DNA of 64,000 nucleotides, taken from the IMG/VR virus record IMGVR_UViG_3300028048_000060, positions 32,001 through 96,000 of that record, one strand, 5' to 3'. The stretch comes from a virus (lineage: Duplodnaviria > Caudoviricetes). Below are positions 1 through 64,000 of this stretch, in pieces (positions within the stretch are counted from its first letter, which is position 1; every line of letters starts with the position of its first letter). Position numbers and translations under genes: made by a program. A model generated the notes under the pieces. That model was not told the origin of the DNA. It searched no databases and saw nothing but the letters and a program-made list of their open reading frames with translations.

Positions 1-108
1 CAGAATGCATTAAAAAATTCAAAACAACCAAACGTTCTCAGTCCTAAACTGCATAACTGACCAGTTCCACTTAAATACATAAATAGACTTAAAAGAAAGG
101 ATTTATTT

Positions 109-465
109 ATGTCATTTTCATCTAATAAATTATACGAAGACTTTGAGACGCCATCTAAGACTGTCTTCGATATAGAAGCGATAAGGAACTCAATTAAGAA
201 CATTTTACTAACTCCTGTTGGGACAATGCCCGGAAAGCCAACATTTGGTTCAAGACTGTTGGAAGTTCCATTTAGCCAAAATGACTTAGCTACAAGAGTC
301 TTGGTGTCTAGAATTATTTGGGAAGCCTTAGCAGAAAATGAACCAAGAGTAACAGTGTCAAATGTGAGTTTTACACAGAAAGGAAATACTTTTGTTGCTA
401 AGATAATTTTTAAGTTTAAAGACTCTTCCCTTTCAGGGTCTGTTTCTGTTGATTTAAACTCTTAG
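109..465 (+). CDS. Baseplate wedge subunit, T4 gp25-like
   Basis: AIRNSIKNILLTPVG..PGKPTFGS and EPRV motifs of the GPW/gp25 family; precedes gp6-like gene. Confidence 0.9.
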   Translation: MSFSSNKLYEDFETPSKTVFDIEAIRNSIKNILLTPVGTMPGKPTFGSRLLEVPFSQNDLATRVLVSRIIWEALAENEPRVTVSNVSFTQKGNTFVAKIIFKFKDSSLSGSVSVDLNS

Positions 466-483
466 TTTAAGAAAGGATTACAA

Positions 484-3400
484 ATGCAAACAATTCCATT
501 TAACTTTGATGACCTTTATTCCAATGCTAAAGAACTTTTAAAGCAAACAGGGTTTGATGTAAATGAAGGGTCTAATACATCTCAGTTGTGTGCTATCATG
601 GCATACATAGCATCCTGTTTGAATTCTAATACATCTTTTAATATAAACGAGACTTTATTGCCTTTTGCTACTAAGAGAAAGAATATTTTACAAGATGCAA
701 GGGTCTTAGGATACGAACCAGTCCATAAACTGAGTTACATCTACACAGCAGAAATTACTCTTAGTGATAAGTTCATTGGCTTTGGAACTTTAACCATTCC
801 TAAACTGAGCTATATCACAGCTAATGGATTAAAATACTACCTTTGGGATTACACTAAGGATGTAGTAGTCAACCTTGGAAGCATAGTAGTTGATGATAAT
901 ACTTTAAATCCTGATTTAATTTCAACAAAACAGAATGAACTCAAAGTCTTAGACTTTAATGATATAGACTCTTATAGTACATTTTATTATTTCTCAAACA
1001 ATGTTCCTGTTCTTCAGATTCCTAAGGCTAAGTTGAAGAGTGCATGGAATTTAGCTAAAAATTCCTTTGAAAAGACCTTTTCTCTTAGAGTTACTGAAGG
1101 AAATGTATTTAAGTATTATAGCGATGAAAATGAAAATGCTCTTAAAAGAACACTAAGAACAGTTCAGGAAGGAGAGAACACTGTTGTTTATCAGTACATC
1201 GATATCCCTTATACTGATATCGAAGATAATGGTATCCAGTGCTTTGTAGATTATTATGATGAAGAAGGAAATCTGAATAATGATGTTCCTTTTACAAGAA
1301 CAGAAGACTACTTCTTTGAAGATGATGGGAACAGTGTCCTTAGTAATCATTTTCTAAGATTAGATGATATTGAAATGAATACTCCAAGAGTATACTTCCA
1401 GTATGCAGGAATGGGAAAAGGATTACCTTCTGATTCTGTTGTGAAGTTTAATGTCTTAGAGTCTTCAGGTTCTAATGGAAGTGCAAATGGAGCAAAAGGA
1501 ACTTTAACTGGGCCTGAGGGAGAAGTCTTAGGAGACACCAGGAACTGGAGAAGTGATGTCTTAGCAGAGTCTTCTATAACTATGTCCTTAGAAAGAACAG
1601 GAAGAGACTCAGAATCTAATGAAAGTATAAAAGCATCTGCATCTAGAACATTTAATAGTGCTAGAAGACTTATTACTAACTTAGACTTTCAAAGTGCTTG
1701 TAATAGACATCCAGGAGTCGAAGAAAGTTCTGTTTGGGGAGGAGAAGACGAGTTTCCGAGAGCCCCAGGCCATGTTTGGTTCAGTTTACTTAAACCAAAT
1801 GACTCAGGTTTCTTAGAGTCAAACTCAGGAGACTGTTATATCAGAGAGAACACTGAACTTCCAGTTAGTGAAGTAGATTTCTTTAATGATTATGAAACAA
1901 GAAAAGAATATTACTCTAAGAATTATCTTACAAGCGATTTTGTGAATAATGATGTTTTAAAGAGTCTTAAAAATAAATTTGTCCCTGGAATTACATTCCA
2001 TCACAGACAACCTTTATTTTTAGATTTCTATTATAAGATTAAACTCTTAAAGTATGACATGAGACAGGACGAAAAGTCTTTTCATTCTTTGATGTTTAAA
2101 GTCTTAGATAACTGTTTTAGAGGAAATGACTTAACTTTAGAGAAGTTCAATACAGAATACTTTAATTCTAATATCATAAAGAGACTGGATTATGCTATCT
2201 CAGATAAGTGTGGTTTTGAGAGTTCATTGGAAACTAAGTTAGTCTTAAATGAAAGGACCTTAGTAACTGAGAACTGGGACAGAAGATACAAGGATATCTA
2301 TGTTCCTTTGTGTGTTCCATTTGAGACCTATTTTGATAGTTTTGGATTCTTAGACTATACAAGACTCCCTAACATCGACACAGAGAACTTTGTTAAGTTT
2401 AGTTTTGAGACTGTTGTCAAGAATAAGACTAAGACTTTTGACTTATTGAAGGGGGACTTATTCACAGACTGGTCTTATATTCAGGAAGACCAGGACATTA
2501 GACGAGAAGTGATGAAGAGGTCTACTACATCTGTAAGTTACTCAGATTCTAATACAAGAATGTTCATGGCTCCAGTTAAAGTAAGAATGAAGTACACCTA
2601 TAAGATTAATTCCAGTGTTGACAAGTTAAAGTTAGGATTTATGTTAAGTCCTGACAATACTAAAGACCAAAGTTTTAATAACATTCAAGTCTTAGTCTTT
2701 AAGAACAAAAGAACAGTTAATGGAGTAACTAAGAAGTTTGATGGATACAGTAATAACTTAACTGCTAATTATGACTTACTGAAGAACATTTATGCTAATT
2801 CTAAGATTAAAAACTTAGATTCTTATATAAGAACATCAGATTCTGAGTTTATTTCTGTTATTGAACCAATTGTAAGTTCTTTTAATCAACAGATAGACAA
2901 CAACGAAGAACCATTCTCAGACAATTTCTTCTATGAACAGGATTCTAGAAATATTCTAAGACTGAGAACTGACTTAGTTGAATTTAATGAAGGAGATATT
3001 GTAGAAGTTAGATTTGAACGAACCTGTGGTTATTACTATCTGTTTAATGGAAACGAAAAGAAAATCTTAGTCCATCTGTTTGTTAATGGAGATTATGAAG
3101 GATTTAAGGTCTCAGGTTCAGGAATGACCTACAATGACGAGTATGATATTCTTCCTAAGGAAGTCTATGAAGCATGGAAAACTCATGAAGCAGACATCCA
3201 GGATGACACTATGTTCAATGATATCACTTTCAGTGACCCAAGGTCTTACTTAGTTACTGGTGACAGAAAATACATGGTGACTATAGAGCCAACTGGGACT
3301 GAGATGGAAACAGAACCGCATTATATGGCTTATAATGCAGATGGAACTATAACTGAAGTTTCAAGACTTATCAGAGAACTTTTGAAACAGGGCCAGACAT

Positions 3401-3744
3401 TTGACCAAATTTTTGAGGAACATCCTGAATACTTACAAGAATTAGAAGAATTAGAAACCCAGATTCCTGAAGGAAGAGATGATGAGTCTAATGAAAAGGT
3501 TTCATTCGGTCATTACTTAACAACAGAAGGTTACTTAGCTGATGATGACGAAGACATTTACAGTGGTCCAAAGGTAAGAGAATATAATGAAGCAATGTAT
3601 CTCTACAGTCCTTTAACAACTGATATGTTCAAAAGAAATGTTCTTCTTAATATAAAATACAATAGTTTAAACTTTAAACTTAGACAGAATGTCATTCCAA
3701 GACTTAGAAAGGTTGAGTTTATAAATGGAACTTCTGAATACTAA
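484..3744 (+). CDS. Baseplate wedge subunit, T4 gp6-like (long form)
   Basis: FD....EGSN, NET.L..A..R.NI...A..LGY and ES.ESIK...R.IT..D...WGGE motifs. Confidence 0.85.
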   Translation: MQTIPFNFDDLYSNAKELLKQTGFDVNEGSNTSQLCAIMAYIASCLNSNTSFNINETLLPFATKRKNILQDARVLGYEPVHKLSYIYTAEITLSDKFIGFGTLTIPKLSYITANGLKYYLWDYTKDVVVNLGSIVVDDNTLNPDLISTKQNELKVLDFNDIDSYSTFYYFSNNVPVLQIPKAKLKSAWNLAKNSFEKTFSLRVTEGNVFKYYSDENENALKRTLRTVQEGENTVVYQYIDIPYTDIEDNGIQCFVDYYDEEGNLNNDVPFTRTEDYFFEDDGNSVLSNHFLRLDDIEMNTPRVYFQYAGMGKGLPSDSVVKFNVLESSGSNGSANGAKGTLTGPEGEVLGDTRNWRSDVLAESSITMSLERTGRDSESNESIKASASRTFNSARRLITNLDFQSACNRHPGVEESSVWGGEDEFPRAPGHVWFSLLKPNDSGFLESNSGDCYIRENTELPVSEVDFFNDYETRKEYYSKNYLTSDFVNNDVLKSLKNKFVPGITFHHRQPLFLDFYYKIKLLKYDMRQDEKSFHSLMFKVLDNCFRGNDLTLEKFNTEYFNSNIIKRLDYAISDKCGFESSLETKLVLNERTLVTENWDRRYKDIYVPLCVPFETYFDSFGFLDYTRLPNIDTENFVKFSFETVVKNKTKTFDLLKGDLFTDWSYIQEDQDIRREVMKRSTTSVSYSDSNTRMFMAPVKVRMKYTYKINSSVDKLKLGFMLSPDNTKDQSFNNIQVLVFKNKRTVNGVTKKFDGYSNNLTANYDLLKNIYANSKIKNLDSYIRTSDSEFISVIEPIVSSFNQQIDNNEEPFSDNFFYEQDSRNILRLRTDLVEFNEGDIVEVRFERTCGYYYLFNGNEKKILVHLFVNGDYEGFKVSGSGMTYNDEYDILPKEVYEAWKTHEADIQDDTMFNDITFSDPRSYLVTGDRKYMVTIEPTGTEMETEPHYMAYNADGTITEVSRLIRELLKQGQTFDQIFEEHPEYLQELEELETQIPEGRDDESNEKVSFGHYLTTEGYLADDDEDIYSGPKVREYNEAMYLYSPLTTDMFKRNVLLNIKYNSLNFKLRQNVIPRLRKVEFINGTSEY

Positions 3745-3755
3745 GGAAATTAAAA

Positions 3756-6119
3756 ATGCTAGATGAAATTATCCAGTCTATTATTCCTGATAACATTAAG
3801 AGGATCCCTGTTGTTGAAACAGTGTCCAAAGCATTCTCAGAGATGTTGTCTAAAAACTCTCAGATAGCTATCAGGATAAGACAACTGTTTGACATAGACT
3901 CAAAGGGATATTTTAGGAGAGACTCTAATGGAAACTTAGAGTTTGTTCCTGACAAAAAGGACAGTCTAAAAGACATAGACTATTACTTAGAAGTTTTGTC
4001 TCCAGGAAAAATTGAAAAATTACTTAGTTATATTAAAGAACAATATAATTTAAGTATTAACAAAGAAGACTTAAAAGACTTCTCAGTTCAGTATCCTGAG
4101 ATAATCGCTAAGTGTGAAGAACTGTTATCAGATTACATCACTAAGTGTAAGAATAACTTAAAGACTGGGTTGTTCCAAACATATCTTAGTGTGATGTATT
4201 CTTTAATAGATGACCTGTGTAAAAACAAAGAAATAGTTAACTTAGTCTATAAAAGAAACTTCTCAGACAAGTCTTTGTTAGTTAAAAATTCTGAGGAGTT
4301 CCTTGACTCTGAGTACCTAGGAGCATTTAGATTCTTTCAGGAAAGTTCTGGAACTGAACAAGCAATAAGATACATCTATCAGTTTTCAAGATATTTAGAA
4401 ACAGGAAAGTTAGACTCTAACTTAGAACTGGAACTAGGAGCACCATTCTTTATTGGGTACAGAGGTGAACTCCACAGAAGCATATTCAATGAGTTCAACA
4501 AACCAATGGCACACCCTTGTGGTTGGTGTTATTTCTATGACACAATAATGAACTTAGTCTTAGAAGACTACTATGGAATTAAGTTTACCTATGACATAGA
4601 CTATGTTTGTATTAGTTCAGGTCCTAAGAAAATCTATTTTGGAAAACTTCCTGAAGGTATAAGTGCTAAAAATATTAAAGAAAATAAGATGTCTTTGATA
4701 TACAGTACCTTAGCTAACTATGATATTGTCCATGTTATTTCTAACAACGGGGACTTAGTTATCCAGGATGTTGAGTTCTCAGAAGATACTTTAATCAATT
4801 TTGGAGATAACAGTCTTTTAGTTTGTAATTCAGGAGTGTTTGGAAGTTCTCAGACTATAGCATTTGGCCCAAGTAGGTTTATCTATTCTAAGGAAAAGTT
4901 TGACGAAGCCAAAGAGTCAGGAAGAACCTGTTCTTACATTGTCTTTGATAACAGTTTTGTCCTTAATCCAATAAAGATTAATAAGACAGACTATATCTTT
5001 CTGTACAAAGATGAAATGATAATGGATGACAGTATAGAAATTTCTAAGTCTAATGCTTATTACTATAAAGACTTCTTTGATAACTCATTTAAATTAAAGG
5101 GTTCTGAGTATCCATACTTCTCAGGTGTAGATGAAAGCAGACATAAGGTAGTTTCAGACTCAAACATCTTAGATGCCTTTACTTTGACTGTAGATTACTG
5201 TTCTGCCAATTTGACTTATCTAAGACTCAGAGATGATTTTGGAAACTCTAAAGCACTAGTAAGGGAAACAGGAAATCAGTTTAAAGTCAATACTCATGGG
5301 TTTAAGGGTGAAAATCTTATCTTTGAAGCATTTGATGGAAAAGCATACAACAATGATTTCTATATAAAGACTAATTATTTAAACCAAAGAGACTTGAGTG
5401 TGAAGGTCTCCCAGTTTAGTTTGTTAGATAAAAAGATTAAGTTCAAAGCACAGACAACAAACAGAAGAATGGTTATAACTGCTAATATAGATGGAACTTC
5501 TGTTTCTAGAACTTACAACAGTTCTGTTGACTTTGAAATTGACACATCTTCTTATCCATTTTGGTGTAATTATAAGATTACTATAAACGATTATAATGAT
5601 GTTATAACAATTGAAGGAAATGGTATAAACAACGTAAATCAGGGATTTGTGTTTGGCCTCCCTCATTATCCTGAAGAGGAAGTTGTCTATCCAGTATTTC
5701 AGAACTGTACTCCTGACACTATGTCAGGTTCTCAAGCATCAGGAAAGACTATAAAACAACTAAACAACAGTCTTCCAGGAATGACCTTAACTAATGAAGA
5801 CCCTGAAATAAGCAATATCTATGGGACATTTAATGTATCTGAACTAAGACACACAAACTATGACAATGAGTGTCTTATTAACAAAGGATTTAAAAAGTTA
5901 GAATCTGAGACCTCAGATAATGTCATAATGGACTCTTCAAAGTATGTTGAAGACTGTTTCCTTATTGAAAGTTCAGGATATTCTTTATGGTTAGAATTTG
6001 ACAAAGATGAAGAAGATGGTTCTTTAGGAAAATATCTAGTTTGTAGATATCAAAGGGACGATCAAACTTCAGTTGTTAGAAGTTTCCTTAGAGGAAACAT
6101 CCTGATGTTTAGAGATTAA
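3756..6119 (+). CDS. Putative baseplate wedge protein (gp7-like position)
   Basis: 787 aa after gp6; SGT..AI.YIY and HPCGW resemble the KGT and HP.G motifs of gp7-type proteins. Confidence 0.55.
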   Translation: MLDEIIQSIIPDNIKRIPVVETVSKAFSEMLSKNSQIAIRIRQLFDIDSKGYFRRDSNGNLEFVPDKKDSLKDIDYYLEVLSPGKIEKLLSYIKEQYNLSINKEDLKDFSVQYPEIIAKCEELLSDYITKCKNNLKTGLFQTYLSVMYSLIDDLCKNKEIVNLVYKRNFSDKSLLVKNSEEFLDSEYLGAFRFFQESSGTEQAIRYIYQFSRYLETGKLDSNLELELGAPFFIGYRGELHRSIFNEFNKPMAHPCGWCYFYDTIMNLVLEDYYGIKFTYDIDYVCISSGPKKIYFGKLPEGISAKNIKENKMSLIYSTLANYDIVHVISNNGDLVIQDVEFSEDTLINFGDNSLLVCNSGVFGSSQTIAFGPSRFIYSKEKFDEAKESGRTCSYIVFDNSFVLNPIKINKTDYIFLYKDEMIMDDSIEISKSNAYYYKDFFDNSFKLKGSEYPYFSGVDESRHKVVSDSNILDAFTLTVDYCSANLTYLRLRDDFGNSKALVRETGNQFKVNTHGFKGENLIFEAFDGKAYNNDFYIKTNYLNQRDLSVKVSQFSLLDKKIKFKAQTTNRRMVITANIDGTSVSRTYNSSVDFEIDTSSYPFWCNYKITINDYNDVITIEGNGINNVNQGFVFGLPHYPEEEVVYPVFQNCTPDTMSGSQASGKTIKQLNNSLPGMTLTNEDPEISNIYGTFNVSELRHTNYDNECLINKGFKKLESETSDNVIMDSSKYVEDCFLIESSGYSLWLEFDKDEEDGSLGKYLVCRYQRDDQTSVVRSFLRGNILMFRD

Positions 6120-6130
6120 TAAATATCCAA

Positions 6131-6138
6131 TATAAATA
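6131..6138 (+). promoter_or_regulatory. T4-type late promoter TATAAATA
   Basis: Exact consensus upstream of tail tube gene. Confidence 0.75.
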
Positions 6139-6163
6139 AGTTAAAACATTTAAAGGTTATTAT

Positions 6164-6763
6164 ATGACAAACAGAATAACAAAATTAAAAAATGCTCTAG
6201 GAATTGGAGCAAGAAGTAACAGGTTCAGAGTTTACATCACCTTCCCACAGGGATTAGACCTTAGTTCAACAGGATTAAGTGAAACCTGTGATATTCTGTG
6301 TTCTAAGTGTGATGGCTTCCCTGAATTTGGTGCAGATGCTACGGAAGTCCATACCCAAGGAAGAAAATTGTTTATCCCTAAACAGGGTGACAATGGAGGA
6401 GACTGGACGGCTACATTCTATAACTCTGAGACTCACGACCTAAAGAGAGCATTTATTGCTTGGGCAAAGGCAGTTGACCATCCTATTTCAAACACTACAA
6501 CAGGAAGTCCTTCAGATGTTTCTGTTACTCTTAAAGTTGCTCAGTTAGACTCAGCAGAGAACGAGACTGTTGTTGGATGTTTCTATGAAGCATTTGTTAC
6601 TAAGGTAGCAGGACAGGACTTTGATGGCGGAAGTGCTCAGGATGTAGAAGAGTTCACTGTGACATGGAAGTATAGTTGGTTCAACTATGGTGAAGACTCA
6701 GAAAACATGAGACCTGAACAGTATACTCCTGCTACTAAGAATAAGACTGCTTATAACAACTAA
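6164..6763 (+). CDS. Tail tube protein, gp19-like
   Basis: GARSNRFRV, GRK...., WTATFY, VAQLD, VEEFTVTW.Y motifs. Confidence 0.8.
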   Translation: MTNRITKLKNALGIGARSNRFRVYITFPQGLDLSSTGLSETCDILCSKCDGFPEFGADATEVHTQGRKLFIPKQGDNGGDWTATFYNSETHDLKRAFIAWAKAVDHPISNTTTGSPSDVSVTLKVAQLDSAENETVVGCFYEAFVTKVAGQDFDGGSAQDVEEFTVTWKYSWFNYGEDSENMRPEQYTPATKNKTAYNN

Positions 6764-6774
6764 AGGACATAATA

Positions 6775-7314
6775 ATGGGGATTTTAGACTCTGTTAAGAA
6801 GATTGTAAAGAAAATAAATCCCTTTAGTAAAAAAGATGGAAAGGAAGTAATCAAAAGGCTTCTTGAAACTAAAATTGATATAAATAAAGAAATAAAAAAG
6901 AAGAATATCGATGATGGAACAATCCTTTTCTTTGAGTATGAAGCAAAGGACCAAACAATGATATTCGACCAGAAGCCTTTGATTATTGTTTTCGGAATAT
7001 CAAATGGATATGTCTTAGGACTCAATTTCCACTGGATTCCAATGAAAGCAAGAAAGACTTTAATTGAATATATTATTAAAATAAATATAAAAAACAATTC
7101 CATTAAAGTCCCTTTGGAATTTAAATATAAGGATTTTAAGAAAATGCTTAAAATTCCTGATTTTAGATTAGCAACAAGGATTTATATCAGAAACAGGATG
7201 TCTAAGAATGGAGTTATCATAGACCCCAAATATCTCCTAGACATAGCACAACTTAGTATTGAGCACTTTTCTGATAAAATTGACATTGATAGAATTGTTA
7301 AGGATTTGAAATGA
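6775..7314 (+). CDS. DNA end protector, gp2-like
   Basis: FF.Y.AK...FD..PL and GLNFHWIP motifs. Confidence 0.8.
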   Translation: MGILDSVKKIVKKINPFSKKDGKEVIKRLLETKIDINKEIKKKNIDDGTILFFEYEAKDQTMIFDQKPLIIVFGISNGYVLGLNFHWIPMKARKTLIEYIIKINIKNNSIKVPLEFKYKDFKKMLKIPDFRLATRIYIRNRMSKNGVIIDPKYLLDIAQLSIEHFSDKIDIDRIVKDLK

Positions 7315-8462
7315 ATACCAAACAGTTAAAAAGTGTGTTGACCAATCCTGATATTTTTGCCAAAGCTCTTAATGAAGACTTGGAAAACGCACTTAAAAAT
7401 TCAAATATCATCAAAGGAGAAATAATGATGGCAAAACGCTATGGTAGAGTTAACACTCTTTCAAAGTATATTAAGAACTTAATCAACGAAGCAGAAGAAG
7501 TTGAAGTAACCGATAACGAAATCGAAGGTTCAACTGATGATGTAACTGAGTCTTTCCGTAAGGTTCGTAGAGCACTTAAGGAAGCAGAAGATGCATTAGA
7601 AGTAGCAGAAGAAGAAGGTCAGGATGTTTCTGATATTCAGGATGCTATTGACGATGCTCAGGATGCAGTTGCTGAAGGTGATGAAGAAGAAGTAGTAGAA
7701 TCTTTAAAGAAAATCTATAAGAAGTTAAAGGAAGCAGAAGAAGTCCTTGACAATACTGATGTAGATGAAGACGAAGAAGAAATCGTTGAATCTTTAAAGA
7801 AGGTTTCACGCAAGCTTTCTAAGGCTAAGAGAATTGTTGAAGAAACTGAAATCACTGACCCTGAAGATGGTGGTTCTGAAGGTGTTCAGGGTATTGTTGA
7901 ATCTCGTTATCGTAGACTTAGAGGTCGAAAGAACAGACTTTCAGAATCTCGTCGTTTAGCAAGACGTTCTCGTATGGTTGAATCTGAACCAGGAATCCCT
8001 GACGAAGCAGATGAAATCGAAGGAAGTACTGATGATGTAACTGAATCCTTTAAGAGAATTAAACGTGCTCTTAAAGAAGCAGAAGATGAAATCGCTGATG
8101 TAGATGTTCAGGAAGATGATGCTGAAGAAATTCAGGAGTCATTCAAGAAAGCATTGAGAAAGACTTCCAAGGCTCTGAGACTCATGGAAGAAACTGAAGA
8201 TGCAGAAGATATCCAGGATGAAGTTTCTGAATCTTTAAAGCGTGCTAAGAAGTTAGTCGAAGATGCGGAAAACCAGGATGTAGATGAAGACGATGCAGAA
8301 GAAATCCAGGAAGCATGTCGTAAGTTTGCTCGTAACATCAAACGCGCTCGTAAACTTGTAGAAGATGCTGAAAATACTGACACTTGTGACGAAGAAGATG
8401 AAGATGATGGAACTGAAGAAGTTTCTGAAAACTTCAAGAGACGCATTCGTAGAAGTATCTAA
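7311..8462 (+). CDS. Acidic, repetitive prohead core protein
   Basis: Alternating acidic and basic blocks separated by many (L/I/V)-x-E-(S/A) sites; upstream of protease; alternative start with strong RBS at 7425. Confidence 0.6.
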   Translation: MNTKQLKSVLTNPDIFAKALNEDLENALKNSNIIKGEIMMAKRYGRVNTLSKYIKNLINEAEEVEVTDNEIEGSTDDVTESFRKVRRALKEAEDALEVAEEEGQDVSDIQDAIDDAQDAVAEGDEEEVVESLKKIYKKLKEAEEVLDNTDVDEDEEEIVESLKKVSRKLSKAKRIVEETEITDPEDGGSEGVQGIVESRYRRLRGRKNRLSESRRLARRSRMVESEPGIPDEADEIEGSTDDVTESFKRIKRALKEAEDEIADVDVQEDDAEEIQESFKKALRKTSKALRLMEETEDAEDIQDEVSESLKRAKKLVEDAENQDVDEDDAEEIQEACRKFARNIKRARKLVEDAENTDTCDEEDEDDGTEEVSENFKRRIRRSI

Positions 8463-8472
8463 GTAATCTTAG

Positions 8473-8505
8473 AAGAAAGACTGGGATTCGTTCCAGTCTT
8501 TTCTT
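8473..8505 (+). terminator. Intrinsic terminator
   Basis: aagactgg...ccagtctt stem followed by T-rich tail. Confidence 0.6.
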
Positions 8506-8521
8506 AAATATTAATTTCATT

Positions 8522-8635
8522 ATAGGTGAGGAACTCACCGAATTTAAGCATGTGGAGATTGAATTTCAATCTATGAAGCATGAAGCTATCACCCTTTAGG
8601 GTGATAGCAGTTCACATAAATACCTTAGAGATTAT
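8522..8635 (+). ncRNA. Orphan IS200/IS605/IS607-type right end / TnpB omega-RNA-like scaffold with putative guide
   Basis: Three hairpins (8525-8539, 8549-8582, 8585-8608), GAACT/AGTTC pseudoknot complementarity, terminal AGTTCAC; no tnpB in window. Confidence 0.65.
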
Positions 8636-8651
8636 ATAAGGAAACATTTAA

Positions 8652-9347
8652 ATGAGCGGAGCTAATTTAATATTTGAAATTGATGGTCAGAACTTAGACA
8701 TTGAGAGTGCTGAAATTCTCAATGAAGCAACTGGTCAGAAAGAAAAAACTTATAAACTCAAGGGTATCTTTTCTACAATCGGAGAGAAAAACCGAAACGG
8801 TCGAGTATATCCAAGAGAACTTTGGGAACGAGAAGTAAAAGCATATCAGACTGAAATTGAATCAGGCTCTATTAACACTTTGATGGAATTTGAACATCCT
8901 CCAAGAACTGAAGTTGATATGATGCAAGCAGTTGCTAAGATTAACAGACTCTATATCAAGGGAAACTTTGTGATGGGCGAGGCGGTTATTCTTAATAATG
9001 AAAAATCAAAACAACTAAAGTGCTTAATAGATAATGGAGTAAAGATCTCTGTTTCATCTCGAGGTGTTGGAACTGTTGAAAATGGCGTCGTAACAGACTT
9101 TAAGTTGATTACTTATGACATTGTTCCTAATCCAAGTGATTTTAATGCTACGATGAATGGTATCTGTGAGTCCCATGAAAATGGAATCCATGAGATGTAC
9201 CAGTTAAATGAAGGCATTCTCCAGGGTAAGACTTTTGGAATTGACAAAGCAGGAAACATTATTCCTCAGTTAACAGAGTCAGTTTCCAAGGAAGAATTAA
9301 AAGCAAGTCTTAAAAAAGCATTATGTTCTTTAATAAGTGAGATGTAA
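8652..9347 (+). CDS. Prohead core protease, gp21-like
   Basis: NRNGRVYP, EFEHP, VSSRGVG, YDIV..PS motifs. Confidence 0.95.
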   Translation: MSGANLIFEIDGQNLDIESAEILNEATGQKEKTYKLKGIFSTIGEKNRNGRVYPRELWEREVKAYQTEIESGSINTLMEFEHPPRTEVDMMQAVAKINRLYIKGNFVMGEAVILNNEKSKQLKCLIDNGVKISVSSRGVGTVENGVVTDFKLITYDIVPNPSDFNATMNGICESHENGIHEMYQLNEGILQGKTFGIDKAGNIIPQLTESVSKEELKASLKKALCSLISEM

Positions 9348-9356
9348 GGATTAAAA

Positions 9357-10595
9357 ATGGATTTAGATAAAACAATAAATGAAGCGCTTAATGATTCTGA
9401 AATCAAAGATGCTATTAAAGAGCAAATTGACCTTGTAACTGAAGCTAAGTCTCAGGAGCGAGTTAAGGTTCTCTTAGAAGATGAAATCTCAAAGCTAGAC
9501 ACACAGTGTGATGAGTTCAAACAGGAATTAAAGAAAGAAAATGAAGAAATCCTTAATTCTAAGATAGATGAATTAGAAAAACACTGTGAAGACTACAAAG
9601 AAGAAGTTAGAAAAGAACTTGAAGAGCACTATAAGGCAGAACAAAAGAAATTCACTAAGGAACTGACTGAAAAGGTTTCTGAGTACGTTGATAAGGTTGT
9701 TGAAAACTTCCTTAATAAACACAGAGAAACATTTGTTCAGAACAGAAACTCAATGAAAGTTGAGTCTATCTTAGAAGCATTAAGTGCTGTTTGTGCTGTT
9801 GCAGGAGTAAGGTCTCAGCAGATTACTGAGGGAACTAAATACTTAGCAAATAAAGATGCTATTGTTTATAAGCAAAGAGCAGAAAATCTTAAAGCTAAAC
9901 TTTTAGAGTCACAACAGGAAGTAATTGATACTCAGAACGAAATGGAATCTGAGTTAAATGATGAAAAGGCTAAGACTTCAGAACTTGAAGAAGCCCTGAA
10001 GATGACGGTCAGAGAGAACAAACTTAACGAACAGAAGATTCAAGACCTAAAAGAAAAATTACAACAGAACTTGGATTCATTCAATGAATTAAAGTCTTCT
10101 AGTAAGAAACTTTTAGAAGAAGTTGAAAATCTCACTGAGTCTAATAAAGAACTTAAAGAAAAGAATAATTCTTTAACTGAGTCTATTAAGACTTTAAAGA
10201 CTGACTTTAGGTCTCTTAACTCAAAGAACATTCAACTCTCAGAATCAGTTAAGAGTTTGTCACAGGAAAATAAAAACTTAAATTCTGAGAACGCTAAAAT
10301 CCTCAAGATGGGTGTTATCTCAGAAATGAAGCAGGGAATGACTCTAACTGAAGCTAAGAGATTTGAACAAATAGCTGACCAAATTCCATTTGAACAAACT
10401 AAAGATTATTTTGATAAGCTAGAAGTTTTAAAAGAAGAACTTCTTAACAATCCTAAATATAAGAAGTTGAATGAAGTTACAGATGAACCAGAAACAGAAG
10501 ACACAGAATCTTCAGAATTTGGTTTAGATGACTTAGACCTAGACTCAGAACAGAACTTAGATGATGAAAGTTCACGTTGGGATAGGTTGATTTAA
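9357..10595 (+). CDS. Prohead scaffold protein, gp22-like
   Basis: Coiled coil between protease and capsid genes; V..YVD.VVE.F motif. Confidence 0.75.
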   Translation: MDLDKTINEALNDSEIKDAIKEQIDLVTEAKSQERVKVLLEDEISKLDTQCDEFKQELKKENEEILNSKIDELEKHCEDYKEEVRKELEEHYKAEQKKFTKELTEKVSEYVDKVVENFLNKHRETFVQNRNSMKVESILEALSAVCAVAGVRSQQITEGTKYLANKDAIVYKQRAENLKAKLLESQQEVIDTQNEMESELNDEKAKTSELEEALKMTVRENKLNEQKIQDLKEKLQQNLDSFNELKSSSKKLLEEVENLTESNKELKEKNNSLTESIKTLKTDFRSLNSKNIQLSESVKSLSQENKNLNSENAKILKMGVISEMKQGMTLTEAKRFEQIADQIPFEQTKDYFDKLEVLKEELLNNPKYKKLNEVTDEPETEDTESSEFGLDDLDLDSEQNLDDESSRWDRLI

Positions 10596-10621
10596 CCGTT
10601 TAACGATTTTTAGAGTTCAAA

Positions 10622-10629
10622 TATAAATA
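10622..10629 (+). promoter_or_regulatory. T4-type late promoter TATAAATA
   Basis: Exact consensus upstream of capsid gene. Confidence 0.8.
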
Positions 10630-10659
10630 AATTAAAACTAATAAAAAGGAGAAGCCAAT

Positions 10660-12042
10660 ATGGCAGATATTTTAACCGAAGCAAGAAATTATGCACAGGA
10701 TAAGGGAAAGGCTCGCGATGTGCTTAACTCAACTAAGTATAAGCCACTTACTGAGTCACAGCGCGCAGATATGTCTCTTATGTTACGAAACACACAGTCA
10801 GAACTGAAGAACATGCTGAATGAAGGCACAATGAGTTCAGATATTGCACAGTTTACTCCTATCATTCTTCCAATGGTAAGACGTGTATATCCAAACTTAA
10901 TTGCCAACGAACTCTTAGGTGTTCAACCAATGGCAATGCCAACTGGTTACATCTATGCGTTAGTTAATCAGTATATTGGTGATGGTGTAAACTTCACTGA
11001 TGAAGGAACTTCTCCAACTGGTGTAATCTATGAAGTTGAAGATGGTTCTGCTTTAACTGTTTCAGTTGGTGATGTAGCAGGTGATGGTAAGGTTCTCTAT
11101 ATTGAAGACAACAAGGTTTTATGTAGTTTTACTACTACTAAACTTCCTGTCGGTGATACTTCATTAGGTTCTGCTATCACTGGTAAGTACACTAACGAAG
11201 CCGCATTTGGTAAGATTCTGAAGAACTTCACCGGTCCTTATACCACTTGGGACGCTGAACGTAAGGGCGACGATATGTCCGAAATCGGTTTCAGCATTGC
11301 CAAGAAAATGGTAGAAGTTGAAAACAGAGCTTTAAAGGGTCGTTACACTGTTGAAATGTATCAGGACTTAAAGGCACAGCACGGTTTAGCCGCTGATGAT
11401 GAACTTATGTCCTTAATGCAGTATGAAATCCAGGCTGAAATGGACAGACAGGTTGTAGACTTTGTTAACTCAAATGCTACCCAGTTACCTGATACCAACT
11501 TTGGTATTCCAGCAACTCAGGCTGATATCATTATTCCTGATGGTCGTTGGGAAATTGAACGTTATCGTGCTCAAACTGTTCGTATTGCTAAGGAAGCTAC
11601 TTTAATTGGTATCGACACCAAGCGTGGACAGGGTAATTTCTTACTCGTATCTCCACTTGTAGCTACTATGTTAGAACAGGTTGGTTCATTCCAGGCCGCT
11701 CCTGTTGCTAGTGGTGTAAATGCTCCAGTATCAGGTGGTATTGCAGGTACATTTGATAATCGTTATAAGGTTGTAATTGACCAGTATGCTACAAATGATT
11801 ATTGTACAGTTCTTTACAAGGGTACTGACAGACGTGACTCAATGGGATTCTTTGCTCCATATGTTCCACTTGCATTTACTCGTGTAACTAACTTCGAATC
11901 AGGTCAGCCTGCTATCATTGCTAAGACTCGTTATGCCTTAACAACTATTCCAGGTATTGAATCTCCTGATTCAAATGACCGCGCTAAGGCTTACGCTCGT
12001 AGCTTTGGTATCGATTTTGCGAACACAATCCTTGCTAGATAA
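10660..12042 (+). CDS. Major capsid protein, gp23-like
   Basis: MVRRVYPNLIA..GVQPM..PTG, QDLKAQHG, FFAPYVPL, KTRYAL motifs. Confidence 0.97.
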   Translation: MADILTEARNYAQDKGKARDVLNSTKYKPLTESQRADMSLMLRNTQSELKNMLNEGTMSSDIAQFTPIILPMVRRVYPNLIANELLGVQPMAMPTGYIYALVNQYIGDGVNFTDEGTSPTGVIYEVEDGSALTVSVGDVAGDGKVLYIEDNKVLCSFTTTKLPVGDTSLGSAITGKYTNEAAFGKILKNFTGPYTTWDAERKGDDMSEIGFSIAKKMVEVENRALKGRYTVEMYQDLKAQHGLAADDELMSLMQYEIQAEMDRQVVDFVNSNATQLPDTNFGIPATQADIIIPDGRWEIERYRAQTVRIAKEATLIGIDTKRGQGNFLLVSPLVATMLEQVGSFQAAPVASGVNAPVSGGIAGTFDNRYKVVIDQYATNDYCTVLYKGTDRRDSMGFFAPYVPLAFTRVTNFESGQPAIIAKTRYALTTIPGIESPDSNDRAKAYARSFGIDFANTILAR

Positions 12043-12087
12043 TTTTAGGTATTTTAAGTAACTAGATTATCTTATAAACAACGTTTA

Positions 12088-12115
12088 AATACCCTCTTAA
12101 TTGAGGGTATTTTTA
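12088..12115 (+). terminator. Intrinsic terminator after capsid gene
   Basis: aaataccctc-ttaatt-gagggtattt followed by T run. Confidence 0.8.
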
Positions 12116-12177
12116 TGTCTTGAAAGTCTCCATAAAATCATATATAATTACAATAATATAAACTAATAGGATAATAT

Positions 12178-13896
12178 ATGATAAACGAAGAATATCTAAA
12201 CACTCCCTCACGTAAACTTCCCAAAGATAAACGCTCGTTCAACGAGTTTATATACACTGAAGTCTTTAAACAGAATGATATCTCATTGTCTGATTTTCTT
12301 TATAAAGTAAGCACCTTATGGAAGACTGAGAAGTTTAACTGTTTTCTAAAATACATTCAAACAGTTGAAGATTTAGAGTATAAGAACACTGACTTTAGAT
12401 TTGTAAGTGCGTATTATCGTAAGTGCCTTTATATCTGCCCAGGTTGTGGAAAAGAATCACTCACAAGGTATTGTAGTCAGAAGTGTTCTAATGTAGACCC
12501 TGAAGTTAAGAAAAAGAAAGCACAGACATCACTAAAACACTTTGGAGTTCCTAATCCAGGTCAGTCTGAACAAGTAAGGGAGAAAATTAAAGAAACATCA
12601 ATAAAACACTTTGGGGTTCAGTGTTCGTTTCAAGCAGAGTCTGTTAAAAATAAAATGAAGGAAACGAGTCTTCGAAAGTTCGGTGTAGAACATCCTATGA
12701 AGTCGGATATCGTTAAAGAGCATCAAAAAGAATCTATAAGAGAACGATTAGGTGTAGATTATCCTATGCATTCTAAGGAGGTTCGTGAAAAATCGAAGAA
12801 GACTTGTTTAGGAAAATACGGAGAAGAGAATGTCGCTAAGTCAGATTACTTTAAAGAAAAGCTATTTAATACTAACTTTAATAAGCATCACAAGAATATT
12901 CAAGACTTTAACCATGAGTTTATAAGAGAGAACTTCATAGAAGACTGTAAGTTCAAGATTCAAGAGTTTGAGGATTACTTCGGGATAAACTCACGTGTAG
13001 TAGCTAATCGTTTTAAAAGAAAACTTGGAATCCTTGAGCAGAATAATGATAGTTATATAGACCAGGGATATTCAAAAGAAGAAAAGGAACTCTTCGAATG
13101 GATTCCAACAGAAAATAAAGTATGTAATATAAGGTCTATTATAAATCCGTTGGAATTGGATATGTATCTTCCTGATTATAAACTTGCGATAGAATATGAT
13201 GGTGCCTATTATCACTCAGAACAGTTTAAACCCGAAGGCTATCATATTTTTAAGACATCAGAGTGTGAGAAACATGGAATTCAGCTATTACACATCTTCG
13301 ATTTTGAAGATATCGAGATATGGAAGTCTATAATATCAGGAAAGTTAAAGAAGAATACTAAAATCTTTGCAAGAAAATGCACAGTAAAGGAATTATCCTT
13401 CAATGAAGCAAAAATGTTCTTAGAGGAAAATCACCTACAAGGTTCCTGTCCTTCAAAGTACAGATATGGATTATTCTATAACGGAGAATTAGTCCAAGTA
13501 ATGACGTTTGGAGTTCCTAGGTTTAATAAACGGTATGACTTCGAGTTATTAAGATTAGCTTCTAAGAAGTTTACCTCCGTAGTAGGTGGCGCGTCAAAAC
13601 TCTTGAAATTCTTTAGAGATTCTCACACTGGGTCTATTATATCCTATGCCAATCGAAGGTTCTCTTTAGGTGATGTTTATAGAAAACTAGGGTTTAGACA
13701 ACTCGGGATAACTAATGTAAACTATTTTTATGCAGGGCATAACGAGGTTCTTACTCGATACCAGTGTCAAAAACATAAACTCAAAGACCTTTTAGAGAAC
13801 TTTGACCCGTCTAAGACAGAGTCAGAGAATATGAGACTAAACGGATATTTTAAAGTCTTCGATTGTGGAAATCTTATATTCTCGCTAATAGCATAA
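12178..13896 (+). CDS. Free-standing homing endonuclease, Hef-like (PD-(D/E)xK/DUF559-type core)
   Basis: CPGCG..YCSQKC zinc ribbon, K.T.L.K(F/Y)GV repeats, ELDMYLP..KLAIEYDG.YYHS, IFARKC, VVGGASKLLK. Confidence 0.8.
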   Translation: MINEEYLNTPSRKLPKDKRSFNEFIYTEVFKQNDISLSDFLYKVSTLWKTEKFNCFLKYIQTVEDLEYKNTDFRFVSAYYRKCLYICPGCGKESLTRYCSQKCSNVDPEVKKKKAQTSLKHFGVPNPGQSEQVREKIKETSIKHFGVQCSFQAESVKNKMKETSLRKFGVEHPMKSDIVKEHQKESIRERLGVDYPMHSKEVREKSKKTCLGKYGEENVAKSDYFKEKLFNTNFNKHHKNIQDFNHEFIRENFIEDCKFKIQEFEDYFGINSRVVANRFKRKLGILEQNNDSYIDQGYSKEEKELFEWIPTENKVCNIRSIINPLELDMYLPDYKLAIEYDGAYYHSEQFKPEGYHIFKTSECEKHGIQLLHIFDFEDIEIWKSIISGKLKKNTKIFARKCTVKELSFNEAKMFLEENHLQGSCPSKYRYGLFYNGELVQVMTFGVPRFNKRYDFELLRLASKKFTSVVGGASKLLKFFRDSHTGSIISYANRRFSLGDVYRKLGFRQLGITNVNYFYAGHNEVLTRYQCQKHKLKDLLENFDPSKTESENMRLNGYFKVFDCGNLIFSLIA

Positions 13897-13924
13897 TAGT
13901 CTAGTAGCATAATCAAATAAATTT

Positions 13925-13952
13925 AAGCCCTTAGTTTTCTAAGGGCTTTTAT
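13925..13952 (+). terminator. Intrinsic terminator
   Basis: aagcccttag/ctaagggctt stem followed by T run. Confidence 0.75.
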
Positions 13953-14035
13953 TTTCTCTCAGAATATCTAAAATTTTTATTCTGTATCTTTATATAAAGA
14001 ACTAAGATTTAAACTTTAATGTCTTTAAAACATCT

Positions 14036-14086
14036 TTTGTCTTTAAACAAAAATCCTTTGAAGTTCTAAGATATATAAAATATAAT
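14036..14086 (+). promoter_or_regulatory. Early sigma70 promoter with degenerate palindromic box
   Basis: TTTGTCTTTAAACAAAA, then TTGAAG-N17-TATAAT. Confidence 0.6.
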
Positions 14087-14107
14087 AAATAAAACGATTT
14101 AAATGAA

Positions 14108-15031
14108 ATGGAGAATATAATGAATTTTTTAAACTACCCTGAAGTTGATATTGCACGAAGAAACCTAGACAAAGAAATTGAGTTAATTTGGACTGGATTT
14201 AGAACCTGTTACTCTAACAAAGTTAACTATGACGATATGTATCCATTTAAACTTGATTTCTCAACAACTGAATTAAAAGAAAAATCTTATTCTATTATTA
14301 AAGACATAAAGAATTTTTACATAAAAGAACTTTGTAAGACCTTTGGTGAACTCAAAGAAATTTCTAAAAGGTTCAACTACAGTGTTCCTGGATATATTGA
14401 ACATTTTACACAGGAAAACCTAGAACTGTTCTTCGACTCAGAAGTGTCTGCATTAGGACAGGCAATCTCAGAAGGGACTGTGTGTCTTAATGAAAAGGCT
14501 AAAGAAGGATATGAGTTTCTTAGAAGTATCTTAGCATGTAAGTGGGTCTATCCAAAGTTAAGAATAGGTCATGGAAGTCCTTTAGAACATGGTGTTATTT
14601 CATTTAAGGTTAAGAATTGTTCCAGAAGTCTCACACATCAGTTGGTAAGACACAGAGTAGCTTCCTATTCACAGTCATCACAAAGATATATCTCAGAGGA
14701 CCCTGATAACTTAGAGTTTGTTATTCCTAAGGAAATCCAGGGTAATCCAGAAGCACTAAAGATTGTAGAAGAATACCTGGAAAATCTAAGTTCCTCTATA
14801 AAGAAATTAAAAGAATTAAAAGTAAGAAATGAGGATATAAGATGTATTTATCCAAATGCTATTACAACTGATATCCAAGTCACAATGAACTTCAGAGAAC
14901 TAAGACACTTTATTGGTCTTAGATTGTCTAAACATGCACAGGATGAAATCAGAAAAGTTGCTTTTGACTTATTGTGTTATATGTGTCTAAGTGTTCCTTT
15001 TGTATTTGCTGACCTAACAGAAGTAGAATAA
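14108..15031 (+). CDS. thyX: Flavin-dependent thymidylate synthase
   Basis: GHGSPLEH, SRSLTHQLVRHRVASYSQSSQRY, MNFREL..F..LR, AQDEIR. Confidence 0.95.
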   Translation: MENIMNFLNYPEVDIARRNLDKEIELIWTGFRTCYSNKVNYDDMYPFKLDFSTTELKEKSYSIIKDIKNFYIKELCKTFGELKEISKRFNYSVPGYIEHFTQENLELFFDSEVSALGQAISEGTVCLNEKAKEGYEFLRSILACKWVYPKLRIGHGSPLEHGVISFKVKNCSRSLTHQLVRHRVASYSQSSQRYISEDPDNLEFVIPKEIQGNPEALKIVEEYLENLSSSIKKLKELKVRNEDIRCIYPNAITTDIQVTMNFRELRHFIGLRLSKHAQDEIRKVAFDLLCYMCLSVPFVFADLTEVE

Positions 15032-15050
15032 TCTATTAATCTATATCCCT

Positions 15051-15078
15051 AAAGGTCTCCTAAATGGAGGCCTTTTCT
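15051..15078 (+). terminator. Intrinsic terminator
   Basis: aaaggtctcc-taaat-ggaggccttt followed by T run. Confidence 0.7.
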
Positions 15079-15223
15079 TTATTAATCAATTTAAAGCATT
15101 TTAAAATCATTATCTTTATATAATAAACCAAGATTTAAATGCTTAAATGCTCTAAAGCCCCAAGCCTGTTCTGAATGTTATATAAAGTTTGTCCATCCAG
15201 TGTGCTCAAATAGTATAGATAAA

Positions 15224-15275
15224 TTTGGGTTAAACCCAAAAATATCTTGATATTAAACTCAAAATATATTATAAT
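15224..15275 (+). promoter_or_regulatory. Early promoter repeat (palindromic box plus -35/-10)
   Basis: TTTGGGTTAAACCCAAA; TTGATA-N17-TATAAT. Confidence 0.85.
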
Positions 15276-15307
15276 ATTAAACATAAAGAGATTAAGGAGT
15301 AAAGACT

Positions 15308-15526
15308 ATGAGAGCAAAAATAGTTAGAGACTGGCTTAACGAAACAGCATTTACAAGATGTTTAAAGGCTAAATTTTTCCGTATAGTTAGGTCTGATGGT
15401 AAACAGTTGTATGACCAACTTGAAGCAAGGAAGTATCCCGAATTTATACATATTACACCTGTTCTAAGAATGGAAGTAACAAATATCGAAGAAATAGAGG
15501 AATATTTTATTGTCACTGTAAAGTGA
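15308..15526 (+). CDS. Hypothetical early protein
   Basis: RBS AGGAG after early promoter. Confidence 0.7.
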   Translation: MRAKIVRDWLNETAFTRCLKAKFFRIVRSDGKQLYDQLEARKYPEFIHITPVLRMEVTNIEEIEEYFIVTVK

Positions 15527-15552
15527 TTTATAGGATTACAGGAGTAAAGACT

Positions 15553-15900
15553 ATGAGAAACGATAATTACAAGAGTTTTATCCCAACCAGAATGCCTAAT
15601 GGCTTACCTTATGAGTTTAAGTTCCATCACCTGCTTGACTTCGCAGACTATGGTGGTAAAATCAAGAACATCAAAGAATGCTTCAATAACATCTTAGAAG
15701 ACAACAAGTTTGACATTAAAGCACTCGCAGAACTGTATGTAGCTCTAAATGTCAGAATATGGTTCCACTATGAGAATGGTAACGAAAGATTTGCTAGACT
15801 TTACAACGAGTTCTTCTGCAAAGTAAAGAGATACGTTTACTCTAAGAAAGCCAATTTCTCACAGGAAGACTTAGATTATTTCTTTGATTTCACAGATTAG
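15553..15900 (+). CDS. Conserved phage hypothetical protein
   Basis: Start moved to ATG with AGGAG RBS; L.EL..ALN.RIW.HY...LY and YFF..TD motifs. Confidence 0.7.
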   Translation: MRNDNYKSFIPTRMPNGLPYEFKFHHLLDFADYGGKIKNIKECFNNILEDNKFDIKALAELYVALNVRIWFHYENGNERFARLYNEFFCKVKRYVYSKKANFSQEDLDYFFDFTD

Positions 15901-15950
15901 TGATTAACAATACAAGAGGGACTCTCAGAGCCCCTCTAAAAGGAGATTTT

Positions 15951-16484
15951 ATGTGCAAAATAGACAAAACTAAGATTTACTCAGTTATTGATATTATTAA
16001 AGGAAATTTCGACACAGACTCTGATGCCTTTTCAAAAGGATACTTTACAAACGACCTAGAGTCACTTAGTGGAGATCCTGCCGAATTCGTAGCAAAAGCA
16101 CAATTCCGCAAATTAGAGAACACAACCCTTTGTGATTATGCTTTTAGAGCATCAGATGGAAAATGGTACAAGTACTTTGTTCCTGAGGATGGCGTAGAGT
16201 TAGAAAACACTCCTAAGTCTAAGGACTTTATTACTCTTAGAGACTTTCTAAGAATCTTTGATTCGAACCTAAGGTCTAAGAGACGAATAGAAGTCTTTGT
16301 TTGGGATGACAAAGAATACGATGGTCTCATCTCAGACATTCCTGAGGATTCCACATACTTAGATGGTGAAGTGATAAATTTCAGCACTTACATAGATGAT
16401 GGATTCTCCGAATGTGGAGAAAGGAACTATGACAAAAGAACACTTACACTTGAGCCAGTGTTGACAGTATTCATAGAAGACTAA
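15951..16484 (+). CDS. Hypothetical protein, LDKRI-family N-domain fused to a small domain
   Basis: Start moved to ATG after AGGAG; IDK, GYF, KYFVPE motifs. Confidence 0.65.
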   Translation: MCKIDKTKIYSVIDIIKGNFDTDSDAFSKGYFTNDLESLSGDPAEFVAKAQFRKLENTTLCDYAFRASDGKWYKYFVPEDGVELENTPKSKDFITLRDFLRIFDSNLRSKRRIEVFVWDDKEYDGLISDIPEDSTYLDGEVINFSTYIDDGFSECGERNYDKRTLTLEPVLTVFIED

Positions 16485-16529
16485 CAGAGAACTATTTAGG
16501 GAAAATATGAAATAGGCTATTAGGTTATT

Positions 16530-16730
16530 ATGACATTAGATGATTTTTTAAAGACTAAAATGTTATCTGTTTTTAACGATATAAACATTTACTTAAATGG
16601 TGAACTTGTATTATCAGGCGTAGATGTTTATACTGTCTCACTGAATTCTAAGTATGATATCTATAAAAGCTATGTTGTTATAACAGCACAAGAAAACTTC
16701 AGTGAACTTTCAATCTTTTTGAGTTTTTAG
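16530..16730 (+). CDS. Small hypothetical protein (MTL..FL family)
   Basis: ORF track; resembles other ~65 aa paralogs. Confidence 0.6.
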   Translation: MTLDDFLKTKMLSVFNDINIYLNGELVLSGVDVYTVSLNSKYDIYKSYVVITAQENFSELSIFLSF

Positions 16731-16743
16731 TGGTAAATAAAAA

Positions 16744-16796
16744 TTTGTCTTTAACTAAAATTTTTCCTTGAATTTAACCCCAAAATACATTATAAT
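16744..16796 (+). promoter_or_regulatory. Early promoter repeat
   Basis: TTTGTCTTTAACTAAAA; TTGAAT-N17-TATAAT. Confidence 0.85.
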
Positions 16797-16830
16797 AATA
16801 AACATAAAGAGATAGCAATGGAGAACAGAT

Positions 16831-18138
16831 ATGATTTTAGAAATCTTAGAACAACTCAGAAATACAACCTCTACTAAAGAGAAGTTTAATATCCTTTTAA
16901 GTCATAAAGACAACAAGGAATTAGAAAAGGTCTTAAAGTACACCTACGACAAGGTAAACTTTACTTATGGTGTAACTTCAAAGACTGTCTTGGACTTTGA
17001 TTCCAACGAATACTCAGACAAAGAAATGTTCGAAGTCTTAGATATTCTTAACAGAAGAGAAGTAACAGGTCATAGTGCATTAGCATTAGCAAAGAACTTC
17101 TATGTTTCATGTGATAAGACAATTAAGGATTTATTCCTTAAAATCTTAGACAGAGACTTAAAGATTGGTGTCAATGAAAAGACTTTGAATAAGGTCTTTA
17201 AGGGAATTGTTCCAAAACCTTTCTACTGCAGATGTGGCCTACTCTCAGAAAAGACTTTAAAGAAGTTTGTATTTCCTGGATATATCCAGTTAAAGTGTGA
17301 TGGTACTTACAGAGAAGCATACGTCCACAATGGCATTGTAGAGTTTAAGACTCGTTCAGGTGAGTCTTACAAGAACCCAGTCTTAGAAGAAATTCTGAAG
17401 ACTCTTCCTGATGGATACTACTTAGGTGAGTTTACCTTAGGAAGGGCGGATAATCCTGATGCTAACAGAGCAGAAGGAAACGGAAACATTAACTCAGATA
17501 ATCCTGACTATAACAACATCCACTTCACAGTTTGGGACTGTCTAACTGAAGATGAATACGCCTTAAAGGATTCTAAGAGAAACTATGACGAACGTCTTAT
17601 TGATATGCGTTTAAATATCGAAAGACTCAATTCACCATTAGTCCAGGTCGTCCCAAGTCTTAAGGTTTACGACATTGAAGATGCTTTAAAGGCTACTTCA
17701 GACTGGATGAACAAAGGACTTGAAGGTGGTGTTCTTAAGTCATTTAACATGAAGTTCAAGAATGGAACTTCTAAAGAACAGTTAAAGATTAAGTTAAAAG
17801 TCGATGTTGAAGTTAGATGTACTGGATTCTTAGAAGGAACTAAGGGAACTAAGTACGAGGGAAAGAACAAGGTTATTACTTTCGAAAATGACGAAGGAAC
17901 TATCAAAGGACAGTGTTCAGGAATGACTGACTCTATGGTAGATGAGGTCACTAAGAATCCTGAAAAGTATATTGGTAAGGTTCTGAGTGTTCAGTTTAAT
18001 GACTTGACCAAAGCAGAAGGCCACGAATTCTATGCATTAAGCCATCCAAGATTTATGGAGTGGAGGGACGATAAGGACGAAACTGACACTCTTGAAAAGG
18101 CTATTCAGTTAAGAGATATGGCGAGAGGATTAAAGTAA
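16831..18138 (+). CDS. ATP-dependent DNA ligase, gp30-like
   Basis: KCDG adenylation motif, GE, F.VWD, EGGVLK, KIKLK, HPRF..WR.DK. Confidence 0.93.
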   Translation: MILEILEQLRNTTSTKEKFNILLSHKDNKELEKVLKYTYDKVNFTYGVTSKTVLDFDSNEYSDKEMFEVLDILNRREVTGHSALALAKNFYVSCDKTIKDLFLKILDRDLKIGVNEKTLNKVFKGIVPKPFYCRCGLLSEKTLKKFVFPGYIQLKCDGTYREAYVHNGIVEFKTRSGESYKNPVLEEILKTLPDGYYLGEFTLGRADNPDANRAEGNGNINSDNPDYNNIHFTVWDCLTEDEYALKDSKRNYDERLIDMRLNIERLNSPLVQVVPSLKVYDIEDALKATSDWMNKGLEGGVLKSFNMKFKNGTSKEQLKIKLKVDVEVRCTGFLEGTKGTKYEGKNKVITFENDEGTIKGQCSGMTDSMVDEVTKNPEKYIGKVLSVQFNDLTKAEGHEFYALSHPRFMEWRDDKDETDTLEKAIQLRDMARGLK

Positions 18139-18147
18139 TAAGAACTT

Positions 18148-18175
18148 AAAGAGGATTTTTTAAATCCTCTTTTAT
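18148..18175 (+). terminator. Intrinsic terminator
   Basis: aaagaggattt/aaatcctcttt stem. Confidence 0.65.
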
Positions 18176-18191
18176 TATAATAGGACAATAA

Positions 18192-18686
18192 ATGAAAATT
18201 GAAGAATTATCCAAGATTGTTAGTATGTTTCAGGAAGAGACAGAAAAGGAATTTTCGAGAGTTCTGAAAGAAAAAGAAAAGGTGATTGGATGGAAGGAAG
18301 CCCTGTGTATTCTGTCTACAATGAAGAAAATGCTTGACTTTATCAAGGCACTAATTGACGAGCCAAATGATGAAGACCCTGATTCCTTAACTGTCTCTGT
18401 TAATCCTGAAAGCAAAGTAGCAACAATTAGGACTCCTGGAAGATACAAAGACCAAGATACTACCCTTATAGTTCGTGTCTCAGAGGCTCCTGTCCCTGCT
18501 CCTGGTGAATTTAAGTTTGATTTTAAGATAGAATACCTCCACACTGAAGGTCAAGAAGAAGTGCTTCAGGAGACATTTTTCTGTTGTAAACCTTTCTGGT
18601 ATCTAGTACAACACGAGCAAGATAAACTGAAAAGATTTAAAGAAGACAACGCTGAGAACCCTTTAGAATGGAGTAACAGATTATGA
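18192..18686 (+). CDS. Hypothetical protein
   Basis: ORF with RBS. Confidence 0.65.
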   Translation: MKIEELSKIVSMFQEETEKEFSRVLKEKEKVIGWKEALCILSTMKKMLDFIKALIDEPNDEDPDSLTVSVNPESKVATIRTPGRYKDQDTTLIVRVSEAPVPAPGEFKFDFKIEYLHTEGQEEVLQETFFCCKPFWYLVQHEQDKLKRFKEDNAENPLEWSNRL

Positions 18687-18868
18687 TAGTAGCAGAAGTT
18701 TTAGCCAAGTCATCACCTAGAAAGGTGATTCATATTATCGACGATAGTGGTGAAAGTTTCTTTTGCGGAATGGTAAAGGACTGCCCGGTTGAACTCTATG
18801 GTCTAGAAGTCTACGACACTGCTAGATGGTTTGTAAGAGTTAAGTCAGTAAAGCATGAGGGATTTTAA
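18683..18868 (+). CDS. Small hypothetical protein, paralog of 36748
   Basis: L.KS.P...I....G...F.G.V.D.P pattern shared. Confidence 0.6.
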   Translation: MIVAEVLAKSSPRKVIHIIDDSGESFFCGMVKDCPVELYGLEVYDTARWFVRVKSVKHEGF

Positions 18869-18952
18869 CACTGACATCATTCAAATGTTCTCAAAAAGAG
18901 TTAAAGCATTAAAGATTATTTGTTTAATTATTATAAGACATAAGGATTTAAA

Positions 18953-19204
18953 ATGAATCTTGAAGGAACTCTTAATACACTTTCTCAGTTACAGTGCAGA
19001 ACAAATATCTATTCTATTTGTGTCCAGGAGATAATTGGCTTTGGAAAGTTCAGGACTGTCTTAGAAGAAAAGTTTATTAAGAGCATTAAAGAAAACAAAG
19101 ACTTTAATAAGTATAAGTCTTATCATACTAAAGAAATTCAGTTTTTATCTGGGAAGTGTTATATCTATATTATAGACAGATCAAATCTGTTTAAATTTGA
19201 ATAA
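18953..19204 (+). CDS. Hypothetical protein
   Basis: ORF with RBS. Confidence 0.55.
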   Translation: MNLEGTLNTLSQLQCRTNIYSICVQEIIGFGKFRTVLEEKFIKSIKENKDFNKYKSYHTKEIQFLSGKCYIYIIDRSNLFKFE

Positions 19205-19222
19205 TTAAGGAGTCAAACCTAG

Positions 19223-19444
19223 ATGACTGTTGAAGAACTTATCAAAGAGTTACAAAAGATTGAAAATAAGAAAAGTTGTGTTAAGGTAGCTATTAATCCT
19301 TATGGCTTCCTAAAATACGAGGCTATTCGTGATGTAAGAGTAGCTGATGATAAGGAAAAGGAGACAGTCATTCACCAACAGAATTTACGACACTTTACAG
19401 ATAATGGCTATGTAGTCATTGAAGGTGGAGGAAGGGGCGAATGA
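19223..19444 (+). CDS. Hypothetical protein (MTV.ELI..L family)
   Basis: N-terminal helix shared with 22356, 27598, 44945, 47537. Confidence 0.65.
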   Translation: MTVEELIKELQKIENKKSCVKVAINPYGFLKYEAIRDVRVADDKEKETVIHQQNLRHFTDNGYVVIEGGGRGE

Positions 19445-19752
19445 AAGAACTGAAAGACCTTATTATAAGCAAAGACATAACACAAAAAATGTCAGTATCA
19501 GAAATGAAGAAACTTGATAACCAATATGGTTGGTTTGCTGACGACACTAAAGAATTTGAAGACTTAGGTTTGTGCCCGTATGATTCGCTCGATATTTCAG
19601 TACATGATGGGTCTCTAAGACTCTACTCGACCCATAATGAGTGGAAATATTTTCTTCCTGTTAAGAACTTACAGAGGTACCTAAATATGCTTGTAGGATT
19701 AAAGGAAGTCCAAAATATACAGATTAACGCTTTAATGTCAGGGAGGTTATAA
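19441..19752 (+). CDS. Hypothetical protein, divergent LDKRI family
   Basis: GWF...F.DL and KYFLP motifs. Confidence 0.6.
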   Translation: MKELKDLIISKDITQKMSVSEMKKLDNQYGWFADDTKEFEDLGLCPYDSLDISVHDGSLRLYSTHNEWKYFLPVKNLQRYLNMLVGLKEVQNIQINALMSGRL

Positions 19753-19753
19753 G

Positions 19754-19996
19754 GTGTATTATTTTTATGAAATATCTGAAGAAGAATATAAAGAACTTTT
19801 AAGAGACTCTAAGATATTAGAAGTTCTAAAAGAACGAGGTGTTGAGAACTGGGATGGCTATGAAGATGCCATAAAGGAAAATGAGGAATACATTAACGAC
19901 TATGATGACATCCTGGATGAAATGCCAATAAGAATAGGTTATGATATTAACTTAGAATGGATAAAGAATACAGAAGCTATGAAAAATACTAGATAA
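19754..19996 (+). CDS. Hypothetical protein, paralog of 44540
   Basis: ISEE...L...L..L...G..NWDGY motif. Confidence 0.65.
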   Translation: MYYFYEISEEEYKELLRDSKILEVLKERGVENWDGYEDAIKENEEYINDYDDILDEMPIRIGYDINLEWIKNTEAMKNTR

Positions 19997-20008
19997 CGAG
20001 GTATAATA

Positions 20009-20293
20009 ATGTTTTTATTCAAGAAAAAGCAGAACAGTGTTAAAATTGTTAATGAGGATAGGATGACTCTTGATGAGTGGTTAAAGAGTAACATGAACGT
20101 CCCTCATTATCTGTATGTCTTTACTAGAGTTGAAGAAAAGGATACATATGAGTTTAAGTTTAGAAGTTTACCATCTTCAATTTCGTTAGAAGACTACTTA
20201 AAGTATAAAGATTATATTATAGATAATTGCTATGTTATATTGAGATACGGTGATTCAACTGAGATTAACATGTTTTTATCAGATAAAGTTTAG
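20009..20293 (+). CDS. Hypothetical protein
   Basis: ORF with RBS. Confidence 0.55.
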   Translation: MFLFKKKQNSVKIVNEDRMTLDEWLKSNMNVPHYLYVFTRVEEKDTYEFKFRSLPSSISLEDYLKYKDYIIDNCYVILRYGDSTEINMFLSDKV

Positions 20294-20380
20294 AGTCCTA
20301 ATATAGGCCTAAAAATTATACAAGCAACAAATAATTTTTATATTCATAAGAGAAGACTTTGTCTTCTCTTCCAAAAATTT

Positions 20381-20434
20381 TTTGACTTTAACTCAAAAAA
20401 AATCCTTGATTTTTCTTTTAAAGTCCTTTATAAT
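20381..20434 (+). promoter_or_regulatory. Early promoter repeat driving the RtcB-NAD transcript
   Basis: TTTGACTTTAACTCAAA; TTGATT-N17-TATAAT; preceded by hairpin 20348-20370. Confidence 0.85.
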
Positions 20435-20461
20435 AATAAACATAAAGAAAGGAGCAAAGAT

Positions 20462-21556
20462 ATGATTTTAAAAGGAAAGTTCAATCAAGCATTTATTCAT
20501 GCTGAAACTATAGAACCTCAGGTTATCAACCAAATCAAGGAATTCTTAAACACTGATTTATCAGAAGGTTCTACTATCCACATTATGCCTGACACACACT
20601 CAGGGAAGGGTTGTGTAGTAGGTTTCACAATGACTATCTTAGATAAGTTATGCCCTAACTTAGTGGGTGTTGACGTGGGTTGTAACATGACTTGTATCAA
20701 GCTTCCAAAGGACACTAAGGTTCTTCCTGAAGTCTTCTTAGAAGCATGTAAGAAGATTCCAAATGGCGTTGGTTCAAATGCTGGAAGACCTCCTAAGTTT
20801 GTAGATGTAGATTCTATAGGTTTAGATAAACTGACTTTTGAACTTAATCATACTGAAACTGTGATTAACTCAATAGGTTCACTGGGTTCAGGAAACCATT
20901 TCATTGAACTTAATGAAGATAAGGAAACTGGAGACCATTATATTGTTGTTCATACAGGTTCTCGTAACTTAGGACAACAGGTTTGTGGTTATCATATGCG
21001 AGTAGCAAAGACTGACCACTCACGTGGAGACCTGTCTTATCTTACAGGACTCAACTTAGATAACTACTTACATGATATGAAGATATGTCAAAACTATGCG
21101 TTGTCTAACCACAAGGAGATTTACTCTAAGTTATTAGAACTTTTAGGTGTGAGACTCTGTAAGACAGAAGTTTTTACTACTATGCACAACTACATAGACT
21201 TCAATGACCATATTCTTCGTAAAGGTGCTATCTCTTGTCAAGAAGGGAAGAAAGTTTTAATTCCTTTTAACATGCGAGATGGTTCTGTGATTGGTGTAGG
21301 TAAGGGAAATCCTGAATGGAACTTCTCAGGTCCTCACGGTGCAGGTCGTATTCTGTCAAGAACTCAAGCAAAGCAGTTAATCACCTTAGAAGACTTTAAG
21401 GAGTCAATGAAGGGAATAACAGGAACTATTTGTCAAGAAACTATTGATGAAGCACCAATGGTTTATAAGAAAGCAGAAGAAATTGAACGCTTAATCTCAG
21501 AAACTGTAGAAGTGACTAATCACTTAAAGGTATTAGCTAACTTTAAGGGATTTTAG
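20462..21556 (+). CDS. rtcB: RtcB RNA ligase
   Basis: MPDTH.G.G, VGVDVGC, GSLGSGNHFIE, HTGSR, HNY, RKGA, SGPHGAGR, DEAP.VYK. Confidence 0.95.
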   Translation: MILKGKFNQAFIHAETIEPQVINQIKEFLNTDLSEGSTIHIMPDTHSGKGCVVGFTMTILDKLCPNLVGVDVGCNMTCIKLPKDTKVLPEVFLEACKKIPNGVGSNAGRPPKFVDVDSIGLDKLTFELNHTETVINSIGSLGSGNHFIELNEDKETGDHYIVVHTGSRNLGQQVCGYHMRVAKTDHSRGDLSYLTGLNLDNYLHDMKICQNYALSNHKEIYSKLLELLGVRLCKTEVFTTMHNYIDFNDHILRKGAISCQEGKKVLIPFNMRDGSVIGVGKGNPEWNFSGPHGAGRILSRTQAKQLITLEDFKESMKGITGTICQETIDEAPMVYKKAEEIERLISETVEVTNHLKVLANFKGF

Positions 21557-21571
21557 GAGAAGACAGGCGGT

Positions 21572-22093
21572 ATGATATTAGATAAGAGAATTTTGAAAGG
21601 AAAGACTTACTTAGACTGTTTTGACACAGAAGAAGCAAAACAGTTCATTGGGAAGAAGTGTTATTTCACTAGAGACTTATCAAGGTTTGAAAATCTGGAT
21701 GGTCCAGGAGTGTATAAAGTCACTTTAACTGATATTTCGGACCACTATGAAGTGTGTTATGGTTCTGATGAACTCGGGATTCAGCAGTGGGACTATGCAC
21801 GCTTTATTATCCCTTGTGAATGGGTAAAGGGGGCGATTGAAAAGAAGTACAGACCTTACAAAGATGTAGAAGAATTCTTTGATGATGTAGGATGTACTCT
21901 AGGCGATGTTATTCGTTTTAGGAAAAGGGATACTACCGAAGAGGAATACCACACTTTATTGACCGGCTTCAAAGGAAATGCAAGAGTCAATATAGGTCTA
22001 GGTGATGGAGGTTATTATAGTTTAAATGACTTATTCAGCTTATTTGAGTTATATACAGCAGATGGTTGGAAACCTTTTGGAATTGAGGAGTAA
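21572..22093 (+). CDS. LDKRI-family paralog (two-domain)
   Basis: LDKRI, KYRPY, WKPFG motifs. Confidence 0.75.
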   Translation: MILDKRILKGKTYLDCFDTEEAKQFIGKKCYFTRDLSRFENLDGPGVYKVTLTDISDHYEVCYGSDELGIQQWDYARFIIPCEWVKGAIEKKYRPYKDVEEFFDDVGCTLGDVIRFRKRDTTEEEYHTLLTGFKGNARVNIGLGDGGYYSLNDLFSLFELYTADGWKPFGIEE

Positions 22094-22109
22094 AGGGTGA
22101 AATACGAAG

Positions 22110-22355
22110 ATGCTAGAACAGGATATTAAATATTGTACAGAGAGTCTCCCTGTAAGAGTAGGTGATTTACTCTATCTTTTCAGTGACGGATATGGTCACG
22201 TAAATTATAATGTAGAAATAACCGATGGAGATGCTACTGTAACGTTTGAGGATTTTCCTGAGTTATCTGAGGAAATATCTAATTATGATAACTGTATTGT
22301 TACACATGCTTATTTTGAAGATTGTTGGCTATGTATACATGTTAAGGAACTGTAA
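22110..22355 (+). CDS. Hypothetical protein
   Basis: ORF track; tightly packed. Confidence 0.6.
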   Translation: MLEQDIKYCTESLPVRVGDLLYLFSDGYGHVNYNVEITDGDATVTFEDFPELSEEISNYDNCIVTHAYFEDCWLCIHVKEL

Positions 22356-22529
22356 ATGACTATTAGTGAAATGATTGAAGAACTTGAGAAAATCAAAGAA
22401 GAGCATGGAGACTTACCTGTTAAGACTTGGGAATATGACTCGTTGTATGAGGAATATTATTTAGATGAAGCGAATTATCCTGAATATTATAGCTCCAGTG
22501 ATGAAGAATGTGTTGTAATAGGACAATAA
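22356..22529 (+). CDS. Small protein missed by ORF track (MTISEMIEELEKIKEEHGDLPV..., 57 aa)
   Basis: Manually translated; exactly fills the gap; HGD.PV family paralog. Confidence 0.7.
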   Translation: MTISEMIEELEKIKEEHGDLPVKTWEYDSLYEEYYLDEANYPEYYSSSDEECVVIGQ

Positions 22530-23123
22530 ATGAAACTCAATTATATTAAAGAACTTTTTAAAGGCAAATTTTTAGGTCTTTATATAGCAAACTATACTTC
22601 AAATGAAGGAAGAAACAAGGATTATGAGATTATTTCTAGACCCTTAGAGTCTAAAGATGACTTAATGGAAAATGCAAATCCTGACGCAGTAACTATTATA
22701 TGCTATAACAAAGACAGAACTAAGATGCTCATTCAGAAGGAATTTAGAATGACTATCAACGACTTTGTTTGGGACTTTCCTTCAGGTCTTATTGACGAAG
22801 GCGAAACTCCTGATGAAACAGCCATCAGGGAACTCAAGGAAGAGACAGGTCTTGACCTAGTCAAATTTGAAGCTATCTTACCTCCTTGCTATACAAGTGT
22901 AGGGATGTCAAATGAAACAGTAGTCCCAGTTTACTGTATAGCAGAGGGGCAGATTACAGGTTCAGATAGTGACCTGGAAGAAACAGAACCTGTTTGGATT
23001 TCTAAGGAAGAAGCAAGAGCACTTCTTGAAAAGAGTGTTCTTTCAGCTAAGAAGGGAAGACCTTTTATCAGATTTTCAAACAGGGTTTCATCTGAAATTT
23101 ATAGATGGGTATTTGAAGATTAG
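22530..23123 (+). CDS. Nudix hydrolase, ADP-ribose pyrophosphatase-like
   Basis: Nudix box GLIDEGETPDETAIRELKEETGL; EFR and YTS.GMS.E motifs. Confidence 0.85.
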   Translation: MKLNYIKELFKGKFLGLYIANYTSNEGRNKDYEIISRPLESKDDLMENANPDAVTIICYNKDRTKMLIQKEFRMTINDFVWDFPSGLIDEGETPDETAIRELKEETGLDLVKFEAILPPCYTSVGMSNETVVPVYCIAEGQITGSDSDLEETEPVWISKEEARALLEKSVLSAKKGRPFIRFSNRVSSEIYRWVFED

Positions 23124-23133
23124 GAGAATAACA

Positions 23134-23715
23134 GTGGTTAAGAAAGATATTTTGATTGTTGTTGATATGCAGAATGATTTTATCGACGGAGCACTTGGAA
23201 CTCCTGAGGCTAAGATGATTGTTCCAAATGTCATTGAAAAGATTAAGTCTTATAATAATGTTGATAGTTTCGTATTCGCTACTAGGGATACTCATGATGA
23301 AAATTATTTAGAGACTGAAGAAGGCAAGAATCTTCCTGTTAAGCACTGTGTTCCGTCTCTTTCTGGTTGGTGTATTCATGACGATGTTTATGATGCCCTC
23401 CTGGGATTGGACGAGGAAGTTTATACTTATTATATAAACAAACCTACATTTGGTGCACTCGAGTTAAGTGCAAAACTCAGACAATTAAGTATACTCTATG
23501 ATATTGAAAACATAGAAGTTATTGGTCTTTGTACTGATATCTGTGTTATTAGTAATGCTATAATTGCTAAGTCTGCTCTTCCAAATGCCCATATCAAAGT
23601 AGATGCTTCCTGTTGTGCAGGTGTAACTCCTGAGTCTCACAATAGAGCATTAGATTCAATGCAGACCCTTCAGATAGAGATTGTAAACAGAGGAAAGGAA
23701 CCTTGGATAAAGTAG
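23134..23715 (+). CDS. pncA: Nicotinamidase
   Basis: VVDMQNDF, DTH, HC...GW, K, GLCTDICV; start moved to GTG after AGGAG. Confidence 0.88.
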   Translation: MVKKDILIVVDMQNDFIDGALGTPEAKMIVPNVIEKIKSYNNVDSFVFATRDTHDENYLETEEGKNLPVKHCVPSLSGWCIHDDVYDALLGLDEEVYTYYINKPTFGALELSAKLRQLSILYDIENIEVIGLCTDICVISNAIIAKSALPNAHIKVDASCCAGVTPESHNRALDSMQTLQIEIVNRGKEPWIK

Positions 23716-24203
23716 GGATAGTATTTGGATGCTTTATTCCACTTCATAAAGGACATCTAAGTCTTGTAGATAAAGCACTTAAAAATGACAAAGTCATCAT
23801 TGGAGTTTGTGGTTATGACTTAGACAGAGGTAAGGATTTTATTCCATTTAAAGACAGAGTAGAACTTATCAAAGAAATCTTTAACGATTTAACTGTTGTC
23901 TCTGTAGATGACCACAAAATTGGACTCACAGGAAAGTTTGACTTAGAATCCTGGAAAGTATGGTGTAATGAACTGTTTAAGAATGCAGATTTAGACCCAT
24001 TAGAAAATGAAATTGCATGGTATCTAGGAGAACAGAGTTATCTTGAAATGCTCAAAACGATATATCCTAAGCATACTTTTGAGTTAGTCGAAAGAGCAGT
24101 TATTCCAGTTTCAGGAACTATGATAAGAGAAAATCCAAAGGAAAATATCAAAGAAATTCATCCAGTGTTTATAGAATATCTAAAAGAAAAGAATATTATC
24201 TAA
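23703..24203 (+). CDS. NadR/NadM-like (Na)MN adenylyltransferase
   Basis: G.F.PLHKGH (HxGH) and VSGTMIRENP; NAD operon context. Confidence 0.8.
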   Translation: MDKVGIVFGCFIPLHKGHLSLVDKALKNDKVIIGVCGYDLDRGKDFIPFKDRVELIKEIFNDLTVVSVDDHKIGLTGKFDLESWKVWCNELFKNADLDPLENEIAWYLGEQSYLEMLKTIYPKHTFELVERAVIPVSGTMIRENPKENIKEIHPVFIEYLKEKNII

Positions 24204-24219
24204 GGAAAAGGAGAAGGGA

Positions 24220-25449
24220 ATGAAATTTGAACCTATTATTAAGTCACTTTTAGAAACTGACCTCTACAAGTTCTCAATGGGTCAGGCAATTTTCCATAAT
24301 GCATCTAAGTACAAGACTACTTGGTCTTTTAAGTGCAGAAACAAAGACGTAAAGTTCACCTTAGAGATGGTCCAGGAAATCAAAGAGCAGATTAAAGCAT
24401 TTTGTAATCTTAGATTTACTGAAGATGAACTGAACTATCTTAAAAGTATCTCATGGTTAGATGAATCTTATATAGACTATCTTCATAACTTTGCCCCTAA
24501 TTTTAAGCATATCTTTATTGGAATGGACTCAGAGTGTGGCCTGTCAGTTGAGACAAAAGGAACTTGGTTAGAGACATCAATGTATGAAATTCCAATCTTA
24601 GCTATTGTAAATGAAGTGTACTTCAGGTCTCAGGATAACTTTGACGAGTTACTTAAAGAGTCTAAGAGAAGAACAGACCAGAAGTTTGAGGACTTAGTAA
24701 GCAACAAGTATTATCTATCAGCATTCTCTGAATTTGGTCTTAGAAGAAGACTTTGTGCAGAAGCACAGGAGTATGTTGTTAAGAAGTTTATCTATCTTAA
24801 TAAGACTATGTCTAAGTCAACTTTTGTTGGAACTTCAAATGTATACTTAGCTAAGAAGTACTCTGAGTTTGGTGTAAGACCAGTTGGCACAATGGCACAT
24901 GAGTGGATTATGTGTATGGGACAGGGGACATTTGGAGTAGACCCTTTAACATCAAATGACTATGCTTTAAAGGTTTGGGTTAAGGAGTATGGGAAGAAGA
25001 ATGGTATTGCTCTGACTGATACTTTAGGGACTAAGTTGTTTAATTTAGACTTTAGTGATGCTTTAGCTTCAGTGTTTGATGGAGTAAGACATGACTCAGG
25101 AGACCCTATCAAGTGGGGTGAAATGGAAATTGAACATTTTAAGAGTCTTGGAATAGACCCATTAACTAAGACTTTGCTGTTCTCAGACTCACTCGACTTT
25201 GAACGAGCAGATATGATAGCTAATCACTTTGAGAACAAAGCAAAGGTAGCATTTGGGATTGGAACATTTTTATCAAATGATACATGCATGAAACCTCTTA
25301 ATATTGTAATGAAGGTAACAGAATGTAATGGTAAGGATGTAGCTAAGATATCAGATTCTGAAGGAAAGGGAATGTGTAAGAATCCTGAGTATGTAGACTG
25401 GTTGAAGAAAGGAATTAGCCTTAGACTAATGTACTCTGAGAAGGATTAG
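24220..25449 (+). CDS. pncB: Nicotinate phosphoribosyltransferase
   Basis: TDLYK, SEFGLRRR, GTSNV, GTMAHEW, LTDT, GVRHDSGDP, FSDSL, FGIGT, KISD. Confidence 0.95.
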   Translation: MKFEPIIKSLLETDLYKFSMGQAIFHNASKYKTTWSFKCRNKDVKFTLEMVQEIKEQIKAFCNLRFTEDELNYLKSISWLDESYIDYLHNFAPNFKHIFIGMDSECGLSVETKGTWLETSMYEIPILAIVNEVYFRSQDNFDELLKESKRRTDQKFEDLVSNKYYLSAFSEFGLRRRLCAEAQEYVVKKFIYLNKTMSKSTFVGTSNVYLAKKYSEFGVRPVGTMAHEWIMCMGQGTFGVDPLTSNDYALKVWVKEYGKKNGIALTDTLGTKLFNLDFSDALASVFDGVRHDSGDPIKWGEMEIEHFKSLGIDPLTKTLLFSDSLDFERADMIANHFENKAKVAFGIGTFLSNDTCMKPLNIVMKVTECNGKDVAKISDSEGKGMCKNPEYVDWLKKGISLRLMYSEKD

Positions 25450-25542
25450 AACATCTTTAAATGTTTTAAAATATCTTAAATCTTATATATAAACATCATT
25501 TTAATCCAGTCATTTTTAGACTGGATTTTTTAAGGAGTAACT

Positions 25543-26313
25543 ATGAATACATTTAATCCAAAAGAAGAAAAAGAACGAATCATTAACTTTATCAGAGACT
25601 GGTTCAGTGAAAATGGTCCTAAGGCAAGTGCTGTTATAGGAATCTCAGGAGGAAAGGACTCTACCATAGCAAGTACCCTGTGTGTAGAAGCATTGGGAAA
25701 AGACAGGGTGATTGGAGTCTTAATGCCTAATGGAGTTCAGAAAGACATTGAAGATGCTCTGAGAGTAGTAAAGCATCTTGGTATTAGATATAAAGTAGTT
25801 AATATCAATAATCCTTATAATGAGATGTTAAATGCTCTGACTGCCAACAGTTCTTTTGACTTTGAAATCACAGATGCTTTAAAACAGAATCTTGCTCCAA
25901 GACTCAGAATGGCTACACTGTATGCTGTGGCGCAGGGAGTTCCAGAAGGTGGAAGAGTAATCAATACTTGCAATGCTTCTGAAGACTATGTGGGATACAG
26001 TACTAAGTTTGGTGACAGTGCTGGAGACATTGGTCCTTTAGCTTCATATACTGTTGGCGAAGTAATTCAGATTGGAGACTTACTGGATATCCCTAAGGAC
26101 TTGGTCCATAAGACTCCATCAGATGGATTATGCGGTAAAACAGACGAAGATAACTTGGGATTTACATACAGTGTCTTAGACAAGTACATTATGACTGGAG
26201 TATGCGAAGACCCTAAGGTAAAGGAAAACATAGACAGAAGACACAGACTGAATCTGCATAAGGTTTGTCCGCTTCCAGTTATTGAAAGAATATTTGAAAG
26301 AACACTAATTTAA
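25543..26313 (+). CDS. nadE: NH3-dependent NAD+ synthetase
   Basis: GISGGKDS, N..PRLRM, N.SE..VGYSTKFGD, K.PSDGL..TDED.LG. Confidence 0.95.
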   Translation: MNTFNPKEEKERIINFIRDWFSENGPKASAVIGISGGKDSTIASTLCVEALGKDRVIGVLMPNGVQKDIEDALRVVKHLGIRYKVVNINNPYNEMLNALTANSSFDFEITDALKQNLAPRLRMATLYAVAQGVPEGGRVINTCNASEDYVGYSTKFGDSAGDIGPLASYTVGEVIQIGDLLDIPKDLVHKTPSDGLCGKTDEDNLGFTYSVLDKYIMTGVCEDPKVKENIDRRHRLNLHKVCPLPVIERIFERTLI

Positions 26314-26456
26314 ATTATATTATATAAGAGACAATGATTTTTTTATGTCTCTTTTTCATCTAAGGGGTCATTTTGGCCCCTTTCTTAATTTCCAAAATCC
26401 AAGCAAGCACTTAAAAGAGTCTCATCTTCGAATTATATTAAACTATCAAAAGGAAA

Positions 26457-26464
26457 TATAAATA
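26457..26464 (+). promoter_or_regulatory. T4-type late promoter TATAAATA
   Basis: Exact consensus upstream of DUF285 gene. Confidence 0.7.
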
Positions 26465-26505
26465 GTATTAGCATACTAGTATATTAAAACAGAAGGAAAA
26501 CTTAA

Positions 26506-27414
26506 ATGAAATTCAAACAAATCATCAACGAAGGTTCTGAGTCTAAGACAGAACTTCCTGAAAGAGTAAAGCCTAAGAACAACGAAGAGTTCAAGAAAAT
26601 GGTCAGAAACTACATTTCTGTATACAACAAACAGGTAGGGCCTACAGGAAACTTAAACTTCATCGACACGTCTGATATTACTGATATGAGTGGCCTTTTC
26701 GAAGACTGTGACAGGTTCTGGGGCGATATTTCTGAATGGGATACATCTAAAGTAACAGATATGCATAACATGTTCAACTGTTGTTCATTTAATGGTGATA
26801 TCTCTAAGTGGGATGTAAGCAATGTAAGAGATATGAGTTTAATGTTCGCATATGGCTCTTTTAATGGTGATATCTCTAAGTGGAATGTTTCTAAAGTAGA
26901 TAATATGGGTGGAATGTTTAAGAGAAGCAAATTTAATGGAGACCTGAGTCGGTGGAATGTGTCTAAAGTAACGAATATGCACCAGATGTTCCAGAAGTCC
27001 AAGTTTAATGGTGATATCTCCAAGTGGAATGTTTCTAGAGTGGAAAATATGGGCGGAATGTTCGAAGAATCAGCCTTTGCAGGTGATATCTCTAAGTGGG
27101 ATGTTTCTAATGTAGAGAATATGGCTTTTATGTTTAGGAGAAGTCCATTTAATGGAGACCTTAGTAAGTGGGATGTAAGTAATGTCACAAGCATGACCTA
27201 TATGTTTGAAAGATCTGCATTTACAGGCTCTAAGGGCGACATCACTAACTGGGATACTTCCAGTGTGACAGATGTATCCTGTATGTTTGCTTATACTAAG
27301 TTTAATCAGGATGTGTCAAATTGGGATGTATCTAAGGTAAAGGGAGATGATGCTTTGTGGGCCTTTGAAGGATGTCCATTAGAAGGTAAAATCACATTTA
27401 TGAGATTTAAGTGA
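26506..27414 (+). CDS. BspA/DUF285-type repeat protein
   Basis: About 9 units of ~24 aa, FNGDISKW(D/N)VS.V..M..MF. Confidence 0.9.
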   Translation: MKFKQIINEGSESKTELPERVKPKNNEEFKKMVRNYISVYNKQVGPTGNLNFIDTSDITDMSGLFEDCDRFWGDISEWDTSKVTDMHNMFNCCSFNGDISKWDVSNVRDMSLMFAYGSFNGDISKWNVSKVDNMGGMFKRSKFNGDLSRWNVSKVTNMHQMFQKSKFNGDISKWNVSRVENMGGMFEESAFAGDISKWDVSNVENMAFMFRRSPFNGDLSKWDVSNVTSMTYMFERSAFTGSKGDITNWDTSSVTDVSCMFAYTKFNQDVSNWDVSKVKGDDALWAFEGCPLEGKITFMRFK

Positions 27415-27502
27415 TTTTAAGATTTTAATTCTTTATATCTTATATAAGAGACAATGCTTTATGCTTGTCTCTTTTTTAAAGGAGTTTCAAGACTTCTTTC
27501 TT

Positions 27503-27561
27503 AAAAAGTTTGGGTTTAACCCAAACTTTTTCTTGATTTTTCTCCTTATTTATATTATAAT
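27503..27561 (+). promoter_or_regulatory. Early promoter repeat
   Basis: Perfect 14-bp inverted repeat around TTTGGGTTTAACCCAAA; TTGATT-N17-TATAAT. Confidence 0.85.
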
Positions 27562-27597
27562 ATTATTGTAGACAACATTTATAGTAAGGAGTTCCAA

Positions 27598-27801
27598 ATG
27601 ACCGAAATGAGAATTGACGACCTGATTAGAGAGTTACAGGAAATTAAGAAAAAGCATGGCAACATCAGAGTAGAAGTTCAGTATAGAGATGATGGTGGAG
27701 ACTATTTTGGAACTGATGAAGTACGTTTACATGTCGAAAATGATATTGTAGACTTTGACAAAGACGGAGAAGTTAAAGAAGGAAAGGTTTTAATTTTATA
27801 A
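27598..27801 (+). CDS. Hypothetical protein (HG..V family)
   Basis: Paralog of 22356 and 44945. Confidence 0.7.
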   Translation: MTEMRIDDLIRELQEIKKKHGNIRVEVQYRDDGGDYFGTDEVRLHVENDIVDFDKDGEVKEGKVLIL

Positions 27802-27847
27802 ATACTTTTGTCCTTCTATAACGCACAAAAATTTTAAGGAGATAAAA

Positions 27848-28201
27848 ATGAACGTTGAAAAGGAAATGATTAAGGATATCAAGGAGACTTGCCCATTTTA
27901 CAATGTAGACTTTCCAAAGACTATTTCATGTTCTGAAGTAGAACCTTCTGAGGATGGATATGATTATTATGAAAATGATAACGATAGTGCTGATGGAATG
28001 TTTTGGGATCATGCTTCATTCGAAGGAGATTTTATCTCTGCAGGGTTTACTTGTAAACCTAGCAGACGTGTAATGGGTTATGATATCAAACTGGATGACT
28101 TTGAAATTACTGATGACCCTGATAGCCCAGAAGAATTTGATGTTCTTATTAAAGAATTAGACTTCGTTAAGCAGGTTCTTTTACAATCTGATTATATCTA
28201 G
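27848..28201 (+). CDS. Acidic hypothetical protein
   Basis: ORF with AGGAG RBS. Confidence 0.65.
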   Translation: MNVEKEMIKDIKETCPFYNVDFPKTISCSEVEPSEDGYDYYENDNDSADGMFWDHASFEGDFISAGFTCKPSRRVMGYDIKLDDFEITDDPDSPEEFDVLIKELDFVKQVLLQSDYI

Positions 28202-28231
28202 TAAACTCTTTTATTGTAATAGGAGAAAAGA

Positions 28232-28510
28232 ATGAGAATATTTGGAGTTTTTCACAAGTACGATACAGATGGAGGTTTTGGAGATGCTATTTCTCAGAAA
28301 GACCTTATCTGTATCTTTGATTCCTTAGAAAAAGCAGAAGAATTTAAAAAGAAATACGAAAACCCTCATATTTACGAGTGCCCGTACGACGATTTAGAGT
28401 GTGGTGAGTTAGTCATTGAAGAACTTCCTACTTCGTATGACGAGTCTGAGTTTTGGTGGGTTAGAGGTGCTGTTAGGGATGAAGATGAGGATTTCGAAGA
28501 TGAAGATTAA
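28232..28510 (+). CDS. Hypothetical protein
   Basis: ORF with AGGAG RBS. Confidence 0.7.
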   Translation: MRIFGVFHKYDTDGGFGDAISQKDLICIFDSLEKAEEFKKKYENPHIYECPYDDLECGELVIEELPTSYDESEFWWVRGAVRDEDEDFEDED

Positions 28511-28949
28511 AGAACTGTTAGAATCATTAAGTAAAATTTCAATTTCAGAAATTAGAATAAATGGATATCATTTTAAGAGTATTGTAGAAGTTTGTAATTC
28601 TATTCTTAAATGGTTAGAAGATTTAGACGTAATGACTTGGGGATTCACTTCTGAAAATGGTGGTTTGGTCTTAATTATTCATACCGAAGAATCCCAAGAC
28701 TCTGAAGAGGACTCTGAAGATGAAGAAAACGAAGAGAAAGAACTTACTGTATCAGATGTTTTAGAAAACATCCATTTTGATGATGAAAATACTATAGTCA
28801 TCTATGATAAAACTGATGGCAAAGTATATGACTCAGATGAAGATGATGTATTTGTCCTATGCGAGTTTTTGTGCTTAGATGTTAAAGAGTACGTTCAGAT
28901 TCATAGAGGTAAACATCAAATTATTGAAATCCATCTAAAGTGTTATTAA
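28500..28949 (+). CDS. Hypothetical protein, two tandem small domains
   Basis: Start moved to MKIKELL; acidic linker. Confidence 0.6.
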   Translation: MKIKELLESLSKISISEIRINGYHFKSIVEVCNSILKWLEDLDVMTWGFTSENGGLVLIIHTEESQDSEEDSEDEENEEKELTVSDVLENIHFDDENTIVIYDKTDGKVYDSDEDDVFVLCEFLCLDVKEYVQIHRGKHQIIEIHLKCY

Positions 28950-28984
28950 AAATGTGTTTTGTTATAGAGAGAAAGGAGATTTAA

Positions 28985-29455
28985 ATGATTGTTAGCGAAC
29001 TTATTAAAACTATGGCTGAGGATTTTAGAGAAAGTCTTTGGGATATCTTTATTGACGACTTAGAAATCGAGGAAGTTGAAGAATCTAAGAATGGTTATGA
29101 TGGACTCTTAAACGAAGAAGTTCATGACTGGTACATTGAACCTCCTTATACTAATGGTAAGTTCTTCGTAATGAAGATGTGTATCTATACTAAGAAATAC
29201 CACAAGGATACTTGGGACGAAGATACCGAAACTGTAAAGGAGTTTTTAAGAAGAACAAAAGACTCGCATGATGGTTTCAAAGCGATAGTTTATGACCCTG
29301 ATGAAAACGAATGTTTAAGTTTTACTATTTCTAAGGAATCATATCTTGAATTTGAAAAGACAGTTTCTGAAAAGATATTAGAAAGAATTGTTTCTTCTGA
29401 ACATTTTGATTTTTGTGAGCATGTTATACATATCTATTCTAAAGAGGAAGAGTAA
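28985..29455 (+). CDS. Hypothetical protein, two tandem small domains
   Basis: ORF with RBS. Confidence 0.65.
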   Translation: MIVSELIKTMAEDFRESLWDIFIDDLEIEEVEESKNGYDGLLNEEVHDWYIEPPYTNGKFFVMKMCIYTKKYHKDTWDEDTETVKEFLRRTKDSHDGFKAIVYDPDENECLSFTISKESYLEFEKTVSEKILERIVSSEHFDFCEHVIHIYSKEEE

Positions 29456-29457
29456 TT

Positions 29458-29748
29458 ATGCGAAATATCGAGTTTGTTAGCTACACTGGAGAATATCCAT
29501 GTCTATGTATGGGAACTCTTACTTTAAAGATAGATGGAAAGGAAATGTCTTTTAAGGGTGGATTCCATTCAGGAGGAACCTGTTTCTTCGATGAAGACTG
29601 GAATGACCATGTCACTGAAGGTGACTGGGAGATAGATTTTGACTATCCTGAATGGGAAGAATTAAATCTCACAGATGAAGAAAAGGAAGAAATTACATTT
29701 TTATTTAATGTAAACGTTGAGCATGGATGTTGCGGAGGATGTTTATAG
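29458..29748 (+). CDS. Hypothetical protein with C-terminal GCCGGC
   Basis: YPCLC.G and HGCCGGCL suggest metal binding. Confidence 0.7.
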   Translation: MRNIEFVSYTGEYPCLCMGTLTLKIDGKEMSFKGGFHSGGTCFFDEDWNDHVTEGDWEIDFDYPEWEELNLTDEEKEEITFLFNVNVEHGCCGGCL

Positions 29749-29776
29749 ACAAACAGTCTGTATAGGAGATTAAAGA

Positions 29777-30685
29777 ATGAAATTCAATGAAACATTAGAA
29801 AAAGAACAGAACTGGAAAGAATTTAAACTCACAGACAAGTGGACAACTGTGTTCGTAGAGTCTCCTGATACTATTTCCCACGAAGACACTGTGTCTATGA
29901 TAATGAGAAATGAGTCTATGTTTTACTGGGGTTCAGGAAATGATGATGAATTTAGAAACTTCTGTCGTGACTATGTGAGAGTCCCTAAGAAAATCCCTGA
30001 CTGGATTCAATCGTCTTTAAGAGACAATCCCGACAACTCTGAAGTCTTAGAATTCTTAGAAAATACATATGAGTCTAAACTTAAAGAGTTTAGAACTAAG
30101 TGGAATCAGAATCCAAATCCTGGTATCTTCGAAGTAGAACTGTTTGGAAGTTCATTTGTAGGTGGTCCTTACTCATTTGTTAATTACAAGACTAACAAAG
30201 TGGGGAAAGTTGAGTCCATTGGGAAGTGGGTAGAGTCCTTAGAAGAGTGTGAAGAAGAACTGTTATGGTTTGCAAAGACTTATCCACAGTATAAGTTCTT
30301 TGTCACATTTATGACTTCTGAAGATGGATATGGTTATGAAAATCATCATAATGCTTTTACACTTAGACTGTTTAATGGAAAAGTAGAAGTAGTTAAGACT
30401 AGAACAGAGAAAGAAACTGAGTATCTTTATAAGATAAACCATCTTAAAGGCTCTACTTGTGCCAAGAAACTTTCTTGGATAACAGATGTCTTATATAGAC
30501 TAAGATATTATAGACTTAGAAACTTCGTTGTTTCTTTGTCTGATAAGATTCTTAACAAGGAAGAGGAAAATGAGTATATCCGAATGGAGAGATTTTTCGA
30601 GCATAGAGATGAAAAGTATTTTGACAAAGCACATGCTCGTATGGTTATGGACGAATGGCTCTATATGTTAAGAAATAAGTCTTAG
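29777..30685 (+). CDS. Hypothetical protein
   Basis: 302 aa ORF with RBS. Confidence 0.75.
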   Translation: MKFNETLEKEQNWKEFKLTDKWTTVFVESPDTISHEDTVSMIMRNESMFYWGSGNDDEFRNFCRDYVRVPKKIPDWIQSSLRDNPDNSEVLEFLENTYESKLKEFRTKWNQNPNPGIFEVELFGSSFVGGPYSFVNYKTNKVGKVESIGKWVESLEECEEELLWFAKTYPQYKFFVTFMTSEDGYGYENHHNAFTLRLFNGKVEVVKTRTEKETEYLYKINHLKGSTCAKKLSWITDVLYRLRYYRLRNFVVSLSDKILNKEEENEYIRMERFFEHRDEKYFDKAHARMVMDEWLYMLRNKS

Positions 30686-30736
30686 AGAATCTCCCAAGGA
30701 CTGATAAATAAAAAATAATCATGCTTTAGAGGTATA

Positions 30737-31189
30737 ATGATGAAATTTAAGAACTTAAACGAAGCAAACACCAAACTGTATATGATGCTATCATGTGAAG
30801 ATGGAATTTTTGCAGGAAGTGGCAAGATAAGTGACCTGTGGTCCTTTGCGATGGAAAAAGTAGATAGATGCGGATTAATGGGAAGCAGTATCTATTATAT
30901 GCGTGTAGTATATGAAGATGGCACTTCATTTGTAACAGATAAGCAACTGGCATTATTTAAGTTTATAAGAGACTTTAAGACTGAAACTGTGATGAATAGG
31001 TTTAAACAGTCTGTTGAGAGAGACAGTCCTCTATATATCGAGTTTGTTACAGATTCCATTTGCTTTAGAATTGGAACACAAGACAAGTTTGAAGTATTTG
31101 ACGAAGACGATGAGCCATGTGATATATCAAAAATAGCAAAGGGCTCTGTCAAAAAACTCAATGGTTTCTTTTTTGACCAAATCATCTAA
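30737..31189 (+). CDS. Putative internal head protein
   Basis: N-terminus MMKFKNLNEA; GATAAATA late-like promoter at 30703. Confidence 0.55.
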   Translation: MMKFKNLNEANTKLYMMLSCEDGIFAGSGKISDLWSFAMEKVDRCGLMGSSIYYMRVVYEDGTSFVTDKQLALFKFIRDFKTETVMNRFKQSVERDSPLYIEFVTDSICFRIGTQDKFEVFDEDDEPCDISKIAKGSVKKLNGFFFDQII

Positions 31190-31263
31190 ACTTCTGGATC
31201 ACAAGACGCTGAAGTCTGGGATTAATCCATAAATCACATTCAAGAAAATTCTATGTCACAAAT

Positions 31264-31291
31264 AAGCCAACAAAAAGTTTGTTGGCTTTTT
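31264..31291 (+). terminator. Intrinsic terminator
   Basis: aagccaacaaa/tttgttggctt stem followed by T run. Confidence 0.75.
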
Positions 31292-31301
31292 CATTATCAT
31301 C

Positions 31302-31365
31302 GCATTAAAGCATTTAAGCATTTAAGCATTTAAGCATTTAAGCATTAAAGCATTAAAGCATTTAA
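31302..31365. repeat. Tandem repeat, 8 x GCATT(T/A)AA
   Basis: Eight contiguous octamers read directly. Confidence 0.95.
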
Positions 31366-31482
31366 GAGCTTCTAAGTGATGCCTTTAAAAACATCTAAAA
31401 TATTTTAAAATCTTATATCTATATAATAAACATGATTTAAATGCTTTGATGCTTTTTCAGAAACATCTAAACTTCGAATATT

Positions 31483-31535
31483 TTTGACTTAAACCCAAAA
31501 TATGTCTTGATTTTTCTTTTAAAATACATTATAAT
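31483..31535 (+). promoter_or_regulatory. Early promoter repeat
   Basis: TTTGACTTAAACCCAAA; TTGATT-N17-TATAAT. Confidence 0.85.
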
Positions 31536-31575
31536 AATAAACATAAAGCAAAGATATCAGAGAAAGGACATAACA

Positions 31576-31803
31576 ATGAAATTCAAAGAACTTTTCAAGA
31601 CACTTAGAATTTGTAAAGTAGAACTCTATAATCAAAAGTCTCAGACGGGAACACCATTCTTTAAAGGAAGACCAAATGACCTTCATCTTTCAACATATCT
31701 TGATATCGAAGAAGTAGAAGTAATTTCCATAGATGCTGTTTATGAGAATGGTGACTGTATCATGCTTATCGTTCTTAAAGGAACTTGGGGAGAAAGAGAA
31801 TGA
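31576..31803 (+). CDS. Small hypothetical protein
   Basis: Start moved downstream of promoter (MKFKELF). Confidence 0.65.
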   Translation: MKFKELFKTLRICKVELYNQKSQTGTPFFKGRPNDLHLSTYLDIEEVEVISIDAVYENGDCIMLIVLKGTWGERE

Positions 31804-31988
31804 CAGTTTCAGATATGGAAATTTACGAACCCCAGAGACAGTATTTGGAGTCTTTGGGTTTACTGAGTTGCAGTGTTATTTATTACGAACAGTTATGTGA
31901 CTCGTTTATAGTCGCTGTAGAGAGCGTGTTTAGTGACGCAACTGAAGAAGCCAAAGAAGGGAACGAAAAGAATGCCTGCTGTTTTTAA
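31800..31988 (+). CDS. Small hypothetical protein
   Basis: ATGA overlap with upstream ORF. Confidence 0.55.
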   Translation: MTVSDMEIYEPQRQYLESLGLLSCSVIYYEQLCDSFIVAVESVFSDATEEAKEGNEKNACCF

Positions 31989-32277
31989 TACTGTTGACGA
32001 ACTTACCCGAGACAAAGAAACCTTAGTTCAGGTAAATGATATCTTAGTTAAGCCAGGATTTCACTTTCACAGTTTTGCCAAGGTTGTGAGAGTCTCAGAT
32101 AAGAGCGTTTCCTTAGTTAGCTTGGAAGCAGAAACTGAGAAATTAATTGAAAACGACCTGATTTGCACACTCAAAGTAAAGCCAGGAAACCCAATTGGAG
32201 AACCCTTTACAAAGAAAAACTTAGACGAGTATGACTTATACGACCCTTCAAGAGTTTATTATGATGTAATGTATTAA
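31972..32277 (+). CDS. Hypothetical protein
   Basis: Overlapping, translationally coupled ORF. Confidence 0.6.
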   Translation: MPAVFNTVDELTRDKETLVQVNDILVKPGFHFHSFAKVVRVSDKSVSLVSLEAETEKLIENDLICTLKVKPGNPIGEPFTKKNLDEYDLYDPSRVYYDVMY

Positions 32278-32287
32278 GGACTAAAGA

Positions 32288-32512
32288 ATGAAAGCACATA
32301 TAACTAATCCTGCTATTGAAGCACTTAGAGAGGTCCTGACTAGACTGGAAACAAAGAAGTCAGAACTCGAAGGAACGATTAAGACTCTTGAAGAACAGGG
32401 AATGGATACATCATTCTTCAAAGGTTATCTCGAAGGGATATTAAAAGCAATCAAAGATGTAAGCTATGTTGAAATGTATTCTCCAAGAGATATAGAAGTC
32501 TATATGTATTAA
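32288..32512 (+). CDS. Hypothetical protein
   Basis: ORF with RBS. Confidence 0.6.
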   Translation: MKAHITNPAIEALREVLTRLETKKSELEGTIKTLEEQGMDTSFFKGYLEGILKAIKDVSYVEMYSPRDIEVYMY

Positions 32513-32527
32513 ATAGAGGAAAAGAAA

Positions 32528-33064
32528 ATGAGTTTAAAATTAGACAAACGCATCAAAGACAAAGATGATATTCAGAGTCTTATACATTATGACAAAACTA
32601 TGATAGGACAGACAGGATACTTTGCTCTTGACCTGTCATGCTTTAGTGATGTAGAGAAGTGGTGTAAGTATGGTGAACTAAGTGACATAGCAGACACAGA
32701 CGAAGATGGAAACGAACTAGACTTTAGTGAAGATACTATCTTCATTTCTGAGAGTCCTGAAGGATACCAGTATGGTTGGTCATTCTTTATCCCTGAGTCT
32801 TATCTCCTTCCTAAGGAAGTACAAGTAAGACCGTTTACATCTGAGGAATGGAAACATAAGTTTGAGATTGGAACAGTCTTAAAGTTAAGAGAAAAAGAGA
32901 CAAAAGATTTTAGTAAGTTGATGTACTTAGGGTATGATATTACTAGCTTAGGTTTAGAAGCACTCATAGGAAACACATTTTATAGTCTAGAGAGCCTCTC
33001 AGAGTTCTATGAGTATTATGACGAAGAAAGTCATAAGTGGGTTCCATTTGGTGTTGTTATGTAA
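32528..33064 (+). CDS. LDKRI-family paralog (two-domain)
   Basis: LDKRI, GYF, FFIPE, RPFT, WVPFG. Confidence 0.75.
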   Translation: MSLKLDKRIKDKDDIQSLIHYDKTMIGQTGYFALDLSCFSDVEKWCKYGELSDIADTDEDGNELDFSEDTIFISESPEGYQYGWSFFIPESYLLPKEVQVRPFTSEEWKHKFEIGTVLKLREKETKDFSKLMYLGYDITSLGLEALIGNTFYSLESLSEFYEYYDEESHKWVPFGVVM

Positions 33065-33074
33065 GGAGAATGAT

Positions 33075-33296
33075 ATGAGAAATGAAAATGAACGCATATA
33101 TGCAAGTGGTGGTGTTGGATTCTTTGGACTCTTGACTATTGTCTTGATTGTTTTAAAGCTATGTGGTGTAATTACTTGGGACTGGGTTTGGGTTCTGTTT
33201 GGACCATTCTTAGCTTCGGTGCTCTTGAGTATCTGTATTGTGGGATTAGTGATTGCATTAGCTATTATCGCCTCCCTCGTAGATAATTCAGACTAA
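33075..33296 (+). CDS. Small membrane protein
   Basis: GGVGFFGLLTIVLIVLKL.G.I.W.W.WV hydrophobic motif. Confidence 0.75.
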   Translation: MRNENERIYASGGVGFFGLLTIVLIVLKLCGVITWDWVWVLFGPFLASVLLSICIVGLVIALAIIASLVDNSD

Positions 33297-33350
33297 GTAA
33301 TTTAACCAAAGGAGATACTAAGTGTCTCCTTTTTATTTGGAACGATAAAA

Positions 33351-33563
33351 ATGACTTTTATTGAAAACTGTATTAACGAGTTTAACAAAGCGATAAATCA
33401 GGTTGACTCTAATCCTTATCCTTCTGAGACTGAGAAATACATTAAAAGACAGTGTTTGTACATAGTATCTGCCTTAAAAGACTCTTATCTTAGTAACGTA
33501 GAAAAGGAAATGATGTGTAGACGGTATATCAAAAAGGAAACCTTAGAAAAATTTAAAATTTAG
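33351..33563 (+). CDS. Hypothetical protein
   Basis: ORF track. Confidence 0.5.
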   Translation: MTFIENCINEFNKAINQVDSNPYPSETEKYIKRQCLYIVSALKDSYLSNVEKEMMCRRYIKKETLEKFKI

Positions 33564-33592
33564 TGTTTTATTATATAGAAAAGGATTTTAAA

Positions 33593-34561
33593 ATGACTCA
33601 GAACTTAGACTTTAGTATCTTTAAGTATCAGCATGTTGAACGTTTTGGGACCGATGAAACTGAGTATCTCTTAGATGAACCTCGTCTTGTTGTTCAGCCA
33701 AAGATAGATGGTACTAACTCATTGGTGATTTATAACACTGAAACTAAAGATGTCATTCCTGGAAACAGAGAAAGGTTCTTAACAGTTCAGAATGACAATG
33801 AAGGATTTGCTAAATTTGTCCAGGAAAATTATGGGAATTTCTCGAAAGCACTGGAAGAAATCTTTGAAGCATTTAAGTCATTTACACCATTTAATCCTGA
33901 CTATATCGTTCTGTGTGGCGAGATGACTAAAAATGGGACATTCCTTGTAGACCCTAAGTTCCTCCATAAGTTCTTTGTGTTTGATGTTGTTGCTATTATA
34001 GACAATGAAAAGTATTACATTCAGATTGAAAAGGTCCAGGATATCTTAGACAAACATGGGATTAGCTATGTTCCATCTAAGATTGTTCCAAGAAAAGAAT
34101 TATCTGATGTAGATGCATTATTAGAGAAGAATAAAGAGTTTTCAAAGTTCTTAATGAGACCTGAGTTTGAGACTGGAGAAGGATTCGTTATTAAGTCATA
34201 TTCAGGGCACGAAAATAAGTATGGAAGAACTGTTTGGGGAAAGATTCTTTATCCAAAGCCAAATTCTTCCATTAGAGCAAAGTGTCTCACTGATGATATG
34301 TATGCTGACATCTTAGACAACTGGTTCGATGAAGTTTTCTTAGAAAAGGAATATTTAAAATATGTTTCTCTATATAAAGACTTAAATATTTTTAAACTTG
34401 CTAATCTTGTTTCAAGGGAATTTATTAAAGAAGAGATTTCAAACATTGTCTTTAAATATAAGTTTCCTGTTATTGATTTTTCTAAGTTAAATGCTTTGCT
34501 GACTAAGAAAGCTAAGGATTTCTATGAACAGAAAACAAAGGAACAGAACTCAAAGGCATAG
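33593..34561 (+). CDS. RNA ligase, Rnl2-like nucleotidyltransferase
   Basis: KIDGTN (motif I), GE, FFVFD, EGFVIK, K. Confidence 0.8.
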   Translation: MTQNLDFSIFKYQHVERFGTDETEYLLDEPRLVVQPKIDGTNSLVIYNTETKDVIPGNRERFLTVQNDNEGFAKFVQENYGNFSKALEEIFEAFKSFTPFNPDYIVLCGEMTKNGTFLVDPKFLHKFFVFDVVAIIDNEKYYIQIEKVQDILDKHGISYVPSKIVPRKELSDVDALLEKNKEFSKFLMRPEFETGEGFVIKSYSGHENKYGRTVWGKILYPKPNSSIRAKCLTDDMYADILDNWFDEVFLEKEYLKYVSLYKDLNIFKLANLVSREFIKEEISNIVFKYKFPVIDFSKLNALLTKKAKDFYEQKTKEQNSKA

Positions 34562-34611
34562 GAGAAAAGTTTGGTTTTGGAAAGAAAATAAGGATTTAAA
34601 GGAGAAAGAAG

Positions 34612-34998
34612 ATGTTCAGAGCAAAAATACTTCAACCACTGTTCGAAAAGTCTAAGACAAATTTCTTTAGACCAGGAGAAGCAGAAGAAGATGTTAAAAC
34701 GAGATTTAACACCGAGTACTGTAAAGAATACTACGACAATTATGGATTCTATGACTACGAGATTTGGAACGTAGACTTTACATTTGCTTGCTTTATGTAC
34801 ACCCACCTAAAGGCACTTATAGACTTCCAAGAAAGAGCAGGTCAAAAAGGAGAGCTTGAAGACCACTGTAAGGAACTGTGTTCTAGGGTAGAAGGTCTTA
34901 TCGTAGAAGGCTATGACTTTTGGAAAGATGAAGACATAGAAAGATACAAAGATATCTGTAAGGAATTTGTTGAGATGATCCCTGGAATGTGGACATAG
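34612..34998 (+). CDS. Hypothetical phage protein
   Basis: YGF...E.WN.D motif; RBS. Confidence 0.7.
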   Translation: MFRAKILQPLFEKSKTNFFRPGEAEEDVKTRFNTEYCKEYYDNYGFYDYEIWNVDFTFACFMYTHLKALIDFQERAGQKGELEDHCKELCSRVEGLIVEGYDFWKDEDIERYKDICKEFVEMIPGMWT

Positions 34999-35103
34999 TA
35001 TTTCTAATTGTATTCAATATAAGAGCATCAAACTCCAAGATGCTCTTATCCAAATAACACCTTTAGTGTTTCTTTATAACAGTTCTCAGAATTCCTTAAA
35101 AAA

Positions 35104-35157
35104 TTTGTCTTTAACTAAAATTTTTTACTTGAATTTAAACTCAAAATACATTATAAT
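35104..35157 (+). promoter_or_regulatory. Early promoter repeat
   Basis: TTTGTCTTTAACTAAAA; TTGAAT-N17-TATAAT. Confidence 0.85.
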
Positions 35158-35190
35158 AATAAGCATAAAGAGATTTAGGAGAGAAAGGAT

Positions 35191-35409
35191 ATGAACGTAG
35201 AAGAATACTTAAAGAAATTCAATCTATCTAAGAATGACAATGTTATTCTTTGGATTCCAAGAGACCCTTTTGAATATCCTGATGACATAGAACTGATATT
35301 CAGAGGAGACGAAGATTTAGAAGATTACTTTAATAGAGAAGTAGAAGAAATCTCAGTTAATGAAACTGAAGATGGTCTGTGTTTAACCTTTGAATTAGAG
35401 GAAGAATAG
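35191..35409 (+). CDS. Small hypothetical protein, tandem paralog
   Basis: EYLKKFNLS.ND shared with next ORF. Confidence 0.7.
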   Translation: MNVEEYLKKFNLSKNDNVILWIPRDPFEYPDDIELIFRGDEDLEDYFNREVEEISVNETEDGLCLTFELEEE

Positions 35410-35411
35410 AA

Positions 35412-35615
35412 ATGACTCTTAGAGAATACTTAAAGAAATTTAACTTATCTGAGAATGACACTGTTTCTATTGATGTTGGATATACTGAAATCGAAGATAT
35501 CAAAGGAACAGAAGTCTTAGAATCCTTCAAGGAGTATCTTGATTACGATGTAAACACTGTCTATGTTTATCCCGGTGGAGACAGTATAGATATTGTGTTT
35601 GTCATCAGTGCATAG
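35412..35615 (+). CDS. Small hypothetical protein, tandem paralog
   Basis: EYLKKFNLS.ND shared with previous ORF. Confidence 0.7.
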   Translation: MTLREYLKKFNLSENDTVSIDVGYTEIEDIKGTEVLESFKEYLDYDVNTVYVYPGGDSIDIVFVISA

Positions 35616-35630
35616 TATAAGGACAGAGAA

Positions 35631-35957
35631 ATGATTATCAACTTAACCCCACACGATATTACTATCACTACTGGAACCAAGACTCTAACTGTCAAGCCAT
35701 CAGGACTCGCTCGTTGCGAAGAGACTTCTGAGGAAATAAAGGTAGTTGAAGACTGGATCCCTGTCTTTAGGGCCACTTATGGAAAGATAAGTGGTCTTCC
35801 TGAACCTAAAGAAAATACTATCTACGTTGTGAGTGCTAGAGTAGCACAAGCACTGAAAGAAACCAATCCTGAAAGAACTGACGTAATGATTCCTTCTAAG
35901 ACTCTCAGAGACTCAGAAGGAAACATTATAGGATGTACTGGGTTAAGTATAGTTTAG
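35631..35957 (+). CDS. Conserved phage protein (NLTPH family)
   Basis: NLTPH.I, GLPEP...YVVS..VA, RD..G.IIGC. Confidence 0.75.
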   Translation: MIINLTPHDITITTGTKTLTVKPSGLARCEETSEEIKVVEDWIPVFRATYGKISGLPEPKENTIYVVSARVAQALKETNPERTDVMIPSKTLRDSEGNIIGCTGLSIV

Positions 35958-35973
35958 CTTTGAGGATAATATT

Positions 35974-36267
35974 ATGAACAGTGTTGAAACAGAAAATCTT
36001 AAAGATACTATTAGAAGACTTCAGCGTATCGTTGAACTCAGAAACGAAGAAATCAAAATCTTAGAAGAACAGTTAGAAGACAAAATGTTAGAAAATCAGA
36101 TGTTAAGGAATTCTAACTCTAAGAGTCTCTACGACTCTGTGTGTTCTAAGTTGGATAATGTAATGCAGAGACTAGCAAATGCTGAGGCAAAGGTGAAACT
36201 AATCGAAGAATTTGTAGACTGTTATGACATGAAAAGTGAGTGGAATGACTGGAACTCACAAATGTAA
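35974..36267 (+). CDS. Coiled-coil hypothetical protein
   Basis: Heptad pattern. Confidence 0.65.
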   Translation: MNSVETENLKDTIRRLQRIVELRNEEIKILEEQLEDKMLENQMLRNSNSKSLYDSVCSKLDNVMQRLANAEAKVKLIEEFVDCYDMKSEWNDWNSQM

Positions 36268-36335
36268 TTTTAAACTATGTTTCTTATATAAAGATATAAG
36301 ATGAAACTTTTAATGGCCATAAGGATTGAACTAAA

Positions 36336-36596
36336 ATGAGACACCTAGACAAGCGAATTTTAAACAAAACTGATATTCAGACAGTCATTACGTGTGACGA
36401 GTTTTATGTTGGTGACAGAGGATGGTTTGGAGTTTCAGCCCAAGACTTCCACGACCTAGAAGGACCTGAAGTATTTGAAGGAGTTCTCCTTGGAATAGAT
36501 GATAATTATGATTATTGCTTTATAACCAAAGATAAAGAGGGAAATATAAGACAGTTCCCATACTTTGTTCCATTTGAGAGAGTATTGCTGAAGTAG
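36336..36596 (+). CDS. LDKRI-family paralog (N-domain only)
   Basis: LDKRI, GWF, YFVP. Confidence 0.75.
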   Translation: MRHLDKRILNKTDIQTVITCDEFYVGDRGWFGVSAQDFHDLEGPEVFEGVLLGIDDNYDYCFITKDKEGNIRQFPYFVPFERVLLK

Positions 36597-36659
36597 ACTT
36601 CTACATATAAAAATTTTTTATAGAGACAAAGTCTCTATAAATTTTTATTTTAACAAAAG

Positions 36660-36712
36660 TTTGACTTAAACTAAAATTTTTACTTGATTTTCTTTCTAAG
36701 ATACATTATAAT
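36660..36712 (+). promoter_or_regulatory. Early promoter repeat
   Basis: TTTGACTTAAACTAAAA; TTGATT-N17-TATAAT. Confidence 0.85.
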
Positions 36713-36747
36713 AATAGACATAAAGAGAAAAGAAAGGGAGTAAAGAT

Positions 36748-36951
36748 ATGATTTTAGCAGTATTCCTTGTAAAGTCAAATCCATCAAAAAGCATCGCCTT
36801 AAAAGATATCAAGGGAAACATCCTCTTCGAAGGAAAGGTCCAAGATGTTCCTTTTGGATTCTACACCTATGATATCTTTCACTCAAAACTAAAGGATAGC
36901 ACCCTTTGGTTATCTGAACCTTCAGTAGTTTTAGTCCCAAATGTAAAGTAA
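36748..36951 (+). CDS. Small hypothetical protein, paralog of 18683
   Basis: Shared pattern; RBS. Confidence 0.65.
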   Translation: MILAVFLVKSNPSKSIALKDIKGNILFEGKVQDVPFGFYTYDIFHSKLKDSTLWLSEPSVVLVPNVK

Positions 36952-36975
36952 GAAGCGCGAGGAAGGAGACGTCTT

Positions 36976-37179
36976 ATGACTATTAAGACCCTAGATGGAG
37001 TAAAAAAACTCTTAGAAACAAGAATCTTAGAATATAAAGAAGAAATTAAGTCTGAGAATGTAAGGAATGACAGAGACCTACATAACATGGTTGATGGTGA
37101 AATCTTTGCTTTAGCTGACCTTTACATCGACATCTTTGGAAAGGAAGCATTCGAAGAGTTAATCAAGGAGAGCAAATAG
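36976..37179 (+). CDS. Small helical protein (IFG.E.F family)
   Basis: Paralog of 37522 and 37996. Confidence 0.65.
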   Translation: MTIKTLDGVKKLLETRILEYKEEIKSENVRNDRDLHNMVDGEIFALADLYIDIFGKEAFEELIKESK

Positions 37180-37181
37180 CT

Positions 37182-37520
37182 ATGATTATAGACACCCAAG
37201 ACATTGAAGAAATGATAAAGGAACATCTTTCTGAAGAACAGTATGATGTTGTGTGTGACTTAGCTAACTTTTATAACTCTCGTAAAGACAATATTAAAAG
37301 TATCACATTTGGATATAGAAGACCTTGGACTCACTGTTTTGTCAGTTTCAGGTTAGAAGGAAGAGGTGTATTATTCGATTTTAATGCTGATATAGTTTCT
37401 CGTATTTTTGAAGAGTGTTTTCTCTATAAAATCCATAAGAGTCCTAAAACAAAGTTATTCTCAGATAACAAAACTGAGGAAAACGAATTCACTGAGTTTC
37501 CTGATAATGAGGAGTTTTAA
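37182..37520 (+). CDS. Hypothetical protein
   Basis: ORF with RBS. Confidence 0.6.
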   Translation: MIIDTQDIEEMIKEHLSEEQYDVVCDLANFYNSRKDNIKSITFGYRRPWTHCFVSFRLEGRGVLFDFNADIVSRIFEECFLYKIHKSPKTKLFSDNKTEENEFTEFPDNEEF

Positions 37521-37521
37521 A

Positions 37522-37707
37522 ATGACAGAAGAAGACTTTAAGCAACTCTTAGAAGAAACGTATAAAGAATGGTATACAGATGAAACAGATGATTATGGTG
37601 GCAGTCTAAATTGGCAAGCACTTCTTGTTATAGAAGAAATGTATGAAACAATCTTTGGACAAGAAGAATTTGATGAATTTGTTAAGAGGGTTAGAAATGG
37701 AAACTGA
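37522..37707 (+). CDS. Small helical protein (IFG.E.F family)
   Basis: Start moved to MTEEDF after GGAG. Confidence 0.65.
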   Translation: MTEEDFKQLLEETYKEWYTDETDDYGGSLNWQALLVIEEMYETIFGQEEFDEFVKRVRNGN

Positions 37708-37999
37708 AAAGATGACTGATTTTATCGCATTATTTCACCTAGTAGAATACCTTAAGGGTTTTGATGATGATACTTCTGTTGAAACAGTAATAGCTTACCT
37801 TGAGTCTGACTTAGAGCATTATATGTCTAAGGAAAACAAGACTCTTAGAGACAAATTTGAGATTGTCCAAACAAAGTTCTTTATCGAAGAAATTGATAAT
37901 GTGTGTAATACTATCTCATGTAAAACATCAAGAGAATTAGCAAAGTTATACACAGCACACTTAAACTTGAATTATATGGAAAAGAGGGATGAAATATGA
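37697..37999 (+). CDS. Hypothetical protein, paralog of 43313
   Basis: L.EYLK...D..V...LE...KFE pattern. Confidence 0.6.
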   Translation: METEKMTDFIALFHLVEYLKGFDDDTSVETVIAYLESDLEHYMSKENKTLRDKFEIVQTKFFIEEIDNVCNTISCKTSRELAKLYTAHLNLNYMEKRDEI

Positions 38000-38253
38000 C
38001 TTTAGATGAAATCAAGAAACTCTTAGAAGAAATGTATGAAATGAGACTGCGTTGGAATGAACTAGAACCTGGTGAGAATCCTTATGAGGTAGTTGAAGTC
38101 ATAGAAGAGATATACTCCAATATCTTTGGAAGTGATGAGTTTGATGAATTTATTAAGAGAAAGGAAGAAGCACAGAAGTCATTTGACCCTTTAAAGTATC
38201 ATATGGGATTACTGAGTGGGTCAAGTGGAGCTATTGAGGACTGTTTGCTTTAG
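37996..38253 (+). CDS. Small helical protein (IFG.E.F family)
   Basis: KKLLEE.Y...IEE.Y..IFG. Confidence 0.65.
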   Translation: MTLDEIKKLLEEMYEMRLRWNELEPGENPYEVVEVIEEIYSNIFGSDEFDEFIKRKEEAQKSFDPLKYHMGLLSGSSGAIEDCLL

Positions 38254-38344
38254 AATGGGACAAAGGGCATTAGAAATGGAGACTGAAGAAGGCTTAAATG
38301 TCTATATAGTAAGTCAGATGCTTTTGTAAATTTAAGGAATAAAA

Positions 38345-38874
38345 ATGATTATAGAAAGAAAATTAGATAAAAGAATTAGAGATTTTTCAGATGTTCAAAC
38401 TGCTATTCGATTCAATGACGAATTGATTGGTGAAAAAGGTTATTTTACATGTGATTTAACTGAATTACAGGATTTAACTGAGTGTACTTATTCAGAACTG
38501 GCAGAGGTCGATACTTCTGGGGATGATAATATTTTTAGAACTCCACGTGATGTTAAGCATGGTTATTCTGGATATAGTTTTTTATTCCTGAAAAACTGTT
38601 ACAGGAAGTTAAAAAGAAATACAGAGCCTTTACAAGTGAAGAATTTTTAAACTTGTTTGATACAGGCAAATTACGCTCAATCAGACAGGCAGATGCGAAG
38701 GGAAGGTATATCATAACTGATATTTATTTTAGTGATAGTTGTGGAGAAGATGAAGTTTATGTGTGTTTTGATTGTGGTGAGTGTGGTTATGATATGAAAT
38801 ACTTATTAGAAAATGAATTTGAATACTTTGACGGAACTGAGTGGAAAACTTTTGGAATAGGAGTTGAAGAATGA
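38345..38874 (+). pseudogene. LDKRI-family two-domain gene interrupted by a -1 frameshift at T TTT TTA (38578-38584)
   Basis: The -1 frame restores FFIPE...KYRAFTSEEF...WKTFG family motifs. Confidence 0.7.
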
Positions 38875-39254
38875 TTACAAGAAACTACTTTCATACTTTA
38901 GAAGAGTGGATTCCTTATCTAAAAAATATTAAGTGTAAGAAGTACAGAATAAACACTTATGGGAACTATTGGAATGATGGTTCATTTAAACGTTTCATTG
39001 AAACATTCGGCGAAGAAGATGAAAAACTTAAAAAGTCAAATGTGTGTAATATCGAAGTACATTCTTTTATCGACACTGTAGTTATTGATGTTGACTACAT
39101 AAGGTTTTACAAAGATTCTAAAGATGATATTATTGCAGATTTGTGGGAGAAACTTTACTGGAACAACACAAATGCTGATAGAATGGAAGAACTGTTTAAG
39201 CGTTGTCAAGCAGGACTTGCATCTAAAAGTGATTTTGAATGGGAACAGGGTTAA
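38871..39254 (+). CDS. Hypothetical protein; possible frameshifted C-terminal extension to 39349
   Basis: The -1 frame continues LTEECEDEFFSQPYEVEKKEKTVKVVEYVKRS. Confidence 0.55.
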   Translation: MITRNYFHTLEEWIPYLKNIKCKKYRINTYGNYWNDGSFKRFIETFGEEDEKLKKSNVCNIEVHSFIDTVVIDVDYIRFYKDSKDDIIADLWEKLYWNNTNADRMEELFKRCQAGLASKSDFEWEQG

Positions 39255-39350
39255 CTGAAGAATGCGAAGATGAGTTCTTCAGCCAACCTTATGAAGTCGA
39301 AAAGAAAGAGAAGACAGTTAAAGTAGTAGAGTATGTAAAGAGGAGCTAAG

Positions 39351-39860
39351 ATGAACATTGAGTTAGACAGAAGAATTTATAACATAGAGGATATTCAATC
39401 TGTAGCGACATCAAATGAAGATGACATTGGAAAGAAAGGATATTTCTCTAATTCTATTCTTTATTATATGACTATTTCTTCTAAGAAACTTGTATATGGG
39501 ACATTAGAATCATTGAAAGAAGATGATAAGTGTTTTGTGACAAATAACAAAGCATATCGTTATTTTATTCCTGAAGAAGACATAATGCCTATTGAGGACT
39601 TAGAAGAAATTCTAAGACAAGAGGAACATGAAAGGAACAAGAGCCAAGAAGAGATAGAAGAAGAGCAGGACTACTTAGACTTTTGTAAAATTTTCTTTGT
39701 GTGTAGCGACTTTGATTCTAGAGGGAATTTCCAGCCAGGAAAGTGGTCCAAGCTAGACAAGACTGAATTTCCGTTTTCTGAAGAAAGAAAAAATTTCTTG
39801 ATGATGAAGTTTGTAATTGGTATTACAGACCCAGAGAGTAATCCAAGAGTAGCCGAATAA
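39351..39860 (+). CDS. LDKRI-family paralog with a different C-domain
   Basis: LDRRI, KKGYF, YGTL, YFIPE. Confidence 0.75.
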   Translation: MNIELDRRIYNIEDIQSVATSNEDDIGKKGYFSNSILYYMTISSKKLVYGTLESLKEDDKCFVTNNKAYRYFIPEEDIMPIEDLEEILRQEEHERNKSQEEIEEEQDYLDFCKIFFVCSDFDSRGNFQPGKWSKLDKTEFPFSEERKNFLMMKFVIGITDPESNPRVAE

Positions 39861-39869
39861 GGAGTTAAT

Positions 39870-40469
39870 ATGGAATTAGATAAGAGAATTAAAGATGGAA
39901 GAAGACCTTTTAGTTGTATTGACATAAGGGAAGCTATACAGTTCATTGAAATGAAAGGTTACTTTGCTAACGACCTTGGAGCATTTAAATATCTAGGATT
40001 CACAGACTATTCACAAAGATTTACTTCCCTAAGTTATGGAACTCTAAAGGAAGTAGACAATGACAGTGAAAAAGCATTTTCTGATGAAATCAGTCATAAA
40101 TTTAATTATTTCTTACCTGAAGAGTGGATAGAACCAGAACAGAAGTATAGACCTTATACTTTAGACGAATGGAAGAGAACTCATGGACTTGGAACTGAAG
40201 TTGTCTTTAGGAAGAAGAGAAAAGACTTAGAATCAGCAGAATCAGCAAAACCAGTTATGCACAGAGTGTTCTTAGGATATGATGAAGGCAAACATTATCT
40301 TGAGAAAATCCATTTAGGATACTCAGCATTTACACTCTACACACTGTTCGAAAAGTATGAAATCTATGAAGATGGAATCTGGAGAACTTTTGGTGTAAAC
40401 TGTAAGTCAGATAATCCAGTTTTAAACAAGATTATCAGAGATGCTATCGACAAAGTAAGATGTTATTAG
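39870..40469 (+). CDS. LDKRI-family paralog (two-domain)
   Basis: LDKRI, GYF, YFLPEEW, KYRPY, WRTFG. Confidence 0.8.
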   Translation: MELDKRIKDGRRPFSCIDIREAIQFIEMKGYFANDLGAFKYLGFTDYSQRFTSLSYGTLKEVDNDSEKAFSDEISHKFNYFLPEEWIEPEQKYRPYTLDEWKRTHGLGTEVVFRKKRKDLESAESAKPVMHRVFLGYDEGKHYLEKIHLGYSAFTLYTLFEKYEIYEDGIWRTFGVNCKSDNPVLNKIIRDAIDKVRCY

Positions 40470-40523
40470 TTATAATATAAGACATAAGGATTTTTATTGA
40501 AGTTAAGTCAAGGAGAGAATATA

Positions 40524-40700
40524 ATGAGACATCTGAATAAAGATAATTTATATAAACTAACATCAAAGGTAGAAGGTTCTATATACAGAACAGAACCATT
40601 TAAAATCACTGATGTTGGTGAACTTTTAGCATTACAGGAAGCATTAAGATTATTATACATTTTAATTCAGAATGGACAGATAGACATAGATGAACAATAA
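40524..40700 (+). CDS. Small hypothetical protein
   Basis: ATG after AGGAG. Confidence 0.5.
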   Translation: MRHLNKDNLYKLTSKVEGSIYRTEPFKITDVGELLALQEALRLLYILIQNGQIDIDEQ

Positions 40701-40717
40701 GTAATAGGAGAACGATA

Positions 40718-41194
40718 ATGGACAAGCGAATTTTAAAGAACCCTTTAAGTGGATTTGACACTGACGAAGTTAAAAGATGTCTTTATACTTCTAAGAAAGG
40801 ATACTTTGGTAGTTATGTTGACGACTTCGAAGATGTCCGTCAGTTAACATTTGGAACTCTGAAATGTGTTGAAGATGGATTATTTTCTCCTGATGACGAA
40901 GAATTTTATTCATTCTTTTTACCTGAAGATTATGTGAGTCCTGAACCAAGTGAAGAGTACAGACCTTATACTTTAGAAGAATTTCGGTCTAAGTTTCCTC
41001 TTCTTTCACCTATAACATTCAGAGAAAAAGATGGTGGAACTGTCTATACTCAGTGTTTCTTAGGATATTATGACTTTGAACCATTTGTAACCTTAGGTGC
41101 TTGTGAGTTTCACTTAGAAGAACTGTTTAAAGAGTATGAACTCTTAGACTCTGAAAATAAGTATGTCCCATTTGGAACATTTAAAACAGAGTAA
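40718..41194 (+). CDS. LDKRI-family paralog (two-domain)
   Basis: DKRI, KKGYF, FFLPE, YRPY, VPFG. Confidence 0.8.
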   Translation: MDKRILKNPLSGFDTDEVKRCLYTSKKGYFGSYVDDFEDVRQLTFGTLKCVEDGLFSPDDEEFYSFFLPEDYVSPEPSEEYRPYTLEEFRSKFPLLSPITFREKDGGTVYTQCFLGYYDFEPFVTLGACEFHLEELFKEYELLDSENKYVPFGTFKTE

Positions 41195-41206
41195 AGGAAT
41201 AAGTTA

Positions 41207-41710
41207 ATGAAGTTAGATAAGAGAATTAAAGATGGCAGAAGACCCTTGGACTGTGTGGATATTGATGTAGCTAAACAGTTTATAGGTAAGAAAGGATATT
41301 TTGCTAACTGTCTTGGAACATTTCAGGATCTAGAGTCTGCAAATTCAGAAGATCCATTAAAATATGCAACTTTAAAGAAAGTTGACATGCATAGACTAAC
41401 AGCATTTACTGATGATTTTGATGGTGAATCTTCTTATTTCCTTCCTGAAGAATGGGTTAAGAAGCCTGAAAAGAAGTACAGACCTTATTCACTAAATGAC
41501 TGGATTGAACAGCATGAAATAGGCGATATTATCCATTATAGAAGTAAGTATGGAACAGAATTACGTCACATGTATTTAGGCACACGGCATAAGCCAGAAT
41601 CTGTAAAAATCACTCTTGGTGATTCAAGTTACAGTTTGGAGCGTCTTTTTGAAGAATATGAAATTGAAGTCAACGGCGAATGGAGACCATTTGGAGTGAA
41701 GGGTGAGTGA
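41207..41710 (+). CDS. LDKRI-family paralog (two-domain)
   Basis: LDKRI, KKGYF, YFLPEEW, KYRPY, WRPFG. Confidence 0.8.
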   Translation: MKLDKRIKDGRRPLDCVDIDVAKQFIGKKGYFANCLGTFQDLESANSEDPLKYATLKKVDMHRLTAFTDDFDGESSYFLPEEWVKKPEKKYRPYSLNDWIEQHEIGDIIHYRSKYGTELRHMYLGTRHKPESVKITLGDSSYSLERLFEEYEIEVNGEWRPFGVKGE

Positions 41711-41942
41711 TATTATAATTTGTGTCGTTATGTTTGTTCTTCTATACTGTACTCTCACTTGTTTTCATCTTGCATATAAACTATCTGTGATGCAGAAAGC
41801 ACTTGAAACTGTCTTAGCTAATATCAAGAAAAGTGAACGAGAAGAAAATGACTTCCAAAAAGGAGTTTTTACTGGTCTTCTAACTTTCTATACAACGTAT
41901 TTTGACAGTAAGAAGTTCTTGGAATCATTAGATAAAAATTAA
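41703..41942 (+). CDS. Small protein with N-terminal transmembrane helix
   Basis: Hydrophobic N-terminus. Confidence 0.55.
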   Translation: MSDIIICVVMFVLLYCTLTCFHLAYKLSVMQKALETVLANIKKSEREENDFQKGVFTGLLTFYTTYFDSKKFLESLDKN

Positions 41943-41977
41943 AATATTGTTTATTATATAAAGACATAAGGATTTTT

Positions 41978-42235
41978 ATGATTGAAACATTACTCGACTT
42001 TTTGTGTAACTCTTCTGACTTCAGGAAGGAACACAACTTGGGATTCATTGTTAGAGATGAAAATGGAAAAGAACTCTGTAACTCTAAGGAGACTAAGACA
42101 TTAGAAGACTGGATGAACAATCCAGTCATTAACATGGTTGTTACTAAGTCAGAAGAAACTGAGTCTGATATTATCATTACTGTTGTTGACTGGGATTGGA
42201 ATAACGAAGATGAAACTTCTAAACAAAGTGTCTAA
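41978..42235 (+). CDS. Hypothetical protein
   Basis: ORF with RBS. Confidence 0.6.
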   Translation: MIETLLDFLCNSSDFRKEHNLGFIVRDENGKELCNSKETKTLEDWMNNPVINMVVTKSEETESDIIITVVDWDWNNEDETSKQSV

Positions 42236-42665
42236 GTTCTTAGAGAATGAAAATACTATCTTTAATCTAAAGGAAGAGATAAAGAGACTCCAAGATGAAC
42301 TAAAGTATACCCATGAAAGATATGACGACAGTATCGAACTCAATGAAAATGAAGAAAGGCGATTCCAAGAACTTCTAAAGAAATATGAAACTAATTTTAA
42401 GATAGACTACCATAAACTCCAAGAATACGAGATTATCATAGACTGTTTGAAGAAAAATGACCTTAGAGTTGCAGAACTGTACCTTGGAAAAGACCATTTA
42501 GAGTTCTATAAAGAAGAACTGGAAAAGGAAAAGAAAGAAAACTCTGAACTCAGAGAGGAAAATGAACTGTTTAAACAGTTTATCGACCAGTTACCTGATG
42601 GGTTTAAGTTGTCTTGGAAGTTGTTTAAGGATTTAAAAGGAGAAAGAGATGGAAGAAAACAATGA
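42210..42665 (+). CDS. Coiled-coil hypothetical protein
   Basis: Start moved to MKLLNK. Confidence 0.6.
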   Translation: MKLLNKVSKFLENENTIFNLKEEIKRLQDELKYTHERYDDSIELNENEERRFQELLKKYETNFKIDYHKLQEYEIIIDCLKKNDLRVAELYLGKDHLEFYKEELEKEKKENSELREENELFKQFIDQLPDGFKLSWKLFKDLKGERDGRKQ

Positions 42666-43167
42666 CTTTAATACTAAAAAGAACTATGACAAGGAAAAGA
42701 TTAAGTTCTTAGAAGAGCATCTTAATTCAGGACATACTAAGGAAGAACTGGATGCGATGTTCAAACAGGAAGTTATTGAAAAAGACAAAAAGGAAAAGAC
42801 CCTGAAATTCAAGGAATTAGTGGAAAAGGAAGCAAAGTTGTCCTACCATAAATCAGACCAAAAAGAAACAGACGACTACAACACTTTTGAGTACAATCTT
42901 AGTATTAGTAGACCGTGTACATTAGGAGCATTTGTTAATCTTTTAGCCTTAGAGTCTATCAACAGTGACTGGAGAACTGTTGTAGAGTTTAACCGAGGTA
43001 AGTCTTTAGGCACTGTTTTAATCTATATTCAAAATGGTGAAGTAGAGAGTGAAACTATGGATTACTTTTGGCGTAATAAAGCCATAGAAGGTGACAAAGC
43101 ATTCTGTGACAGAGCGGACAAAGTAGAGCGCCTTATCGTAGTTCCTCTGAAAGAAAGACTCTACTAA
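42649..43167 (+). CDS. Hypothetical protein
   Basis: ORF with AGGAG RBS. Confidence 0.65.
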   Translation: MEENNDFNTKKNYDKEKIKFLEEHLNSGHTKEELDAMFKQEVIEKDKKEKTLKFKELVEKEAKLSYHKSDQKETDDYNTFEYNLSISRPCTLGAFVNLLALESINSDWRTVVEFNRGKSLGTVLIYIQNGEVESETMDYFWRNKAIEGDKAFCDRADKVERLIVVPLKERLY

Positions 43168-43227
43168 TGTACTATTTATATTTTCTCTTTATGAAAAGTT
43201 TGAGCCATATCAAACTTTTCATTCAAA

Positions 43228-43280
43228 TTTTACTTAAACTCAAATTTTTCCTTGAAAATTTCTTCGATTTTTATTATAAT
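43228..43280 (+). promoter_or_regulatory. Early promoter repeat
   Basis: TTTTACTTAAACTCAAA; TTGAAA-N17-TATAAT. Confidence 0.8.
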
Positions 43281-43312
43281 ATAATCATAGAAAGACAAAA
43301 AGGACATAGAAA

Positions 43313-43612
43313 TTGGAAATGATTAAGGAAACCACTATGACATACATTGAAACTTACTTACTCTTAGAGTATCTCAAAGAAAACTTAGACAAAGACTTAG
43401 ACGATGTTGTTTCTGAGTTAGAGGAAATCAGAGATGGCCCTGACCCACATAGCATCGACATTGAAGAAAAGTTCGAGTCTCACAAAGCAAGATTATTTCT
43501 GAGAATGATTAAGAATCTCAGAGAAACAGTTCACATCTTTAGTGTAGACGCAATGGTGATTATCTTAACTGAGAACTTGAAGTACACAAATGACTACGAA
43601 AGATACGATTAA
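43313..43612 (+). CDS. Hypothetical protein, paralog of 37697
   Basis: Shared pattern. Confidence 0.6.
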   Translation: MEMIKETTMTYIETYLLLEYLKENLDKDLDDVVSELEEIRDGPDPHSIDIEEKFESHKARLFLRMIKNLRETVHIFSVDAMVIILTENLKYTNDYERYD

Positions 43613-43874
43613 GCTGACTAAGAAATGTGAGGAGTTTTCCCAGAAAGTCTCAAACGTTGAAAAGATGTTTGAAGAAATGTCAAAAGAAAAGAAATTCCTC
43701 TTAGAGCTAGACAAAGAACAACGAAGAAGACTCTTAGAAGTCCTGGTTCAGTCAGATATCAGGTTTCCTTGTTTGGTACCAGTTGTTACTAAGTTAGGAC
43801 AGATGGTTGAAAAGGAAGATCCTGAAGCATTTAAGATGATTAGTTTTATATTATATCTAAAGAATCAAGGATAG
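43590..43874 (+). CDS. Hypothetical protein
   Basis: ORF track. Confidence 0.55.
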   Translation: MTTKDTIKLTKKCEEFSQKVSNVEKMFEEMSKEKKFLLELDKEQRRRLLEVLVQSDIRFPCLVPVVTKLGQMVEKEDPEAFKMISFILYLKNQG

Positions 43875-43879
43875 AGAAA

Positions 43880-44119
43880 ATGGTTAGTTTAAAGGATTTC
43901 TTAAAGATTATGGAAGGTTCAGAAGTGACTCTTTGTCAGAGTTGTGACACTGAGATACTTGAAATTACTCCAACTAACATGAACATCTATGTTAATGGAT
44001 GTACATATTTCTCAGTTGAAGAAGTATACAGAAATGTTAAGAATCCTAAGGTGACAAGATGGGCATATACTCAGCCATACTTAGATAACTCATTTCTTGA
44101 AATTTGGTGTAAGGCATAA
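43880..44119 (+). CDS. Hypothetical protein
   Basis: ORF track. Confidence 0.6.
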   Translation: MVSLKDFLKIMEGSEVTLCQSCDTEILEITPTNMNIYVNGCTYFSVEEVYRNVKNPKVTRWAYTQPYLDNSFLEIWCKA

Positions 44120-44130
44120 GGAGAAAAGAT

Positions 44131-44346
44131 ATGGAAAAGGTCACAATTAGCAACATTATTGGCTTCTTAGACCCTAATAAAAAGATTAGAATTAGATACA
44201 AGACCGGGATTGTCTATACTGGAAGCATAAAAGGAATAGAAAGGAGTAAGAACAAACTAGCACTTAGAGATGTTATTAGCAAAGACAGAATCACGTCAAT
44301 GGACATTGTAAATGGAATTTTAACTTTTGAAGTAAGGCTTGGCTAA
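44131..44346 (+). CDS. Small protein, tandem paralog
   Basis: IIGFLD...KIRI...VY.G...ITSM shared with next ORF. Confidence 0.7.
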   Translation: MEKVTISNIIGFLDPNKKIRIRYKTGIVYTGSIKGIERSKNKLALRDVISKDRITSMDIVNGILTFEVRLG

Positions 44347-44543
44347 TGGATATCACACTTAAAAGCATTATAGGTTTCTTAGATAGTAAAGAGAAAATTA
44401 GAATTGTAAAGAAAGGAGAAGTTGTTTATTCGGGATTGGTTAAGGACCTCTTAAAGAATGAGAACAAGAAAGTCTTGGACGCAGTTGAGTCCAAGATTAC
44501 ATCAATGTACATAAATGAATGCTTGACTGTTGGAGTGGAATGA
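44346..44543 (+). CDS. Small protein, tandem paralog
   Basis: Shared pattern with previous ORF. Confidence 0.7.
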   Translation: MDITLKSIIGFLDSKEKIRIVKKGEVVYSGLVKDLLKNENKKVLDAVESKITSMYINECLTVGVE

Positions 44544-44746
44544 TGAAGTATTTCAGAATTTCAGAAGAAGATTTAATTAAGTTAATCGAAAATGCTAAGT
44601 TCTTAGACGCATTGGAGTCGTATGGATTAGACAACTGGGATGGCTATGATATGGTCGAAGAACACGAATACGAAGTTTCAGAAGAAGACTACGAAGAGTA
44701 TGGAGCCATTTTGGAGACTGAAATAGACTTTGAGATGGAGGGTTAA
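44540..44746 (+). CDS. Hypothetical protein, paralog of 19754
   Basis: G.DNWDGY motif. Confidence 0.65.
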   Translation: MMKYFRISEEDLIKLIENAKFLDALESYGLDNWDGYDMVEEHEYEVSEEDYEEYGAILETEIDFEMEG

Positions 44747-44748
44747 GA

Positions 44749-44961
44749 ATGGAAGATATCGAAGGATTCAGAATAGAAAGACCTAACTCGGAACTTAACT
44801 TATCAAAGATGGGCAAATGGGAAATGTCCCAAAGTCCTGAACCTGAGTGTACTGGAAGATGCTTTGGGTGTCACAACAGTCTTTGTGTAAACAGTATATT
44901 CCCATATGAGGAATTAGAAAGAATAGAGTTAGAGGAAATAAAAGATGACAAAAATAAGTGA
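44749..44961 (+). CDS. Small Cys-containing hypothetical protein
   Basis: C...C..C....C spacing. Confidence 0.55.
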   Translation: MEDIEGFRIERPNSELNLSKMGKWEMSQSPEPECTGRCFGCHNSLCVNSIFPYEELERIELEEIKDDKNK

Positions 44962-45148
44962 CCTTATCGCTCTACTAAGAGCAATTGAATTAGAACATGG
45001 TGATATTCCTGTTAAGTATCTTGCTGGAACAAACCCTTATGGCGACTGTGAGTATGAAGATGTAGAAATCTGTGAGTTTTCTTCAGATAAGGACGAACCA
45101 CAGACCAGTGATAACCCTTGTGCAGATGGATTTGCTCTTATTGAGTAA
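44945..45148 (+). CDS. Hypothetical protein (HGD.PV family)
   Basis: Paralog of 22356 and 27598. Confidence 0.65.
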   Translation: MTKISDLIALLRAIELEHGDIPVKYLAGTNPYGDCEYEDVEICEFSSDKDEPQTSDNPCADGFALIE

Positions 45149-45528
45149 TGGAGACAAAGATGAAGCAAATAATTCATACAGGATTTGGATTTGAATTTGG
45201 ATGTCCTGATATTCTTGGAAAAATAAACAAGATTACGGAAAAAGATAATGGTTTAGAGGTAGATGCTACAATGGATACTGAAAAGTTGAAGAAGTTTATG
45301 GAAAAATTAGATGCTTGGGAAAATAACGAGATAGATAGTCCTGAAACTCAGCATGGTCTTAAAATGAAAGTGGAAATTTTAGATACATCTAATCCATATA
45401 GGAGCCAGTCTAATTATGAGACCCTCTCAAAAATCGAGAATTTCTGTAAAGGACACTGTGTCTTAGACATTAAATTCTTTAAGGAGAGTGAAACATCAAC
45501 GTATGTCACAGTCGTTTACAAAGATTAA
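45148..45528 (+). CDS. Hypothetical protein
   Basis: ORF track. Confidence 0.55.
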   Translation: METKMKQIIHTGFGFEFGCPDILGKINKITEKDNGLEVDATMDTEKLKKFMEKLDAWENNEIDSPETQHGLKMKVEILDTSNPYRSQSNYETLSKIENFCKGHCVLDIKFFKESETSTYVTVVYKD

Positions 45529-45612
45529 AATCCTTTAGTCTTATATAATAAAACACAATCTAAATGTCTTTAAGGGTCTTTCTAAGACCCTTTCTTGTCT
45601 TTTCTTTAGAAA

Positions 45613-45665
45613 TTTTTCTTAAACTCAAATTTTTGCTTGATCTTAAACCCAAAATACATTATAAT
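45613..45665 (+). promoter_or_regulatory. Early promoter repeat
   Basis: TTTTTCTTAAACTCAAA; TTGATC-N17-TATAAT; preceded by hairpin 45572-45593. Confidence 0.85.
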
Positions 45666-45705
45666 AATAAACATAGATAAGAGATAAAGGATTTGGAGAG
45701 AAAAG

Positions 45706-45858
45706 ATGACAGAGATAGTTTTAATCACTTACTTAGTATTATCCTTTGGATATGCGTTCTATGTTGTGTTCTCTGCTAGAGAACAGGACTCTGGTTTTGC
45801 TATTGTGGTGTTGCTGACCACTTTAGTTATTACATTTAACTATCTTGGAATCCTTTAA
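45706..45858 (+). CDS. 50-aa two-transmembrane protein missed by ORF track
   Basis: MTEIVLITYLVLSFGYAFYVVFSAREQDSGFAIVVLLTTLVITFNYLGIL; GGAG RBS; first gene after promoter. Confidence 0.6.
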   Translation: MTEIVLITYLVLSFGYAFYVVFSAREQDSGFAIVVLLTTLVITFNYLGIL

Positions 45859-45870
45859 GGAGAAACGACA

Positions 45871-46287
45871 ATGAATATCAACGCTATCACAGACATCAAA
45901 AATGTACTTTCTAAGGAAGACTTCGAAGAGTTCGACAAGACCTTTTGGGAGCATCCTGAAGAAACCATCAAGTCTATCAAAGAACAGTATAAAGAAATAC
46001 TGTTTATCCATGAAAATACTCCATGCACTTGTAATCTCTTCGGAGAAGACTACGAGACTCCAAGCGGAGTAGTAGTTGTGATGTCTACTGACAACATTCT
46101 AAGCACTAGACGTTTCAAAGAAGGGAAAACAGTGTTCTTTCCAGGAAAGATTTTAGAAGTCACACATAATGAACATCCTTCAGGATTCTGTGAACTCCAT
46201 ATAAAGACTTTCCACGAAGGTCCTTGGGGAGACTCGGTGATGTTCTTTACTACTGAGTATGAAGATGGGATTCCAGGAGGATTATAA
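45871..46287 (+). CDS. Hypothetical protein
   Basis: ORF with AGGAG RBS. Confidence 0.7.
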   Translation: MNINAITDIKNVLSKEDFEEFDKTFWEHPEETIKSIKEQYKEILFIHENTPCTCNLFGEDYETPSGVVVVMSTDNILSTRRFKEGKTVFFPGKILEVTHNEHPSGFCELHIKTFHEGPWGDSVMFFTTEYEDGIPGGL

Positions 46288-46508
46288 TGGACTTTTATAA
46301 CTCAACAGTAAGAGATTGGATTAAGCACATCCCTAAAAGATTTGGAGTTTATGTAGTAGATGAAGAAGGATGGAGTAACGGAATTACATTCGAGAACGTC
46401 GACTATATTCCAGGAATAGACCTAGTTCCTAACAGGATAGAATTCAATATTATTCTTAGAACAGTCACATTCTTCGTATCTGATGTTAAGGACCCTGAGA
46501 ATGTCTAA
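46287..46508 (+). CDS. Hypothetical protein
   Basis: Coupled ORF. Confidence 0.6.
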   Translation: MDFYNSTVRDWIKHIPKRFGVYVVDEEGWSNGITFENVDYIPGIDLVPNRIEFNIILRTVTFFVSDVKDPENV

Positions 46509-46707
46509 ACTGAGCAAAGCTAAAGATGACCTCAGGTTTCTTAAAAGAAGACTAGAGGAAAAGGAAGAAGACTGTAATAGTCTTTGGTGTAGTCTGGAAG
46601 AAGACTATATTAAAAGAGAAATTAAGGGTCTTAAAAGACTAATCACTTACACAGAACACTATATCTTCACTGAACAGATGAAGAAGAATTTAAAGGATTT
46701 AAAATGA
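46501..46707 (+). CDS. Coiled-coil hypothetical protein
   Basis: Start moved to MSKLSK. Confidence 0.55.
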   Translation: MSKLSKAKDDLRFLKRRLEEKEEDCNSLWCSLEEDYIKREIKGLKRLITYTEHYIFTEQMKKNLKDLK

Positions 46708-47003
46708 CTTTATATCATATAATATCAATACTTCTTGTCTTTAACTTAATAATGAGTATCGTTCTTATCATTATCAATGCAAACAGTGAAGGCAGAACAC
46801 CTAACGCAGTTTGGGATTTTATTCTATGTGTGTCTGTGTTTATTTGTATGGGTTTAGAAGGGAAAGCCATTCCACAGAAACCTGAAACAGAATATGTGGA
46901 ATGTATACGTTACTTTCAGAATAACAAGATAGAAGAACCAACTAACGAAGATGGTTCAAGACTGTGTGCAAAGTATTTAAAGGAGCAAAAAGATGCTAAA
47001 TGA
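46704..47003 (+). CDS. Membrane protein
   Basis: Two hydrophobic segments. Confidence 0.6.
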   Translation: MTLYHIISILLVFNLIMSIVLIIINANSEGRTPNAVWDFILCVSVFICMGLEGKAIPQKPETEYVECIRYFQNNKIEEPTNEDGSRLCAKYLKEQKDAK

Positions 47004-47283
47004 AAAAGAATTTTGGGAAACTGTCTGTGTCTTAGATGTTATCCCTATGGCATCAGATGAAGTTCTTACAATCAATGAAGTCCAATTTGAACCTTTTGAG
47101 AAGTTGAGCGACCTTAGAGATGGGACTCTAGGACTCTTAACAGGAATGACCTCAGAGCAGTTTAAACAGATATTAGTGAAAGAGACTCTTAGACAAAAGA
47201 TAGACTCACATCTGAGAGACTTAGTCAGAAGAGGATTTTATGTTGCTATAGTTGGTGATTTATTTGCGAGAGTGTACAAATAG
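46993..47283 (+). CDS. Hypothetical protein
   Basis: ORF with RBS. Confidence 0.6.
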   Translation: MLNEKEFWETVCVLDVIPMASDEVLTINEVQFEPFEKLSDLRDGTLGLLTGMTSEQFKQILVKETLRQKIDSHLRDLVRRGFYVAIVGDLFARVYK

Positions 47284-47302
47284 GAACTTTAGGGAGACAA
47301 AA

Positions 47303-47515
47303 ATGACCTTTAAAGAATTAGCGGAGCAATTTCTAAAAGACAACCCTGAAGGGATTTGGGTCCATTTTAATGATGACATAGACGAACGTTCTTATTCTGA
47401 ACGCTATCTTGATGAATACTACTTAACAGATTTTAACGACGTTCTTGATAAGGAAGTCAATGGCTACTTTATTGACGATGATTGTGATTATGAGATTTTG
47501 GAGATTTTTTGGTGA
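47303..47515 (+). CDS. Small hypothetical protein
   Basis: Start moved to MTFKEL after GGAG. Confidence 0.6.
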   Translation: MTFKELAEQFLKDNPEGIWVHFNDDIDERSYSERYLDEYYLTDFNDVLDKEVNGYFIDDDCDYEILEIFW

Positions 47516-47536
47516 TTGGCGATTGGGGAATTTTAA

Positions 47537-47731
47537 ATGATGCTTGATGAACTTATTGAAAGACTCTGTGAACTTAAGAGAGCATACGGTGAACAGGAAG
47601 TTAAGTTGCTCACCCAGAAGGATGCTTGGTCATGGGACGAACACTGCATTGATGGCACTGGAGTCTATTTTAGTGGAGACGATAGAGCAGTTGTTATAGA
47701 AGGAAAAAACAAGACCGAGAGTAGAGAGTAA
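47537..47731 (+). CDS. Hypothetical protein (ELI..L...YG..V family)
   Basis: Paralog pattern. Confidence 0.6.
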   Translation: MMLDELIERLCELKRAYGEQEVKLLTQKDAWSWDEHCIDGTGVYFSGDDRAVVIEGKNKTESRE

Positions 47732-47743
47732 AGAGTAAATAAA

Positions 47744-47795
47744 TTTGTCTTTAACTCAAAAATTCCTTGATTTTCTTTCTAAGTTACATTATAAT
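47744..47795 (+). promoter_or_regulatory. Early promoter repeat
   Basis: TTTGTCTTTAACTCAAA; TTGATT-N17-TATAAT. Confidence 0.85.
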
Positions 47796-47837
47796 AATAA
47801 ACATAAAGAAGAAAGGAACAGAGAAAGGAATATAAAT

Positions 47838-48089
47838 ATGAGCATTAAGTACACAGATGCATACAGAAAGGAACTCATTGAAACCCTCAGAGAAGCAAGT
47901 AAGATTGAAAATCCTTCTGAGATGGAACAGAAGATGTTTGCTTTTGTTATCGACCTCTGGAGAATTATACGTAAGGAAGAAACTAAGTCTGATGGCGATG
48001 TTGAGTTTGTTTCCTCAGAAGAAGCAAAGTCTAACTCAATGGGTGTCTTTAAGCAGTCTGAAGCATTATCAAAGGCATTTAGGGATTAA
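47838..48089 (+). CDS. Hypothetical protein
   Basis: Start moved downstream of promoter (MSIKY). Confidence 0.6.
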   Translation: MSIKYTDAYRKELIETLREASKIENPSEMEQKMFAFVIDLWRIIRKEETKSDGDVEFVSSEEAKSNSMGVFKQSEALSKAFRD

Positions 48090-48107
48090 ACTTTAAAAGG
48101 ATAAAAA

Positions 48108-48494
48108 ATGAACAAATACGAATTTTTCTACAAGAGTGGTAATAATTCAGATTACGATGACCCAAGTGATACTTTTATCGAATCATTTAAAGCAGAAGAT
48201 GATTTTCACGCTTATGTGTTAATCTTATCATATCTGCTTCGTGATGAAATTGACGACTTCAGTGAAAGAGACTTTAAAAATGCTCTTGAGTCCCTCGAAG
48301 ATAACTTCGATGAAGAGATTACAATTGGATGGATTAGAAAGATGCTTTCAAACATTTGTGATTTCCCTTATAATGATTGTGTCGAACTCTACTATATCAA
48401 GAGAAATGGAAAGTTCATTGATAAGTTTGATCCAATGCCTGATTTCTTCAAGAACAGAAGAATCAAGGCAGAAATTGAGAGAATTGACTATTGA
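48108..48494 (+). CDS. Hypothetical protein
   Basis: ORF with RBS. Confidence 0.65.
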   Translation: MNKYEFFYKSGNNSDYDDPSDTFIESFKAEDDFHAYVLILSYLLRDEIDDFSERDFKNALESLEDNFDEEITIGWIRKMLSNICDFPYNDCVELYYIKRNGKFIDKFDPMPDFFKNRRIKAEIERIDY

Positions 48495-48512
48495 TTACTA
48501 ATTAAAATGTTA

Positions 48513-48540
48513 AAAGGGACATCTTAGATGTCCCTTATTT
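48513..48540. terminator. Bidirectional terminator
   Basis: aagggacatc-tta-gatgtccctt between convergent genes. Confidence 0.75.
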
Positions 48541-48543
48541 CTA

Positions 48544-49041
48544 TCATATCTTAATAACTTCTACAGATGCTTGCTTAAAGATTTCTAAAGCATCTTCACA
48601 ATTCTTAATCCAGTTTGACTTAGGTTCTGAGTCATAAACTACTCTTTTTATTCCTGACTGAACGATAGCCTTAGCACATTCTGTACAGCATGGAAGTCCA
48701 TGAACATAGATGGTGCAACCCTCTACACTTGCGCCATTATACAAAGCATTATATATAGCATTTGCCTCTGCATGGATAATAAATCTGTACTTAGTCTCTT
48801 TGTCAGCGTATAACTCCTCAGAATCATTAAATCCTCTTGGAAATCCATTATAACCCTGTGATACTATCTGTCCCTTTTGACCTACTATAATGGCGCCAAC
48901 TTTAGTTGATGGATCCTTAGACCAGCTGGATATCTCCTTAGAGAGATTTAAGAACCTGATATCCTTAGCCTTTTGCTTTAAGGTTTCAATTTCGTTAATT
49001 TCTTCTTCGATTTCAGATTTCTTAAAAAGTTTTGAAAGCAT
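48544..49041 (-). CDS. dCMP deaminase
   Basis: SKDPSTKVGA, GYNG.PRG, HAEANA, PC..CAK. Confidence 0.93.
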   Translation of the reverse strand: MLSKLFKKSEIEEEINEIETLKQKAKDIRFLNLSKEISSWSKDPSTKVGAIIVGQKGQIVSQGYNGFPRGFNDSEELYADKETKYRFIIHAEANAIYNALYNGASVEGCTIYVHGLPCCTECAKAIVQSGIKRVVYDSEPKSNWIKNCEDALEIFKQASVEVIKI

Positions 49042-49132
49042 ACATTATCCTTCTGAGTTAAATTTTTAGTATTTATGAACATTTAAATCTTAGTTTCTAT
49101 ATAACAAACATCATTAAAAGAATCTTAATATC

Positions 49133-49486
49133 CTAAAGATACTTAAATGTCTTAGAATGCGTATAGCTAAATTTTGGATTATATTCCTTTAGGTCTTTGA
49201 TGAAAATTTTAGATATTGTGTCGTCTATGATACACAGTTCTGAATTAGTTTTGAGGAGATTTTCAAAGTCTTCAAACTTAATCTTAAAGACTCTTGGACT
49301 CTTAGACTTAGACTCTGGCGCGTTTGGTTTAAGGAACTTTGGGTCTCCTGGTTCTAATGTGTCTTCGATTTCTATTTCTACAGTGTTATTAAGAACCTGA
49401 AGAATTTTTAGAATCCTGGTTTCTTCGAAGTCTAAGGATTCATTGATGTAGGACTTAAAGATTAGTTTTCCAAATAGATAGCACAT
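49133..49486 (-). CDS. Putative internal head protein
   Basis: FKSYINES near N-terminus; CATAAATA on minus strand at 49509-49516. Confidence 0.45.
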   Translation of the reverse strand: MCYLFGKLIFKSYINESLDFEETRILKILQVLNNTVEIEIEDTLEPGDPKFLKPNAPESKSKSPRVFKIKFEDFENLLKTNSELCIIDDTISKIFIKDLKEYNPKFSYTHSKTFKYL

Positions 49487-49630
49487 TTTAGTTCCTCTGT
49501 ATATTATGTATTTATGGAACATTTAGATGTCTTTATATAAGAACAATGATTTAAATGTTTATGAAACATCTAAATATTGATTTTTTATTTAAATCCTATT
49601 ATAATAAAAATAAGGAGATAGTATGGGATT

Positions 49631-50419
49631 ATGAGACAAAGAACAATTAAACACTCAGTAAGACTTTCAGGAATAGGTCTCCATACTGGAGAAATTATCC
49701 ATGTCTTACTCAAACCTTCAAAGGCACCAGGGATTTCCTTTAACAACATCAAAGTGAGTCCTGACACTGTCTTTGGAACATCATTATGCACCAAAATTGG
49801 GCAAGTAAGGACTATTGAGCACTTAATGTGTGCATTGTCTATTCTTAATATAACAAACTTAGATATTATCTTAGATGGAGACGAAATCCCTATCTTAGAT
49901 GGTGGAGCATTTGTGTTTGTTGAGATGCTCAAGGATAATGTCTTGGACTTAGATGGTTTCATCAAAGATTTCTTTATTCCAAATGAAGGAATAGAAGTTA
50001 TAGATGAAAATGACTCTGAAAAGTATATCAGAGCATATCCATCAGGAAAATTAAGCATTAACCTTAAAGTAGATTTTAATGGATTAAAACAACAGTTCTT
50101 TTATAATAAAGACATAAGCACATCTTTAGAATTCCTAAGAGCAAGGACGTTCTGTTATCTTAGAGATGTTGAGGAGATGCAGAAGAATGGAATGGCACTG
50201 GGTGGAAACTTAAATAACTCCATTGTCTTAGATAATGATAATAATCCTATAAACCACTTTCTGTTTGACAATGAGTTAGCTAAACACAAGATGATAGACT
50301 TTATAGGGGACTTAAGTGCTTTAGGATTTCCTGTTATAGGAAGAATAGAGTGTTCTAAACCTGGGCATACTATAAACAATTTGTTTGTTAAGAAATTAAA
50401 GGAAAAGTTAAATGTTTAA
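49631..50419 (+). CDS. lpxC: UDP-3-O-acyl-GlcNAc deacetylase
   Basis: QRT...GIGLHTG, TIEHLM, EIPILDG, ARTF, HKMIDFIGDL, GH..N; sigma70 promoter upstream. Confidence 0.92.
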   Translation: MRQRTIKHSVRLSGIGLHTGEIIHVLLKPSKAPGISFNNIKVSPDTVFGTSLCTKIGQVRTIEHLMCALSILNITNLDIILDGDEIPILDGGAFVFVEMLKDNVLDLDGFIKDFFIPNEGIEVIDENDSEKYIRAYPSGKLSINLKVDFNGLKQQFFYNKDISTSLEFLRARTFCYLRDVEEMQKNGMALGGNLNNSIVLDNDNNPINHFLFDNELAKHKMIDFIGDLSALGFPVIGRIECSKPGHTINNLFVKKLKEKLNV

Positions 50420-50801
50420 TGCTTTTAAAAAGATACTGAACTTAGAAGACTTAACCCAAGAGGACTTAGACAAGATAAGTCCATTCCTGATGTTAAGATG
50501 GCTAGAGGGAAATCCAGGATGCTTACAGATAGCACAGTTCCTGAATGTATATAACAAAATCCCTTTAGAAGCACAAATAGAGTTTATAAAGTCTATTACT
50601 CAAGGAAGGATTAAGTACATTAAGTTTATAAAAGGAAACAAGATAGAGTCTAAAGAACTTGATCTTATATCAAAATACTTTAAAATATCTTTAGACAAAG
50701 CACTTTTATACTCTGAGTTTCTTTCTAAGGAAGACATAAAGAGTATTGAGTCACAGTTAGATTCATTAGAGCCAGGCCAAAAAATTAAGAGAGGAAAGTG
50801 A
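50412..50801 (+). CDS. Clamp loader small subunit, gp62-like
   Basis: SPF...RWL, YIK..K, I.KYF..S..KA..Y. Confidence 0.7.
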   Translation: MFNAFKKILNLEDLTQEDLDKISPFLMLRWLEGNPGCLQIAQFLNVYNKIPLEAQIEFIKSITQGRIKYIKFIKGNKIESKELDLISKYFKISLDKALLYSEFLSKEDIKSIESQLDSLEPGQKIKRGK

Positions 50802-51700
50802 TGATTGTTTTTACACATAATGACTTAGATGCGGTTGGATGTGAATTATGTCTTAGACACAGTAACTTAAAGATAGACAAAGTGTTCTATGAAGACTACG
50901 TTACAATGAAGGACACTGTTCGAGATATTATCACATACGGGGCTAAGAACAACATAGACACTGTGTTCATTTGTGACTTGAGTTTCTCAGAGAGACCTGA
51001 GTTGCTCCAAAATCTTCTAAACCACTTTAAGACTGTCATTCACTTAGACCACCACTCATATCCTGAGGACTTTAGTGTCAAAGTAAGAGATAACTGCATC
51101 TTAAAACAAATTATAGACCCTTCAAGATGTGGATGTAAGATTGTCTATGATGTTCTGAAACTGAATATTCCTTATCTTAATGCTGTTATTGAAGTAATAG
51201 ATAAGTTTGACCGATTTGTCACTGACAGTCCTTTATTTGAAAAATCAGTAAGTATGAACTCTTACTTTTGGAAGTATGGCTATCAGCATTTCTTAGAACA
51301 GTTTAAAGAAAAAATTCCAGTTTCTTATAATAAAGACATAGAAATATTAAATGAAGAGACTTTAAGAGAACTTGAAGAACAAACTAAGAAAGGACAGATT
51401 TTAAAATCAGACAAAGTGACTATCAAGTTTGGAGATATCCACTTTGTAGAAGCAGAAATAAATGCTTTTAATCAAGGGCAAAGAGGGTTTCTGTGTATTA
51501 CTCCAGGAAACATCAAGGTAAGACTCAACAACAAGATATTCTCTCAGGAAGAGGCAGAGAATCTTAGACTTAAAATTTTGGGTTCAGTTAATGGCCACCC
51601 TCATGCATTTGTAGATGTCTTTAAGAATGATAATCCTGAACTTACCTTTGGTGAAATCCAAAGAATTTGTAATATCATTAACTCTTATGAAGGACTTTAA
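50798..51700 (+). CDS. DHH-family phosphoesterase
   Basis: TH.DLD, ICDL, LDHH motifs. Confidence 0.85.
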   Translation: MMIVFTHNDLDAVGCELCLRHSNLKIDKVFYEDYVTMKDTVRDIITYGAKNNIDTVFICDLSFSERPELLQNLLNHFKTVIHLDHHSYPEDFSVKVRDNCILKQIIDPSRCGCKIVYDVLKLNIPYLNAVIEVIDKFDRFVTDSPLFEKSVSMNSYFWKYGYQHFLEQFKEKIPVSYNKDIEILNEETLRELEEQTKKGQILKSDKVTIKFGDIHFVEAEINAFNQGQRGFLCITPGNIKVRLNNKIFSQEEAENLRLKILGSVNGHPHAFVDVFKNDNPELTFGEIQRICNIINSYEGL

Positions 51701-51701
51701 T

Positions 51702-51959
51702 ATGCTTACATTAGGACAGTTACTTTATGACTTAAATGACTCATATACTCATTTTGATGTTTACGAGCAGGAAGATACCGAGAACGTAGAAGAAGTTCTT
51801 CCTTCTAAGAAGAAAATTCTTTCTAATGCTTCCCAAGACGAGATTGTAGAGTTCTCAAAGAACCATCTCTTAGATGAAGTCCTGTTAGCATATAATGACT
51901 TAGTTCACAGAAGTTCAGGAAACAAGATACATATAGTCTTAGCCAAGAAGTCAGAATAA
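51702..51959 (+). CDS. Hypothetical protein
   Basis: Start moved to MLTLGQ after AGGA. Confidence 0.55.
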   Translation: MLTLGQLLYDLNDSYTHFDVYEQEDTENVEEVLPSKKKILSNASQDEIVEFSKNHLLDEVLLAYNDLVHRSSGNKIHIVLAKKSE

Positions 51960-52061
51960 GAGACTTGAAATTTTGGATGTTTTATATTATAATAAATAAA
52001 ATGTTAAGAATGCTTTAGTCACAGAAGACTAAAGCATTTGAATTTTTAAGGAATATCAAAA

Positions 52062-53771
52062 TTGAAAGAAATATACAAAAAGAAAACATCAAGAGAACAT
52101 ATCTTAGAAAGACCAAATATGTATATTGGTGCTTCTAATGTAGTGGAAGTAGAAGATTATTGCTTAGTTAATGACAAGATTCAGAGAACTTCAGTTAAGT
52201 GTGTTCCAGGACTTTTAAAGATTATCAACGAGATTATAGACAACTCAGTTGACATTGCTATTAAGACTAACTTTGAAGGATGTAACTCAGTAAGTGTTAA
52301 AATCACAGATGATACTGTTGTTGTAGAAGACAATGGTCCAGGAATTCCAGTTTCTAAAAATCCTGAAGGAGAGTATATCCCATTTGTTTGTTGGGGATAT
52401 GCAATGTCAGGTTCTAACTTTGACAATGACGAGAACAGAACTCACTTAGGGATGAATGGTGTAGGAAGTTACTGTACGAATGTTTGGAGTACAGAATTTA
52501 CTGGTATTTCAGATGACTCTAAGAACAGATACACTGTTAAGTTTAAAAATAATGCTTTAGATTATAAGGAAACTGTTTCAGACTCAGTCTCTAAGGGCGT
52601 TACTGTTAAGTTTAAACCTGACCTTAAGCGCTTTGGAATTGAAAAGATAGACCAAACTCACAAAGACTTAGTCTATCAGAGACTGTTAAATCTCAGTATT
52701 AGCTTCCCTCTAATCCAGTTTAAGTTTAATAACAAAGCTATTAAGACTAAGAACTTTAAGTCTTATGTTAGCAGTTTTGCTGATGAAGGAAGTTTTGAGG
52801 TCTTTCAGAGTGATAATTTTAGCTTTGCTGTTATTCCAAGTCCTTCAGACGAGTTCCAACAGTTTAGTTATCTAAATGGTCTTAATATCAAAGATGGTGG
52901 AACTCACATTGATGTGATAGCCAACAACATTGTTAGTTTACTGAGAGACAGTCTTTCTAAGAAGTACAAGACTATTAAACCTGCTGATATTAAGAACAAG
53001 CTGATGGTAGTTGGTGTGTTTAAGAACTTTGCTAATCCTAAGTTCAACTCTCAGACCAAGGAAAAGCTGACTAACTCTGTTTCAGAAGTAAATCGGTACT
53101 TTGGTGATATCGACTATCAGAGTCTTTCAAAGAAAATTTTAAAGAACTCTAATATAATTAGTCCTATCATAGAAGTCTTTAAGATAAAGGAAGAACTTAA
53201 AAACAGACAGGAATTAAAGACTCTTAATAAAGCAAAGAAAATCAAAGACGAGCATTACTTACCTGCTTTAAAGGAAAGTAAATACATAATGGTCGTTGAG
53301 GGACTTTGCTTAGATGAAAATACTGAAGTTCTTACATCTGATTTTAGAAGCAAACAAATAAGAGACATAGACATTGGTGATACAATCATAGATTCTAACT
53401 TTAATCCAGTAACAGTTCTCAGTAAATCACACAAACTCACTAAGACACTTAGAGTAAATTTTAGAGATGGATATGTTATTTGTGGATTAGAGCATCCATT
53501 CTTTGTATATAATAAAGAAAGAAAAATATTTGAGTATGTTAAGGCTAAAGACTTAAATTCAAATTATTCTCTTGTTAGGTCTAAGATTAGAAATGATGCT
53601 AGATTCTCAGAAGTGCTTGATGTAGAAGAAAAACGTTTGTTTCTTGAAGAAACTTATGTAGATTTTACAGATGATGATTTCTTTTGTGTTATTAGAGACG
53701 GAAGAATTCAAAGAGTTAAAGGAACTGAGATAGTTAAAGGAGACTGTTTGATTTTACAATGTGTGAGTTAA
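52062..53771 (+). CDS. Topoisomerase II large subunit (gp39) N-terminal part fused to split intein N-fragment
   Basis: EHIL.RP.MYIG, EIIDNS.D, DNGPGIP, SGSNF, G.NGVG, F.SQTKE, VVEGL then CLDENTEV. Confidence 0.93.
   Translation: MKEIYKKKTSREHILERPNMYIGASNVVEVEDYCLVNDKIQRTSVKCVPGLLKIINEIIDNSVDIAIKTNFEGCNSVSVKITDDTVVVEDNGPGIPVSKNPEGEYIPFVCWGYAMSGSNFDNDENRTHLGMNGVGSYCTNVWSTEFTGISDDSKNRYTVKFKNNALDYKETVSDSVSKGVTVKFKPDLKRFGIEKIDQTHKDLVYQRLLNLSISFPLIQFKFNNKAIKTKNFKSYVSSFADEGSFEVFQSDNFSFAVIPSPSDEFQQFSYLNGLNIKDGGTHIDVIANNIVSLLRDSLSKKYKTIKPADIKNKLMVVGVFKNFANPKFNSQTKEKLTNSVSEVNRYFGDIDYQSLSKKILKNSNIISPIIEVFKIKEELKNRQELKTLNKAKKIKDEHYLPALKESKYIMVVEGLCLDENTEVLTSDFRSKQIRDIDIGDTIIDSNFNPVTVLSKSHKLTKTLRVNFRDGYVICGLEHPFFVYNKERKIFEYVKAKDLNSNYSLVRSKIRNDARFSEVLDVEEKRLFLEETYVDFTDDDFFCVIRDGRIQRVKGTEIVKGDCLILQCVS
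53307..53771 (+). other. Split intein N-fragment (154 aa)
   Basis: Block A CLDENTEV, I.DI..GD, block B CGLEHPF, VKAKDL. Confidence 0.9.
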
Positions 53772-55051
53772 AGATATTTGTAGGAGTCTTAACAGATGAA
53801 CTTCTAAAGAAATTCACCACTTTTCCAAAGGCCAGTTTGTTCTATCCATTCAAAGAACTTACTGGAATGAAGTGTAAAGACTGGTGTTTAGAAAGATTAC
53901 GAGACTTAGAGACTCCTAAATGTGCTTGGTGTGGGAAGATTGTTAAATTTGATACTGAGTATTGTATTGAAGAGAGAAATTTGTTTGTCATTGTTAAATT
54001 TATAGAGGAGCATATTTGCTTTGATACTAAGAACTGTCCAAGAAAAGGTCTTAATCCAAACTCAGTTGAATTTGTTTCAAAGGCTTATAATATAAGCGAA
54101 GAAGAAGCTAACAGAAGAATCTTAGAACGAAATAAATCTCCATTTTATAGGACAAATTATGCCTCAGATGAAGAATATAGTAATGCGCAAAAACGAAATG
54201 AACAATGGTATATAAACCAGTACGAAGATGGAAAGGAAAGATTTATCAAGAGAAACAAAGCCATTTCTGAAAGAGTTACAAAGGAAGGGATGATAAGAAT
54301 ATACGGAAAGGAAAAGGCAGAAGCGATTTGTAAAAGTAAAGCAACGTGTTGTAAAGAACACTTTATGAAAAAGTTTGGCGATTCTTGGAAAGAAGAATAT
54401 GAGAAACATCTTCGAAAAGTAGAACAAACAGAGGAATCATTTATTGCGCGATACGGTCCCGAACTTGGAAAAATAAAGTGGGAAGGCCATATAAAATTAG
54501 TGAAACAAATTCTGAAGAAAAGACTCGAAAATGAAACCTCTGAACAGAGAAGAAAACGATGTTGCTTTTCAAAGGAGTTCTTTAAAACAAGATATGGAAA
54601 TAATTGGAAAACCTACTATAAAGAATTTCAGAAGAAGATACAAGTAAAGGCAGGAAAAGCATCAAAACTTTCTTTAAAATATTTTAAACCTATTATTGAT
54701 TTTCTCGATAAGAATCATTTAAAATATTATATAGGTGTAGATGGAAATAAGGAGTATTTCCTTTGGGATAGGAAAGCTAAGAAACTTCGATTATATGACC
54801 TTTGTATCTTAGATATAAAGACTATAATTGAATTTCATGGCTCTCTATATCATTATAACAAAGATAACCTTTTAGAAAATCCTTTTGGTTTTTCATTAAA
54901 TGAAAGAAAAGAAAAAGACGAACAAAAGGAAAGATTAGCGAAAGCAAATGGATTTGACTACTACGTTATATTTGACACAGATGATAGGACAGAGATGGCT
55001 GAAAAGTTAATCAAAATAATTCAGGAAAAAATAAATGCAAGAACTAACTAA
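53759..55051 (+). CDS. Vsr/DUF559-like homing endonuclease inserted between intein halves
   Basis: YG...G..K repeats; YD...IIEFHG..YH...KD..K..LA..NG.....I. Confidence 0.8.
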   Translation: MCELKIFVGVLTDELLKKFTTFPKASLFYPFKELTGMKCKDWCLERLRDLETPKCAWCGKIVKFDTEYCIEERNLFVIVKFIEEHICFDTKNCPRKGLNPNSVEFVSKAYNISEEEANRRILERNKSPFYRTNYASDEEYSNAQKRNEQWYINQYEDGKERFIKRNKAISERVTKEGMIRIYGKEKAEAICKSKATCCKEHFMKKFGDSWKEEYEKHLRKVEQTEESFIARYGPELGKIKWEGHIKLVKQILKKRLENETSEQRRKRCCFSKEFFKTRYGNNWKTYYKEFQKKIQVKAGKASKLSLKYFKPIIDFLDKNHLKYYIGVDGNKEYFLWDRKAKKLRLYDLCILDIKTIIEFHGSLYHYNKDNLLENPFGFSLNERKEKDEQKERLAKANGFDYYVIFDTDDRTEMAEKLIKIIQEKINARTN

Positions 55052-55466
55052 AGAACAGGAACTTAATTTTGAATTAGTTGATATAGAGTCAGTTGAAGAT
55101 AATGGATATGCTAACACTTTTGATATCTCTGTAACTGGGAAACATGATTTTATCTTAGGAAATGGAATTATCACACATAATTCTGCTCTTGCAGGGTTAA
55201 CACCTTCTCTAGGAAGAGAACAGTGTGCATATTATTGTCTAAGAGGAAAACCACTGAACGTTTGGAATGCGTCTCAGTCAAAGTTCACTTCTAATAAAGA
55301 ATTAAGTACTTTATATAAAATTGTAAAGAGTCTTGAAGAAGAAGAACCTATGGAAGATGGTGATTTCTATAAAATTGAAGTTAATGGAAAAGAAATGATT
55401 GTAAATGAAAATGACGAGATTAAGGTAGATGGGAAGTGGGTGAGTGTTAAGGAGTTTATTGGTTGA
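55035..55466 (+). CDS. Split intein C-fragment (49 aa, ends HN) fused to topoisomerase II TOPRIM middle part
   Basis: TFDISV...H.FIL.NGIITHN|SALAG...LRGKPLNV...N.EL. Confidence 0.92.
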   Translation: MQELTKEQELNFELVDIESVEDNGYANTFDISVTGKHDFILGNGIITHNSALAGLTPSLGREQCAYYCLRGKPLNVWNASQSKFTSNKELSTLYKIVKSLEEEEPMEDGDFYKIEVNGKEMIVNENDEIKVDGKWVSVKEFIG

Positions 55467-56410
55467 TTCATTTTGTTTACAGACTAACATATTTGGGAGA
55501 GACGAGTCCCAAATATTATATAGGGAAGCACTCTGGTGATATTGGTGATTTAGGGACAAAATATTTCACAAGTTCAAAGATTGTTAGGGAAATGTTTAAA
55601 AAAGACCCTAAATCCTTTAAGACTAAAATCATAAAGGTGTTTGACACTTGCACTCAGGCACTCGCATTCGAAAGTAAGATTTTAAGAAGAGTGGATGCTT
55701 GCAGAAATAAACTATTTTTTAATCAGTCTAATTATTCATATTATACTAAAGACAGAACATCTTTAGTTACTGTCTTTGACAATATTCTCCAGTGTAAGAG
55801 GTCTATTCCATGTGATGAATTTTATGCGAATAGAGAACGATATATCTCTGACCATGATGGACTTACAATTTTTAAAGACTCAGATGGAAATATAATCAGG
55901 TGTAGTAAAAGCTTCGCTTCTGAACATAATCTTGTTGGAGTTAATAAAGGTGTTGTCTTTGCTTTGAATGACTCAGGTAAGTATGTTAGACTTACACAGG
56001 ATGAATACCACAGTAATAAAGATAAATTTAAAGTTGGCACAACAGGAAATGTGATTTGTAAAGATAAGGTTACGGGAGAAACAAAAAGAGTCTCAAAGGA
56101 AGAATTTGACTCTAACCCAAACCTTAAAGGTGTTTATGACAAATACCAGTTTAAAATTTGCCCTCTATGTAACAAACAGATTTCAGTCCAAAATTATGAC
56201 AGGCACATAAACAGACATAAAACACTGATTTTATGGGTAACTGATGGAAAAGATACTTGGAAATGTACTGAAGAAAAATATTTATTGAAATATAAAGACA
56301 AATTTAATATAATTCAAAAGAATAAGGATAATACCATTGGATACATAGATGGCAAACCTTATAACATCAGATTCGTTGGAAGAATTAGAAAAAATTTTTA
56401 TTTGGAGTAA
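55463..56410 (+). CDS. GIY-YIG-like free-standing homing endonuclease
   Basis: FVY...YYIG.H, YFTSS, E..IL, FFN; repeated C-terminal modules and C2H2-like CPLC...H...H. Confidence 0.75.
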   Translation: MIHFVYRLTYLGETSPKYYIGKHSGDIGDLGTKYFTSSKIVREMFKKDPKSFKTKIIKVFDTCTQALAFESKILRRVDACRNKLFFNQSNYSYYTKDRTSLVTVFDNILQCKRSIPCDEFYANRERYISDHDGLTIFKDSDGNIIRCSKSFASEHNLVGVNKGVVFALNDSGKYVRLTQDEYHSNKDKFKVGTTGNVICKDKVTGETKRVSKEEFDSNPNLKGVYDKYQFKICPLCNKQISVQNYDRHINRHKTLILWVTDGKDTWKCTEEKYLLKYKDKFNIIQKNKDNTIGYIDGKPYNIRFVGRIRKNFYLE

Positions 56411-56413
56411 GAT

Positions 56414-56964
56414 ATGAAAGAATTTAAGAAGGTCAAGTTAACCAAAGAACAATTAAAGGAATACAGAGAAAATCCTAATATCAGAAGACGTAAAATTCTC
56501 ACAGGAGGTTTTGAGAAGATTGTCTATGCCTCCGACCAGGACTTAGACTAGCCCTTTGGGGCTAGTATATTTTTTAAGGAAAATTAGACGGATTCCACAT
56601 TCGCGCATTGCTCTCAGGATTTATTAACAAATACTTACCTGAGTACAAGGAAAGAACTGGGATGCTTGAAACCCCTATCATAGGATTTTTAAAGGCGCAA
56701 AAGCTTCAGAGATGGAGTTATGACTTAGATGATGAGTCTAAGACTAAACCTGGAGAAGTTCCATTCTATTACAAGGGATTAGGTTCCTGGGAGAAAGAAG
56801 ACCTCAAGAAGGTTGTAAAGACAGATGGTTTAGAAAAGATGATTAAGATGCTTGATTTTAATTCTGAAGATGCATATAATTCATTAGAAGAGTGGTTGGG
56901 AGATGACTCTGAACCGCGAAAGAAACATATCTTAGAAAACGACTTTAACATCGCTGATGTATAA
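56414..56964 (+). CDS. Topoisomerase II small subunit (gp60-like), read via 41-nt translational bypass (56549-56589); predicted 169 aa
   Basis: ORF1 ends ASDQDLD-TAG; resuming after matched GAC gives GFHIRALL...YYKGLGSW...RK. Confidence 0.85.
56547..56589 (+). promoter_or_regulatory. Bypass signals: take-off hairpin, stop codon, SD-like AAGGA, landing GAC
   Basis: ACTAGCCC-TTTG-GGGCTAGT; TTAGAC repeated at 56543 and 56584. Confidence 0.85.
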
Positions 56965-56973
56965 GGAACACTA

Positions 56974-57480
56974 GTGAGAAAATTCACAGAACAAGAAAGG
57001 GAGAAGTTAAAATCCCTTATATCTAACTATATAGAGTTAAGAAATTTGTCTTTTGGAGAAAATCATAGTCAGGCTATTACACAGGGTCACCAAAAAGCAA
57101 AGGCTATCAAAGACCTTTTAAGTAAAAACAACATAGATCCATCCTGGATGGGAATGATAAAGAAAAACTCAAATGAAGATGAAATTATCTCCAAACTGTT
57201 CGAAGATCATCCAGAAGTCAAAAGTGATAAAAATAAAGAAATATGTCTTCTCTATATAAAGATAAAGAAAATGAGTAAAGACGTTGATGCGAGAAAAGAG
57301 AAGACTAAGAGTTCTATCTTAAAGAAAATAGCTAAAATCGACCCTATGCTATCAGCTTATGTTTTGTATAAAGTTAAGATTTTCCAAGCACGTAAAATAC
57401 TGGAAAAGAGTCTAATGAATGAAACATTAGACTCATTAGAACAGAGATACAAAGAGATTTTAAAGGATTTTGATTTATGA
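56974..57480 (+). CDS. Hypothetical basic helical protein
   Basis: ORF between gp60-like and gp52-like genes. Confidence 0.65.
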   Translation: MRKFTEQEREKLKSLISNYIELRNLSFGENHSQAITQGHQKAKAIKDLLSKNNIDPSWMGMIKKNSNEDEIISKLFEDHPEVKSDKNKEICLLYIKIKKMSKDVDARKEKTKSSILKKIAKIDPMLSAYVLYKVKIFQARKILEKSLMNETLDSLEQRYKEILKDFDL

Positions 57481-58820
57481 CAGATTCGGTTAAGATTGAA
57501 GAATTTTTAAATACAAGATTGTCTAATTATGCTAGCTATGATAATCTTAGAAAGATTGGAAGTTACATTGATGGACTTAAAAATGCTAGTAGAAAAGTTC
57601 TTTATACTATCCATGAGAAGAACATCAAAGACACAGAAAAGGTCTCGAGATTAGCTTCTAAGTGTTCTGAGTTCTCTGATTATCTCCATGGAGATGGGTT
57701 ATGGAGAGTTATAGTTACTCTAGGACAGGACTTTGCAGGGACCAATAACATTCCTTTGATTCAGAAGTTTGGTGCATTTGGATGTCGTTCAAACAACGAA
57801 CCTGGTGCCCCAAGATACATCCATGCTTCAGGTTCTAAGATGTTCTTTAGTCTGTTTAATTATAAAGATGATGATATTTTAGTAAAACAGACATTTGAAG
57901 GAACTACTATAGAACCAAGATTCTATGTTCCTACTATCCCTATTATCTTAGTTAATGGGAGTGAAGGAGTTTCTTCTGGATTTGCTCAGAAAATCTTAGC
58001 GAGAAATCCTAAGAATATCATTAAGTACATTCAGAACTTCCTTAATAAAAAGCCTACTAGAAAAGACTGGTTAAATCCATTTTATAATGGATATAATGGC
58101 GACATTATCAGAGACCCTAACTTCCCTGACGACCCAAAGAAATGGTTAGTAAATGGAAAGGTAGAAAAGGTTAAGTCTAATGTATACAGAATTAAAGAAA
58201 TTCCATTTACTTATGATTTAAACTCCTACCTGAAAGTCTTAGATTCCTTGGAAGAGTCAAAGACAATTTTGAGTTATTCAGATATGTCAGATGGAGACTG
58301 TAAGTTAGAGTTTGAAGTAAAGGTTCCAAAGGATTTTAAACACGAAGATGTTTTAAAGACGTTAAAGTTACAAAAGCCTATTACTGAGAACTATACTTGT
58401 ATAGATGAAAATAACAAAATCAGGATTTTCGAAGACTCAGAAGAAATAATCAAGTCTTTTATAGATATAAAGCTAAAATTTATTCAAAAGAGAAAAGAGT
58501 TTCTGGAAAAAACCCTTCAGGGTGAATTAGACATTTTGAACTCTAAGATTTTGTTTATTACTATGGTTATAGATAAGAAACTAAAGATAAACAATATCCC
58601 TAAAGAACAGGTTATTGAAGCATTAAGCAAAGTAAAGAAAATTGTAAAAGTCCAAGACAGTTATGATTATCTTTTAAAGATGCCTATCTATTCTCTGACA
58701 AAAGAGAAAGTTGAAGACTTAAAGAATCAGGCATTATCAAAGAGTTCAGAACTTGAGGAATTAAAGGAAATGTCTAAAGAGCAAATATGGTTAAAAGATT
58801 TAGAGGAGATAAAGTTGTAA
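57477..58820 (+). CDS. Topoisomerase II medium subunit, gp52-like
   Basis: DGLK...RK, YLHG, G.FG.R, APRYI catalytic Tyr, P.ILVNG.EG...GF. Confidence 0.95.
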   Translation: MTDSVKIEEFLNTRLSNYASYDNLRKIGSYIDGLKNASRKVLYTIHEKNIKDTEKVSRLASKCSEFSDYLHGDGLWRVIVTLGQDFAGTNNIPLIQKFGAFGCRSNNEPGAPRYIHASGSKMFFSLFNYKDDDILVKQTFEGTTIEPRFYVPTIPIILVNGSEGVSSGFAQKILARNPKNIIKYIQNFLNKKPTRKDWLNPFYNGYNGDIIRDPNFPDDPKKWLVNGKVEKVKSNVYRIKEIPFTYDLNSYLKVLDSLEESKTILSYSDMSDGDCKLEFEVKVPKDFKHEDVLKTLKLQKPITENYTCIDENNKIRIFEDSEEIIKSFIDIKLKFIQKRKEFLEKTLQGELDILNSKILFITMVIDKKLKINNIPKEQVIEALSKVKKIVKVQDSYDYLLKMPIYSLTKEKVEDLKNQALSKSSELEELKEMSKEQIWLKDLEEIKL

Positions 58821-58821
58821 G

Positions 58822-59022
58822 ATGTTAGGATTTAGTATCTATGTTCTAAGATGGATTGTGAGTGGGATTGTAATGATTCCTATTATGCAGTTCTTTGAAC
58901 CTTATTTGTCTCTTTGGGCTAACCTCTTAGTAACTCAGATTATAGGTTCGTTTATATTCTTCTTTATAGACAAAACAATATTTAAGCATATCAACGCTAT
59001 GACACCTTCATCTGATTCTTAG
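58822..59022 (+). CDS. Small two-transmembrane protein (GtrA-like pattern)
   Basis: Y.LRW..S and IG..IFF.ID..IF. Confidence 0.6.
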   Translation: MLGFSIYVLRWIVSGIVMIPIMQFFEPYLSLWANLLVTQIIGSFIFFFIDKTIFKHINAMTPSSDS

Positions 59023-59042
59023 TCAAAAGAGTCTTAGAAATA

Positions 59043-59068
59043 AAAAGGGAATTTTAAAATTCCCTTTT
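59043..59068. terminator. Bidirectional terminator
   Basis: aaaagggaatt...aattccctttt palindrome between convergent genes. Confidence 0.7.
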
Positions 59069-59078
59069 CTTATAATAG

Positions 59079-59681
59079 CTAATAATCTATAAAGTCTTTA
59101 GTCTTTATAACAGACTCAGATATTGTCGATTCAAATTCCATGTGTCTAACTAGACTAGGTCTGACTACAAGGAATGTATCCTTCTCGAATATTCTAGCCA
59201 TTATGTAGGCGTGTCTATTTTCCTTTGCATAAGCATAATATGCTTTAAACAACTGTTTGGAGTCTAAAATCTTTTGAAGTATCTTAGATGGAAGATAAAC
59301 ACACTGATTAAAGGCATAATTAGAACCCCTTTCCTCAAAAACCCTTAAATTATCCTCAGAATACAGTTCTGGTCCCTTAGTGTCAAAATTATAATGGAAA
59401 TTTATAATTCTATCAGGATTCTTTTCTATGACCTTTCTGATATTCTCTAAAAAATGCTCACTGAGTTCAATGTCGTCTTCCAACATTAAAATATCTTCAT
59501 TTTTATATAAAGAACATAAAGAAATTAAATTCTCAGACGTTTTGTTAGACCCAACAAAGGTACAGACTTCTAAGTCTATCCCTGAATCCTGAATGGCTTT
59601 GTTTAGCTTAGTTTTCAGGGACTTGACATTTTTCTGCCTTTCCTTAGGAGCATCCTTAAACGTAAAAATAACTATCTTCAT
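59079..59681 (-). CDS. Putative glycosyltransferase (GT-A fold, GT25-like)
   Basis: LMLEDD DxD-type motif; PSLV.H...S.I C-terminal motif. Confidence 0.6.
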   Translation of the reverse strand: MKIVIFTFKDAPKERQKNVKSLKTKLNKAIQDSGIDLEVCTFVGSNKTSENLISLCSLYKNEDILMLEDDIELSEHFLENIRKVIEKNPDRIINFHYNFDTKGPELYSEDNLRVFEERGSNYAFNQCVYLPSKILQKILDSKQLFKAYYAYAKENRHAYIMARIFEKDTFLVVRPSLVRHMEFESTISESVIKTKDFIDY

Positions 59682-59683
59682 CT

Positions 59684-61003
59684 TTATTCAGAGACTGTAA
59701 ATGTTACTGATTCGTTTAAAGAATACTTAGAAATTACCTGAAGTTCGAATGAACAGTTAGAACCAAAATCATTACTGTATCCAACCCAGTTATTAGAAAC
59801 ACTTTGAGGATACTGACTTGTACTAATATCCTGATTATCCAGGTAAGCAGTTATCTCAAAGTAGTTAGTGTTTGATCCGATAGAACAGTCGCTTCCGAAT
59901 GAAAGTTGAGGATATCCACCTGTTATCTGTGCACCAAATGACTCAATCTGTTCTTCGCTTTGGGACTGTCTTGCCTGATTTATAGCGCCTATAATTGTAG
60001 AATCAGAAATAGTTATGTTTCCAAAAGACTTTCCTAAGCCAAATTTAATTGTTCCACTAGGATAAGAACCTCCTCTAGTATATGGAACTGCTAGGTTAAC
60101 AGCTACCAGGAATGCTTTGTCAAACTCGTCATAACCCTTTGTAGAGGTTACATCAGTTACTACAATTCCTTCAGGAACAGGAGTGTCTTCATAGTGACCG
60201 TAATACTCGGAAGAAACCCTAATAATGTCCTTAACATCCTGAGCAGTGATTCCTAAAACAGAGTCAGCAGTACACTCATTGTAGTCATTTAATGAAGACT
60301 CTGCAACTGCTCCAACTTTGAAGTGAATTTCGAAGTAAACAGGAACTCTAGTAACAGTTCTTGTAGTAGGTGTTGAACCACCTGATGGAAGAGTCAACTG
60401 CTTAGTTGTTTGGTCACTAAAGGTCAGTTCCAGTTTGTTTGTGTCTACGATAGCACCATCTACAACTGAAGTTGGAACTGTAGGAATCGGAATAGACACA
60501 TTCTTAGTTGTGTTGTCGCTTAAAGTCAGTTCTAGGTTATTAGTATTAGATGAAAAAGAAGCATCAACAACAGAAACTGGAACTTCAGGCCAAGGTAAAC
60601 TAACTGTCTGTGACTGTCCATCTAAGTATGTTACTTCTAAGTCATCATTATTATCTAAAGACACTGAAGAAACAACTCTTGAACTCAAGTCGGTCTTAAA
60701 TCTGTCTAAGTTGCCTACATTAACATCTTTGGTTAAGTCAGGTTGAGTCTGAGAGTCTCCAAATAATCCATCTATGTCATCGTTAGTTGCGAACTGTGTT
60801 CCAATATCAACAGTTACATTCTGAGTACCATTAAAGGTAGCTACTGTTTGAGCATTTTTAGTTAAAGTTAAAGTCTTCCTGTCTAAGAGACCATTTAGGA
60901 GCACAAAGTTATCATTTAACTCTCCGCCCCAGTTATTGTCTCCATCAGGAACAACCCAAACTCCATTTGAGAGTTGAGTCTTTTCTGTGACTGTGTTTGC
61001 CAT
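59684..61003 (-). CDS. Late virion structural/fibre-associated protein
   Basis: WGGELNDNF..L N-terminus, L.LT.SD.T beta repeats; TATAAATA on minus strand at 61034-61041 and 61044-61051. Confidence 0.6.
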   Translation of the reverse strand: MANTVTEKTQLSNGVWVVPDGDNNWGGELNDNFVLLNGLLDRKTLTLTKNAQTVATFNGTQNVTVDIGTQFATNDDIDGLFGDSQTQPDLTKDVNVGNLDRFKTDLSSRVVSSVSLDNNDDLEVTYLDGQSQTVSLPWPEVPVSVVDASFSSNTNNLELTLSDNTTKNVSIPIPTVPTSVVDGAIVDTNKLELTFSDQTTKQLTLPSGGSTPTTRTVTRVPVYFEIHFKVGAVAESSLNDYNECTADSVLGITAQDVKDIIRVSSEYYGHYEDTPVPEGIVVTDVTSTKGYDEFDKAFLVAVNLAVPYTRGGSYPSGTIKFGLGKSFGNITISDSTIIGAINQARQSQSEEQIESFGAQITGGYPQLSFGSDCSIGSNTNYFEITAYLDNQDISTSQYPQSVSNNWVGYSNDFGSNCSFELQVISKYSLNESVTFTVSE

Positions 61004-61075
61004 ATTATTCTCCTTTTTGTTAAACTGAGACTCTATTTATAGCTATTTATAATTAGCCTTCAAAAAATTATGGTT

Positions 61076-61123
61076 TTTGAGTTTAACCCAAATATTTTAG
61101 TCTTTTGACATTCAATATAAATA
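61076..61123 (+). promoter_or_regulatory. Palindromic box plus late promoter TATAAATA between divergent late genes
   Basis: TTTGAGTTTAACCCAAA 61076-61092; TATAAATA 61116-61123. Confidence 0.65.
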
Positions 61124-61155
61124 CATTAAATCAAACTTTTCAAAGGGAATTTATT

Positions 61156-61992
61156 ATGGCTGTTAAATATCTCGATAATGCTGGAACACAGTATCTTGTA
61201 AACAAAATAAAAGCAATAGATGGTAAAATACCAACAGAATCTCAAATAACTACAATGATTACTAGTGCTTTGAATACTTACAAAGAAGGGATTGTAACTA
61301 TTGTAGAGTCTTTACCTCAGACTGGTGAAGAAGGTAAGTTATACCTGGTGATCGACCCTTCAGATTCAGATGTTTATATTATCTACACATGGGAAGATAA
61401 TGCTTTTAGGCGTATGGGCTCTAAGACATTTACACTTACTGTAGACAGTGCTCTGAGTGATACATCTACTAATCCTGTTCAGAATAAAGTAGTTAAGAGT
61501 GCCTTAGATGGAAAAGCAAACGCATCTCATACTCATGGAAGTATTACTAATGATGGAAAGTTAGGAACAGCATCTAGAGTAGTAATAACAGGGACTGATA
61601 AGAAGATTGGAATTTCTACAGTCACAACAACTGAATTAGGATACTTAAGTGGTGTTTCAAGTGCTATTCAAACTCAGTTGGATGGCAAATCAGCTACTGG
61701 ACATACTCATACCGCTGGAGATGTAGCAGGATTAGCAACTGTAGCAACAACAGGGTCTTATAACGACTTATCAGACAAACCTTCTATCAACAATGCTACT
61801 TTAACCATTCAAAAGAATGGGACAACTGTTAAGACATTCACAGCTAATGCTAGTTCAAATGTTACTTGTAATATAACAGTTCCAACTAAGACATCTGATA
61901 TTACAAATGATAGTAACTTTGTTCCATCATCTGATTTAATAGCATTAACGGATGCTGAAATTGATGCTATGTTTACAGGTTCAGGTTCTTAA
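61156..61992 (+). CDS. Fibre protein (head or tail fibre)
   Basis: KYLD..G N-terminus, LP.TG, S.NPVQNKVV, HTH, PTKTS.ITNDS motifs. Confidence 0.7.
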   Translation: MAVKYLDNAGTQYLVNKIKAIDGKIPTESQITTMITSALNTYKEGIVTIVESLPQTGEEGKLYLVIDPSDSDVYIIYTWEDNAFRRMGSKTFTLTVDSALSDTSTNPVQNKVVKSALDGKANASHTHGSITNDGKLGTASRVVITGTDKKIGISTVTTTELGYLSGVSSAIQTQLDGKSATGHTHTAGDVAGLATVATTGSYNDLSDKPSINNATLTIQKNGTTVKTFTANASSNVTCNITVPTKTSDITNDSNFVPSSDLIALTDAEIDAMFTGSGS

Positions 61993-62006
61993 TATCGGAG
62001 GTAAAA

Positions 62007-63638
62007 ATGGCCTTTAGATATTTAGATAAAGACGGTGCACTAAGTTTTTGGACGAATATAAAGAACTACATATTGTCTAAAATTCCTACAAAGACTAGTG
62101 AGTTGACTAATGATAGTGGATTCTTAACTCAGCATCCGTCTATTACACTTAGTTCAAATACTACATCTACAGCATCTCCTGCTCATGGCGGTACATTTAC
62201 TTGTATTGACTCTGTTACACAAGACACTAATGGTCATATAACAAAAGTTAATACCAAGACAGTTACATTACCAAGTGATAATAACACAGATACATTGATG
62301 ACTCAGAACGTAAGTACTACTAACAGTACATATCCAATATTGTTATGTCCTACCGCTAATGCAACATCTAATCAGGGTGCTAAAACTGGTATATTTGCTA
62401 AGAGTGTTAAAATCAACCCTAGCACCAATGTAGTTAGTGCTTCTGGATTCAGTGGTAATCTAACGGGTAATGTTACAGGTAATTGTAGTGGTTCATCTGG
62501 ATCTTGTACGGGTAATGCATCTAGTGCTACTGAATTCTCAGCAACAACCACAGTAGCATTAACTGGTGATGCAACAGGTACTTCTGCTGGTAGTAAGAAA
62601 GGTTGGTCAGTACCAGTTACATTAGCTAACTCTGGAGTAACAGCAGGAACATATGGTCCAAGTGCAGATGTTACTGGAAATAATAATGCAACAATTTTAG
62701 TTCCTGAGATAACAGTAGATGCTAAAGGTCGTGTTACTAGTGTTACTAACAGAACATACACTTCAGTGAATACTGACACAAACACTGATACTAAAGTAAC
62801 TCAAACTGTTACCAATGCAAACAGTAATTATCCGATAATTCTTTCCGCTACAGCAGACAAAACAGCAACCTCTACAGAGGCAGCGAGATTCACCACAGCA
62901 CTGTACGCAAATGCAAGATACGGATACTTGTACCAGAAGAATACCTATGCCAGTGCTTGTAAAATCGGAACTGCTCCAACTTCTGATCAGGTTGTTGCGA
63001 GAATTTATCAAAAAGATTATGATGGAAATGATGCTTTCGCTCTGACTACTCAGATAAACAAAACAACAGGTCATGTAAGGACTTCTTGGAGAGTTTACAA
63101 CAAGTTAACAAGCGGAGCGTTAGACCCTAGTGCAACTGCTACTTCAACATATGTTACTCTTACCATGGGAACAACAGGGAAGAGTATTTCTACTGATGCT
63201 TTATGGGATTCTAACCTTACTCCTCTGGCAAACAACTCTAAAACACTTGGAACGTCAAGTTTACAGTGGAAAGGGGCATATGCTGTAAACTTCTACGAAA
63301 ATGGAACTGCTCTGAGTGATAAGTATCTAACAGTTAGTGCGATATCAGGTGGTGCTAGTACCTCAGCAGGTAATATTACCCCTGTCAAAGGAACTATTAT
63401 TTCAGGATTTGCCGAATCAGACTCAGTAACTTACTCAACTAGTTTTGGAGGAGTCTTAACAAGTCCATCTCACCTGTACTATGCAACCTGTGTTTACAAT
63501 ACATCAAACTCAACAATGCAGTACTCCAAGGGACCGTCTGTTGGAGGAACAGGTACTTGGAAACTTATGGGTGGTGGTGTGTCACAACCAGGTATTAACT
63601 CAAAGCTACTGTTTGGTCTTTGGATTAAGATAGTGTAA
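62007..63638 (+). CDS. Tail fibre protein
   Basis: YLD..G, PTKTSELTNDSGF, GNLTGNVTGN, LANSGVTAGTY, VDAKGRVT; Thr/Ser-rich. Confidence 0.8.
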   Translation: MAFRYLDKDGALSFWTNIKNYILSKIPTKTSELTNDSGFLTQHPSITLSSNTTSTASPAHGGTFTCIDSVTQDTNGHITKVNTKTVTLPSDNNTDTLMTQNVSTTNSTYPILLCPTANATSNQGAKTGIFAKSVKINPSTNVVSASGFSGNLTGNVTGNCSGSSGSCTGNASSATEFSATTTVALTGDATGTSAGSKKGWSVPVTLANSGVTAGTYGPSADVTGNNNATILVPEITVDAKGRVTSVTNRTYTSVNTDTNTDTKVTQTVTNANSNYPIILSATADKTATSTEAARFTTALYANARYGYLYQKNTYASACKIGTAPTSDQVVARIYQKDYDGNDAFALTTQINKTTGHVRTSWRVYNKLTSGALDPSATATSTYVTLTMGTTGKSISTDALWDSNLTPLANNSKTLGTSSLQWKGAYAVNFYENGTALSDKYLTVSAISGGASTSAGNITPVKGTIISGFAESDSVTYSTSFGGVLTSPSHLYYATCVYNTSNSTMQYSKGPSVGGTGTWKLMGGGVSQPGINSKLLFGLWIKIV

Positions 63639-63655
63639 TAATAAGGATAATAAAA

Positions 63656-63946
63656 ATGACTTTAGAACAAACAATTCCTTTAATGATATCTAAAGATTTC
63701 AAAGAAAGAGGAATAGCTGAGTATTTTCAGATTAAGATAAGAACACAGCAAAACAGAGAATTTATAAGAAAATGGAAAGCGAATGAATTACCATTTAATC
63801 CTTGTAACCCGTTAGAACAATCAGAGATGCAGTTAAAAGCTATGGAGTTATATGAATATACTCTAAAGGAAAGACTAAAGACTGTCTTAGGTATAAAGAC
63901 AGATGAAGAATTTAAACAAGTTGAAGCATTATTCGCTAATGAGTAA
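63656..63946 (+). CDS. crAss001_48-like protein
   Basis: LM.S.D.KER..AEY.Q.KIR...QL.AM..Y...L.ER. Confidence 0.7.
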   Translation: MTLEQTIPLMISKDFKERGIAEYFQIKIRTQQNREFIRKWKANELPFNPCNPLEQSEMQLKAMELYEYTLKERLKTVLGIKTDEEFKQVEALFANE

Positions 63947-64000
63947 AGTAAGGAGATGAAATGGACGATATAGAAAACTTAGAACAAGATGGAATGCTTG

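Follow-up and report, generated by a model that had tools for sequence, protein, structure and literature searches.

The stretch of DNA analysed here (the window, 64,000 nt) comprises bases 32001-96000 of a virus record of 154,736 bp with an estimated completeness of 68%. All positions below are in window numbering unless stated otherwise. The locus lies in a late module of the T4 type, in which the neighbouring genes encode the tail tube, the DNA end protector, the head protease, the scaffold, and the major capsid protein. The major capsid protein shares 62% identity with its counterpart in the Vibrio phage Va1 group and 47% with those of Campylobacter phages. The gene upstream of the gap is a phage structural gene. 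Its C-terminal part (8200-8462) carries repeated acidic segments (EDAEN...DEDDAEE...CRKF...RAR), which vary in number and length among relatives.

The 189-nt intergenic RNA folds into the hairpins listed in Table 1 (-58.8 kcal/mol, z = -6.06), and 0 of 200 shuffles were equally stable. A reading made from the letters alone (the sequence-only reading) had described hairpins, a CATG/CATG stem, and an AGTTCAC in this gap, and all of them were found where it had placed them. The hairpin at 8478-8506 has a strong predicted fold and a U-rich 3' side. From the T4 late-promoter consensus, we take the ATAAATA core upstream of the protease gene to be, very probably, the late promoter of this gene. The related sequence TATAAATA sits 19-24 nt 5' of the tail-tube and capsid gene starts.

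Table 1. Coordinates of the features at the protease locus and of the tnpB genes in the same virus record.
Feature	Position	Strand	Remark
Native terminator-like hairpin of the upstream gene (7311-8462)	8478-8506	+	Outside the element; also in the element-free L018
Inserted block, 108 nt, between CTTAA and ATAAATACC	8508-8615	+	Missing in L018 and other relatives
Left 15 nt of the insert, no source assigned, contains TTCAT (8516-8520)	8508-8522	+	Unstructured
Complete omega-RNA scaffold = IS200/IS605 right end, 93 nt	8523-8615	+	Match to CM R1
Stem 1 hairpin, GGTGAG-GAA-CTCACC	8525-8539	+	GAA loop (8531-8533) predicted to form a pseudoknot with UUC (8611-8613)
Long-range stem 2, CATG (8549-8552) / CATG (8579-8582)	8549-8553 with 8578-8582	+	Encloses the variable hairpin
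Variable 7-bp hairpin, AGATTGA-ATT-TCAATCT	8556-8572	+	Inside stem 2
Terminal perfect stem, 9 bp plus a C-G pair closing a UUUA loop	8585-8608	+	Corresponds to the tetraloop stem adjoining the guide
Right-end tip AGTTCAC, final scaffold bases 5' of the guide	8609-8615	+	Invariant in the aligned scaffolds
Would-be guide = native flank, starts ATAAATACC	8616-8635	+	Same sequence adjoins CTTAA in L018
Late-promoter core ATAAATA	8616-8622	+	About 30 nt 5' of the protease start codon (8652)
Prohead protease gene, outside the element	8652-9347	+	PHROG head maturation protease, E 1e-52
Six tnpB ORFs	L142:6218-7513; L144:17772-19010; L145:1036-2361, 6378-7691, 12765-14084; L146:8856-10106		
tnpB-C	genome 113571-114809	minus	Closest scaffold to the orphan

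An inserted block upstream of the protease gene

We retrieved ten related loci through the protease protein, including L018, L019, L020, and L021-L025. In L018, a phage contig whose protease is 98% identical, CTTAA is followed directly by ATAAATACC, and exactly positions 8508-8615 (108 nt) are missing. The vacant allele reads AATAAATA. Owing to an ATA repeat, the boundaries of the insert are uncertain by up to 3 nt. The block is missing in L019, L020, and L021-L025 as well, and no copy was found at any of the ten related loci. Its presence and absence in near-identical genomes, with a clean junction, show that the block is a genuine insertion, as expected of a mobile element. The sequence-only reading had proposed that relatives be searched for empty sites, and had named conserved ordinary terminators as the case against it. 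The comparison yielded an empty site lacking exactly the 108 nt, and the hairpins of the block are missing at all related loci.

The point of insertion had to be revised. It had been placed after TTCAT, with an empty site of TATAAATA; this assignment is wrong because TTCAT lies within the inserted block. A junction of TTCAT with ATAAATA is ruled out by L018 and L020, both of which have TAAATAAATA. The ATAAATA core is invariant in the four aligned sequences (window, L018, L019, and L020). The base 5' of it differs: L019 has T, L018 and L020 have A, and the window has C, the final base of the element. The would-be guide does start on the late-promoter core, as had been proposed, with ATAAATA conserved upstream of the protease. 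When up to 3 mismatches are allowed, the would-be guide occurs only once in the window. The bases 3' of the tip AGTTCAC are different at each locus of the family. That the guide matches its own flank is a property of every right end. L018 carries a perfect target of approximately 30 nt for this guide, adjoining CTTAA.

The inserted block encodes no protein partner nearby. No similarity to TnpB was found in any frame of the 1.8 kb upstream, and neither tnpB nor tnpA is present in the 64-kb window, in agreement with the sequence-only reading, which had also called the element orphan and non-autonomous. The 15 unstructured nucleotides 5' of the scaffold hold no left-end hairpin; in related IS605 elements, the left-end hairpin is of the same kind as the right-end hairpin. 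A promoter scan found no sigma-70-like promoter on the + strand of the locus. The hairpins of the block are followed by no U-tract, and no terminator was called there. Exact-pattern scans found no other copy, neither of the middle part in viral contigs nor of the terminal hairpin or the right junction in metagenome contigs.

Scaffold identity, covariation, and architecture

A covariance model (CM R1) was trained on 10 scaffolds physically linked to tnpB genes, with the window copy excluded. It matches 8523-8615 with 96.3 bits (E 1.4e-21, model positions 1-114 of 114, no non-canonical pair flagged), and this is the sole significant match in the 64-kb window. All 20 modelled pairs are canonical in the window copy. 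Because a model trained on other sequences matches this segment end to end, the pattern is far beyond chance. The resemblance to tnpB-linked scaffolds ends 2 nt 5' of position 8523. A weak match at 27048-27148 (15 bits) was rejected; it sits in a region coding for a repeat protein. The stretch 26980-27220 codes for tandem repeats of about 20-25 residues with GDISKWDVS-like motifs, as in a leucine-rich-repeat-like phage protein.

In the alignment of the 10 scaffolds, 96.5% of the cells in the family helices are paired, and both sides have changed in 12 of the 20 pairs. None of 500 shuffles was as good, and slid controls of the same alignment were 30-48% paired. Helix 1 is paired in 100% of the cells, and four of its six pairs covary. 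Helix 2 is 98% paired, and the region enclosed by stem 2 differs in length among family members. Helix 3 shows changes on both sides in seven of nine pairs. The second pair of helix 2 (alignment columns 28/116; A8550-U8581) is G-C in four of the tnpB-linked copies, C-G in three, U-A in two, and A-U in one. The change of CCTG/CAGG to CATG/CATG, regarded in the sequence-only reading as compensatory, is thus one state of a covarying pair. The proposed assignment to the TnpB omega-RNA type is upheld by the model match and by this covariation. Rfam itself gave no relevant match; a scan of 8300-8800 with E up to 10 returned chance matches only.

The motif GGAAC is conserved across the scaffold family. 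GAA in the loop of hairpin 1 is complementary to UUC in the right-end tip, and the two are placed as in the ISDra2 omega-RNA (PMC10097598). Both partners are invariant in the family, and for that reason covariation is uninformative on their pairing. A pseudoknot between them is plausible, since the architecture matches that of the solved ISDra2 omega-RNA. Of the AGTTC/GAACT pseudoknot in the sequence-only reading, the complementarity and the placement hold, and the pairing itself is a prediction.

The ISDra2 omega-RNA has G, U-U-C, and A at -6 to -2, a UUUA tetraloop at -20 to -17, and a pseudoknot that has been solved structurally (PMC10097598). The window has G-U-U-C-A at the same positions before the guide, and its UUC (-5 to -3) is complementary to a GAA close to the 5' end, in the orphan the hairpin 1 loop. 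Both RNAs have a UUUA-loop stem some 17-21 nt before the guide (-21 to -18 in the orphan). A long-range stem 2, a variable stem 3, and a guide taken from the DNA flanking the right end are further common features. Unlike the ISDra2 omega-RNA, the orphan overlaps no tnpB. Its scaffold has 93 nt compared with 116 nt, because the variable stem is short, and its vacant allele has CTTAA before the target in place of TTGAT.

In the 154.7-kb genome, four loci carry the strict 3' motif (GAAGC, stem, CTTTAG, stem, GTTCA): the window copy and three tnpB 3' ends. The motif was found at no fewer than 110 loci in IMG/VR. Among the IMG/VR matches listed, the motif mostly terminates TnpB ORFs of 360-470 aa, several of which adjoin a Y1 tnpA; on account of these neighbours, the scaffold class is IS200/IS605. 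A megablast search of phage records with the region gave no match. A distant search of phage records gave two leads, one in Thermus phage TMA and one at the 3' end of the Acidianus two-tailed virus 2 (ATV2) transposase gene. We regard it as practically certain that 8508-8615 is a genuine omega-RNA-type right end acquired by insertion.

The tnpB genes of the same genome

The 154.7-kb record contains six tnpB ORFs of 412-441 aa, all outside the window and at least 33 kb from the orphan scaffold. They fall into family A (four copies), family B (one), and family C (one). No Y1 or serine tnpA was found in the record, which is an estimated 68% complete. The search of the whole genome for tnpB and for further copies, suggested by the sequence-only reading, thus gave six genes and no second orphan scaffold; outside the orphan and the tnpB ends, the CM R1 matches in the record are of chance level only. 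The scaffold of the family C tnpB, which is part of the training set, scores 105.6 bits with CM R1, and the ends of the four family A tnpB genes score 13-33 bits. Window positions 8521-8580 share 85% identity (61 nt) with the family C tnpB at its 3' end, where GAAGC, stem, CTTTAG, stem, and AGTTCAC follow in the same order. The sequence of the terminal stem differs between the two scaffolds. The TnpBs closest to TnpB-C in the sample (46-49% identity) have the same type of hairpin 1 as the orphan.

TnpB-C contains the OrfB_IS605 and TNB domains. When aligned to solved TnpBs, it has the first and third RuvC aspartates (D in GIDLG and D in DRD) and a D-E pair at motif II, which aligns ambiguously. 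In families A and B, the three RuvC motifs were recognised by eye. On this comparison, all six TnpBs appear to keep RuvC-type acidic motifs. The tnpB-C gene sits behind a TATAAATA late promoter. Most of the six genes lie 20-40 nt 3' of a late promoter of the TATAAATA type and are flanked by phage genes, a placement resembling that of the free-standing homing endonuclease genes in T4.

The TAM of TnpB-C bears on any link with the orphan, whose vacant allele offers CTTAA before the target. No relative of the downstream neighbour of tnpB-C was found. In L141, a 68% relative with regard to the other neighbour, the two genes flanking tnpB-C abut. Reconstructions of the empty site from L141 that keep the reading frame of the neighbour end in TTCAT, ATTAA, or ATTAC. 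Relatives of TnpB-C insert after T-(A/T)-TAC, and upstream of tnpB-C an ATTAC is followed by a similar start of the left end. For these two reasons a TAM of the TTAC type, not fitting CTTAA, is the best-supported candidate for TnpB-C. The compatibility of CTTAA with TnpB-C accordingly leans toward the negative, as judged from these alignments.

Three further features were observed at the tnpB genes. The tnpB-C gene is flanked by a 13-nt direct repeat of its own right-end tip (L144:17755-17767 and L144:19045-19057), the left copy of which is directly 5' of the late promoter; this copy may derive from a former left end or an older scaffold. At L145:7728-7809, 3' of the tnpB at genome positions 121977-123290, the right-end tip and approximately 67 nt of the 5' end of the next gene are duplicated in tandem. 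The guide of this tnpB has two matches in its own genome because of the duplication, which has the appearance of a break-repair scar. A second, decayed right-end tip (L145:902-908) lies approximately 90 nt past the right end of the tnpB at genome positions 116635-117960. Its similarity to the end of a different family A copy suggests that insertion at one site happened more than once.

Remnant or guide in trans

What is known of the natural role of TnpB, the ancestor of Cas12, comes mainly from bacterial transposons. PATEs are protein-less IS200/IS605 elements, some of which encode omega-RNAs that need TnpB in trans (Meers et al., PMC10055086). The orphan is likewise without a protein gene, keeps an omega-RNA, and would need the TnpB of another element in trans. 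Whereas PATEs keep left-end and right-end hairpins, occur in several copies, and are movable by TnpA, the orphan is single-copy in a record without tnpA. Because it is without a left-end hairpin, it is neither a canonical PATE nor movable by TnpA. PATEs reside in a bacterial chromosome, the orphan in a T4-like phage of the virulent type. The orphan is a protein-less, omega-RNA-encoding IS200/IS605 derivative. Such elements are already known in bacteria; the phage setting is unusual and experimentally convenient.

We give a probability of roughly 0.5 to the reading of the orphan as a silent but guide-competent remnant. It is a solo right end of the IS200/IS605 type, made up of the 15 nt of no assigned source and the complete 93-nt scaffold. 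Placed between CTTAA and the ATAAATA core, it can by itself neither move nor cut. Most likely, it would be the leftover of a full element that lost its left end and tnpB, or a patch brought in by recombination. It retains all that a guide RNA requires. It would act only if late read-through transcripts were processed and loaded by a TnpB supplied in trans.

A silent remnant is consistent with the missing left-end hairpin, with the want of a sigma-70-like promoter on the + strand, and with the terminator-like hairpin directly upstream. No other copy was found, and phage contigs commonly contain right-end remnants of 35-190 nt with no protein gene. In a sample of phage contigs retrieved through the right-end motif, approximately 30% of the copies with at least 1.7 kb upstream are without tnpB. 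The lengths of the orphan remnants in phage contigs vary: many measure 35-72 nt, a further group 93-130 nt, and two 170-187 nt. The many of 35-72 nt weaken the notion that every orphan remnant is trimmed precisely to the scaffold. The CTTAA of the empty site, set against the T-(A/T)-TAC of the TnpB-C relatives, also favors a remnant. On the other side, the scaffold is complete to within 2 nt of its 5' end, which remnants of random deletion reach only sometimes. This completeness is suggestive but is not proof of selection, because remnant lengths vary. A TnpB of the same scaffold type, with acidic residues at the three RuvC positions and behind a late promoter, is encoded in the same genome, and a close relative carries the perfect 30-nt target. 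Orphan scaffolds driven by promoters in two other phages also speak against a mere remnant.

The first of these is an unannotated orphan scaffold in Thermus phage TMA (L016:2994-3090; AP011617.1 84628-84724; 73.5 bits), where a TTGAAA-17-TATAAT promoter ends 8 nt before the scaffold. The only clear tnpB match in TMA (over Pfam's cut-off) lies 28 kb from the orphan, and its 3' end differs (15.6 bits). The second, L045:1747-1848 on the minus strand (90.6 bits), belongs to a 46-kb phage contig that is rated complete and has no clear tnpB. The TTGAAA-17-TATAAT promoters of the two scaffolds end 5-8 nt before them. It is conceivable that the L045 scaffold is a phage-borne guide for a host TnpB. As the TMA and L045 scaffolds have predicted promoters of their own, stand-alone guide genes do occur in phages.

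A possible but more tentative explanation is that the orphan works as a stand-alone guide that a TnpB uses in trans, either for homing or for marker exclusion. The scaffold might then be carried in late read-through RNA and be cut out by a TnpB of the phage, most likely TnpB-C, which would receive ATAAATACCTTAGAG as a second guide. The element-free allele of co-infecting relatives could, on this still tentative account, be cut at the protease promoter, and the break be repaired from the element-bearing genome. Such repair, if it occurs at all, might spread the 108-bp block together with the nearby head genes, as in T4 seg/mob. The scaffold itself is in a fit state for this use: it is complete and flawless, with an ISDra2-like architecture, and the closest scaffold of the genome is that of TnpB-C (85% over 61 nt; 105.6 compared with 96.3 bits), whose nearest relatives share the type of hairpin 1. 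An exact target adjoins CTTAA in L018, and other phages have orphan scaffolds driven by promoters. One of the three empty-site reconstructions for tnpB-C (ATTAA) would fit CTTAA. That PATE omega-RNAs need TnpB in trans is a precedent (PMC10055086), and a further report has TnpB cutting its own transcript into omega-RNA (PMC10278001). The orphan, however, has no promoter of its own and is preceded by a terminator-like hairpin. The better-supported target motif of TnpB-C is TTAC-like and not TTAA, and its terminal stem has another sequence. The orphan is also a single occurrence that is not conserved across phages.

The T4 seg and mob genes provide homing with marker exclusion. Like these genes, the orphan is intergenic between conserved late genes and polymorphic between close relatives, and a defective element of this kind could spread by means of a nuclease encoded elsewhere in the genome. 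It differs from them in that recognition would be by an RNA guide and not by a protein. In T4-like phages, the defunct I-TevIII trans-homes via MobE (PMC2790892). Among the modes given for these systems in a 2026 review is homing into co-infecting phages (PMC13565253). We consider a wider scheme possible but less likely than not, in which the tnpB genes of this virulent T4-like phage, which are without TnpA and under late promoters, are homing endonucleases, and the orphan is a free-standing extra guide for TnpB-C. The same applies to its extension, in which TnpB-C would attack the protease-promoter allele of competitors and drive the 108-bp module with the head genes, making up a two-guide gene drive in a virus.

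It is much less probable that the block is a drive-resistant allele. A full TnpB element would have homed to this site and a deletion would have kept its right end only. With similarly small likelihood, competitors bearing the element would be unable to cut this genome, which need not carry the 1.3-kb gene, because the target motif and the target are still kept apart by the right end. The insert does put 108 nt between CTTAA and the target, and short tnpB-less right-end remnants are frequent in phage contigs. However, any internal deletion would give equal immunity, and the retention of the whole scaffold is left unexplained. No phage was found with a full element at the protease site.

Least probable of all, and largely refuted, is that these are ordinary regulatory hairpins of the protease gene (a terminator, an attenuator, or an RNA-stability element), or the guide of a TldR repressing the late promoter: the position between terminator and promoter and the overlap of the flank with the promoter core fit such a role, but the hairpins are missing at all ten related loci, including the relative with the 98% identical protease, have no U-tract after them, and match a TnpB scaffold model with 96 bits. 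TldR is a phage-encoded, nuclease-dead TnpB repressor with a guide RNA (PMC10705468). The likeness consists in a guide of the TnpB family in a phage genome with a complementary site that overlaps a promoter. In contrast to TldR, the promoter overlap follows from the insertion site and not from retargeting of the guide, and the guide-flank match is trivial, being true of every right end. The sequence-only reading had considered a TldR partner. Nothing points to one, because the six TnpBs of the record keep RuvC-type acidic motifs (family C by alignment, A and B by eye) and no nuclease-dead TnpB is present among them.

Both alleles of the site are in hand, the filled one in the window and the empty one in a near-identical phage, together with a candidate nuclease in the same genome. 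RNA-guided homing during co-infection and the use of a guide in trans are therefore directly testable. If the orphan is silent, as the preferred reading of a remnant has it, the block is a clean, dated footprint, in which an element of the IS605 type entered a promoter-proximal site of a lytic phage and decayed to a guide-only remnant.

Protein-less elements that form one family were observed around the motif match in six other contigs (L040, L081, L083, L105, L116, and L122). They are approximately 160 nt long and have the same hairpin and AGTTCAC tip. They look like a multi-copy non-autonomous element, because their contigs and right flanks differ.

Follow-up and report, generated by a model that had tools for sequence, protein, structure and literature searches.

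A predicted NAD+ recycling module in a T4-like phage: a deamidating NAD+ synthesis operon joined to an ADP-ribose pyrophosphatase-type Nudix gene

What use might a bacteriophage have for five adjacent genes of NAD+ metabolism? Bacteria widely defend themselves by depleting NAD+, and three phage pathways that rebuild NAD+, NARP1, NARP2 and NARP3, none of them deamidating, defeat it (10.1101/2024.02.11.579819; PMC13464706). In a T4-like phage of the ruminant gut (record of 154.7 kb, 68% complete by CheckV), positions 22530-26313 of the 64,000-nt stretch analysed here, the window, encode a Nudix protein, PncA, an HxGH adenylyltransferase, PncB and NadE, all on the + strand and with catalytic motifs intact. 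We put at roughly 60% the probability that these genes form the phage-borne NAD+ recycling module that they are predicted to be. If the module works as we read it, an ordinary bacterial salvage route would double as a counter-defence.

The five-gene unit

The five contiguous genes with intact catalytic motifs that were listed in an earlier, sequence-only reading are borne out by profile and motif matches (Table 1). The intergenic distances along the unit are 10, -13, 16 and 93 nt. The true start of pncA is most likely the GTG at 23134 rather than that of a longer ORF at 22969, and the start of the adenylyltransferase gene, with the sequence GGAAAGGA ahead of its TTG, overlaps the end of pncA by 13 nt. 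Bacterial contamination and misassembly were considered and rejected: phage genes on the same strand flank the unit on both sides, and its G+C content of 0.35 equals that of its surroundings. Is the grouping fortuitous? The gene set lies far beyond chance: the same genes are found together in many other loci, viral as well as bacterial.

Table 1. Genes and predicted RNA hairpins of the five-gene unit
Feature	Position in window	Strand	Profile match or remark
ADP-ribose pyrophosphatase-type Nudix hydrolase (predicted), 197 aa, NUDT5/NudF family	22530..23123	+	PF00293, 6e-18
Nicotinamidase PncA, 193 aa, GTG start behind AGGAG	23134..23715	+	PF00857, 1e-20
Stand-alone NadR-type N(a)MN adenylyltransferase domain, 166 aa, TTG start	23703..24203	+	PF01467; TIGR01526
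Nicotinate phosphoribosyltransferase PncB, 409 aa	24220..25449	+	PF17767 + PF04095
Hairpin, 9 bp, then U-run	25503..25531	+	in 93-nt PncB-NadE spacer; possible internal attenuator/terminator
NH3-dependent NAD synthetase NadE, short single-domain form, 256 aa	25543..26313	+	PF02540, 6e-53
Two terminator-like hairpins with U-runs, closing unit after NadE	26326..26382	+	z -2.96

The region holding the unit is free of late-promoter motifs; a late-promoter-like TATAAATA is found at 26457, 3' of the terminator-like hairpins and before the next gene. Within the unit, the segment 25450-25545 folds at -16.5 kcal/mol (z -2.95), and the U-run hairpin between pncB and nadE may divide the unit. A Prs-like gene (PF13793), already reported as missing from the window, is missing as well from the whole 154.7-kb record, which is only 68% complete.

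Assignment of the enzymes

The best PDB match of PncA is the P. horikoshii enzyme (1ILW, 3e-16), and the alignment conserves the catalytic D/K/C and the D-x-H...H metal site of a nicotinamidase, roles that we take to be those of the 1ILW residues; NF008623 also matches, weakly. PncB is identified by NF003704 (453 bits, cut-off 379) and TIGR01514 (392, cut-off 269.55), and its match to PDB 1YIR (7e-83) preserves the histidine of GTMAHEW. The adenylyltransferase carries the motifs HKGH and SGTMIR and matches TIGR01526, nadR_NMN_Atrans, at 1.6e-21; within the PDB it most resembles L. lactis NadR (6GYE, 3.6e-22), the match being confined to the NMNAT domain. We rejected its assignment as NadD, as its TIGR00482 score of 27.7 bits falls far short of the cut-off of 112, and the TIGR01526 and 6GYE matches place it in the NadR type. 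NadE is an NAD synthetase by TIGR00552 (169 bits, cut-off 63.65) and the SGGKDS motif.

The Nudix protein deserves closer attention, as the sequence-only reading made it an enzyme acting on ADP-ribose (ADPR). Its Nudix box is perfect, and human NUDT5 and bacterial ADP-ribose pyrophosphatases (ADPRases) are its best sequence matches in the PDB. In an AF2 model (pLDDT 94.8), the top Foldseek matches are all ADPRases, with TM-scores of 0.79-0.82 to NUDT5, and both by sequence and by fold the likeness spans the entire protein, its N-terminal dimerisation and adenine-binding domain included. With NUDT5, NudF and Mt-ADPRase the phage protein thus shares the Nudix box, the N-terminal beta domain and the overall fold (TM about 0.8), together with aromatic and arginine residues where NUDT5 contacts ADPR: F12, Y32, R37 and R72 align with NUDT5 W28, W46, R51 and R84. 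Identity to NUDT5, in contrast, is merely 24-25%. Fifteen residues past the Nudix box the phage protein has a valine, at the place of a proline that we take to be typical of ADPRases. These matches in sequence and fold support the prediction that the phage gene encodes a NUDT5/NudF-type ADP-ribose pyrophosphatase, in line with the earlier assignment. NrtR, a regulator of NAD+ synthesis genes with a Nudix domain, was a further candidate; we rejected it, as the 197-aa phage protein has PF00293 as its sole domain and lacks the winged-helix domain PF21906, or any DNA-binding domain.

Might ADPR nevertheless not be the main substrate? The gene could serve counter-defence or housekeeping independently of the salvage genes that it adjoins, with a product directed at immune signals derived from ADPR, at NAD-capped RNA, at NAD(H) itself or at oxidised nucleotides. 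The titles of PDB entries extend the substrates of NUDT5-type enzymes to further ADP-sugars and 8-oxo-dGDP, T4 NudE.1 acts on FAD, Ap3A and ADPR (work cited in PMC9503650), and other phage enzymes are known to break down signals built on ADPR (10.64898/2026.05.28.727677). Such a role is nonetheless improbable here, in view of the full-length ADPRase matches in sequence and fold, the residues at the NUDT5 ADPR contacts, and a linkage to NAD genes that recurs across several gene orders.

Bacterial origin of the synthesis genes

Where did the four synthesis genes come from? In rumen Lachnospiraceae, Butyrivibrio and Selenomonas, PncA-(NMNAT)-PncB-NadE is a standard operon, with NrtR first, and in rumen bacteria we find the forms nrtR>pncA>pncB>nadE, NMNAT>pncB>nadE and pncA>NMNAT>pncB>nadE. 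The phage unit agrees with the nrtR-pncA-(NMNAT)-pncB-nadE operons in gene order and orientation, and in sequence it is 61-67% identical to them for PncB, up to 69% for NadE (the figure for Selenomonas ruminantium) and 49-57% for the NadR-type adenylyltransferase. In a PncB tree the window sequence falls together with Selenomonas and a single viral group (SH-aLRT 99), and viral sequences are scattered among bacterial ones with at least seven label changes. It seems clear, to judge from the sequences, that the four synthesis genes are a captured host-type operon, nearest to those of Selenomonas and rumen Lachnospiraceae, and not a phage invention; phages have captured such operons many times.

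The first gene sets the phage unit apart. In the bacterial operons it encodes the NrtR regulator, a Nudix domain with a winged helix whose Nudix box is often degenerate, whereas in the phage this position is taken by the 197-aa, predictedly catalytic ADPRase without a DNA-binding domain. PF21906 is present in the bacterial first genes and in those of some viral operons. Accordingly, four viral loci that had seemed to share the architecture of the window (L020, L021, L022 and L025) were rejected as such, their first gene being NrtR and not an ADPRase.

Related clusters in phages

Among large phages of gut Firmicutes the deamidating salvage route is common. Related PncB-NadE clusters occur in at least 148 IMG/VR contigs, mostly in the order PncA-DUF5662-PncB-NadD-NadE, with PncA present in most viral clusters. 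All five functions, in other gene orders, occur in phages L033 and L269, and three or four of the five lie within 5 kb of the ADPRase in each of L265, L285 and L295. A megablast search of GenBank phages with the five-gene region was negative; with PncB as the tblastn query no more than 16 phage records came up, and none of them exceeded about 41% full-length identity. For DUF5662 the PDB held no match, and no functional lead emerged.

Is the ADPRase a habitual partner of NAD genes? Among homologues gathered with an alignment query (a single-protein scan of the viral contigs gave none), NAD genes lie within 5 kb of 47 of 57 viral ORFs and of 3 of 60 bacterial ORFs; by clusters at 70% identity the linkage is seen in 9 of 14 for phages and 2 of 48 for bacteria (Fisher p = 4.5e-6), a contrast inflated both by partly related phages in the viral sample and by the use of phage sequences as seeds. 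This enrichment in phages is the strongest new support for a reading of the unit as a counter to NADase defences, and the pairing is a testable hint on the fate of the second NADase product.

The clusters closest in kind are those of the 'NAD-jumbo phages', reported in silico in 2024, in which animal-gut jumbo phages carry pncB-nadD-nadE Preiss-Handler clusters and pncA (PMC11662467). The likeness lies in clustered, phage-borne pncB, nadE and adenylyltransferase genes from metagenomes of ruminant and other animal guts, and a supply of NAD+ for the phage was proposed there, a prediction as here (PMC11662467). The window unit differs in that a NadR-type enzyme replaces NadD, PncA lies within the unit, and the synthesis genes are joined by an enzyme-type ADPRase; the T4-like source phage, furthermore, is not necessarily a jumbo phage.

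A proposed route and its relation to known systems

The chemistry most likely to follow from these predicted activities is Nam->Na->NaMN->NaAD->NAD+ plus ADPR->AMP+R5P. PncA would convert nicotinamide to nicotinate, PncB would join nicotinate with PRPP to give NaMN, the NadR-type adenylyltransferase is placed at the step from NaMN to NaAD, and NadE would use ammonia to convert NaAD to NAD+. The Nudix enzyme would split ADP-ribose into AMP and ribose-5-phosphate. PRPP would be made by the host, and the ribose-5-phosphate and AMP from ADPR could re-enter by way of host Prs. In this manner the module would maintain NAD+ during infection outside host NrtR control, recycling nicotinamide and ADPR released by host NADase defences or by other NAD+ consumers. 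The route has its cost, in PRPP and several ATP, without a phage Prs.

How does the unit compare with the NARP systems? NARP1 (Adps + Namat) likewise uses both NADase products, but there ADPR is pyrophosphorylated and joined directly to nicotinamide, whereas here it would be degraded. The Prs-like Adps and Nampt-like Namat that define NARP1 are absent: the record has no PF13793, and its single PF04095 protein is PncB. NARP2 (Nampt + Nmnat; NadV and NatV of Vibrio phage KVP40) resembles the window unit in making NAD+ from nicotinamide with a phosphoribosyltransferase and a HIGH-motif adenylyltransferase, and KVP40 NatV joins its NMNAT to a Nudix domain where the window unit pairs NMNAT and ADPRase genes. 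NARP2 is, however, the amidated route of two steps, Nam->NMN->NAD+, without PncA, PncB or NadE; in the record no Nampt is found, the sole PF04095 protein being PncB by curated cut-offs, and the NMNAT is of a different subfamily. NARP3 (PnuC + NadR-like Bas30_86; PMC13464706) shares the NadR-family NMNAT domain. It differs in importing nicotinamide riboside and in needing the RNK kinase domain; the window unit has neither RNK nor PnuC, as PF04973 is absent from the record and the NMNAT lacks a kinase domain. PDB 9X6F, which we take to be Bas30_86, matches the window adenylyltransferase at 4.8e-5.

The distinction from NARP1 and NARP2 drawn in the sequence-only reading therefore stands, the defining enzymes of both being absent. 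Its gene content, intact active sites and pathway logic are likewise supported, as read from motifs and profiles, but its idea of a third route new to phages is not: NARP3 already bears a name (PMC13464706), Preiss-Handler clusters of phages were published in 2024 (PMC11662467), and the core is a captured bacterial operon. Phage Preiss-Handler clusters are thus known already, and what is new here is the variant with NadR-type enzyme, PncA and ADPRase, not a new category.

NAD+ supply or counter-defence?

Does the unit serve against NADase defences, or as a general auxiliary metabolic cluster? In the latter case it would supply NAD+ for replication in hosts dependent on salvaging niacin or nicotinamide, with no specific link to defence, and the ADPRase would merely detoxify ADP-ribose. 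In favour of this are the ordinary host operon that makes up the core, the 2024 survey, in which Preiss-Handler and salvage clusters of phages are interpreted as an independent NAD+ supply complementing the host (PMC11662467), and NARP2, which increased NAD+ without a defence system too. Moreover, no NAD+-consuming phage enzyme that would signal a special need was found in the record among the families searched for (NAD-dependent ligase, Alt-type ADP-ribosyltransferase and Macro domain). Against a general supply stand the ADPRase, which would handle the second NADase product and is linked to NAD genes in phages, not in bacteria, and PncA, required solely for nicotinamide and yet found in most viral clusters. 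We regard a purely auxiliary cluster as unlikely, and an anti-NADase role of the five-gene unit as plausible. Very probably the host encodes these enzymes itself, a point against a recycling module, and therefore the benefit could be general NAD+ supply and not counter-defence. The two functions are compatible with each other.

A bolder proposal is that phages have repeatedly built a fourth kind of NAD+ reconstitution system, a captured deamidating operon minus NrtR and plus a catalytic ADPRase, which is not a bacterial unit and would recycle both NADase products so as to outrun depletion of the Thoeris, DSR or SIR2 type. We offer it tentatively, with the odds somewhat against it.

The order of steps

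Which step does the NadR-type enzyme catalyse? NadR-family adenylyltransferases prefer NMN over NaMN, and therefore the NaMN->NaAD step may rely on host NadD; Butyrivibrio isolates with an NMNAT-PncB operon also retain a canonical NadD. In 80 viral loci NadD is found in 51, the NadR-type domain in 13, and both in none. The NadR-type domain is fused to PncB in Butyrivibrio (578 aa) and to NadE in viral L053 and P0083, with a parallel NadD~NadE fusion in L137, and its step would therefore fall between PncB and NadE. From this exclusivity and these fusions we infer that the domain is functionally equivalent to NadD. The module is in any case natural material on whether NadR-type adenylyltransferases can substitute for NadD.

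In a Francisella-type order, NadE would be an NMN synthetase, turning NaMN into NMN, from which NAD+ would then be made by the NadR-type enzyme, so that no NaMN adenylyltransferase is required. The best PDB match of NadE is indeed F. tularensis 3FIU (133 bits), described as an NMN synthetase partnering NadM, the adenylyltransferase belongs to an NMN-preferring family, and NMNAT~NadE fusions exist. P. horikoshii NadE (2E18) scores nearly as high, however, at 126 bits (classical NadEs, 72-92 bits), the related archaeal enzyme of M. jannaschii is a true NAD synthetase without NMN synthetase activity, and the nearest homologues are ordinary rumen-bacterial NadEs. In a weak test, three positions that we take to determine Francisella specificity are G, Q and variable in every case, whether NadE is paired with NadD, with the NadR type or unpaired. 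The NMNAT~PncB fusions and the NadD/NMNAT exclusivity fit the classical order better, and we think the Francisella-type order very doubtful. The NadE proteins P0001-P0003 are 90-97% identical to that of the phage.

The phage and its NAD module

The window spans positions 32001-96000 of a 154.7-kb IMG/VR record (CheckV completeness 68%). The source virus is a T4-like phage: it encodes a baseplate wedge protein, the phrog_138 major head protein and an ATP-dependent DNA ligase, and its topoisomerase II is specified by split genes. Nearly every gene lies on the + strand, at a G+C content of 0.32-0.38, and the NAD module, at 0.35, has the G+C of its flanks, so that it belongs to the phage genome itself. 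The five genes named by the sequence-only reading (Nudix, PncA, HxGH adenylyltransferase, PncB and NadE) are real, as family matches and catalytic motifs attest. The longest PncA ORF begins at 22969, inside the Nudix gene; the protein from the GTG start, when aligned to its P. horikoshii counterpart, retains both the Asp/Lys/Cys triad and the Asp-His-His metal site.

Spacers along the module measure 10, -13, 16 and 93 nt, and the hairpin in the last of these may be an internal attenuator, so that expression of NadE may differ from that of the first four genes. Two more hairpins with U-runs lie directly 3' of NadE. From 10622 to 26457 the + strand of the window has no T4-type late-promoter motif, which weakly suggests that the module is expressed ahead of the late phase. 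RtcB and the three small ORFs upstream may be transcribed as one unit with the module; these ORFs (173, 81 and 57 aa) have no Pfam match and directly abut the module. The record's second PF01467 (HIGH nucleotidyltransferase) match falls within a 650-aa ORF outside the window (G000:C1:124642-124938, - strand).

Features of the module and its surroundings (window positions), and gene fusions at comparison loci (L-numbers). NMNAT, NadR-type adenylyltransferase; ~, fusion; >, gene order
Feature	Position	Strand	Details
RtcB RNA ligase and three small ORFs	20462-22529		upstream neighbours
Nudix	22530-23123	+	PF00293; perfect GX5EX7REUXEEXGU box
PncA	GTG start 23134	+	193 aa; after AGGAG; PF00857; full-length alignment with P. 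horikoshii PncA
Adenylyltransferase	23703-24203	+	PF01467; HKGH and SGTMIR motifs
PncB	24220-25449	+	exceeds two curated NCBIfam cut-offs; GTMAHEW histidine kept
Hairpin (9 bp), then U-run	25503-25531		in 93-nt PncB-NadE spacer
NadE	25543-26313	+	exceeds TIGR00552 cut-off; SGGKDS motif
T4-type late-promoter motif TATAAATA	26457-26464	+	after NadE terminators, before DUF285 gene
DUF285 repeat protein gene	26506-27414		downstream neighbour
NMNAT~PncB	L125:5246-6982 (Butyrivibrio sp. MC2021); L087, L090, L231, L232, L249, L250		single 576-578-aa ORF
NMNAT~NadE	L053:11676-12917 (viral); protein P0083		
NadD~NadE	L137:445-1806		
NrtR~NMNAT	L024, L028 (viral); L189, L190 (Agathobacter)		

Relation to known NAD+ pathways

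The module is distinct, as had been claimed, from NARP1, since the Prs-like Adps and Namat are both missing, and from NARP2, since Nampt is missing; it differs also from NARP3 in having neither PnuC nor the kinase domain. The further claim of a new third route has been overtaken by the literature: NARP3 has been named, and a 2024 survey, devoted to jumbo phages of animal guts, listed 174 phages in which a salvage or Preiss-Handler pathway is complete, along with pncA in phages and a pncB-nadD-nadE set in one cluster (PMC11662467). Earlier overviews had proposed that phages use NAD+ salvage to offset NADases (PMC9503650). In our literature search no paper put a deamidating pathway from a phage to the test against a defence, and none used the name 'NARP4' for phages; a counter-defence role for the module is plausible. 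What is new here is the NadR-type replacement of NadD, the exchange of the regulator NrtR for a predicted catalytic ADP-ribose pyrophosphatase (ADPRase), and an association of ADPRase with NAD genes that is enriched in phages.

Distribution and bacterial origin

At least 148 IMG/VR contigs carry a related PncB. Among the best-matching 80, whose PncBs are 63-67% identical to the window's, the order PncA>DUF5662>PncB>NadD>NadE occurs in 51, PncB>NadE>ADPRase in 14, and a NadR-type adenylyltransferase in place of NadD in 13; NadD and the NadR-type enzyme occur together in none of the 80. DUF5662 (PF18907, about 188 aa) lies between PncA and PncB at L066:5430-5996 and at 50 other viral loci (L045, L046, L049 and others). 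None of the 160 bacterial loci has it, nor does the record that holds the window. Its sequence matches nothing in the PDB, and it falls in mostly viral Atlas clusters with the automatic name 'putative catalase'.

Where do the synthesis genes come from? The nearest cellular NadEs are those of Selenomonas ruminantium (69%), rumen Lachnospiraceae, Butyrivibrio and Bacteroidales; the nearest bacterial PncBs (61-67%) are from Lachnospiraceae, Selenomonas and Butyrivibrio, and the nearest phage PncB is equally close (67%). When ORFs of the 80 viral and 160 bacterial loci were classified with iterated profiles, the bacterial operons included the forms Nudix>PncA>PncB>NadE, NMNAT>PncB>NadE, PncA>NMNAT>PncB>NadE (e.g. 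Butyrivibrio hungatei) and Nudix>PncA>NMNAT~PncB>NadE. In a tree of PncBs, the window's protein has a long terminal branch and clusters with Selenomonas and a single viral group (SH-aLRT 99). Viral sequences are scattered among the bacterial ones, with at least seven label changes needed, and this interspersion indicates that phages captured bacterial PncB repeatedly. Viral L024 and L028 share one PncB cluster (at least 88% identity) with the Agathobacter loci L189 and L190, which suggests a recent transfer or a prophage.

The adenylyltransferase and the order of reactions

Homology supports the biochemical reading of the module well, with one amendment: the adenylyltransferase is of the NadR type. 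Its assignment as NadD does not stand; it matches the NMNAT domain of NadR (TIGR01526, 1.6e-21; L. lactis NadR 6GYE, 3.6e-22), and the NadR kinase domain is absent. NadR-family enzymes favour NMN, and we therefore put to the test a Francisella-type order. Does the window's NadE act as an NMN synthetase, as NadE does in the Francisella route (PMC3376133)? It belongs to a short single-domain subfamily, and its top PDB match is F. tularensis NadE 3FIU (133 bits), with P. horikoshii 2E18 (126 bits) not far behind and classical NadEs lower (72-92 bits). The evidence is against such an order. An archaeal relative of this NadE is a genuine NAD synthetase. The nearest relatives of the window's NadE are ordinary bacterial NadEs, and two Butyrivibrio isolates whose operon is of the NMNAT-PncB form carry a canonical NadD elsewhere, as does S. 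ruminantium HD4. At three positions that we take to be the Francisella specificity determinants, the NadEs that accompany NadD do not differ from those that accompany the NadR-type enzyme. Finally, Butyrivibrio has the NadR-type domain joined to PncB in a single protein, and one phage protein and one metagenome protein have it joined to NadE, paralleling the NadD~NadE fusion. These fusions, and the mutual exclusion of NadD and NMNAT, suggest for the NadR-type enzyme a step after PncB and before NadE, where it would act as an NaMN (or dual) adenylyltransferase.

An ADPRase at the repressor's position

By every test available, the Nudix protein is a predicted ADPRase. Among proteins of solved structure, those nearest in sequence are human NUDT5 and ADPRases from bacteria, and the alignment to NUDT5 takes in the N-terminal domain, placing F12, Y32, R37 and R72 opposite W28, W46, R51 and R84, which contact ADPR in NUDT5. 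An AlphaFold model (pLDDT 94.8; alignment of 52 homologues) drew Foldseek matches to ADPRases without exception, and its TM to NUDT5 is 0.79-0.82 along the whole protein. The "Nudix" gene heading bacterial operons is NrtR, a protein of 250-280 aa with a NUDIX domain, often degenerate in its box, and a winged helix (PF21906); the operon-head gene of viral L020, L021, L022, L025 and L063 is likewise NrtR with PF21906. The window protein differs: it is 197 aa long, its box is perfect, it lacks a DNA-binding domain, and enzyme-type homologues share 33-49% identity with it. Thus a predicted active ADPRase stands where the bacterial operon keeps its repressor. In L020, of the viral group nearest the window by PncB, a 422-aa ORF (3604-4872) lies between NrtR and PncA.

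Is it a phage trait for the ADPRase to lie near NAD genes? With an NAD gene within 5 kb as the criterion, 47 of 57 viral-contig homologues of the window ADPRase are linked, whereas 57 of 60 bacterial homologues (up to 49% identity; Bacillales, Lachnospiraceae, Fibrobacter, Treponema, Clostridium) are not. By 70%-identity clusters the contrast is 9/14 viral versus 2/48 bacterial (Fisher p = 4.5e-6), and is indicative rather than exact, since some of the viral sequences are related to one another and phage sequences served as seeds for the sample. The phage linkage takes several gene orders, including PncB>NadE>Nudix, PncB>Nudix>NadE>PncA (L265) and NMNAT>Nudix (L263, L268). All five genes stand together in L033 and L269 as well, as PncA>NMNAT>PncB>NadE>Nudix. 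A 77-kb contig binned as an Odoribacter MAG (L174) bears PncB>NadE>ADPRase in the phage-type arrangement, and probably comes from a phage.

Follow-up and report, generated by a model that had tools for sequence, protein, structure and literature searches.

The T4 arrangement of gene 39, mobA and gene 60, with its 50-nt bypass, has the same host gene, the same split position, and the same C- and N-terminal tails as the locus analyzed here. [quoted passage not shown] The two systems differ in the take-off and landing codon (GAC, Asp45, here versus GGA, Gly46, in T4), the gap length (41 nt versus 50 nt), the hairpin loop (UUUG versus UUCG), the inserted endonuclease gene (GIY-YIG versus HNH MobA), and the presence of an extra upstream split intein in our locus. 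The C-terminal part described here has diverged so far that tblastn does not reach T4; among cultured phages, Vibrio and Campylobacter myoviruses come closest.

In the "fractured genes" (Dassa et al. 2009, PMC2677866), gp41-1 among them, a free-standing Vsr-like gene likewise lies between the halves of a split intein. The endonuclease gene extends with its 3′ end into the beginning of the IntC ORF, by 17 nt in our locus and by 6 to 69 bp in the fractured genes. Topoisomerase is not among the eight host enzymes of that set (PMC2677866), and the IntN described here differs in its length of 154 aa and its conserved extra tail. For the nucleases, the predicted catalytic-domain folds match those of I-Bth0305I/Vsr-like EDxHD (PMC3239194) and I-TevI/Seg GIY-YIG endonucleases at top ranks and with weak E values, whereas the DNA-binding regions of both predicted nucleases are unrelated to the solved ones. 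In Aeromonas phage Aeh1, the nrdA gene is also split by a homing endonuclease gene (MobE), and element-derived tails were proposed to reassemble the enzyme (PMC3045599); that system, however, involves another host gene and has neither a bypass nor an intein.

We analyzed a window of 64,000 nucleotides (positions 32,001 to 96,000 of the IMG/VR virus record IMGVR_UViG_3300028048_000060), and all features below lie on its plus strand. Reading of the ORFs and the sequence places five coding pieces and a gap at 52062-56964. As the initial annotation claimed, these are a subunit distributed over three genes and two nuclease genes, with all pieces present in the order and at the coordinates given there. 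We consider it highly probable (about 0.85) that the locus is the sole gene for a topoisomerase II large subunit of the T4 gp39+gp60 type in an uncultured bovine-rumen T4-like phage, that selfish elements invaded it independently, and that three mechanisms rescue its product.

The locus was treated as new in the initial annotation and is in fact already described: Manning and Atkins (bioRxiv 10.1101/2022.08.31.505936, Table S2) list the same contig as MGS5 of clade 9 (Ga0256405_10000342/IMGVR_UViG_3300028048_000060; bovine rumen, Lethbridge). Their MGS5 row reports the identical bypass sequence, the replacement of MobA by GIY-YIG, and a VSR/Hint split in ORF1. Letter for letter, the window agrees with the MGS5 sequences of ORF1, ORF2, and the endonuclease and with the 40-nt bypass string (Table S2, Files S2 and S6). 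These authors interpreted the locus in the same way, having noted all three elements (10.1101/2022.08.31.505936). Beyond the MGS5 description, we add an uninterrupted allele at 94% nucleotide identity that places every insertion to the base, a recoded tract extending ~30 bp to either side of the intein site, the presence/absence boundaries of the GIY-YIG gene (1011 nt versus 57 nt), fold-level checks of the two nucleases, dN/dS values, and relatives that carry the intein cassette without the bypass.

Collinearity with an uninterrupted allele and selection on the pieces

The uninterrupted allele is found in the relative L031 (94% nucleotide identity) as one 605-codon ORF. When 53307-55181, 55332-56509, and 56549-56589 are removed, the window gives an ungapped 1815-nt match to L031, which has 6 nt in place of the 55332-56509 segment. 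The joined coding sequence of the window differs from L031 in 16 of 605 residues (dN/dS 0.07), and the extein pieces contain no indels or stops. Compared with L009 and L010, dN/dS of the extein pieces is 0.02 to 0.10, with 0.04 for the N-extein and 0.02 to 0.03 for the C-terminal part; the values for IntC, IntN, and the Vsr-like gene are 0.04, 0.2, and 0.15, respectively. The extein values indicate strong purifying selection.

No second large-subunit copy was found in the 154.7-kb record, which has one GyrB-domain gene and one gp60-like part; because the record represents ~68% of a complete genome, the exclusion of a second copy is incomplete. Neither an intact second copy nor dN/dS near 1, the pair of findings that the initial annotation had named as contrary to its interpretation, was seen. 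The comparison across relatives that it had also suggested revealed that the cassettes vary independently in presence and absence. Its picture of two nested cassettes needs revision: the insertions are adjacent and independent, relatives carry each without the others, and three or more insertions can be separated, on top of which the GIY-YIG layer is mobile in its own right.

The split intein and the Vsr-like gene

ORF1a (52062-53771) encodes a 415-aa N-extein and a 154-aa IntN. The N-extein (52062..53306) comprises the ATPase and transducer regions (Pfam HATPase_c and DNA_gyraseB), is collinear with L031, and ends in VVEGL. IntN (53307..53771, including the stop codon) starts with CLDENTEV and has ..GLEH as its block B. 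In ORF1b (55035-55466), a 49-aa IntC (55035..55181) ending in GIITHN is followed, from the +1 Ser at 55182, by 94 aa, of which the first 50 (55182..55331; SALAGL...KIVKS) form the middle extein. This piece is the first half of the Toprim domain, corresponds to phrog_543 positions 446-498, and is collinear with L031. The intein is located exactly inside the Toprim EGxSA motif (EGL|SA), and its removal joins VVEGL to SALAGL, which aligns with IVEGLSALNG of L031 without an indel.

Both intein halves match Pfam Intein_splicing, with IntN residues 35-122 at model positions 38-115 and IntC residues 9-49 at 115-155, such that the matches abut at 115. Scored separately, the halves reach 21.2 and 27.1 bits, below the cut-off of 35.8, and each half covers part of the model. 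Among PDB structures, IntN is matched best by the gp41-1 split intein (6QAZ), with ..GLEH aligned to ..SEEH. Cys1 (TGC at 53307) directly follows the N-extein, the block B His is kept, and five relatives conserve the terminal HN and +1 Ser of the ..GIITHN|S junction (55181/55182). Between 53772 and 55034, the frame of ORF1a contains 33 stops, and the intein is therefore truly split. Splicing competence is an assumption, because block B, as elsewhere in this intein family, has Gly in place of the usual Thr and because IntN, at 154 aa, is unusually long; a tail of ~32 aa past the Pfam model is conserved in L007, L027, and L029. We propose that ORF1a and ORF1b would be translated separately and that IntN and IntC would then associate and trans-splice, yielding a 509-aa product. 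With a Vsr-like gene between the halves of a split intein that sits at EGL|SA, the locus qualifies as a "fractured gene."

The Vsr-like gene (53759..55051) is free-standing and encodes a putative homing endonuclease of the EDxHD type (430 aa). It is read in a different frame from ORF1a and shares 13 nt with IntN and 17 nt with IntC. The protein has no Pfam match. In a search of the PDB with an 18-sequence profile, E. coli Vsr takes the top three places (E about 0.16) with alignments over the catalytic core, to which the IIEFHG...H...FDTD motif aligns. The best Foldseek matches of its AlphaFold model (pLDDT 85) are 1VSR, 1CW0, and the I-Bth0305I domain 3R3P (TM 0.52 to 0.65 by target, probability 1.0), with E values of 0.004 to 0.04 that are weak and top ranks that are consistent. 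Given these models, the protein can be assigned to the Vsr-type nucleases at the fold level, with sequence scores below curated cut-offs.

The initial annotation proposed that each cassette protects its own target site. Within 30 bp on either side of the intein site, there are 26 mismatches to the empty allele, compared with ~5% elsewhere; this heavy recoding lends the proposal indirect support at the intein site, whereas the flanks of the second insertion have no such signature. The same mismatches are an indirect hint that the Vsr-like nuclease may cut the intein-less allele at a specific site. The exclusion of rival phages, which the initial annotation also suggested, would be a speculative consequence.

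The second split and the GIY-YIG gene

The second split is located 13 codons upstream of the DxD motif, in a poorly conserved linker. The claim that both interruptions hit TOPRIM motifs consequently needs to be divided: it is correct for the intein within EGxSA and for the 41-nt gap directly after DQDLD, but not for this split. On its upstream side, ORF1b ends in a C-terminal extension (CTE; 55332..55466) of 44 aa plus stop (..VNEND..), which was delimited by alignment among split alleles, is conserved among them, and is missing from the uninterrupted alleles L003 and L031. On its downstream side, the unique part of the NTE (56414..56509, 32 aa) aligns with the T4 gp60 N-terminus and with phrog_7229. 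Probably a MobA-type splitting cassette interrupted the gene at this point, 13 codons ahead of DxDxD, and contributed these 44-aa C-terminal and 32-aa N-terminal tails, with a GIY-YIG endonuclease gene now in the slot of the HNH MobA.

The GIY-YIG gene (55463..56410) is free-standing, starts with TTG, and overlaps the stop codon of ORF1b (GTTGA). It encodes a putative homing endonuclease of 315 aa, which scores 24.6 bits against Pfam SegE_GIY-YIG (cut-off 25) and 17.4 bits against GIY-YIG (cut-off 22.6). The three best Foldseek matches of the modeled N-terminal domain are all the I-TevI catalytic domain (TM 0.63 to 0.66 by target, with weak E values of 0.08 to 0.15), and Y19-x-G21, E70, and N87, all invariant, are in keeping with the GIY-YIG motif. 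The structure model is consistent with a GIY-YIG nuclease at the fold level, with sequence scores below curated cut-offs. In L009 and L010 (92-93% identical), 57 nt replace the 1011 nt at 55460-56470, and the GIY-YIG gene is missing; it occurs at 93-94% identity in three other runs.

The 41-nt gap and the proposed bypass

Downstream of the GIY-YIG gene, a 45-codon ORF (56414-56548) ends with ASDQDLD and is followed by UAG. Its last segment, FEKIVYASDQDLD (56510..56548), is collinear with L031 (92%), carries the Toprim DxDxD, and has the take-off GAC (56546-56548) as its last codon. The 41-nt coding gap (56549..56589), which is missing from L031, L003, and L007, contains UAG (56549-51), an AU-rich stretch, the SD-like AAGGA (56576-80), and the landing GAC (56587-89). 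The C-terminal part (56590..56964), 124 aa (GFHIRALL...) plus stop, corresponds to the C-terminal region of T4 gp60 (phrog_7229 positions 47-170, E 8e-20), while the NTE corresponds to positions 4-47 of the same gp60 family (E 5e-4). In the comparison with the T4 gp60 N-terminus, K2, Y17, R25, and other residues are invariant, and in the NTE alignment so are the Tyr (T4 Y16), the Arg (T4 R24), and DxDxD. The NTE is presumed to be a nascent-peptide signal as well as a docking tail of the ORF2 product.

We examined the bypass features in nine relatives and in T4, for which our script recovers the annotated 50-nt gap. The take-off hairpin (56547-56566) has 8 bp, a UUUG loop, and a predicted energy of −14.6 kcal/mol, compared with −13.8 to −15.8 kcal/mol in the nine relatives and −14.7 kcal/mol in T4. 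Take-off and landing codons are identical to each other in all nine relatives, and the stop directly after take-off is UAG in the window and UGA in four relatives. The 3′ arm of the hairpin covaries with the stop codon, UAG..CUA becoming UGA..UCA with compensatory double changes at two pairs, within a small sample of nine sequences and two stem types. AAGGA is located 6 nt before the landing GAC, and an SD-like element is found 5 to 6 nt before landing in all relatives. The gap is 37 to 45 nt long and occurs in all three phases, differing even between strains that are 93% identical (41 versus 40 nt); despite this variation (mod 3 = 0, 1, 2), dN/dS of the C-terminal part is 0.02, which indirectly favors translation across the gap into one polypeptide. 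Because the downstream frame has two stops within the gap, a simple frameshift cannot join the two parts of ORF2, and we rejected it.

We hypothesize that peptidyl-tRNA(Asp) takes off at the GAC beside the UAG lying in the 8-bp hairpin, and that the ribosome then slides 41 nt, assisted by AAGGA, and re-pairs at the landing GAC to give ...DQDLD-GFHIRALL.... The ORF2 product would associate noncovalently with the product spliced from ORF1a and ORF1b, perhaps via their tails, a contact with weak computational support. The earlier view that an active enzyme would need trans-splicing, a hop, and noncovalent association agrees with the sequence hallmarks, which are present for every step; counting two recoding mechanisms was inaccurate, because protein splicing is not recoding.

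Translation might instead stop at UAG 56549 with the C-terminal part made by re-initiation or internal initiation (e.g., at TTG 56608), giving an enzyme of four polypeptides. The SD-like AAGGA before the landing region, the in-frame position of this TTG, and the ability of split topoisomerase subunits such as T4 gp39/gp60 to assemble noncovalently are all compatible with such a scheme. We nonetheless find it improbable: amino acid conservation with synonymous change begins at the landing codon (DGFHIR/DGIHIR), 7 codons before the TTG, the take-off and landing codons match in all nine relatives, and DxDxD would be parted from the adjoining GxHI, with which it forms a contiguous motif in uninterrupted alleles. 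Moreover, T4 gene 60, for which bypass is annotated, has a homologous NTE and a homologous hairpin. Less likely still is that the 41 nt are removed or neutralized at the nucleic acid level (a tiny intron or editing), or that the hairpin is mainly a terminator or attenuator. The hairpin with its T-run does fit the terminator pattern and is the top terminator-like site of the region, but in L001, L014, and L017 conservation extends to the hairpin, the SD-like element, and the matched codons and not to the T-run. An Rfam search of the region gave no family matches, intron families included, and contigs from two RNA libraries of one study retain the gap while bridging 56506-56657 (run X1) and 56506-56807 (run X2), in libraries that may include DNA and contigs that drop rare forms.

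A bypassed and spliced but functional gene is also to be weighed against a decaying one wrecked by mobile elements. Three interruptions, the broken Vsr-like gene of L010, and the frameshifted GIY-YIG gene of L001 could be taken as signs of decay, an explanation that we strongly disfavor given the low extein dN/dS (including that against the intact allele), the intact extein pieces, the retention of Cys1, block B His, terminal HN, and +1 Ser in the intein, the lack of another copy in the record, and the recurrence of the architecture in several independent samples. Nor is the arrangement an assembly artefact. The G and T homopolymer runs of the gap do vary in length among contigs, yet the chance that assembly or sequencing errors created the split or the frame break is negligible: the in-frame stop, hairpin, and landing codon are all conserved, and the same architecture is present in IMG/VR, in JGI, and in several independent Logan assemblies, with the full architecture found again in contigs of three other sequencing runs. 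Outside the locus, at 57477..58820, the window encodes the partner protein, a gp52-like topoisomerase II medium subunit (Pfam DNA_topoisoIV, E 2e-75).

Split intein and nuclease genes in the large-subunit gene

Five forward ORFs make up the region. ORF1a (52062-53771, +) encodes a GHKL ATPase and a GyrB transducer domain (Pfam) through ..VVEGL and then, from CLDENTEV.. onward, a 154-aa intein N-half (IntN). ORF1b (55035-55466, +) begins with a 49-aa intein C-half (IntC) that ends in GIITHN; SALAGL.. comes next and completes the EGxSA motif of the Toprim domain. On the Pfam Intein_splicing profile the two halves abut (IntN at 38-115, IntC at 115-155), and among solved structures the gp41-1 split intein is closest to IntN. 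Between the halves, the extein frame contains 33 stops, and the 430-aa ORF located there (53759-55051) is in a different frame and overlaps the two flanking ORFs (13 and 17 nt). The products of ORF1a and ORF1b are probably joined by protein trans-splicing.

At 154 aa, IntN exceeds the typical N-half of a split intein by approximately 50 aa. Its last ~32 residues (53676-53771; ..DDFFxVIRDG..) lie outside the Pfam model and are conserved. Because distant relatives sampled from rumen, brine, and elsewhere share this tail, we do not regard it as junk. Its derivation from a decayed IntC copy (blocks F and G) was rejected, as BLASTP gave no significant similarity and Pfam no intein match in the tail. 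One relative from a brine metagenome with the same topoisomerase intein/Vsr cassette (L027) also carries, at 452-1384, a DNA ligase gene with a faint intein match adjoining it.

Sequence-only evidence for both nucleases is weak: single-sequence searches of PDB with either protein returned chance matches only, and a PDB search with the GIY-YIG family profile returned nothing relevant. The assignments come from AlphaFold models built from alignments of 17-18 homologues. The C-terminal domain of the modeled 430-aa protein has E. coli Vsr and the I-Bth0305I catalytic domain as its top structural matches, and the N-terminal domain of the modeled 315-aa protein (55463-56410, +; TTG start overlapping the ORF1b stop) has the catalytic domain of I-TevI. 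Judged by these models, the former is a homing endonuclease of the Vsr-like type that occurs in "fractured genes" (PMC2677866), and the latter is probably a GIY-YIG enzyme of the Seg/I-TevI type. Either enzyme would be expected to cleave its target.

The initial annotation had named a second intact large subunit, together with dN/dS near 1 on the fragments, as what would refute its reading. Instead, the 154.7-kb virus record (~68% complete) contains one GyrB-type gene, one gp60-like part, and no others, and dN/dS values relative to L009 and L010, two relatives with 92-93% nucleotide identity, are 0.02-0.10 for the extein, 0.04 for IntC, ~0.2 for IntN, and 0.15 for the Vsr-like gene. The ORF2 product would join the spliced product of ORF1a and ORF1b non-covalently. 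Complex prediction for the middle extein plus the 44-aa C-terminal extension of ORF1b (alignment A4) against the 32-aa N-terminal extension (NTE) of ORF2 (alignment A5) gave 0.34 (best of 3 controls, 0.02), a weak value that counts neither way; in these runs contact agreement was at least 52% and partner pLDDT at least 59. Of 80 solved complexes, 58 reach the mark for this prediction, as against 2 of 110 mismatched pairs; with values of 0.60 or below, only 7 of the 80 solved complexes do so, along with both passing mismatches.

Probable translational bypass in the gp60-like part

For a long time T4 gene 60 was, to our knowledge, the sole example of programmed coding-gap bypass. In the window, the short part of ORF2 (56414-56548, +) comprises 45 codons, ends in ..ASDQDLD, and is followed by UAG. 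Beyond a 41-nt gap, reading restarts in a different frame with (D)GFHIRALL.. and continues to 56964. Because the gp60 family profile phrog_7229 matches the short ORF at positions 4-47 and the downstream part at 47-170, the two join at a single residue of that profile. The elements of the gap are, in order, GAC and UAG, an 8-bp hairpin (loop UUUG), AU-rich sequence, and AAGGA, which 6 nt separate from the landing GAC; GGA follows. T4 gene 60 (AF158101) shares this layout, with GGA codons, UUCG as the loop, and a gap of 50 nt.

A script that returns the annotated 50 nt of T4 was applied to nine relatives. Their gaps are 37-45 nt long and occur in all three phases, and their hairpin energies lie between -13.8 and -15.8 kcal/mol. 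An SD-like element is located 5-6 nt upstream of the landing codon, and the take-off and landing codons are identical in every case. Relatives with UGA for UAG have a compensating UCA in place of CUA in the 3′ arm. In two strains with 93% mutual identity the gap is 41 and 40 nt long, and dN/dS of the downstream part is 0.02. The downstream frame has two stops within the gap. These stops, and the varying gap length next to a conserved downstream part, exclude triplet reading and simple frameshifting, and we infer that ribosomes hop across the 41-nt gap. DNA-pattern scans of viral and metagenome contigs added only a handful of cassettes (L015, L016, L020, and L021 were GC-rich chance matches), too few for a formal covariation statistic; the MAFFT alignment A2 misplaced L001 and was set aside for pair counting.

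Alternatively, the C-terminal part could be made by downstream initiation that is separate from the short ORF. However, the landing codon is precisely where conservation with synonymous change sets in, and this speaks against an independent start further downstream. The take-off hairpin and the T-run after it look like a terminator, but the T-run is not conserved. As for loss of the gap at the RNA level, contigs of two RNA libraries from one study span the gap and retain it, with DNA carry-over possible, and an Rfam scan of 51900-57600 found no family. Natural variants such as this locus (Asp codons, a shorter gap, another loop, another endonuclease) reveal which features of bypass are essential and provide ready-made test constructs.

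In the RNA-library runs X1 and X2, positions 55496-56415 have zero cover, which we attribute to a strain without the GIY-YIG gene and not to silence. At 53840-54391, toward the 5′ end of the Vsr-like gene, summed contig word-depth reaches 34,000-64,000, against ~1,700 in the flanking extein (a 20- to 40-fold excess), and many contigs map there. The excess may represent strain variants, a repeat, or an abundant RNA.

Distribution and possible drive of the interruptions

The interruptions occur in several combinations among relatives. The full architecture is present in L023-L025, from three other runs. L009 and L010 have the intein/Vsr cassette, the split, and the bypass without the GIY-YIG gene, with 57 nt in place of 1011 nt (55460-56470) and a different set of first 19 NTE codons; the Vsr-like gene of L010 is broken. 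L001 lacks the intein and has a frameshifted GIY-YIG gene and the bypass, while only the split and bypass are found in L002, L014, L019, and L022, and only the NTE and bypass on the 2-kb contig L017. L006-L008 combine the intein/Vsr cassette and the split with a contiguous ORF2 without a gap, and L027-L030 have the intein/Vsr cassette only. The gene is uninterrupted in L003 and in L031, a Logan contig with 94-95% nucleotide identity whose single 605-codon gene belongs to a protein cluster of 86 members. When 53307-55181, 55332-56509 (6 nt in L031), and 56549-56589 are taken out, the remaining coding sequence aligns with L031 over 1815 nt without gaps; 108 positions are mismatched and 16 amino acids differ. 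Given the presence/absence pattern and these boundaries, the elements are adjacent and independent, and not nested as had been proposed.

In 60-nt segments, the large-subunit sequence is 92-100% identical to L031 everywhere but around the intein site; there, the 30 bp on each side together contain 26 mismatches, and 6 of the 16 residue changes are grouped. Either import together with donor flanks or recoding of the target site would be expected to leave such a cluster. No comparable cluster relative to L031 is present in the flanks of the second insertion.

At 92-95% nucleotide identity, an uninterrupted allele, an allele with intein and split but without the GIY-YIG gene, and the fully loaded allele coexist. 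We tentatively suggest, at a probability of roughly 0.35, that the interruptions in this rumen phage population are live, independently segregating drive elements and not fossils. On this view, both nucleases would cut the uninterrupted allele during co-infection and so cause marker exclusion. The recoded tract at the intein site would be a record of import from a diverged donor. If so, the locus would be a natural system in which homing, trans-splicing, and bypass efficiency can be measured together, and a source of a GAC/UUUG/41-nt bypass variant for mechanistic work.

Prior description and neighbouring features

Manning and Atkins (bioRxiv 10.1101/2022.08.31.505936) surveyed genomic and metagenomic sequences for cassettes of the gene-60 type. 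Row MGS5 of their Table S2 (Lethbridge bovine rumen sample, contig Ga0256405_10000342, IMGVR_UViG_3300028048_000060) gives the ORF1, ORF2, and endonuclease sequences of the window and the exact bypass string, and their text and notes record the replacement of MobA by GIY-YIG, the GAC codons, and the UUUG loop together with an additional C-G pair. Because that row and text cover the contig, it and its architecture are already known from this 2022 preprint, for which no later journal version was found in the literature searched, and the value of our analysis is confirmation and population detail, not discovery. Our additions are an empty-site allele that is near-identical, insertion boundaries mapped to the base for this clade, the recoded intein-site tract, estimates of selection, and checks of the nuclease folds. 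No GenBank phage matched the region by megablast. The locus illustrates the extent to which selfish DNA can fragment one essential gene that apparently still works, with three predicted rescue mechanisms for one polypeptide.

Several neighbouring features were also observed. A promoter-like site at the 3′ end of the GIY-YIG gene (56285-56313, +; TTGAAA, 17 nt, TATAAT; 11 of 12 matches, a consensus match only) is located ~100 nt upstream of the ORF2 start, in the 1011-nt segment absent from L009 and L010; it would fit an invading element that supplies expression signals to the downstream gene. Directly 5′ of the ORF1a start (TTG at 52062) is a 13-bp hairpin followed by a T-run (52008-52039, +), and another promoter-like site (51965-51993) lies upstream of that hairpin. 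Between the gp60-like part and gp52, a variable slot holds a 168-aa ORF (56974-57480, +) with no family match; its counterpart in L010 is only 36% identical, and L031 has a 161-aa ORF there (3122-3607) without nucleotide similarity to it. Within the replication-gene block, just 5′ of a DHH-family gene (50798-51700), lies a gene for a 262-aa phage LpxC, a UDP-3-O-acyl-GlcNAc deacetylase (49631-50419, +), which matches the full PF03331 model (E = 2e-63).

Follow-up and report, generated by a model that had tools for sequence, protein, structure and literature searches.

A predicted gene 60-type translational bypass, already recognized in 2022, in a split topoisomerase II gene of a rumen phage

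Known bypass systems and earlier description of the locus

To our knowledge, efficient programmed bypassing was for a long time recognized in a single gene. In that gene, gene 60 of phage T4, ribosomes reportedly bypass 50 nt of the mRNA. Here, we examined a window of 64,000 nucleotides (positions 32,001 to 96,000 of virus record IMGVR_UViG_3300028048_000060; window features are on its plus strand), which derives from a T4-like phage of the bovine rumen and holds the T4-type topoisomerase II genes in pieces. The locus concerns the same gene and the same DxDxDG motif as T4 gene 60, but the two differ in detail: the codon is GAC (Asp), one codon upstream of GGA (Gly46) in T4; the gap is 41 nt instead of 50 nt; the stem tip is CCC-UUUG-GGG, compared with CC-UUCG-GG; the putative mini-SD reads GGA, where T4 has GAG; the endonuclease belongs to the GIY-YIG type, whereas T4 has the HNH enzyme MobA; and ORF1 contains an extra split intein, unlike T4. 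Furthermore, the T4 bypass has been proven by experiment, whereas the present locus is known from sequence alone. A preliminary description of this DNA had stated that it departs from T4 in the codon used (Asp), in the length of the gap, and in where take-off occurs, which was accurate (GAC, 41 nt, one codon upstream), and the T4 nascent peptide given there, KKYKLQNNVRRSIK, matches the T4 entry in File S3 of Manning & Atkins 2022 (bioRxiv 10.1101/2022.08.31.505936).

Among isolate phages, the closest split ORF2 is that of Campylobacter Firehammervirus CP21_101, which shares 46% identity in the post-gap part and has a homologous N-terminal extension; it is gap-free, without an adjacent endonuclease, and its ORF2 has been relocated in the genome. 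The mitochondrial "byp" elements of Magnusiomyces reportedly resemble the present locus in that matched take-off and landing codons surround a short, structured, untranslated insert. However, they are said to be unrelated in sequence, to occur many times per genome in many genes, and to involve no nascent-peptide or SD component, and they have no homology to the cassette described here.

The locus itself is not new. Its exact sequence was already predicted to be a bypass in a preprint that reports dozens of gene 60-type cassettes from phage genomes and metagenomes (Manning & Atkins 2022), and the novelty that the preliminary description had implied therefore does not hold. Table S2 of the preprint gives the source of MGS5 as bovine rumen, Lethbridge (Ga0256405_10000342 / IMGVR_UViG_3300028048_000060), and the entry clx9_nMG9 in its File S3 is the same DNA, aligned with the T4 cassette. 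The MGS5 ORF2 protein is identical to the joined product obtained here, and the ORF2 DNA (ATG through gap), the ORF1 protein, and the GIY-YIG protein ("MGS5_endo") match letter for letter in all stretches compared. We found no difference between MGS5/nMG9 and our locus, which represent the same record or an identical one; Manning & Atkins reached the same reading of the same sequence independently. According to the preprint, GAC is both take-off and landing codon in most metagenomic cassettes, and clades 9 and 10 have an extra C:G pair, often a UUUG loop, and a GIY-YIG enzyme in place of MobA. Natural variants of this kind, in which tRNA-Asp would take the place of tRNA-Gly, the gap measures 41 nt, and the loop reads UUUG, can reveal what the T4 mechanism cannot do without, and they are ready-made test substrates; the value of the Asp-codon variants was already claimed for this sequence in the same preprint. 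Our literature search returned neither a peer-reviewed version of the preprint nor a bench test of the Asp-tRNA variants.

Anatomy of ORF2 and the surrounding topoisomerase II locus

The first part of ORF2 (56414–56548) consists of 45 codons, starts at an ATG (56414) with GGAG 6 nt 5' of it, and encodes an N-terminal extension that includes the presumed nascent-peptide signal KEYRENPNIRRRK and leads into the rebuilt SDQDLD, so that its translation ends in ...YASDQDLD*. The sequence places the take-off codon GAC (Asp45) at 56546–56548 and directly after it a UAG stop (56549–56551), which would occupy the A site at take-off. TAG terminates 10 of the 49 long ORFs in the window, in which all three stops end long ORFs, indicating that the TAG at 56549–51 is a true stop. 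The take-off stem-loop (56547–56566; ACTAGCCC/TTTG/GGGCTAGT) comprises 8 bp and a UUUG loop, with a stem tip of CCC-UUUG-GGG, and takes in the stop together with 2 nt of the take-off codon. Folded alone, it reaches −14.6 kcal/mol (z = −4.3), which none of 200 shuffles equaled, and it occurs once in the window and once in the whole 154.7-kb virus record. Upstream of the take-off site, a 5' stem-loop gave no folding signal (z = −0.25); the region 3' of the landing site folded somewhat better than its shuffles (z = −2.25), from which we draw no inference.

[quoted passage not shown] The landing codon, read from the sequence, is a second GAC (56587–56589), and TTAGAC is accordingly present twice (56543–48 and 56584–89). 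Over its 41 nt, the gap contains neither GAC nor GAT apart from the landing codon; both codons thus call for the same tRNA, with no competing cognate codon between them. In the downstream frame, a TAA at 56575–77 leaves only 12 nt open ahead of the Gly codon. From GGA 56590, the resumed ORF2 (56590–56964; 124 codons plus TAA at 56962–64) reads GFHIRALLSGF... and ends in ...NIADV, covering the end of the TOPRIM domain and the tail domain. The joined parts give a 169-aa protein in which DQDLD|GFHI restores the TOPRIM DxDxDG motif; all TOPRIM motifs are intact. The insert therefore lies at DxDxD|G of ORF2 of a split Topo II large subunit, to within one codon. Each element listed in the preliminary description (the 45-codon ORF, TAG 56549–51, the hairpin at 56547–66, AAGGA, the TTAGAC repeat, and GGA 56590) was found in its place.

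Upstream, ORF1 (52062–55466) is a "fractured gene" in which the N- and C-intein lie on separate ORFs in the same frame, and the intein cut falls in the TOPRIM EGxSA motif. ORF1a (52062–53771), the large-subunit ORF with Pfam matches to HATPase_c, DNA_gyraseB, and Intein_splicing, consists of a 415-aa N-extein (GyrB-like ATPase and transducer, up to TOPRIM EG-L) and a 154-aa N-intein that begins at the Cys codon 53307 (junction VVEGL|CLDEN). ORF1b (55035–55466) matches Pfam Intein_splicing at positions 116–155 and phrog_543 at positions 445–496, and runs from a 49-aa C-intein ending in THN through Ser+1 at 55182 and the TOPRIM segment SALAG...LRGKPLN to a C-terminal extension (CTE). This CTE was probably added by the splitting cassette, and tails like it were found in relatives. 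Cys1, a C-intein HN with a +1 nucleophile, and an endonuclease gene between the halves all agree with a fractured gene, and splicing is predicted. Fractured genes with a naturally split intein have reportedly been described before. The split-intein ORF1 of this locus was noted in Table S2 of Manning & Atkins 2022.

A free-standing endonuclease ORF of 430 aa (53759–55051) lies in another frame and overlaps both intein-half ORFs; its only match was phrog_22677, of function not known, and a note in the same Table S2 calls it VSR-like. The ORF beside ORF2 (55463–56410, 315 aa) encodes a GIY-YIG (Seg-like) homing endonuclease, a type assigned by a weak match to Pfam SegE_GIY-YIG (E = 0.003, below the curated cut-off). 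Both an endonuclease beside ORF2 and the CTE are thus present, the enzyme being GIY-YIG by this weak match and not MobA. A strong promoter-like site (TTGAAA-17-TATAAT, 56285–56313) is embedded in the 3'-terminal part of the GIY-YIG gene, roughly 100 nt ahead of ORF2. Downstream of ORF2, an ORF of 168 aa (56974–57480) without a Pfam or PHROG match precedes the intact gene for a gp52-like topoisomerase II subunit (GyrA/ParC-type, 57477–58820; Pfam DNA_topoisoIV, E = 1.7e-75), which is the predicted partner of the rebuilt large subunit. The large subunit thus appears to depend on three processes at once, namely trans-splicing, docking of the tails, and hopping.

Homologous proteins and cassettes at the same site

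The two ORF2 parts abut at 47|48 of one 172-position profile, phrog_7229, the first matching positions 4–47 and the second positions 48–170; chance is thus no explanation. The rebuilt TOPRIM DxDxDGxHI motif (DQDLD-GFHIRALL) proposed in the preliminary description is borne out by the translations. At the join, Vibrio phage phiKT1024, whose protein is unsplit, has YATDQDLDGFHIRGLL, and the split, gap-free ORF2 of Campylobacter phage CP21 reads SDSDLDGIHIG. The post-gap part matches the T4 gp39–gp60 structures 8yo3 and 8ylu. The N-terminal extension is homologous to residues 1–46 of T4 gp60 in the alignment, with a conserved Tyr and basic residues, and a role at the ribosome is suggested for it by T4. 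Neither ORF2 part matched in the Pfam search. Rfam gave no match at E <= 1 over 51500–59000, blastn of 56300–57000 against phage records gave none, and a scan of IMG/VR for close relatives with a single protein found none.

Further relatives came from two scans. A DNA pattern (GACT..CCC..GGG..GACGG) was searched in metagenome and IMG/VR contigs; its letters are fixed, and conservation among its matches is therefore partly by construction. A protein-based scan of IMG/VR, which like the preprint is free of this bias, gave 26 relatives, comprising 19 unsplit proteins contiguous at DQDLD|G, 2 split proteins with the extension but no gap, and 5 cassette carriers. In the DNA scan, 13 loci held a cassette within the expected protein context; 6 further matches (L041, L047, L048, L049, L052, and L053 in our locus labels) arose by chance and were discarded. 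A shorter pattern, restricted to the hairpin, hit 37 loci in IMG/VR, all unrelated hairpins and none in a topoisomerase. In total, 11 distinct cassettes were found at this site, ten besides that of the window.

[quoted passage not shown] Gap lengths range from 37 to 45 nt and include 0, 1, and 2 mod 3, but the protein always resumes with G-[FI]-H-I. In none of the 11 cassettes does an ATG, GTG, or TTG follow the last stop of the downstream frame ahead of the Gly codon. The first in-frame start after landing is not conserved: just 3 of 11 have TTG at codon 6, and in two cassettes the first 30 codons contain no start. The post-gap part evolves with a dN/dS of 0.06–0.11, at synonymous sites near saturation, indicating that it is translated, and the N-terminal extension is constrained too. 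Like the anatomy and the homology, this selection pattern is a matter of observation.

The nearest cassette, L046, has the hairpin and mini-SD exactly as in the window; despite a synonymous divergence of pS 0.70, the hairpin and AAGGAAAAT are identical, whereas the spacer between them differs. Where UGA replaces UAG, the 3' arm reads UCA instead of CUA, which compensates on both stem pairs; one of these cassettes has a G-U pair, and stem pairing holds in 94% of cells, against 20–50% when the partner is slid. The UGA cassettes number four and may reflect one or two events, so this covariation represents few events. The preliminary description had looked to covariation of the hairpin among related topoisomerase genes, which is present in the form of these two compensated pairs. 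Gap lengths in three frames, the lack of a downstream start, purifying selection, and stem compensation argue that the two ORF2 parts are read as one protein.

Several relatives deserve mention in their own right. The UGA-stop cassettes L043:129-198 (AUXO010283040.1) and L057:7716-7779 (IMGVR_UViG_3300037249_002106) have gaps of 43 and 37 nt, and their contig names are absent from the supplement of Manning & Atkins 2022; the 37 nt of L057 is the shortest hairpin-bearing GAC-to-GAC gap here. A second phage of the same rumen sample (L045:1669-2657, Ga0256405_10000937) has a broken GIY-YIG endonuclease, in ORFs of 158 and 168 aa, and its 42-nt UGA cassette is intact. In L076:2860-3366 and L080:2860-3357, ORF2 is split and keeps the N-terminal extension, and DQDLDG is uninterrupted. 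The close relationship of L076 to the cassette carriers L054 and L044 suggests a recent gain or loss of the cassette in that lineage.

In cassettes of the MGS2 type (L040:929-994 on the minus strand, L054:2601-2666, and L044:4647-4714), the upstream ORF ends in ...ATDQD. Compared with the gap-free L076 (2920–3040), they contain an insert of 33 or 35 nt, followed by GAT TTA GAC GG. This alignment suggests that the MGS2-type hop would go from GAC to GAU and restore DQDLDG, the sequence read by the MGS2-type protein in the preprint's own table (Manning & Atkins 2022). On this reading, the distance from GAGG to the landing codon would be the usual 6 nt, compared with 12 nt in the preprint text.

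Proposed hop and alternative readings

The locus has every sequence hallmark of the T4 gene 60 bypass, at a site that is homologous to that of T4 and lies one codon upstream of Gly46. We consider a gene 60-type programmed bypass with peptidyl-tRNA-Asp, in a working cassette, to be the best explanation of the locus, with a probability of roughly 85%. The divergent natural bypass suggested in the preliminary description is thus favored by the hallmarks and by the comparative evidence alike, while the hop itself and its efficiency are inferred by homology to T4. Ribosomes would begin at ATG 56414 and first synthesize an N-terminal extension of 45 residues, in which the Tyr and the basic stretch may act within the exit tunnel. 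Once the P site holds GAC (Asp45) and the A site UAG, the CCC-UUUG-GGG hairpin would form in or at the A site and block release-factor action. Peptidyl-tRNA-Asp would then leave GAC, and the ribosome would slide over 41 nt without decoding until base pairing between the 16S anti-SD and the putative mini-SD GGA, which precedes the landing codon by 6 nt, brings the second GAC into the P site. There, the tRNA would re-pair at 56587–89 and decoding would restart at GGA 56590, yielding the 169-aa protein with an intact DxDxDG. The cassette probably arrived with a gene-splitting homing-endonuclease element, of the GIY-YIG type here and the HNH type (MobA) in T4. A Leu-to-Leu hop, which the TTAGAC repeat would also permit, gives the same protein but has nothing to trigger it.

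Other forms of recoding were rejected. A +1 or −1 frameshift is incompatible with the TAA at 56575–77, which closes the downstream frame 27 nt after the TAG and leaves the frames without overlap, and relatives have gaps of 0 mod 3. Readthrough or reassignment of the TAG would continue in frame into the unrelated PFGASIFFKEN*, and TAG is in regular use as a stop in the window, as the long ORFs show. A self-splicing intron is not supported at 41 nt, and no catalytic core matched in Rfam (E <= 1). The gene could instead have been split once more, with the 45-aa peptide released at the UAG, the downstream part initiated separately through the AAGGA SD, and at least three pieces assembling non-covalently. 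The resemblance of AAGGA at 56576–80 to an SD, the TTG at 56608 that starts an ORF listed by the program, and the existing breaks elsewhere in this gene, for which tails and a split intein compensate, all favor this reading. Nevertheless, we regard it as very unlikely: neither this cassette nor the ten others offer a start codon between the TAA and the Gly codon, the TTG at codon 6 is missing from most cassettes and any early start from two, and initiation at 56608 would lose the conserved GFHIRA and cut DxDxD from its G, while the matched take-off and landing codons would be left unexplained.

The cassette might also be a homing-endonuclease scar or an immunity device that disrupts a cleavage site, with ORF2 dead or dying, as the two homing endonucleases that crowd the locus might suggest; the T4 insert likewise belongs to a mobile mobA cassette (summarized in Manning & Atkins 2022). 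A dead gene is highly unlikely, however, given the post-gap dN/dS of 0.06–0.11 across lineages with saturated synonymous sites, the intact TOPRIM motifs, and the intact gp52-like partner. Removal or neutralization of the 41 nt in RNA, by splicing or processing, or a hairpin and U-run serving mainly as an intrinsic terminator or attenuator, appears extremely unlikely. The hairpin with ATATTTTTT (56547–56575) is the best terminator-like site in 51500–59000, but the U-run is missing in most relatives (L046, L045, L057, and L055), which retain the stem, stop, mini-SD, and landing codon, and a self-splicing intron needs far more than 41 nt; Rfam, too, gave no match. In T4, moreover, the insert reportedly remains in the mRNA, which speaks against removal here. 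Finally, the source is one metagenome assembly, and the 41 nt might be a sequencing or assembly artefact of the contig; the chance of this appears extremely small, as homologous inserts of the same architecture occur in at least ten other independent assemblies from different samples, the nearest of which, L046, has an identical hairpin and mini-SD.

Alongside the bypass that we favor, the terminator-like score of this copy stems from the hairpin followed by AUAUUUUUU, and hairpin and U-run together could lower the yield of full-length mRNA. Because the U-run is not conserved, termination would be at most an added, local role. That the take-off hairpin is also a partial Rho-independent terminator, so that a single stretch of 20 nt would control the topoisomerase tail at the level of transcription as well as translation, is improbable; if true, this would set subunit stoichiometry in a gene that relies for its reconstruction on three rescue mechanisms, namely split-intein trans-splicing, CTE/NTE docking, and hopping. 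With regard to the tRNA, no tRNA-Asp was found in the examined virus record, whose completeness is about 68%. The tRNAs that it does have, tRNA-Cys(GCA), tRNA-Gly(UCC), and tRNA-Gln(UUG), are clustered at its end (154124–154366), outside the window.
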